DNA of 19,687 nucleotides from Bdellovibrionota bacterium. Lineage in GTDB: Bacteria; Bdellovibrionota; UBA1018; UBA923. Positions 1 to 19,687 of this stretch are shown piece after piece. How positions within the stretch are numbered: the stretch's first letter is position 1; every line of letters begins with the position of its first letter. The stretch spans positions 1 through 19,687 of the forward strand of contig JBFMCE010000075.1 in the NCBI GenBank assembly GCA_040754655.1, in the 5' to 3' direction. The translations under genes and the position numbers were made by a program. The notes below the pieces were generated by a model. It was not told where the DNA came from. It ran no database searches and worked only from the letters and a program-made list of their open reading frames with translations.

Positions 1-2
1 TA

Positions 3-98
3 TTGGGAGCGATCACGGAGTTGATGGTGCTCTTGACCGTGACCGGCTTTTTTCTAAGGGCGCTCTCTAAAACAGATACGACGGCGAAACAAATTTGA
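3..98 (+). CDS. C-terminal end of a membrane protein (partial, runs off the 5' edge)
   Basis: Frame 3 reads LGAITELMVLLTVTGFFLRALSKTDTTAKQI-stop (TGA 96-98): a hydrophobic helix plus a polar tail, with the stop abutting the next start. Confidence 0.55.
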   Translation: MGAITELMVLLTVTGFFLRALSKTDTTAKQI

Positions 99-100
99 AT

Positions 101-1111
101 ATGAACTTGAACATGCAACGCGACAACCTCCCTCAGTGGAACAAGAAGTCTCAGGGTTTCTACGAGGTTTGGTATTTGAAATTGAACCTGCCCCCTGCGA
201 ACGGCAAAGCCGGTCCTGCGCTCTGGTTGCGTTTTACAACGCTGAGTTCGCGCACGGGCTTGAAAAAGGTGGCGGAGACCTGGGCGATTTTCTTTGATCC
301 GCTCGCTCCGGGCGGCTCTCAAAAGCTTGCATTGAAGAACACGGCCTCTCCGAGCGCCTATTCTTCGCAAGCCAACGGAACCATTCAAATCGAAGACTGC
401 ACCTTGGGAAGCGGTTTCACATCGGGGTCGGTCGTAAGCCGAGGCCAGCGCATTGAATGGGATCTGAGGTTTGAACCCAACTCGCATACTTTCTTCCATG
501 TGCCGCAGGTTCTGCAGAAGCTTAAACTTACAAAGTCGATCGTCTGCAAGCCAAACATCAGCATCCAATTCAAAGGGCACTTCAAAGTAAATGAAAAGAC
601 CTATGAGTGCGACGACACTCCGGGATGCCAAGGCCACATCTGGGGGCAAAAACACGCGCAGGAATGGGCGTGGTCGCATTGCAATTTCTTTGAAGGATCG
701 GACGCCGTGGTCGAAGCCCTGACTGCCCGGGTGAAGTTTGGAGAGATCGTCACCTCGCCTCGACTCTCTGCCTTGTACTTGCAGTACAAAGGCGAGCGCT
801 TTGAATTCAACAACCTCGTCGATGCTTTCTCGATCAAAAGTGAATACTCGCTCACGAGCTGGAAGTTCTCTGCCGACAAAGGCTCTCTTCGCATACAAGG
901 TGAGATCGCTTGTGACGTCAAAGACCTCGTTGCCCTCACCTATGAAGATACCGACGGCAGCTTTTTGTACTGCAACCACTCAGAGCTCGCTTCGATGAAC
1001 GTGAGCGTTTATTTCAAAGGAAAACTCGACTCAAGCTTGCGATCGCTTCAGACCACCGGGTTTGAAACGGTCTCACGCAAGAAAAGCCCTTATGTCGAGG
1101 TTTTGCTGTAA
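101..1111 (+). CDS. Tocopherol cyclase-like / AttH-CrtC-type beta-barrel protein
   Basis: Motifs GFYEVWYLK, IEWDLRF, GCQGHIWG-x3-AQEWAWSHCN and YEDTDG-x3-YC resemble the tocopherol cyclase family. Start uncertain (TTG 95, ATG 101 or ATG 113). Confidence 0.7.
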   Translation: MNLNMQRDNLPQWNKKSQGFYEVWYLKLNLPPANGKAGPALWLRFTTLSSRTGLKKVAETWAIFFDPLAPGGSQKLALKNTASPSAYSSQANGTIQIEDCTLGSGFTSGSVVSRGQRIEWDLRFEPNSHTFFHVPQVLQKLKLTKSIVCKPNISIQFKGHFKVNEKTYECDDTPGCQGHIWGQKHAQEWAWSHCNFFEGSDAVVEALTARVKFGEIVTSPRLSALYLQYKGERFEFNNLVDAFSIKSEYSLTSWKFSADKGSLRIQGEIACDVKDLVALTYEDTDGSFLYCNHSELASMNVSVYFKGKLDSSLRSLQTTGFETVSRKKSPYVEVLL

Positions 1112-1142
1112 ATCTTTTGTTCTAGCCTTTGACGAAGTAGGG

Positions 1143-1457
1143 CTAAAGTCCCCTAGAAACAGAATTGCAATAACCACTGGTTTGGCGCCCTAGTTGCAAG
1201 AGTGTTGCACTGGACCAGCCTTCAACCACGTCACAAAGATGAGAACGGGTCTTTGCTTTGATACGACCGGGGGCTTTATGAACGACCTCGGCTCGACTCA
1301 TCCCGGTGCCTAAAGAGGCAGCGCTTTCCTGAGTCTGACTTGGTAGAACGAACAGTTTTAAAAACATTCCGCTCAAAACCAAGGAAAAGAATACCAGAGC
1401 GGTGGTCAAAAATATTTGCCGTCTACTCTTGCTCAAATGGGGCTTGGCCTTGCGCAC
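1143..1457 (-). CDS. Small single-pass membrane/exported protein, possibly a Tad accessory or pilin-like protein
   Basis: GTG at 1457 lies just after the TadBC stop with GGGA upstream (alternative ATG 1499). Basic N-terminus, hydrophobic stretch IFLTTALVFFSLVLSGMFLKLFVL, two C-terminal Cys. Confidence 0.5.
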   Translation of the reverse strand: MRKAKPHLSKSRRQIFLTTALVFFSLVLSGMFLKLFVLPSQTQESAASLGTGMSRAEVVHKAPGRIKAKTRSHLCDVVEGWSSATLLQLGRQTSGYCNSVSRGL

Positions 1458-1468
1458 ATCATCCCACG

Positions 1469-2362
1469 TTATATCGAGAGGGTACTCAACTCTGGCCATA
1501 AAGCTCCGATGAAAATGAGAAATACGGCGGGCGTGAAGAAACCACAAAAGACCAGCGAGATCTTCGTTGGCACCAGGGCGAGCTGCTCTTCTTGGCTAGC
1601 CTGTTTTTCATCTTCCAATTGTGCGATAGAAGTTGAAAGAAAATCAGAACCCGGAGCGCCCGTCTGAAGAAGATGCGTTAAGACATTTGAGACCTCAGCA
1701 CTCAACTCAAAACGCTCTGGCCAGACAAATCCCTTGGCCAAACTTCCGTTTGTCTCGACCGAAGCCATCCACTGCATCCATTGCCTTGCGAAGGGTGATG
1801 AAGGGTCTGCTTGCACGCTTGTTTGCACAGCTTTATGCAAATGCACGCCAGCTTCAATTTGCATCCACACGTTCATCATAAAATCAAAGAGCCAAGAACT
1901 CTCGTCGACTTTTTCATCCGTAGCCTTGCGCACAAGAAGGCAAAACGCCGCAAGCCCTATGGACTGAAAGACAGCGCCCCCCAAGCCCCAATAGTTCAGG
2001 GGGACGGTGCCGACCACGGCTGCAACAGCCCAAGGCACCACCAGAGCCAGTGCCCCTTGGAAACCAAATTGGCGCTCAATGACCTTGAGCTTCATCCACC
2101 GCCGTTCTTCGCGAATCACCAAGGGATAGAGCTCTCGCAAAACTTCAGCAACTGGCGCTCCCAGCGGAATCGCCGTACGCAAGGCCACACACAATTGATC
2201 GCACCAACGCAGGCAACGCGGGCTGGGGCGCAAGACCCCTCGCACGGGGACCGAAATGCCCCAACCGCGAAGCCGGGCCAAGACTTCGTTGGTCGAGCCC
2301 CCGCCCAGAAGCAAGGTGCGCATTTGAGAGAGAACAGAGGAAAGTAAAACTTGTTTACCCAT
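1469..2362 (-). CDS. Type II secretion system F-family protein; apparent TadB-TadC fusion
   Basis: Two T2SSF-like halves: GAPVAEVLREL...LKVIERQFGFQGALALVVP plus a TM pair (TadB-like), then QTGAP...EEQLALVPTKISLVFCGFFTPAVFLIFIG (TadC-like C-terminus). ATG 2362 chosen because it lies downstream of the sigma54 motif. Confidence 0.75.
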   Translation of the reverse strand: MGKQVLLSSVLSQMRTLLLGGGSTNEVLARLRGWGISVPVRGVLRPSPRCLRWCDQLCVALRTAIPLGAPVAEVLRELYPLVIREERRWMKLKVIERQFGFQGALALVVPWAVAAVVGTVPLNYWGLGGAVFQSIGLAAFCLLVRKATDEKVDESSWLFDFMMNVWMQIEAGVHLHKAVQTSVQADPSSPFARQWMQWMASVETNGSLAKGFVWPERFELSAEVSNVLTHLLQTGAPGSDFLSTSIAQLEDEKQASQEEQLALVPTKISLVFCGFFTPAVFLIFIGALWPELSTLSI

Positions 2363-2375
2363 GCTCCTAGGCATG

Positions 2376-2392
2376 AGCAAGGCTTGGGCCAA
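2376..2392 (-). promoter_or_regulatory. Putative sigma54 (-24/-12) promoter for the TadBC gene
   Basis: Minus strand TTGGCCCAAGCCTTGCT has exact GG-N10-GC spacing with TGGC and TTGCT, matching the TGGCACG-N4-TTGCW consensus. Confidence 0.65.
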
Positions 2393-2506
2393 AGACAAAA
2401 AGCGCTTTGTCGGCACTTCGCGATCTGCGGTAAGCCCTGCGTTGGGCAGGCTAAGAGAGCAGCTTCAAAAATCTGACTCTGAGAAGCGCCGAGAATATTT
2501 TACGGA

Positions 2507-2528
2507 TTTCAGGAAATGTTTCAGGAAA
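2507..2528. repeat. Tandem 10-bp direct repeat TTTCAGGAAA-tg-TTTCAGGAAA, each unit a TTTC-N2-GAAA dyad; candidate regulator or enhancer site
   Basis: Exact copies at 2507-2516 and 2519-2528 in the divergent intergenic region. Function is inferred. Confidence 0.5.
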
Positions 2529-2602
2529 AGCATTGCCGGGGAAGGATTCGTCTTGGGCAAGAACGGCATCTTGTACAACGTAGGCACGACCTGGGTGTCG
2601 GC

Positions 2603-2631
2603 TTGTCACTTCACCCGGCTGATGCTATTCC
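2603..2631 (+). promoter_or_regulatory. Possible sigma70-type promoter for the TerB-like gene
   Basis: TTGTCA-17 bp-TATTCC with an extended -10 TG; GAGG upstream of ATG 2643. The -10 is imperfect. Confidence 0.3.
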
Positions 2632-2642
2632 TCGAGGCAACG

Positions 2643-3197
2643 ATGAAAAACTTTTTTAATAAACTCTTTGGGCAACTTTCCGGCGAGGACCCTTCGAACC
2701 GAAATCCGGAATATTCTGCCGACCTTGAAAAGCTCACTGTAGCCATGAGCCATCTTCCTGAAAAAGAGGCCATCTATTTGGCTGGGTTTGCTTTATTACT
2801 GGCGCGCGTGGCTCATTTGGACTTTAAAATCAGCGATGACGAACGGCAGCGCATTCAACATGTTTTATTGAGCATCTCTGGGCTCAGCGAGGATCATGCG
2901 GCCTTAGTGACCAACCTCGCGATCGAACGCACCGAACTACATTCGTTAGAAAGCCACATCATTTTTCGACGCCTCAATGAAACGCTTTCTGTTGATCGGA
3001 AGAAAGACCTGATCCGAGGATTGCTGCGTGTGGCTAGCGTTGAAGATATTACTGAACACGAGAGCGATGAAATCGGCTTTATCGCCAAAGCCCTCAATCT
3101 CTCGCGCCAAATTTTTTTGGAATTGCGATCAGAGTTCCGAGATCATATCGCGATTCTTAAAAGTCTTCCCGATCCTTCCAAGAAGAAGAACCCTTAG
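2643..3197 (+). CDS. TerB-family (tellurite resistance / DjlA N-terminal-like) protein
   Basis: LLARVAHLDFKISDDER and LLRVASVEDITEHE-x5-IAKALNL form the duplicated TerB pattern. Start at MKNFF with a GAGG RBS; no J-domain. Confidence 0.8.
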   Translation: MKNFFNKLFGQLSGEDPSNRNPEYSADLEKLTVAMSHLPEKEAIYLAGFALLLARVAHLDFKISDDERQRIQHVLLSISGLSEDHAALVTNLAIERTELHSLESHIIFRRLNETLSVDRKKDLIRGLLRVASVEDITEHESDEIGFIAKALNLSRQIFLELRSEFRDHIAILKSLPDPSKKKNP

Positions 3198-3249
3198 CTT
3201 CAGCGCTCTTAAGACGTCACTCAGTGCCTCGAGCTTTTCAACCAAAGCC

Positions 3250-4077
3250 TTACCTTGTCACTTTAAAAAGCTGAACATCGAGGTGGTAAACTTCTTCGGG
3301 TTCAACGCCGCTTTCAGGCGTGCAAGTGAGGGTTTCATTGACTGCCTTCACAAAATCTTTGACAAGTTTTTTGAACTCGCGAAACTTCGCAGGGGTCGTG
3401 CTCACTGTCACAAACCCGTACTCGCGCTCTGCGATCGGGTCATCGATGCGCTCTCGTGAGAGTTCGATCATCTCGCGGTGAAACTCTCGCACCAAAAGGT
3501 TCTCGACCTCATCGTCGGTTCTCACCTTATACGACTGGGGAACGAGCCTTCTGTTCTGGTCACGTTTGAGAAGGCCACTTTCTTCAAGAACCTTGAGCGC
3601 ATGAGAAAGTTCGCCGGGGGTGGCCCTGCCCCCTAGGCGTTTTGAGATCCACTTGGGATCTTCTTGAAACCCGCGAGTGGTGACAAGCTCAAACAAGACC
3701 GGGTAATACCATTTCGCAAAAAGGCTCTGGTGCTCAACCGCCGAAAGAGCTTTAGCCCTAGTGCGCGAACTCGCAACCGAAAGTTTTCTCAGATAGTGCG
3801 ACTTGTCTGATGAACTTGAAGCCTGGCAGAAGTAGACGAGGTTCTCGAAGTACTCTGCTTCTCGGTCAGACAGTCCCAACCCGCGCACAAACTTCGGAAG
3901 TGTCTTGTGCGTGAGATTGCGCTTGCCCTCCATAACAAGCTTCAAGTGCATCGGTGATGCAAGACCTGCTTTTGAGGTGAAGAAGCGGTGCGAGAACTGG
4001 CGCCGCTTCTTCTTAGCCTCATCATAGTAATCGCGCAGGTACTGCCTGTAGTCGCGATACTCAAAGATCGGTCTCAT
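3250..4077 (-). CDS. TIGR02147 family protein (N-terminal HTH plus DUF4423), putative transcriptional regulator
   Basis: IFEYRDYRQYLRDYY...FSHRFF-x2-KAGLASP-x2-LKLVMEGKRNL, WYY-x3-EL, FH-x-EMIEL, and the C-terminal VYHLDVQLF. Confidence 0.9.
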   Translation of the reverse strand: MRPIFEYRDYRQYLRDYYDEAKKKRRQFSHRFFTSKAGLASPMHLKLVMEGKRNLTHKTLPKFVRGLGLSDREAEYFENLVYFCQASSSSDKSHYLRKLSVASSRTRAKALSAVEHQSLFAKWYYPVLFELVTTRGFQEDPKWISKRLGGRATPGELSHALKVLEESGLLKRDQNRRLVPQSYKVRTDDEVENLLVREFHREMIELSRERIDDPIAEREYGFVTVSTTPAKFREFKKLVKDFVKAVNETLTCTPESGVEPEEVYHLDVQLFKVTR

Positions 4078-6248
4078 CGAGCAAAGCAGTCCTTTGCGAG
4101 ATCAATGGCTTCGTCTGTCGTGTCTTCGGTATCATCGATCAACTGAGGGCTATCGATCTTAAGCTCACGTGTGCCAGGTGACCACACCGCTCTTCCATTC
4201 GCGTTTCTTGAAGAATCATCAAAAGATCTTTCTGAAAAGATCTGATTCTCAAGAAAGTAAGCCAGCACTTGTGGCTGGGTCTCGAGTAACTGACGTGGGA
4301 TGCGCAAAGTGAGCTCGTAGCCATTCAAGCCATAATGATGACAATCACCATTATACCTGCTGTGTTTAACGCACATCGACTTAGGCGAATGTACCCACTC
4401 AAGTTGGCTCGAAGACCATTCAAGCTTGAAACTGAAAGGCTCGGTGCCATACATCCTCTCACCATCAAATACCCCTCCACGTGTAACGCATGCGATCTTT
4501 GCCTTGAGACGTTGGGCGCCATTGAGGTATTTCATCAAAACATCTCTTACTTTTCTTGCAAGCACGAGATCAGCCGATGAAAGCGTCATATTTTCGACAC
4601 CAAACAAACCACGCAATTCATCTCGAATAGATGCAAGATGATACTCTTGCGTCTTCAAGGGATTGATCCGCATGTATTTTTCACGCAGCATTGCCTCAGT
4701 GACTTGAGTGGCAGACTCGATCGACGGAAGTTTGATCAACGGAGAGGTTAAAACGTCTTCTGGTTCCCCGCGATATCGCTTCTGTTCTTTCTCAAATCCC
4801 ATGAAGGCAATGCCGAGGGATGGGTCTAATTCTATAGAGAACGTCAATCCCCTAACCGCTGCAACCACCAGCGGATAGGCATCAGGATCAGACTTTTGAA
4901 CGACTCCCAATGCGCGTTTGAATGCCTCCGGAATTTGCAAGAGCTTGGCAAGATCACTCTCATCCAAGAAAGGAAGAAGCTTTGATAGAAGCCCATTTTT
5001 CGGAAGCACCGCCGCCCACTTGGCAGGTGCCATCAATTGAGCTGCTTTTTCATCAAATATCTCGGCTTGCTGGCCTCGGCCTATCTTCGGCGGAAGGATC
5101 TCGGTCAAGACGGCATGACGACGCCCTTCAAGGTCCGTGACGATTTGTTTTTTATACCTGAACGCCACTTTCAATGTGATCGGTTTTTCAGACTGCAGCC
5201 GTTTTTCGATGTACCGATTCAAAATCTCGTATTCACCAGCGCTCATTACCTCATCGTAAATGAGGTCAATGCTTGAGTTGAATTCAAGAAAGGGAATGTT
5301 GCCAAATACCTTCGTATCGACCTGAAAAACATAGTCAAAATCACTATCACCCGACCTTCTTTCTGAGCGGTTGATGCTAAAATCCCTCAGGCCATGGTAC
5401 CAGACATCTTGCTTGCGCAGCTCGATATCGGTAACCAGAACAAAGGTGCGTGATCCGAGATCATACTTTTCACCCGGAATTTCAACTTGGCCAAAAACAG
5501 AGATGTTCCATTTCTTCAAGATCGCCAAGAAACTGTCCGTGGTCAGCTTGCCCGTAAGAAAATCATAGAGCGTTGAAACCCAGCTCTCAATGAATCGCTC
5601 GTCCGTGTGAAAAACCTTGAGAGAAGGCAAGCGGTGCGCTTGTTCGTGCAAGACAAGTTTAGTCACCTCTTCTGCCCCGCCGTCAGCGGCTTTTTCCATC
5701 ATCTTGATCACTTCAGTGAAATAAACCACAGTTTTCGTGCTTCTTTGGGTGTAAGCAGCGACAAGAGCACGATCAAGGTCTTTTGCCACCAGGTTGTACG
5801 GTGTGATTGAAATTCCCAGGGCGTTTTGGCCAGAAGTCACCGCGTATTCTTCAGTCACCGTTGTCTGAGCCTTTCCGTTCGCAGCCGTCATTGTGGTCTT
5901 TGAAAGCTTATTTAAGACCATGTTGAGTTCTTTTTGAGTGTCACCATAGGTAACGATCTCATTGCTCTCAATGATATTCACTCCGGCCAAGTCATGGAGC
6001 ATTTCGTATTTGAGCGCCAGGGGCAGAGCCGATCTCTCGATGAGCGCTTTGATTTCATCATGTCGCGGATGGCGGGTCGTGAACTTGGTCTGAATCAAGT
6101 CACCCTTTTTATTGCGCGGCCTAAAAATTTCGGTATTGCCCCCTTCGACGCCCGCAAGAGGCGGTGCCGCCCAAAGAGAATGAATGGTGAACGCTAAAAG
6201 TAAAATCGAATAGATCAAACTTTGAAATGACCCAACCAGTTTCTTCAT
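4074..6248 (-). CDS. Large secreted hypothetical protein with a HExxH zinc-metalloprotease motif (about 724 aa)
   Basis: AGGAG RBS before MKKLV; signal-peptide-like LIYSILLLAFTIHSLWA; GVEGGN after the predicted cleavage site; LVLHEQAHRL (HExxH at 5634-5648); its stop overlaps the next ATG (ATGA). Confidence 0.75.
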   Translation of the reverse strand: MKKLVGSFQSLIYSILLLAFTIHSLWAAPPLAGVEGGNTEIFRPRNKKGDLIQTKFTTRHPRHDEIKALIERSALPLALKYEMLHDLAGVNIIESNEIVTYGDTQKELNMVLNKLSKTTMTAANGKAQTTVTEEYAVTSGQNALGISITPYNLVAKDLDRALVAAYTQRSTKTVVYFTEVIKMMEKAADGGAEEVTKLVLHEQAHRLPSLKVFHTDERFIESWVSTLYDFLTGKLTTDSFLAILKKWNISVFGQVEIPGEKYDLGSRTFVLVTDIELRKQDVWYHGLRDFSINRSERRSGDSDFDYVFQVDTKVFGNIPFLEFNSSIDLIYDEVMSAGEYEILNRYIEKRLQSEKPITLKVAFRYKKQIVTDLEGRRHAVLTEILPPKIGRGQQAEIFDEKAAQLMAPAKWAAVLPKNGLLSKLLPFLDESDLAKLLQIPEAFKRALGVVQKSDPDAYPLVVAAVRGLTFSIELDPSLGIAFMGFEKEQKRYRGEPEDVLTSPLIKLPSIESATQVTEAMLREKYMRINPLKTQEYHLASIRDELRGLFGVENMTLSSADLVLARKVRDVLMKYLNGAQRLKAKIACVTRGGVFDGERMYGTEPFSFKLEWSSSQLEWVHSPKSMCVKHSRYNGDCHHYGLNGYELTLRIPRQLLETQPQVLAYFLENQIFSERSFDDSSRNANGRAVWSPGTRELKIDSPQLIDDTEDTTDEAIDLAKDCFAR

Positions 6249-6340
6249 CTGAAATGAACTCCTATGGAATTGAATATCGAAATGACTCATAGCCCCATAA
6301 GGAGCGCTTTCACAAGCCCTCAAAAGAAGATTTTTATTAC

Positions 6341-6354
6341 TTTTGTATACAAAA
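6341..6354. promoter_or_regulatory. Perfect 14-bp palindrome TTTTGTATACAAAA, candidate operator
   Basis: Exact dyad in an AT-rich intergenic region about 95-105 bp upstream of the HExxH gene. ATTACTTT occurs at 6336 and 6374. Confidence 0.5.
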
Positions 6355-6438
6355 ACAAACTTAAGCTTTTGAAATTACTTTATAAATTTGTGCATCCATC
6401 ATTTTATGAAGTAGAAAAGTATTCATCCTAAGAAGACG

Positions 6439-6468
6439 AAAAACCATGCGCTCGCATGAAGAGCACGC
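6439..6468 (-). terminator. Possible intrinsic terminator of the DUF4911-tldD-yjbQ-MFS operon
   Basis: Minus strand GTGCTC-ttcatgc-GAGCGC stem followed by ATGGTTTTT, about 60 nt past the stop codon. The stem is weak. Confidence 0.3.
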
Positions 6469-6526
6469 GATTAAAGCCTTCTTTCAAATAGGTTTTTCAT
6501 TCTAACGGTTAGATGGGCCGAATTTT

Positions 6527-8782
6527 TTACCGGCTGGCCTGATGCTCAGCCGCACCAAAATACTTGCGCAAGATGCGATCATATCGGCCTTTGAGATTGG
6601 CCGCGATCCTCCTAAGCAAAAAGTATTCATTGTACGGACGATCATCTGTCACGACAATCGCTGGATTGGAATGCATTCGGGTTTCGAGCACCAACTCTTT
6701 GGCAAGCACGCGCTTAAAGATGGCTTCCAAAGTTTCATGCGAATTCCACTCGAGCATGTCTGCTCGAGCAGCTTGCGGTATGCGAGAGATGAGCTGCTCA
6801 AGGGTGGGATCACCAAGAGGTTGTTGCGACGCAATGAAGTGAAAGCCCCAATCGTCCATCGACGAATAGGCGCGGACGTAAGGAAACGAGTTCACCAAAG
6901 ACCGAATGATGGCGTTCAAGGTTTTTTCTTCACCAAATGGAAACCACTGCTGCAAAATCCCGTCAGGTTTTAACCGCGATTTTACAAGCGAGTAAAACTC
7001 TTCCGAGTAAAGCAGGCTCGACGCGGCGGCCTCAACCGGAGGAGGAGGATCAAGTGTGATCACGTCAAACTTCTCTGAAGTGCGCTGAAGAAATCTGCGG
7101 CCATCGTCAACAACGATTTGCCCGCGAGGGTTCGAGGTGACCTTACCTGCGTCTTCATGAAAATAACTGAACATGGTTTTGACGCTCGGAATAAGCTCAA
7201 CGGCTGTTGCTTTGATGTCCCAAGTTAAAAGCGATCTAAAAGTAGTTCCCATCCCAAAACAAATCACAAGCGCCGACTCTGGCTTTCGCTCACGATAAGC
7301 CAAGGGAAAATGCGCCATGAACTTGGTCACCGGAGTAAGCTCAGTGATGCCCACCCCATTCACATAGAGCATCTTTTTTCGGCCAGAACCGTTGGCCACC
7401 ACAGTGGCTGAATGGTCGCGCATCACGCGATGCTCAGGCCCGAACGCCATGAACGCATCTTCATAAGACTTCGCGATACCCAAACAAAGAACAAATCCCA
7501 GAACGCTGGCCACAACAATGGCAAGCCTATGCTTGAGCGACTCTCTGCGACTTGCGATCAAGTAGAGCAAGAAGAAGGGAGAGGTTAAAATTATCATCGA
7601 ACCGAGCACTCCAAAGGCCGGCAGCAAAAAATAAGTCGCAGCCAAGGGCCCCAAGATGCAACCTACGATGTTCAATGCATAAGCGTAACCTGCGCGTTTG
7701 GGCGAGCCCTGTGAGTACTGATCAATGAGCTTGGGCGTAAGATATCCCAATATCGCGCAAAACGGGAAAATGCTGGCAAGCGCTCCGAGGCTGCCAAGAC
7801 CTAAACGAGGATCACTTAAAAGCATTGAACCAAAGCTTGCAAGGCCTGCCAAGCCGATGGAAGTCGAAGTGGAAAGGCCTTTTGAGCCGCGGGCAAGCTC
7901 GCGACGGTAAAGCTGGGATCCTGCCCAAGTCGCCGCAAGATAAGTAAACAACAACCACGCAAAAGAGTAGATCGTGGTTCTCAAAACCGGCGTGAAATTT
8001 CGCGTCCAGATGATCTCAAGGCTCATCGAGGCAAATCCTGTAAGCACGAGAGAAACCAATAAGACCGCGAACGAAGAAGGCGATATTGCGGAAGAAGCGG
8101 GAAGGGCGTCGCTATTGACTGTGGAGCCGAGGATAACGGTTGGAGCGTTCTTCGCTTTTCGAGCAAGTTTAAGCGCTATGAGAGCGATGATGAGATTTCC
8201 TATGGCCGCGATGAACAACGTGTTTCGAAAACCAAGCAGCTCGATGAACAAAACCGCGCTCGACACACTGCCTGCCATCGCGCCGAGAACGTTCGACAAG
8301 TAGAGAAAACTAAAGCTCTTCGTACTGCGCGCACTGTCGTAGCGTTTGATGAACGACATCATGAACGGGAAGGTCGTGCCCATTGCCACGCACCAAGGCA
8401 AAAGTGTAGCCGAAATCAGAAGTGCCGACCAAAAGAGATAGGAAAAGGAATCCATCTCTCCGGTGGACAGCAGCTTTTTAGCGCCAAATGCAAAAAGTGA
8501 GGGAACAAAAAATGCGCCTAATCCGATCAAAAGTTCGGCGCCAACGTAGAAGTGGGCGGCAGTGGAGCGAGTGCGTTCTACCCACCCATCAATGAACTTT
8601 CCCCCAAGCCAAGAGCCCAAACAAAGCCCAAGCATGAAAACAGAAACGACAATCGACATTACCGGTGTAATCACCCCAAAATGGGTGAAGGCAAGCCGCA
8701 TCCAGACGATTTGATAAACAAGCGAGCAAAAACCCGAAAGAAAAAAGACCGTGAAAATGGCGCGTTTATTTTTTTCAAACAT
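6527..8782 (-). CDS. Fused MFS-like membrane domain / spermidine-synthase-like SAM-binding domain protein
   Basis: FFLSGFCSLVYQIVW and its repeat TGFASMSLEIIWTR, many TM helices, then ALVICFGMGTT, AVELIP, DDGRRFL, FDVITLDPPPP and LYSEEFY-x6-LKPDG. ATG 8782 preferred over TTG 8836. Confidence 0.9.
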   Translation of the reverse strand: MFEKNKRAIFTVFFLSGFCSLVYQIVWMRLAFTHFGVITPVMSIVVSVFMLGLCLGSWLGGKFIDGWVERTRSTAAHFYVGAELLIGLGAFFVPSLFAFGAKKLLSTGEMDSFSYLFWSALLISATLLPWCVAMGTTFPFMMSFIKRYDSARSTKSFSFLYLSNVLGAMAGSVSSAVLFIELLGFRNTLFIAAIGNLIIALIALKLARKAKNAPTVILGSTVNSDALPASSAISPSSFAVLLVSLVLTGFASMSLEIIWTRNFTPVLRTTIYSFAWLLFTYLAATWAGSQLYRRELARGSKGLSTSTSIGLAGLASFGSMLLSDPRLGLGSLGALASIFPFCAILGYLTPKLIDQYSQGSPKRAGYAYALNIVGCILGPLAATYFLLPAFGVLGSMIILTSPFFLLYLIASRRESLKHRLAIVVASVLGFVLCLGIAKSYEDAFMAFGPEHRVMRDHSATVVANGSGRKKMLYVNGVGITELTPVTKFMAHFPLAYRERKPESALVICFGMGTTFRSLLTWDIKATAVELIPSVKTMFSYFHEDAGKVTSNPRGQIVVDDGRRFLQRTSEKFDVITLDPPPPVEAAASSLLYSEEFYSLVKSRLKPDGILQQWFPFGEEKTLNAIIRSLVNSFPYVRAYSSMDDWGFHFIASQQPLGDPTLEQLISRIPQAARADMLEWNSHETLEAIFKRVLAKELVLETRMHSNPAIVVTDDRPYNEYFLLRRIAANLKGRYDRILRKYFGAAEHQASR

Positions 8783-8838
8783 GGGGGCGAGCTTCTCAGA
8801 AAATAAGAGATCAGACAACGGGTCAATTAGGGCCAATT

Positions 8839-8919
8839 CCCGTAAACCGGGCCACCGGATCGGTGACGGAGCCCGAAACGGAATCGGGCACCGTTAACTG
8901 CTAACGGCTAACCGATTCC
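8839..8919 (-). repeat. Structured intergenic element with nested and competing hairpins and 3 heptamer repeats
   Basis: Inverted repeats 8880-8887/8912-8919, 8891-8896/8902-8907, 8871-8876/8884-8889, 8853-8857/8861-8865 and 8839-8842/8848-8851. TAACTGC TAACGGC TAACCGA at 8895-8915. Confidence 0.5.
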
Positions 8920-9332
8920 TACTCCCCCATCACCTTAACGATCACCCTTTTTGCCCTTTGACCATCGAACTCAGCGTAATAAATCTGCTGCCAAGTCCCA
9001 AGATCGAGTCGTCCTTTAGTGATCGGAACGATCACCTGATGCCCAATAAGCAAGTTCTTCAAATGAGCATCGGCATTGTCTTCACCTGTCTGATGGTGGC
9101 GATAGTCGGGGCGCGCTGGCGCAAGCTTCTCTAACCACTGTTGAATGTCATGAATGAGACCATCTTCAGCGTCATTGATGTAAACTCCGGCGGTAATATG
9201 CATCGCTGAAACCAAGACCATGCCTTCTTGCACCTGAGAGCGCTCAAGCACATCGGCCACCTCGTCGGTGATATTGACGAACTCCATGCGCTTTCGCGTG
9301 TTGAATGTCTTGTACTCGGTGAATGCTTTCAT
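8919..9332 (-). CDS. yjbQ: YjbQ/UPF0047 family protein (secondary thiamine-phosphate synthase)
   Basis: [13 protein letters not shown]-x2[24 protein letters not shown]. Confidence 0.93.
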
Positions 9333-9350
9333 GTGGATCAGCGCCTCTTA

Positions 9351-10769
9351 CTACCAGTATTTCGACATCGGCACTTCGCCGCCAACGATGATCTCAGGAA
9401 TTCGAATCGTGGGTTGCGCGTCAGTAACAGGCGCGCGTTGCCCGTCTTTTCCGCAAGTCCCGATCGCAAATCCAAGGTCAGTGCCCACCTTGTCTACTTT
9501 CTGCAAGACCTCAGGACCATTGCCAGTCAACGTTGCACCTTTGACCGCGGGTCCGATCTCCCCATTTTGGATCAGATATCCTTCAGTCACGGCAAAAACG
9601 AAATCACCTGAAACAGTGTTGACCTGCCCTCCCCCCATCGACTTCACATAAAGGCCATGCTTGGTAGAGCGCAAAATGGATTCTGGATCGTCTTTGCCCG
9701 AAGCAAGGTAGGTGTTCGTCATGCGTACAATGGGTTTATGGCGATAGCTTTCCCGCCGTCCGTTTCCAGTAAGCGAAAGCCCAAACTTGGTATTGCTCAA
9801 ACGGTCGACCATGTATGATTTGAGTATGCCGTTTTCGACCAGCACGTTGCGTTTTGACGGAGTTCCTTCGTCATCAACAGCGTAACTACCCCGCCTGCCT
9901 GGCATGGTTCCGTCATCAATAATCGTCACAAGCGGACTTGCGACTTTTTGCCCGACCTTATCGCGGTAAACTGAAAGGCCATTGCACGCCAGATCGGCTT
10001 CAAGTCCGTGTCCCACGGCTTCGTGAACCATCGTTCCGCCTGCCTCAGCGGCAAGCACGACTGGCATGGTGCCCGATGGGGCAGGTTTGGCCGAAAGCAA
10101 AAGATCCAGTCTTCGAGCAGCTTCTTCGACGATCTTCTCTGGCGGAATCTCGTCAAAAAGTTCAAGGCCAGTGTATCCCCCTTGAGCCTCATAGGCTGTT
10201 TGCATTTGACCCTCGCGCTCGCCCACGAGGTTCACGTAATACGTGAGGTACTGCTTTTTATCAGTGGCGTGTTGGCCAAGTGAATTTGCGATTTCGATCT
10301 GCCTTAAGGTCTCGATATAGCCCACTGTGGCTTGCTTCAGGTCTTTGCTACAAGACCAGGCAGCCTTGTTCCCTCGCTCAACAAAGCCTAGTTTTTGTTT
10401 CAGGCTGAGCTTCGAAGGATCTTTTTCGATAGTCTGCTCATACCCGGCATGAACCGCCGAAAGAGCAACGTTTGCTTGATTTGAAATTTTCCCAGACACT
10501 ACTTTGCTCAGGGTTTCCGCAAGCTCAAAGAGCCCGGCCTCATTGCGTTCGGTCGTATAGCCATAGACGGATTGATTGCCATAGATGATCCGAAGGCCCA
10601 CGCCGGCATCCTGGCCTGAACTGATGCGATCTAGCTTGTTTGCTTCATAAAAAAGCTGATGCGCCACTGAGTTTTCATAGAACAGCTCCGCGAACTCACC
10701 TCCGTTTTGAAGGGCTTTCTTAAAGATGCGTTCCAGGTTTAAAGAAGAGAGCATTGTGCTTCCTTTCAT
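9351..10769 (-). CDS. tldD: TldD metalloprotease subunit (TldD/PmbA family)
   Basis: GVGLRI, HEAVGHGLEAD metal motif, TGNGRRESY, RMTNT, and GTCGKDGQ carrying the conserved Cys of the catalytic subunit. Confidence 0.93.
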   Translation of the reverse strand: MKGSTMLSSLNLERIFKKALQNGGEFAELFYENSVAHQLFYEANKLDRISSGQDAGVGLRIIYGNQSVYGYTTERNEAGLFELAETLSKVVSGKISNQANVALSAVHAGYEQTIEKDPSKLSLKQKLGFVERGNKAAWSCSKDLKQATVGYIETLRQIEIANSLGQHATDKKQYLTYYVNLVGEREGQMQTAYEAQGGYTGLELFDEIPPEKIVEEAARRLDLLLSAKPAPSGTMPVVLAAEAGGTMVHEAVGHGLEADLACNGLSVYRDKVGQKVASPLVTIIDDGTMPGRRGSYAVDDEGTPSKRNVLVENGILKSYMVDRLSNTKFGLSLTGNGRRESYRHKPIVRMTNTYLASGKDDPESILRSTKHGLYVKSMGGGQVNTVSGDFVFAVTEGYLIQNGEIGPAVKGATLTGNGPEVLQKVDKVGTDLGFAIGTCGKDGQRAPVTDAQPTIRIPEIIVGGEVPMSKYW

Positions 10770-11038
10770 GAGGAGAGTTCGAGAACAGGAAATTTTTTCC
10801 TCAGGCCCTCAAGGACCTGATCCATTTCTTGAGTAAATCCATTCGGAATAAAGAGACTCAAATCGCGATAGTCTTGGCCTGGTTTTTCATCAGGCAATGT
10901 AGAATAACTTACCATGCCTTCAAGAGATTCAAAGATTGCATATACGAAAGCAGAGTCACGAGCAAAAACTCGAATAGTCTTGCGCACTGCACCAGAGCTT
11001 GTTCCTTGAGCATTTTCATCAGTAACTAGACAGTTCAT
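10766..11038 (-). CDS. DUF4911-like small protein
   Basis: DSAFVYAIFESLEGMVSYSTL resembles the DUF4911 core; ATGA overlap with tldD. Confidence 0.7.
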   Translation of the reverse strand: MNCLVTDENAQGTSSGAVRKTIRVFARDSAFVYAIFESLEGMVSYSTLPDEKPGQDYRDLSLFIPNGFTQEMDQVLEGLRKKFPVLELSS

Positions 11039-11098
11039 GCATTTCTATATACACGGGTTTTCAATTGACTCGCAACCCAGGGGATTTATCCTTAAGAT
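11039..11098. promoter_or_regulatory. Compact divergent sigma70-type promoter region
   Basis: Plus strand: TTGACT (11065-11070)-16 bp-TATCCT (11087-11092)-6 nt-ATG. Minus strand: TTGCGA (11075-11070)-18 bp-TATATA (11051-11046)-7 nt-ATG. No SD sequence on either side. Confidence 0.45.
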
Positions 11099-11923
11099 AT
11101 GGCCAAGCCTAACTCTTTGCATTTTTTACTACTTTTTCCTCTGTTTGTCGCGGCGTGCAGCGGCAGAAAAGTAGATCAGAGCTTACCTGCTGAAGAGACC
11201 GATCAACAACGCATTGAAAATCTTACTTCCGCGCTCTCTCGAGCTCAATCACGGATCGAAGAGTTGGATGCGAGGCTTTCCGCTCTCACAGACAAGGTCG
11301 ACGCCAATCGATTAGCGGTCGACAATATCACGGGCAATAAACCTTTGCAGACCCAAGCCGTGGGTTCGGCCAAGGGCTCTGAGAAAGATGCCGAAGAATT
11401 GGCGCCTTCAGCCGCTGATTTCTCGACGCTTGATCCGGCGACGACAGATTTCACGAAAGCCATGAACCTCTTCAAGTCAGGCAAGTACGCAGACTCTGAA
11501 TTGGCATTCAATCATTTCACGGAGCGTTTTCCTGAGCATATCCTAGCAGGATCGGCCCAATTCTATGCTGGCGAAGCCTATTTCATGATGGGAGAATACA
11601 AACTCGCCATCAATGAGTATGGCAAAGTGCTTTCGTCATTTTCTACGAGCCCGCGCGTCGCTTCGGCCATGGTCAGGCTGAGCCACTGCTATGGCGCCTC
11701 GGGAAACAAGGAAGAAGCTGCAAGAACCATGACCCTTGCTCAAGAACTTTATCAAGGCAATCCTTCGCTAGATTGGGTTTCGCCTGCACAAGCTTCTGGC
11801 AGGACGTCGCATGAAAGCGATGCCAAGTCAGCGCTGCAAGCCAGCCCGATCGAACCACCAAAGCAACCACAACATTCTGATGACGCAAAGATTGATGACC
11901 TTGAGGAAGTAGGTACGCACTAG
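11099..11923 (+). CDS. cpoB: CpoB/YbgF-like TPR lipoprotein
   Basis: Lipobox-like VAAC, coiled coil, then TPRs (AMNLFKSGKY...F-x2-F-x3-FPEH-x2-AGSAQFYAGEAYF). Confidence 0.75.
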   Translation: MAKPNSLHFLLLFPLFVAACSGRKVDQSLPAEETDQQRIENLTSALSRAQSRIEELDARLSALTDKVDANRLAVDNITGNKPLQTQAVGSAKGSEKDAEELAPSAADFSTLDPATTDFTKAMNLFKSGKYADSELAFNHFTERFPEHILAGSAQFYAGEAYFMMGEYKLAINEYGKVLSSFSTSPRVASAMVRLSHCYGASGNKEEAARTMTLAQELYQGNPSLDWVSPAQASGRTSHESDAKSALQASPIEPPKQPQHSDDAKIDDLEEVGTH

Positions 11924-12013
11924 GCCTAAGCATTTGCGACTTGAAAGATTGAAGTTCATGCCTCACATGAAGTGGGCTGAACCGAGACTTTTCGGACTAC
12001 GGAGGGACCGAAA

Positions 12014-13765
12014 GTGTGGAAGAAGCTTTTTTACATAGGACTGTGTTGCTGGACGGCCGTCTCTGCTCAAGCTGAAACCGAGGAACAGAGGCTTGTGCGA
12101 CTCTCGCAACGTTTGAAACCCATCAGCCAAGACCAGTGGAATGAAATCGCTGGCCCGCGCCTCCAAGATGCTTATGACATTCAACCTGGAGACAGCCTTT
12201 GGAATGTGAGCAAGCGCCTCTTTGGCAACGCCTACTATTGGCCGAAAGTATGGTCGCTCAACGCTGGCTCGATTGATAACCCTCATGTGATCACGCCGGG
12301 GCAGAAACTGGTATTCACGCCAGGATCTTCCGAAGGAATGCCCCAGCTCTCACCTCAGCCTAACAATCCCATTCAGACCGTTGCAGCGACGACGACCACC
12401 GAACCCGGCGCAACGTCTCGAACACTTCACGAATACGACAAGGTGCCCAAAGACCAATGGTCACCCATAGATGCTTCCAAGCAAGCAGTGGCCCAAAACT
12501 ACGACGACTATGGACTCGATAAAGAACTTCGCATTCGGATCCCTTCACGTTTCGCGTTTCGCGTTCCGGCGATCGCAAACGAATCTACAATACCCTACCT
12601 CGGTGAAATCGCGGGTTCCAGAAGAGAAGGCCAAGGGCTCAGCCAACACGACACGGTTTTCCTGAAATCGAACAGCCAAGATCTTCAAGTGGGGCTTACT
12701 TATAGCATCTTAGGCGAGCCTGAGTTCATTCGTGAACGCAAATCAGACCGTTCAGGCTACATCTATCATTCCGTGGGCGAGTTGAAGGTCATCGGAGTGA
12801 AAGACGAGCTTTACGTCGGCATCATCACGAAAGCCTATGACGTGATCAAACGAGGTGACCGCCTGTACCCATTGTTGCCGCTCATCACCGACGTGAAGCC
12901 GGTGGCCTCAAAACTCGCGCTTGAGGCTTTGGTTCTTTTCAGCAACAGTCACAACACTCGAAACACGGCGCAGTTTAGATTTGCGCACCTTGACCGAGGA
13001 CTGCAAGACGGCGTCGAGATCGGAAACGTGTTTCGGCTCTATGATTACAGGGATCCCATCACCGATGAAAAAATTACTGACAGCGACTTCTTGATCAATG
13101 CAGACGCCATCGTAGTTCACGCGACCTCGGAATTTTCAACCGCCCTTATCTTGCGCTCACGAAACACCTTTACTCGCGGAGACTTCGGCGTTCTTCTCAC
13201 CGATGTTTCAGACCTCGAGCGCAAGATCCTCGACAGCTCGCATGACCTGGGAAACAGCGACAACCGTTCAGCGGAAGACCGCGAACTGGATGAGCTGGAT
13301 CGACTCGATAAAACGACAGGTGAAGGTTTAGGTGAACAAGAACAGCTTGAGATCAAAGAACTTGACCACTGGGATAAAACCAAGGATCTACAGACCGATC
13401 CAAACTCTGAACCGACGCTGGAAGGAGTTCCTGACGTGCCCACCGACGCTCAGCCCGAACCTTTGCCACCGGAAGAGCCGCCGCCAGCTGCCTCTCCAGA
13501 GGAAGAACTGATGGACTCTGGCGAGAACGCTTCCCCGACCGCTCAAGAAGCCGCGCCTTCGCAACAAGCGGAACAACCTACGGCTGAGAGCGCTCCCGCT
13601 TCAGATGCTGAGCTCGACGGTTCAGGTGAAGTTCAGTCGCAGGCGCCTTTAGAAGAACCTGCGGTCACTCTTCCTGAGACGCCTCCGCCTGCGTCGAGCG
13701 CACCGACCGAACCGTCGCTCCCTCAAGAGCTTGAAGAAATCAATCCAGGCCCAATCGAGCCTTGA
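12014..13765 (+). CDS. Secreted LysM peptidoglycan-binding protein with a long acidic Pro-rich tail
   Basis: GGAGG RBS, GTG start, signal peptide ending AQA; LysM YDIQPGDSLWNVSKRLFGNAYYWPKVWSLN-x3-IDNPHVITPGQKL; LDRG-x2-DGV-x2-G; E/P/A/S-rich C-terminus. Confidence 0.88.
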   Translation: MWKKLFYIGLCCWTAVSAQAETEEQRLVRLSQRLKPISQDQWNEIAGPRLQDAYDIQPGDSLWNVSKRLFGNAYYWPKVWSLNAGSIDNPHVITPGQKLVFTPGSSEGMPQLSPQPNNPIQTVAATTTTEPGATSRTLHEYDKVPKDQWSPIDASKQAVAQNYDDYGLDKELRIRIPSRFAFRVPAIANESTIPYLGEIAGSRREGQGLSQHDTVFLKSNSQDLQVGLTYSILGEPEFIRERKSDRSGYIYHSVGELKVIGVKDELYVGIITKAYDVIKRGDRLYPLLPLITDVKPVASKLALEALVLFSNSHNTRNTAQFRFAHLDRGLQDGVEIGNVFRLYDYRDPITDEKITDSDFLINADAIVVHATSEFSTALILRSRNTFTRGDFGVLLTDVSDLERKILDSSHDLGNSDNRSAEDRELDELDRLDKTTGEGLGEQEQLEIKELDHWDKTKDLQTDPNSEPTLEGVPDVPTDAQPEPLPPEEPPPAASPEEELMDSGENASPTAQEAAPSQQAEQPTAESAPASDAELDGSGEVQSQAPLEEPAVTLPETPPPASSAPTEPSLPQELEEINPGPIEP

Positions 13766-13826
13766 AGCATGCGAGGGGTAAAAGTGAGCCTGATAAAGTA
13801 TAAGCCCAAATCGTTCACTTAACCGA

Positions 13827-13843
13827 TGGGCATGATCTTTGCT
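13827..13843 (+). promoter_or_regulatory. Putative sigma54 (-24/-12) promoter for dprA
   Basis: TGGGCATGATCTTTGCT: GG (13829-13830)-N10-GC (13841-13842), with GGCATG and TTGCT. Confidence 0.6.
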
Positions 13844-13859
13844 GACGCTTTCACCGCAT

Positions 13860-14756
13860 ATGGATCATGCCCTTTTTCTTTCCCACTTGCCCTACTGGTA
13901 TTCGCACTGCAAAGCGCTTGACGTGATCAAAGCATTTGCTGCCGCACCCGACAGAAGACAAGTTGAGGATCTGCTGAAATCTTCTGACAGGCTAGATCGT
14001 GAAAAAGTTCAAAAATCGCTCGAGATCGCTTACAAAGAGACTGACGCCACGATCTCTGAGCTCGAAGGATCTCAAATCACCTTCACAAGTTACTGGTCTA
14101 AAGAATATCCCGAACGCCTGCGTTCGATACCGCATCCGCCCTGGGGTCTTTTCTCTATTGGAACTCTTCCAAAACAAGCCGCCACTCTCGCTGTTGTCGG
14201 AACAAGAAAGCCCAACGCCTACGGACGTGAATTGATCGGCAGGCTCTTGCCCGCCATAAATGTTCGGCCTCTCCAAGTCGTAAGCGGGCTTGCTTACGGT
14301 ATTGACGCCCTAGCTCACTTTTATTCCTGCGAAGCCCGGCTCCCAAACTTCGCAGTGCTAGGCACTGGCCTTCAGCACATCTATCCCTCTGAACATTTTG
14401 ACCTTGCCCAACGCATCGTTGATCAAGGCGGAGGATTGATCAGCGAATATCCGCCGTCAACGACTGCGACGCCAGGAAACTTTCCTCGAAGAAACCGAAT
14501 CATCTCAGGCCTTGCCCACGCAGTTTGGATCGTTCAAGGAGGGAAGCGTTCCGGAAGTCTGCACACAGCCAAACATGCGCTAGATCAAAACCGGGAAATT
14601 GGCGCCACTCCCGGTGATATCTTTAGTGAACTCTCGCAAGCCTCGCATTGTCTTCTGTTGGCTGGCGCACAGCCCGTGGTGGGCGCGATGGACCTTGATT
14701 TGATGCTCATACGCAGTTTTGTTGCGACACCCAATTTGACTCATCGCAACAACTGA
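13860..14756 (+). CDS. dprA: DNA-processing protein DprA (Smf)
   Basis: YPERLRSIPHPP, AVVGTR, VVSGLAYGIDALAH, AVLGTG, ISEYP, FPRRNRIISGL, SGSLHTA. ATG 13860 preferred over TTG 13839, which lies inside the sigma54 motif. Confidence 0.95.
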   Translation: MDHALFLSHLPYWYSHCKALDVIKAFAAAPDRRQVEDLLKSSDRLDREKVQKSLEIAYKETDATISELEGSQITFTSYWSKEYPERLRSIPHPPWGLFSIGTLPKQAATLAVVGTRKPNAYGRELIGRLLPAINVRPLQVVSGLAYGIDALAHFYSCEARLPNFAVLGTGLQHIYPSEHFDLAQRIVDQGGGLISEYPPSTTATPGNFPRRNRIISGLAHAVWIVQGGKRSGSLHTAKHALDQNREIGATPGDIFSELSQASHCLLLAGAQPVVGAMDLDLMLIRSFVATPNLTHRNN

Positions 14757-14805
14757 GATACTACCATTCCCTTCACTGAATTGAATCAAAAGGGGAAAGA
14801 TATCA

Positions 14806-16386
14806 ATGAGCGCTGTAGTTGCTGGATTCCTTTTCATTTCGTTTCTTACGGCTTCGGTTTCGGCGTGGGCAAACGGACCTCTTACAGGCTCTCCTCTGAA
14901 GTGCGCTAAGCTTTTGGATCCTACTGTGCTTGCGACAAAAAAATGGACCTCTTCAAAAGCTCATCCAGTCGTCTCAGCTTCAACTCTGTCAACACACACA
15001 ATTGAAAATATCATCCGATTATCAAGTAAGAAATTCGCTCTTCAAAGCATTCATCCTGAAAATGGCGACTTTGCCGCCAAACCAGTTGAGTTCGAGGCGC
15101 GCTCGGAAAAGTCGGAAATCGTAGGATTTCACGATCAACCCCGAGAAGGCTATTTCGCAGTGATCGAAAAAATGGAAACGGGCACTGAAGTTCGTGTGCT
15201 TTCGCGTACCACCGGCGCGCCCTTTAGTGAGAAGGCGACCAGAGCCTTTGAGAAACCGGTAAGTTTCATCACCGGTTTTTCTGAAGGCGCGCACCGTGCC
15301 TTGATCGTAGTTGAAGGCAATCAAGTCCATATACTGAAACCAGAAGACCTCGCCTTTGACATCCGAGAGCGCCACTCTACTCGCACGCTGGAAACAGTGG
15401 AACCCATCAACGGGATCCTATTCTATAAGTCGCTTGATGTCGGGGTTCTTGTCGCCTCCACTCCGTCGGTCCTTCACAAGTGGGACCTGTCGATCAACAA
15501 AAACAGATCAAAACTTGAAACGCTGGCGGCGCTTCCTGCACCACGAGGAACCCATTTCGCCGGCGTTGCCGGAGGCGTTTTAGCAACAGGCGATCAAGTC
15601 ATTTGGGCTCTGGGCGCTGAGGCGCGTTCAGTCACCCTGTATAAGGTTGATCAGAAGACCCGGAGGCTTAGCCAAACAGGCACTCACGCCCTAAATTCGT
15701 ACACGACGGTTCCATCGCTTTCTCATCTTCCTCCGAAGCGCAATCTTCAGGCTTTTGTCGCCGACGGAAAGCTTTATGGGGTGATGGTGTCTTCTCACGG
15801 CGTCGCTGAGATCTATGATTTCGTCGCTGAATCACAGCCGCACGAAGGAATCGCTGAACCCCTGAAACCGATAAAGAGGCTCGCGCTCGATCAAAAACTC
15901 ACCGCCGCGGGAGTTGCGATTGAATTAGTGAAAACAAAACAGGCCGCGCTTTTGCTGCCGACTGAAACGGGGCTCGTAGCGGTCAATTTATCGCAAGAGA
16001 TCGGTGATATCGCCATCACCAAACCGGCCAACCTAACTTCCTCTAAAAATCAGGTTGAGGTCTTGGGATACAGTCTAGAAGCGGGCATTGGTTTCAATGG
16101 CGTTCCGGGAAACCGTTTTCAATTGGTTCAACGCTACCGTATTCCGAACGGATCCAATGAGCACGAGTATCAAATGAAAATGGAAGTCGTAAGTCGTGAA
16201 GACGCCGAGAATGGCTCGGTCGAGATCAAAGCGCGTGACCTCGAGAATTCAAGCATGGTCGTTGTTCGTTCTTTTCCCGAGCAACGAGAAGACGGTTCAA
16301 GATTGACTCTTGAATTTGAAGACCAAAGCATCGCCAGTTCAGTCACAGCCCTAAGGCTTGCCACACCGGAAAAAACTGCCCGTTGA
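14806..16386 (+). CDS. Secreted hypothetical protein, possibly a beta-propeller
   Basis: 526-aa ORF with an AAGGGG RBS and a signal peptide ending AWA. Repeated short beta-strand motifs (VHILK, LHKWDL, VTLYKV, AEIYDF). No family recognised. Confidence 0.65.
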   Translation: MSAVVAGFLFISFLTASVSAWANGPLTGSPLKCAKLLDPTVLATKKWTSSKAHPVVSASTLSTHTIENIIRLSSKKFALQSIHPENGDFAAKPVEFEARSEKSEIVGFHDQPREGYFAVIEKMETGTEVRVLSRTTGAPFSEKATRAFEKPVSFITGFSEGAHRALIVVEGNQVHILKPEDLAFDIRERHSTRTLETVEPINGILFYKSLDVGVLVASTPSVLHKWDLSINKNRSKLETLAALPAPRGTHFAGVAGGVLATGDQVIWALGAEARSVTLYKVDQKTRRLSQTGTHALNSYTTVPSLSHLPPKRNLQAFVADGKLYGVMVSSHGVAEIYDFVAESQPHEGIAEPLKPIKRLALDQKLTAAGVAIELVKTKQAALLLPTETGLVAVNLSQEIGDIAITKPANLTSSKNQVEVLGYSLEAGIGFNGVPGNRFQLVQRYRIPNGSNEHEYQMKMEVVSREDAENGSVEIKARDLENSSMVVVRSFPEQREDGSRLTLEFEDQSIASSVTALRLATPEKTAR

Positions 16387-16422
16387 TTTTTTATCTCGAG
16401 ATGACGATCCCACGTCTTAGAT

Positions 16423-18831
16423 ATGGCAAAACCGGCAAAAGCAAAGAAGGCAAGCGCTTCCCCTGCCCGTGTGAAGTCAAACGCCAAGCCACTCCGTGCG
16501 CTTGTAATCGTTGAGTCACCCAGCAAGGCGAAGACCATTAAAAAGTATCTGGGTTCGGGCTACACGGTGAAAGCGAGCGTGGGCCACATCAAAGACCTGC
16601 CTAAGTCAAAACTAGGGGTCGACGTCGATAAAAGCTTCAAACCAGATTATCAAATCATCAAAGGCAAAGACAAAGTCGTCGAAGACCTGAAGAAGGCCAG
16701 CGCAGACGTCACCCATATTTACCTTGCTCCAGACCCTGACCGCGAAGGTGAAGCTATCGCATGGCATATGGCCGAAGAGCTTCCTAAAAAAGGGAAAAAA
16801 ATTTATCGCGTCTTGTTCAATTCGATCACGAAGCCAGCGATTCTTGAGGCGATCAAGAACCCTGTGCCTTTGGACGAGAACAAATACCATTCGCAACAAG
16901 CGAGACGAGTGCTTGACCGCCTTGTGGGTTATAAGATCAGCCCTCTACTTTGGGATAAGGTTCGCCGAGGTCTTTCGGCCGGCAGAGTGCAATCGGTCGC
17001 TGTAAGGCTGGTGGTCGAGAGAGAAGAAGAAATCAAGGTCTTCAAGCCGATCGAGTATTGGTCGCTTGGCGTGGTCTTCGAGAAGAACGCAAAGCCTTTC
17101 GTCGCAAGGCTCGCCAAAATTGACCGCGAAAACCCTGAGCTTCATGACGAGAAAACAGTGACGACTTTGATCGATGAGATCAAGAAGACTTCGTTCACGG
17201 TATCAAGCGTGGTGACCCGTGAGCGCCAACGAAAACCGCTGGCGCCCTTCATCACCTCCCGGCTTCAACAAGATGCTTCGAGCCGCTATGGATTTTCGGC
17301 CAAGAAAACGATGACGCTTGCGCAGAAGCTTTACGAAGGGGTCGACCTCGGAGACTTGGGGACTCACGGTCTGATCACCTATATGCGTACCGACTCGGTG
17401 AGGATCAGCCCCGAGGCCCTTGCTGAAGCGAGGGCTTTCATCGAGAAAACTTATGGCAAACAAAACCTGCCGCAAGAACCCGTCGTTTATAAAAGCAAGA
17501 AGAGCGCCCAAGACGCGCACGAAGCGATTCGCCCGGCAAGCTTGGAGTTTCGCCCTGAAGTCGTCGAAAAATTTCTCGATAAAGACGAGTTTCGGATTTA
17601 TCAGCTGATCTGGAACAGGTTCCTGGCCTGCCAGATGGTGCCTGCGGTTTACGATCAGACCACCATGGAACTTGTCACGAAAACCAAGAGCAACCGTGAG
17701 GTCTTACTGCGTGTTACGGGGTCAAACCTCAAGTTCGCGGGCTTCACTTTGGTGTATACCGAAGAGCGCACAGAGGCGACTGAACCTAAGAATGAAAGTG
17801 ACGAGGCTGCCGAAGAATCCACTGAAACCGCGCAAGAGCTTCCTCAACTCAAAGAAGGCGAGACTGAGAAGCCGCGCGAGTTCAAGCCTCAACAGCACTT
17901 CACCCAACCTCCTCCGCGATTTTCAGACGCGGGGCTCATTCGCGAACTCGAGGAAAAAGGGATCGGACGCCCCTCGACTTACGCCACGATTTTGAGCAAT
18001 ATCCAAGACAGAGAGTACGTCGAGAAACGCGAGAACCGCTACTATCCCAGCGAGCTCGGCATCGTGGTGACCGATCTGTTGAAACAGGCGTTTCCTGAAA
18101 TCATGGACGTCGCTTTCACCGCTGAAATGGAAGAGCAGCTTGACCGCGTCGAAGAAGGAAAAACCGACTGGGTCAAGATGATGAAGGCCTTCTGGAAGCC
18201 TTTTTCAAAGACGCTTGAGTCTGCGAAGAAGACGATGAAGGACATCAAGCACCAAGAGATCCCGACCGAGCACAAGTGCGAAAAGTGCGAGTCGATAACC
18301 GTGATCAAATGGGGCAAGCTTGGGCAATTCATCGCATGCTCAAGATATCCTGAATGCAAACACACGGCGGAGTTCAAGAAAGACGAGACAGGAAAAATCA
18401 TTCTCCTGCCTCGGGAAAAAAGCGACAAACTTTGCGAGAAGTGCCAATCGGCGATGCTCGTGAAGACCGGAAGGTTTGGAAAGTTTTTGGCCTGTGAACG
18501 TTATCCTGACTGCAAAAGCACTCAGAGCATCACGACGGGCATTGCCTGCCCGAAATGCGTTGACGGCGAACTCGCCCAGCGCATGTCGCGCTACAGACGC
18601 TACTTTTATGGCTGCAATAAATACCCGAAATGCAATTACGCTTTGTGGGACAAGCCCGTGGCAAAGCCATGCCCCAAGTGCAAACATCCCATTCTCGCAG
18701 AGAAGATCACGAAAAGAGATGGGGCGTTTTTAAAATGCCCTGAAAAAGGTTGTGACCATCGCGAGGCCATCGAACAACCGGCTGAGCCGCAACAAGCAAC
18801 TCCGCCTGTCACTCCGGCCAAAGTTGCTTAG
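16423..18831 (+). CDS. topA: DNA topoisomerase I (type IA)
   Basis: LVIVESPSKAKTI, DPDREGEAI, SAGRVQS, catalytic LITYMRTDS, AQDAHEAIRP, GIGRPSTY, and C-terminal C4 zinc ribbons. Confidence 0.98.
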   Translation: MAKPAKAKKASASPARVKSNAKPLRALVIVESPSKAKTIKKYLGSGYTVKASVGHIKDLPKSKLGVDVDKSFKPDYQIIKGKDKVVEDLKKASADVTHIYLAPDPDREGEAIAWHMAEELPKKGKKIYRVLFNSITKPAILEAIKNPVPLDENKYHSQQARRVLDRLVGYKISPLLWDKVRRGLSAGRVQSVAVRLVVEREEEIKVFKPIEYWSLGVVFEKNAKPFVARLAKIDRENPELHDEKTVTTLIDEIKKTSFTVSSVVTRERQRKPLAPFITSRLQQDASSRYGFSAKKTMTLAQKLYEGVDLGDLGTHGLITYMRTDSVRISPEALAEARAFIEKTYGKQNLPQEPVVYKSKKSAQDAHEAIRPASLEFRPEVVEKFLDKDEFRIYQLIWNRFLACQMVPAVYDQTTMELVTKTKSNREVLLRVTGSNLKFAGFTLVYTEERTEATEPKNESDEAAEESTETAQELPQLKEGETEKPREFKPQQHFTQPPPRFSDAGLIRELEEKGIGRPSTYATILSNIQDREYVEKRENRYYPSELGIVVTDLLKQAFPEIMDVAFTAEMEEQLDRVEEGKTDWVKMMKAFWKPFSKTLESAKKTMKDIKHQEIPTEHKCEKCESITVIKWGKLGQFIACSRYPECKHTAEFKKDETGKIILLPREKSDKLCEKCQSAMLVKTGRFGKFLACERYPDCKSTQSITTGIACPKCVDGELAQRMSRYRRYFYGCNKYPKCNYALWDKPVAKPCPKCKHPILAEKITKRDGAFLKCPEKGCDHREAIEQPAEPQQATPPVTPAKVA

Positions 18832-18912
18832 GCCGTGTTTTTTGCGGCGAGAGAGCGCAAACTCCGATTGGCGCTCGCGAAACAAAGAGACCCAGTCGCA
18901 GCGGTAGAGCTT

Positions 18913-19686
18913 TTACTTCCTCAAGCGAAGCTGCTTGTAATACTGTTCAGTATACCACCTCGCAGCGAGACCTGTGTTTGAGAGCGCTTCGAATTGCAGG
19001 GAATAAAGCTCTTCCCTAGGGTTCACGTAGCTTGAGTTTTTTGCGAGCTTCTCGTAATCCACTTTCGAACCTTTGCCGATATCAACGCCTTCTGTCAAAA
19101 GCTCGTCTTTCATGAGCTTACCCTGAGCCCTGACGACAGCAGACGCGAGACGCGAACTGACTGCGGCGAGTTCACGTATGCGTTCAGACAAGCGCGGCGT
19201 TTCTTCCAATCCTAGGGCTTCGTTGAGACCTCGAGAAGGTTTGGGCACGCGAAAAGCCAACTCAAGCCCAGATTCCGATGAACTTGAGGCGAGCAATAGA
19301 TCGGTATAATCTTCAAAAGAGAGGTGGTAATTCGAAACGCGCCTCGTGGTTTCCCGCACCGTCGCTTCCCATCCGTCTCGAATCAGGGTCATTATCGGTA
19401 GAAGCCTGAAGCTTGCGAACTGGCTTGCATGGTAAGGCTGACTCAAGTCTTGCACGTAGTGCAGGCCCCAACCCAAAAACCGGTGGGCCCAGAAGGCATG
19501 GCCCGCCTTGCCTGCCTGAAGCGCGAGCTTGAAATACAATGCGGCTCGATCAGGAGCTTGTCCCATTTCATGCAAAGGAAAATGGAAGGTAACAAGAGGT
19601 TCCATTAAGCTCCAGGCTCTATAGAACATATGCCTGAACCCCTGGCTTGAAGAACCCGTAAAACCTCCCATGTACTTTTGGTCCGG
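18913..19686 (-). CDS. Zinc-dependent phospholipase C / P1 nuclease-fold protein (partial, 5' end outside the window)
   Basis: RH, FLGWGLHYVQDLSQPYHA and NYHLSFE match the H-x3-D-x4/5-H...H-x3-E trinuclear Zn ligand pattern. The frame is open to the window edge. Confidence 0.75.
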   Translation of the reverse strand, partial: PDQKYMGGFTGSSSQGFRHMFYRAWSLMEPLVTFHFPLHEMGQAPDRAALYFKLALQAGKAGHAFWAHRFLGWGLHYVQDLSQPYHASQFASFRLLPIMTLIRDGWEATVRETTRRVSNYHLSFEDYTDLLLASSSSESGLELAFRVPKPSRGLNEALGLEETPRLSERIRELAAVSSRLASAVVRAQGKLMKDELLTEGVDIGKGSKVDYEKLAKNSSYVNPREELYSLQFEALSNTGLAARWYTEQYYKQLRLRK

Positions 19687-19687
19687 C

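Follow-up and report, generated by a model that had tools for sequence, protein, structure and literature searches.

Tad/Flp pili reportedly serve transformation in Micrococcus luteus (PMC4322843) and Liberibacter crescens (PMC8513845). In Ralstonia solanacearum, natural competence needs RpoN through pilA, which belongs to a complete type IVa pilus and has its sigma-54 element 47 nt before the start. The parts of that study drawn on here do not mention dprA among the RpoN targets (PMC4371752). The sigma-54 promoters of Escherichia coli carry an invariant GG and TGC at exact spacing and lie in sense orientation before a gene, and in the data of PMC4591121 used here the leaders of 41 protein genes have a minimum of 18 nt and a median of 45 nt, with none of the 41 below 18 nt. 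The sole E. coli site in those data with a predicted transcription start (+1) coinciding with the gene start is that of glmY. In genomes bearing sigma-54, well-placed matches are mostly real promoters, according to the portion of Francke et al. (PMC3162934) drawn on here. Among the literature matches listed for dprA with sigma-54 or RpoN we found no link between the two, the main text of two sigma-54 regulon surveys contains neither dprA nor competence, and no title among the matches listed for both leaderless mRNA and sigma-54 connects these topics.

Here, we analysed one window of 19,687 nt (the whole stretch of DNA considered, 19.7 kb), in which non-coding DNA makes up 1587 nt (8%), and profile-scanned its 17 open reading frames (ORFs). 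Two sigma-54-type elements, M1 and M2, precede the start codons of an orphan gene encoding a T2SSF-domain protein and of dprA, respectively (Table 1), and we lean towards regarding both as genuine sigma-54 (RpoN) -24/-12 promoter elements, a reading that we judge somewhat probable. The finding is a purely computational lead from this single window. Sites were scored with a weight matrix built from the 42 intergenic, sense-oriented, ChIP-mapped sigma-54 sites of E. coli in Table 1 of PMC4591121, a source outside the host lineage, and +1 was placed 12 nt downstream of the -12 C following the rule in the same source. Mismatches were counted at the 11 specified positions of the consensus TGGCAC-N5-TTGCW. 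A genome scan gave five loci, all in other phyla.

Table 1. Features of the analysed window, with coordinates and scores
Feature	Position	Strand	Remarks
M1, sigma-54-type -24/-12 element TTGGCCCAAGCCTTGCT	2376..2392	minus	14.48 bits, second-best match, non-coding
M2, sigma-54-type -24/-12 element TGGGCATGATCTTTGCT	13827..13843	plus	14.72 bits, best match
Third sigma-54-type site TTGGCGCCCTAGTTGCA	1182..1198	plus	14.31 bits
Orphan T2SSF-domain inner-membrane protein, 297 aa	1469..2362	minus	Pfam PF00482
dprA, short form, 298 aa, without C-terminal winged-helix domain	13860..14756	plus	PF02481, TIGR00732
topA	16423..18831	plus	TIGR01051, 788.8 bits; two genes downstream of dprA
Spacer of 357 nt between convergent genes	1112..1468		contains third site; non-coding by codon score
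Divergent region, T2SSF gene / TerB gene	2363..2642		also holds sigma-70-like site
Sigma-70-like CTGAAA-16-TAAAAT	2524-2497	minus	upstream of T2SSF gene
Near-palindrome TTTCAGGAAA, two copies with starts 12 nt apart	2507..2528		candidate regulator/enhancer site

The initial annotation had pointed out M1 (2392-2376, minus) and M2 (plus) as the two clearest motifs of this kind, and both the sequences and the coordinates hold, as do the predicted +1 positions at 2365 and 13854. They do rank as the two best matches of the matrix; a third site of equal quality, at 1182-1198, had been overlooked. The next non-overlapping match reaches 10.98 bits and lies within a gene. On the E. coli site model, scores of 14.3-14.7 bits stand at about the 30th percentile, inside the range covered by bound sites. 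Both elements read GG-N10-GC with TTGCT. M1 has a single mismatch to the consensus, and the C at its motif position 6, usually A, occurs in 3 of the 42 E. coli sites; M2, situated in a 94-nt gap after a LysM gene, has two mismatches, and the G at its position 2, usually T, is found in 1 of the 42.

The start codons of the two genes were placed by their homologs. For dprA, ATG 13860 falls in the alignment column at which 20 of 23 aligned homologs begin; for the T2SSF gene, the column of ATG 2362 is the starting point of 12 of 20 family members, 17 of the 20 start no more than 3 columns away from it, and the closest homolog aligns from its own Met1. M1 and M2 therefore lie upstream of coding sequence. 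On the opposite strand, the codon score of the open frame 2361-2642(+) is ambiguous, and a TerB start at 2361 would put M1 in opposite-strand coding DNA.

M1 and M2 share with the E. coli promoters the invariant GG and TGC, the exact spacing, the score range and the sense orientation before a gene; they differ in that the organism is another one and that their predicted leaders are only 3 nt (T2SSF gene) and 6 nt (dprA), not the usual tens of nt. Leaders of 3-6 nt are not truly leaderless and leave no room for a Shine-Dalgarno site, and such mRNAs are poorly translated in E. coli. In the present window about 8 of 15 starts, that of topA included, have no such site, which tempers the initial emphasis on missing Shine-Dalgarno signals; it was right that none is usable before the T2SSF gene, where an AGGAG stands 1 nt before the ATG, too close for this role. 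A comparable arrangement is seen at a YbgF-like gene, where TTGACT-16-TATCCT ends 6 nt before the ATG within a 60-nt divergent gap. If the sigma-54 reading of M1 and M2 is correct, the holoenzyme would bind each element as a closed complex, the promoters would fire only with an active enhancer-binding ATPase, and the products would be near-leaderless mRNAs, translated without the Shine-Dalgarno site that is missing from many genes of this organism. The window itself has no rpoN or enhancer-binding protein gene, and no PF00158 match was found among the 17 ORFs.

The two motifs are good matches to the sigma-54 signal, and we regard as unlikely the proposal that they arose by chance or as a by-product of non-coding composition near starts, with the genes served by sigma-70-type promoters or read-through. 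Whether the window is enriched in such sites depends on the test used. Crude counts show no excess, with 165 occurrences of GG-N10-GC against 165.6 expected and 9 consensus matches with at most two mismatches against 11.1; moreover, the matrix and its 14.3-bit threshold were applied once the motifs had been pointed out, the threshold being chosen only when the matches were known, and TGATAAAGT at 13791-13799, upstream of dprA, can be read by eye as an extended -10 element, with no tool match. The matrix does show an excess. Three matches of at least 14.3 bits occur where 0.25-0.36 are expected, as in 1% of 500 simulated windows, and 61 kb of unrelated loci hold one match at that score. All three lie in the 1587 non-coding nt, in which 0.02-0.03 would be expected (Poisson P ~1e-6 to 4e-6); only 1 of 2000 column-permuted matrices places its top three matches wholly in non-coding DNA, and 0.2% of them have a third-best score of at least 14.31 bits. 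Matrices with the wrong spacing reach 14.9-17.1 bits, which taken as scores favours coincidence, and all 12 of their listed matches are inside genes. Two of the three sites also put +1 within 10 nt of a same-strand start codon (P = 0.0065). A further hint against chance, and one of conservation, comes from the DprA homolog P0011 (47% identity): back-translation of its N-terminal extension yields a site scoring up to 18.8 bits, placed 13 nt before an internal Met, a result that expresses only the compatibility of the peptide with such a site in one protein of uncertain true start; among 141,507 control windows, a fraction of 2e-4 reach 18 bits. Because their score and position are unlike those of chance matches, M1 and M2 are best read as probable sigma-54 signals, and the sigma-54 nature initially proposed for them is supported by matrix score, non-coding position and the spacing controls. 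We think it rather unlikely that the holoenzyme binds there without productive initiation, the sites being silent or a stable closed complex, sitting on the first transcribed bases or the region of the start codon, acting as a roadblock to, or competitor of, transcripts begun upstream. For dprA these could arise by read-through of the LysM gene, and for the T2SSF gene from the sigma-70-like site at 2524-2497. Such roadblocks by sigma-54 closed complexes are rarely documented, and same-strand positions at two start codons suit promoters as well. The sigma-70-like site upstream of the T2SSF gene favours this proposal, as does the lack of any terminator-like site on the plus strand from the LysM stop to dprA; against it, sigma-70-like sites are at chance level in the window (11 observed, 11.9 expected). 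Also in its favour, and against the promoter reading, positions no more than 6 nt from an ATG fall outside the E. coli promoter range, and no gene follows the third site. In the parts of PMC4591121 drawn on here, most E. coli sigma-54 binding sites appear transcriptionally inactive, and sigma-54 can repress where its site overlaps another promoter.

It was also proposed initially that the motifs mark a dispersed Tad-type competence regulon, in which one sigma-54/activator system switches on both DprA and DNA uptake through a minimal Tad-type pilus, possibly for taking up prey DNA, and this we find quite improbable. Co-regulation does not follow from a common sigma factor, since every sigma-54 promoter is governed by an enhancer-binding protein of its own. 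In favour of a common programme, both genes have a probable sigma-54 element adjoining the ATG, an unusual place that the two have in common, an activator-dependent, otherwise silent promoter suits the induced expression of dprA in known competence regulons, and the RpoN-dependent competence of R. solanacearum and the DNA uptake by Tad/Flp pili noted above offer precedents. In R. solanacearum, too, a sigma-54 element precedes a type IV filament gene, although there the target is a pilin gene of a complete pilus and here an orphan platform-like gene and dprA. That the host is a predator is only hinted at, Bdellovibrionota being the commonest group in the nearest Atlas cluster. DprA is identified by its profile matches (PF02481, 215.9 bits; the equivalog model TIGR00732, 200.6 bits against a cut-off of 191.15) and is the only competence-type gene in the window; dprA is, however, almost universal, even in bacteria never seen transforming. 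Transformation genes in general are described as nearly ubiquitous in the part of PMC6744872 drawn on here. The T2SSF protein resembles TadB/TadC and PilC/GspF platforms in its PF00482 domain (46.5-48.3 bits, cut-off 25.2; matched in 17 of 21 family members), in its all-helical membrane fold (AlphaFold2 pLDDT 91.8) and, as regards TadB/TadC, in a length of about 300 aa. The Tad/Flp transformation systems use platform proteins of T2SSF type as well. The present protein differs from TadB/TadC and PilC/GspF in having no NCBIfam name, no paired platform gene and no ATPase neighbour. Its best PDB match, a chain in model 3jc8 of the type IVa pilus machine, reaches E 0.05 and TM 0.39, a profile search of the PDB gave nothing better than E = 0.37, and a structural match to an Atlas T2SSF cluster reaches TM 0.75; the family is rare, with 30 cluster representatives among 1.84 billion in a plain sequence search. 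The gene stands alone, with the TerB gene diverging from it on one side and a non-coding spacer on the other, and has no pilin-like small ORF beside it; the tadBC pair initially annotated here is a single T2SSF gene. Whereas Tad systems have adjacent tadB and tadC and the Tad/Flp transformation systems have complete tad loci, the 19.7 kb contain no such pair and no CpaF/TadA ATPase, Flp pilin, prepilin peptidase or secretin, and among the 17 ORFs there is no family match to a pilus ATPase, pilin, prepilin peptidase, secretin, ComEC/ComEA or sigma-54 activator.

The upstream regions likewise fail to tie the two genes together. Apart from the sigma-54 element itself, no upstream motif is common to the promoters above shuffled controls. 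The tandem TTTCAGGAAA pair is confined to the T2SSF/TerB region and absent upstream of dprA. Activator sequences of sigma-54 promoters commonly lie about 80-150 bp upstream; the pair lies 115-136 nt upstream of M1, yet is equidistant (115 nt) from the TerB ATG, and upstream of M2 we found no activator-site candidate. TTTCNNGAAA was counted 5 times against 1.35 expected. With no partner genes, no shared motif and an orphan T2SSF gene, the regulon as initially conceived finds no support in this window, and the third site, equal in quality and without a gene downstream, adds to the case against it. That site points at the 3' end of the T2SSF gene. In having no protein gene downstream it resembles the sites of sigma-54-dependent small RNAs such as E. 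coli glmY and the Qrr RNAs of Vibrio; it is unlike them in that its spacer has no Rfam match, no significant fold (z-scores -1.43 and -0.02) and no clear terminator, and a 134-aa ORF in the spacer has no homologs. A fuller scheme for an uncultured lineage that may be Bdellovibrionota, in which sigma-54 promoters set against start codons yield leaderless or near-leaderless mRNAs, one activator induces dprA and the T2SSF gene as part of a DNA-uptake programme, and the third site gives rise to a small or antisense RNA with which the platform gene is tuned, appears to us very improbable. Most simply, M1 and M2 would be two separate sigma-54 promoters, accompanied by the third site.

If our reading of M1 and M2 is right, sigma-54 and its activator would strictly gate dprA, and leaders of 3-6 nt would join a tightly closed promoter to translation free of Shine-Dalgarno sites, an unusual combination. 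Such an arrangement would be relevant to the way in which organisms other than the established models switch on competence-type genes.

Two elements of the sigma-54 -24/-12 type, M1 in front of the T2SSF-domain gene and M2 in front of dprA, are present as 17-mers where the initial annotation had located them, and since the start codons of both genes are well supported, the two elements lie upstream of coding sequence while directly abutting it. Of 23 homologs aligned with DprA (45-52% identity; low-coverage rows P0024 and P0027 and all rows below P0028 omitted), 20 share ATG 13860 as their start column, at the head of a conserved MDxxLxLSHLP. The methionine at ATG 2362 of the T2SSF gene is matched by Met1 of the nearest homolog (45% identity), and 12 of 20 family members start in this column (P0125, P0131, P0141, P0143, P0145 and P0147-P0151 were omitted as fragments, multi-stretch or weak). 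The protein collection holds a 305-aa form of DprA starting at TTG 13839, inside M2; this start was ruled out by the homolog alignment in favour of ATG 13860 (298 aa), and the longer form is probably seven codons too long. GTG 2416 and ATG 2374 were ruled out by the alignments as starts of the T2SSF gene. The TerB frame is open for 94 codons upstream of its likely start at 2643 (2361-2642, +), with a codon score of 0.064, between coding and non-coding values; were its translation to begin at 2361, it would form a head-to-head overlap with M1 and with the start of the T2SSF gene.

Simple counts were too coarse for a decision, with GG-N10-GC observed 165 times in the window against 165.6 expected, and the consensus, two mismatches allowed, nine times against 11.1. 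Because such counts weight every position equally, we built a weight matrix, tallied from 42 intergenic-sense E. coli sigma-54 ChIP-seq motifs (Table 1 of PMC4591121), and scanned both strands. M2 and M1 are the top two matches. A third site of 14.31 bits, between the tocopherol-cyclase-like and T2SSF genes, had been overlooked in the initial annotation.

Genes of the window and highest-scoring sigma-54 matrix matches (start to end, in nucleotides)
Feature	Coordinates	Strand	Score (bits)	Remark
Tocopherol-cyclase-like gene	95-1111	+		
T2SSF-domain gene	1469-2362	-		
TerB-domain gene	2643-3197	+		
DUF4423/TIGR02147 gene	3250-4077	-		
Protein of no named family, 724-749 aa	4074-6248	-		to 6323 for the 749-aa form
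Fused membrane / spermidine-synthase-like protein	6527-8836	-		769 aa
yjbQ	8919-9332	-		
tldD	9351-10769	-		
90-aa ORF	10766-11038	-		
YbgF-like TPR protein	11099-11923	+		
LysM protein	12014-13765	+		583 aa
dprA	13860-14756	+		
Protein of no named family	14806-16386	+		526 aa
topA	16423-18831	+		
Protein of no named family	18913-19671	-		252 aa
Rank 1 match (M2)	13827-13843	+	14.72	non-coding
Rank 2 match (M1)	2376-2392	-	14.48	non-coding
Rank 3 match (third site)	1182-1198	+	14.31	non-coding
Rank 4 match	1193-1209	+	12.39	overlaps rank 3
Rank 5 match	6646-6662	+	10.98	within gene, as is every lower-ranked match

Matches of at least 14.3 bits, a threshold set after the matches were seen, are expected between 0.25 times (independent-base model) and 0.36 times (first-order Markov model) per window; three were reached in 1% of 500 simulated windows, and five unrelated loci (61 kb in total) held one. 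Non-coding DNA makes up 1587 nt (8%) of the window and contains all three top sites, against 0.02-0.03 expected (P about 1e-6 to 4e-6). When the matrix columns were permuted, the top three matches were all non-coding in one of 2000 matrices, and 0.2% of the 2000 reached a third-best score of 14.31. Matrices with a shortened or lengthened spacer gave up to 17.1 bits, with 12 of 12 listed matches inside genes. A high score alone can be chance, whereas correct spacing combined with a non-coding location is not. The sequence CTGGCGTGCATTTGCA (1836-1851, -), inside the T2SSF gene, scores 17.1 bits with a spacer one shorter (GG-N9-GC), and two matches with a spacer one longer lie near it at 1810-1839 (+); all were taken as chance on account of their wrong spacing. 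The matrix comes from E. coli, an organism other than the host, a concern countered by the high conservation of sigma-54 DNA-binding residues across bacteria (PMC3162934). Scored with a suitable matrix and controlled for location, the match of M1 and M2 is non-random.

Fifteen genes are credible in the window, by family match or codon score. Neither Pfam nor NCBIfam gave a match for the 749-, 526- and 252-aa proteins. Since the 749-aa gene and the start of the DUF4423/TIGR02147 gene share 4 nt, these two genes are probably carried on one transcript. The window contains no tRNA and no match to an Rfam family at E up to 1. The 769-aa protein, which lies between M1 and M2, was the query of a genome scan with 10-kb flanks to cover both promoters, and its distribution is patchy: relatives among species-representative genomes were limited to five MAG loci (L001-L005) of other phyla (Nitrospinota, Chitinispirillaceae, Chitinivibrionales, Elusimicrobiota and Endomicrobium; 42-51% identity), none with useful synteny to the window.

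The T2SSF protein is a predicted platform-type protein of TadB/TadC size, as its family, fold and size indicate. Its family is small and divergent, with 30 cluster representatives among 1.84 billion in an exhaustive search (E ≤ 0.001), one match besides itself in a word-indexed search, and a PF00482 match in 17 of 21 aligned members; no NCBIfam model names it. The AlphaFold2 model is confident (pLDDT 91.8) and all-helical, and its best PDB match, a weak one, is to a chain of 3jc8, a model of the type IVa pilus machine (E 0.05, TM 0.39), with no Foldseek match in the PDB at E ≤ 0.001 and nothing under E = 0.37 in a PDB profile search with the family. In the Atlas it matched a T2SSF cluster structurally (TM 0.75), and its nearest feature cluster there is commonest in Bdellovibrionota. 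The gene stands singly, flanked by the divergent TerB gene and by a non-coding spacer of 357 nt. Its initial labelling as tadBC, part of a minimal Tad pilus, goes beyond these data, which comprise one T2SSF gene and, among 17 ORFs scanned, no match to a pilus ATPase, pilin, prepilin peptidase or secretin.

The naming of dprA was borne out by the NCBIfam equivalog model. The protein is without the C-terminal winged-helix domain present in many of the listed homologs. The gene sits two genes before topA, which is a common neighbourhood. An indirect hint of conservation comes from the homolog P0011, whose annotated N-terminus extends 14 residues beyond an internal Met, itself four residues upstream of the column where most homologs start. 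If synonymous codons are chosen freely in back-translation, this extension can encode an 18.8-bit sigma-54 site whose -12 C would fall 13 nt before the Met codon. At least 18 bits were reached in only 2e-4 of 141,507 control windows from other stored proteins, with 29 windows tested in the extension. This shows no more than that the P0011 extension is compatible with such a site.

The three sites have no common upstream motif above shuffled controls. Two copies of a near-palindrome, TTTCAGGAAA, spaced 12 nt start to start (2507-2528), form a possible regulator site in the T2SSF/TerB divergent region; the pair lies 115 nt from both M1 and the TerB ATG and is therefore assignable to neither gene. 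The regions in front of dprA and the third site contain no copy, and no inverted or direct repeats were found upstream of M2. Nothing beyond the sigma factor itself links the M1 and M2 promoters. The third site lies in the spacer between convergent genes (1112-1468), with a predicted start near 1209 directed towards the 3' end of the T2SSF gene. By codon score the spacer is non-coding, with all frames negative against 15 of 15 genes positive. A 134-aa ORF (1143-1547, -) was rejected as a partner gene (no homologs among 18 candidates, negative coding score), and RNA folding downstream of the site was not significant (z -1.43 and -0.02). The third site could be a source of small or antisense RNA, or a silent binding site.

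The initial annotation had taken M1 and M2 as signs of a candidate dispersed, Tad-type competence regulon under sigma-54. Tad-dependent transformation is reported in other bacteria, and competence in Ralstonia is RpoN-dependent, via pilA (PMC4371752). The sigma-54 half of this proposal is upheld by the top matrix scores, non-coding location and correct spacing of both elements, but nothing in the window supports the step from there to competence: no com gene besides dprA and no sigma-54 activator was found among the 17 ORFs scanned, and the sites have no upstream motif in common. We consider such a regulon improbable. Among the literature matches listed, none links dprA to RpoN (the sole work containing dprA makes no such link in its available part), and none is relevant to Bdellovibrio competence or specific to Bdellovibrio with RpoN; the terms dprA, competence and Bdellovibrio are absent from the main text of both PMC12316311 and PMC3162934.

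From the -12 C to the A of the ATG there are 14 nt at M1 and 17 nt at M2. Under the rule in PMC4591121, by which transcription starts 19 bp from the centre of the motif, we obtained the same predicted leaders as first proposed, 3 nt for the T2SSF gene and 6 nt for dprA. Two of the three sites place a predicted start within 10 nt of a correct-strand start codon (P = 0.0065 for random placement in non-coding DNA). This position is abnormal against sigma-54 promoters already known: among the E. coli sites tabulated in that source, the predicted start site lies at least 18 nt from the gene start in 41 of 41 protein genes (median 45), and the small RNA gene glmY is the sole entry with a distance of 1. 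No title among the literature matches listed concerns sigma-54-driven leaderless mRNAs, and the available part of an S. meliloti start-site paper does not connect the two. Shine-Dalgarno-like sequence is absent at about 8 of the 15 start codons in the window, topA included. A TTGACT-16-TATCCT element ends 6 nt before the ATG of the YbgF-like gene, a position which suggests that its mRNA is leaderless, and only 60 nt (11039-11098) separate this start codon from the divergent one of the 90-aa ORF, leaving little room for leaders. Judged from sequence, the likeliest reading of M1 and M2, towards which we lean slightly, is that they are sigma-54 promoter elements of an unusual design, placed close to the start codon. 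The start codons of the window hint, on thin evidence with the YbgF-like gene as its one clear case, that mRNAs of this host may normally have short leaders or none.
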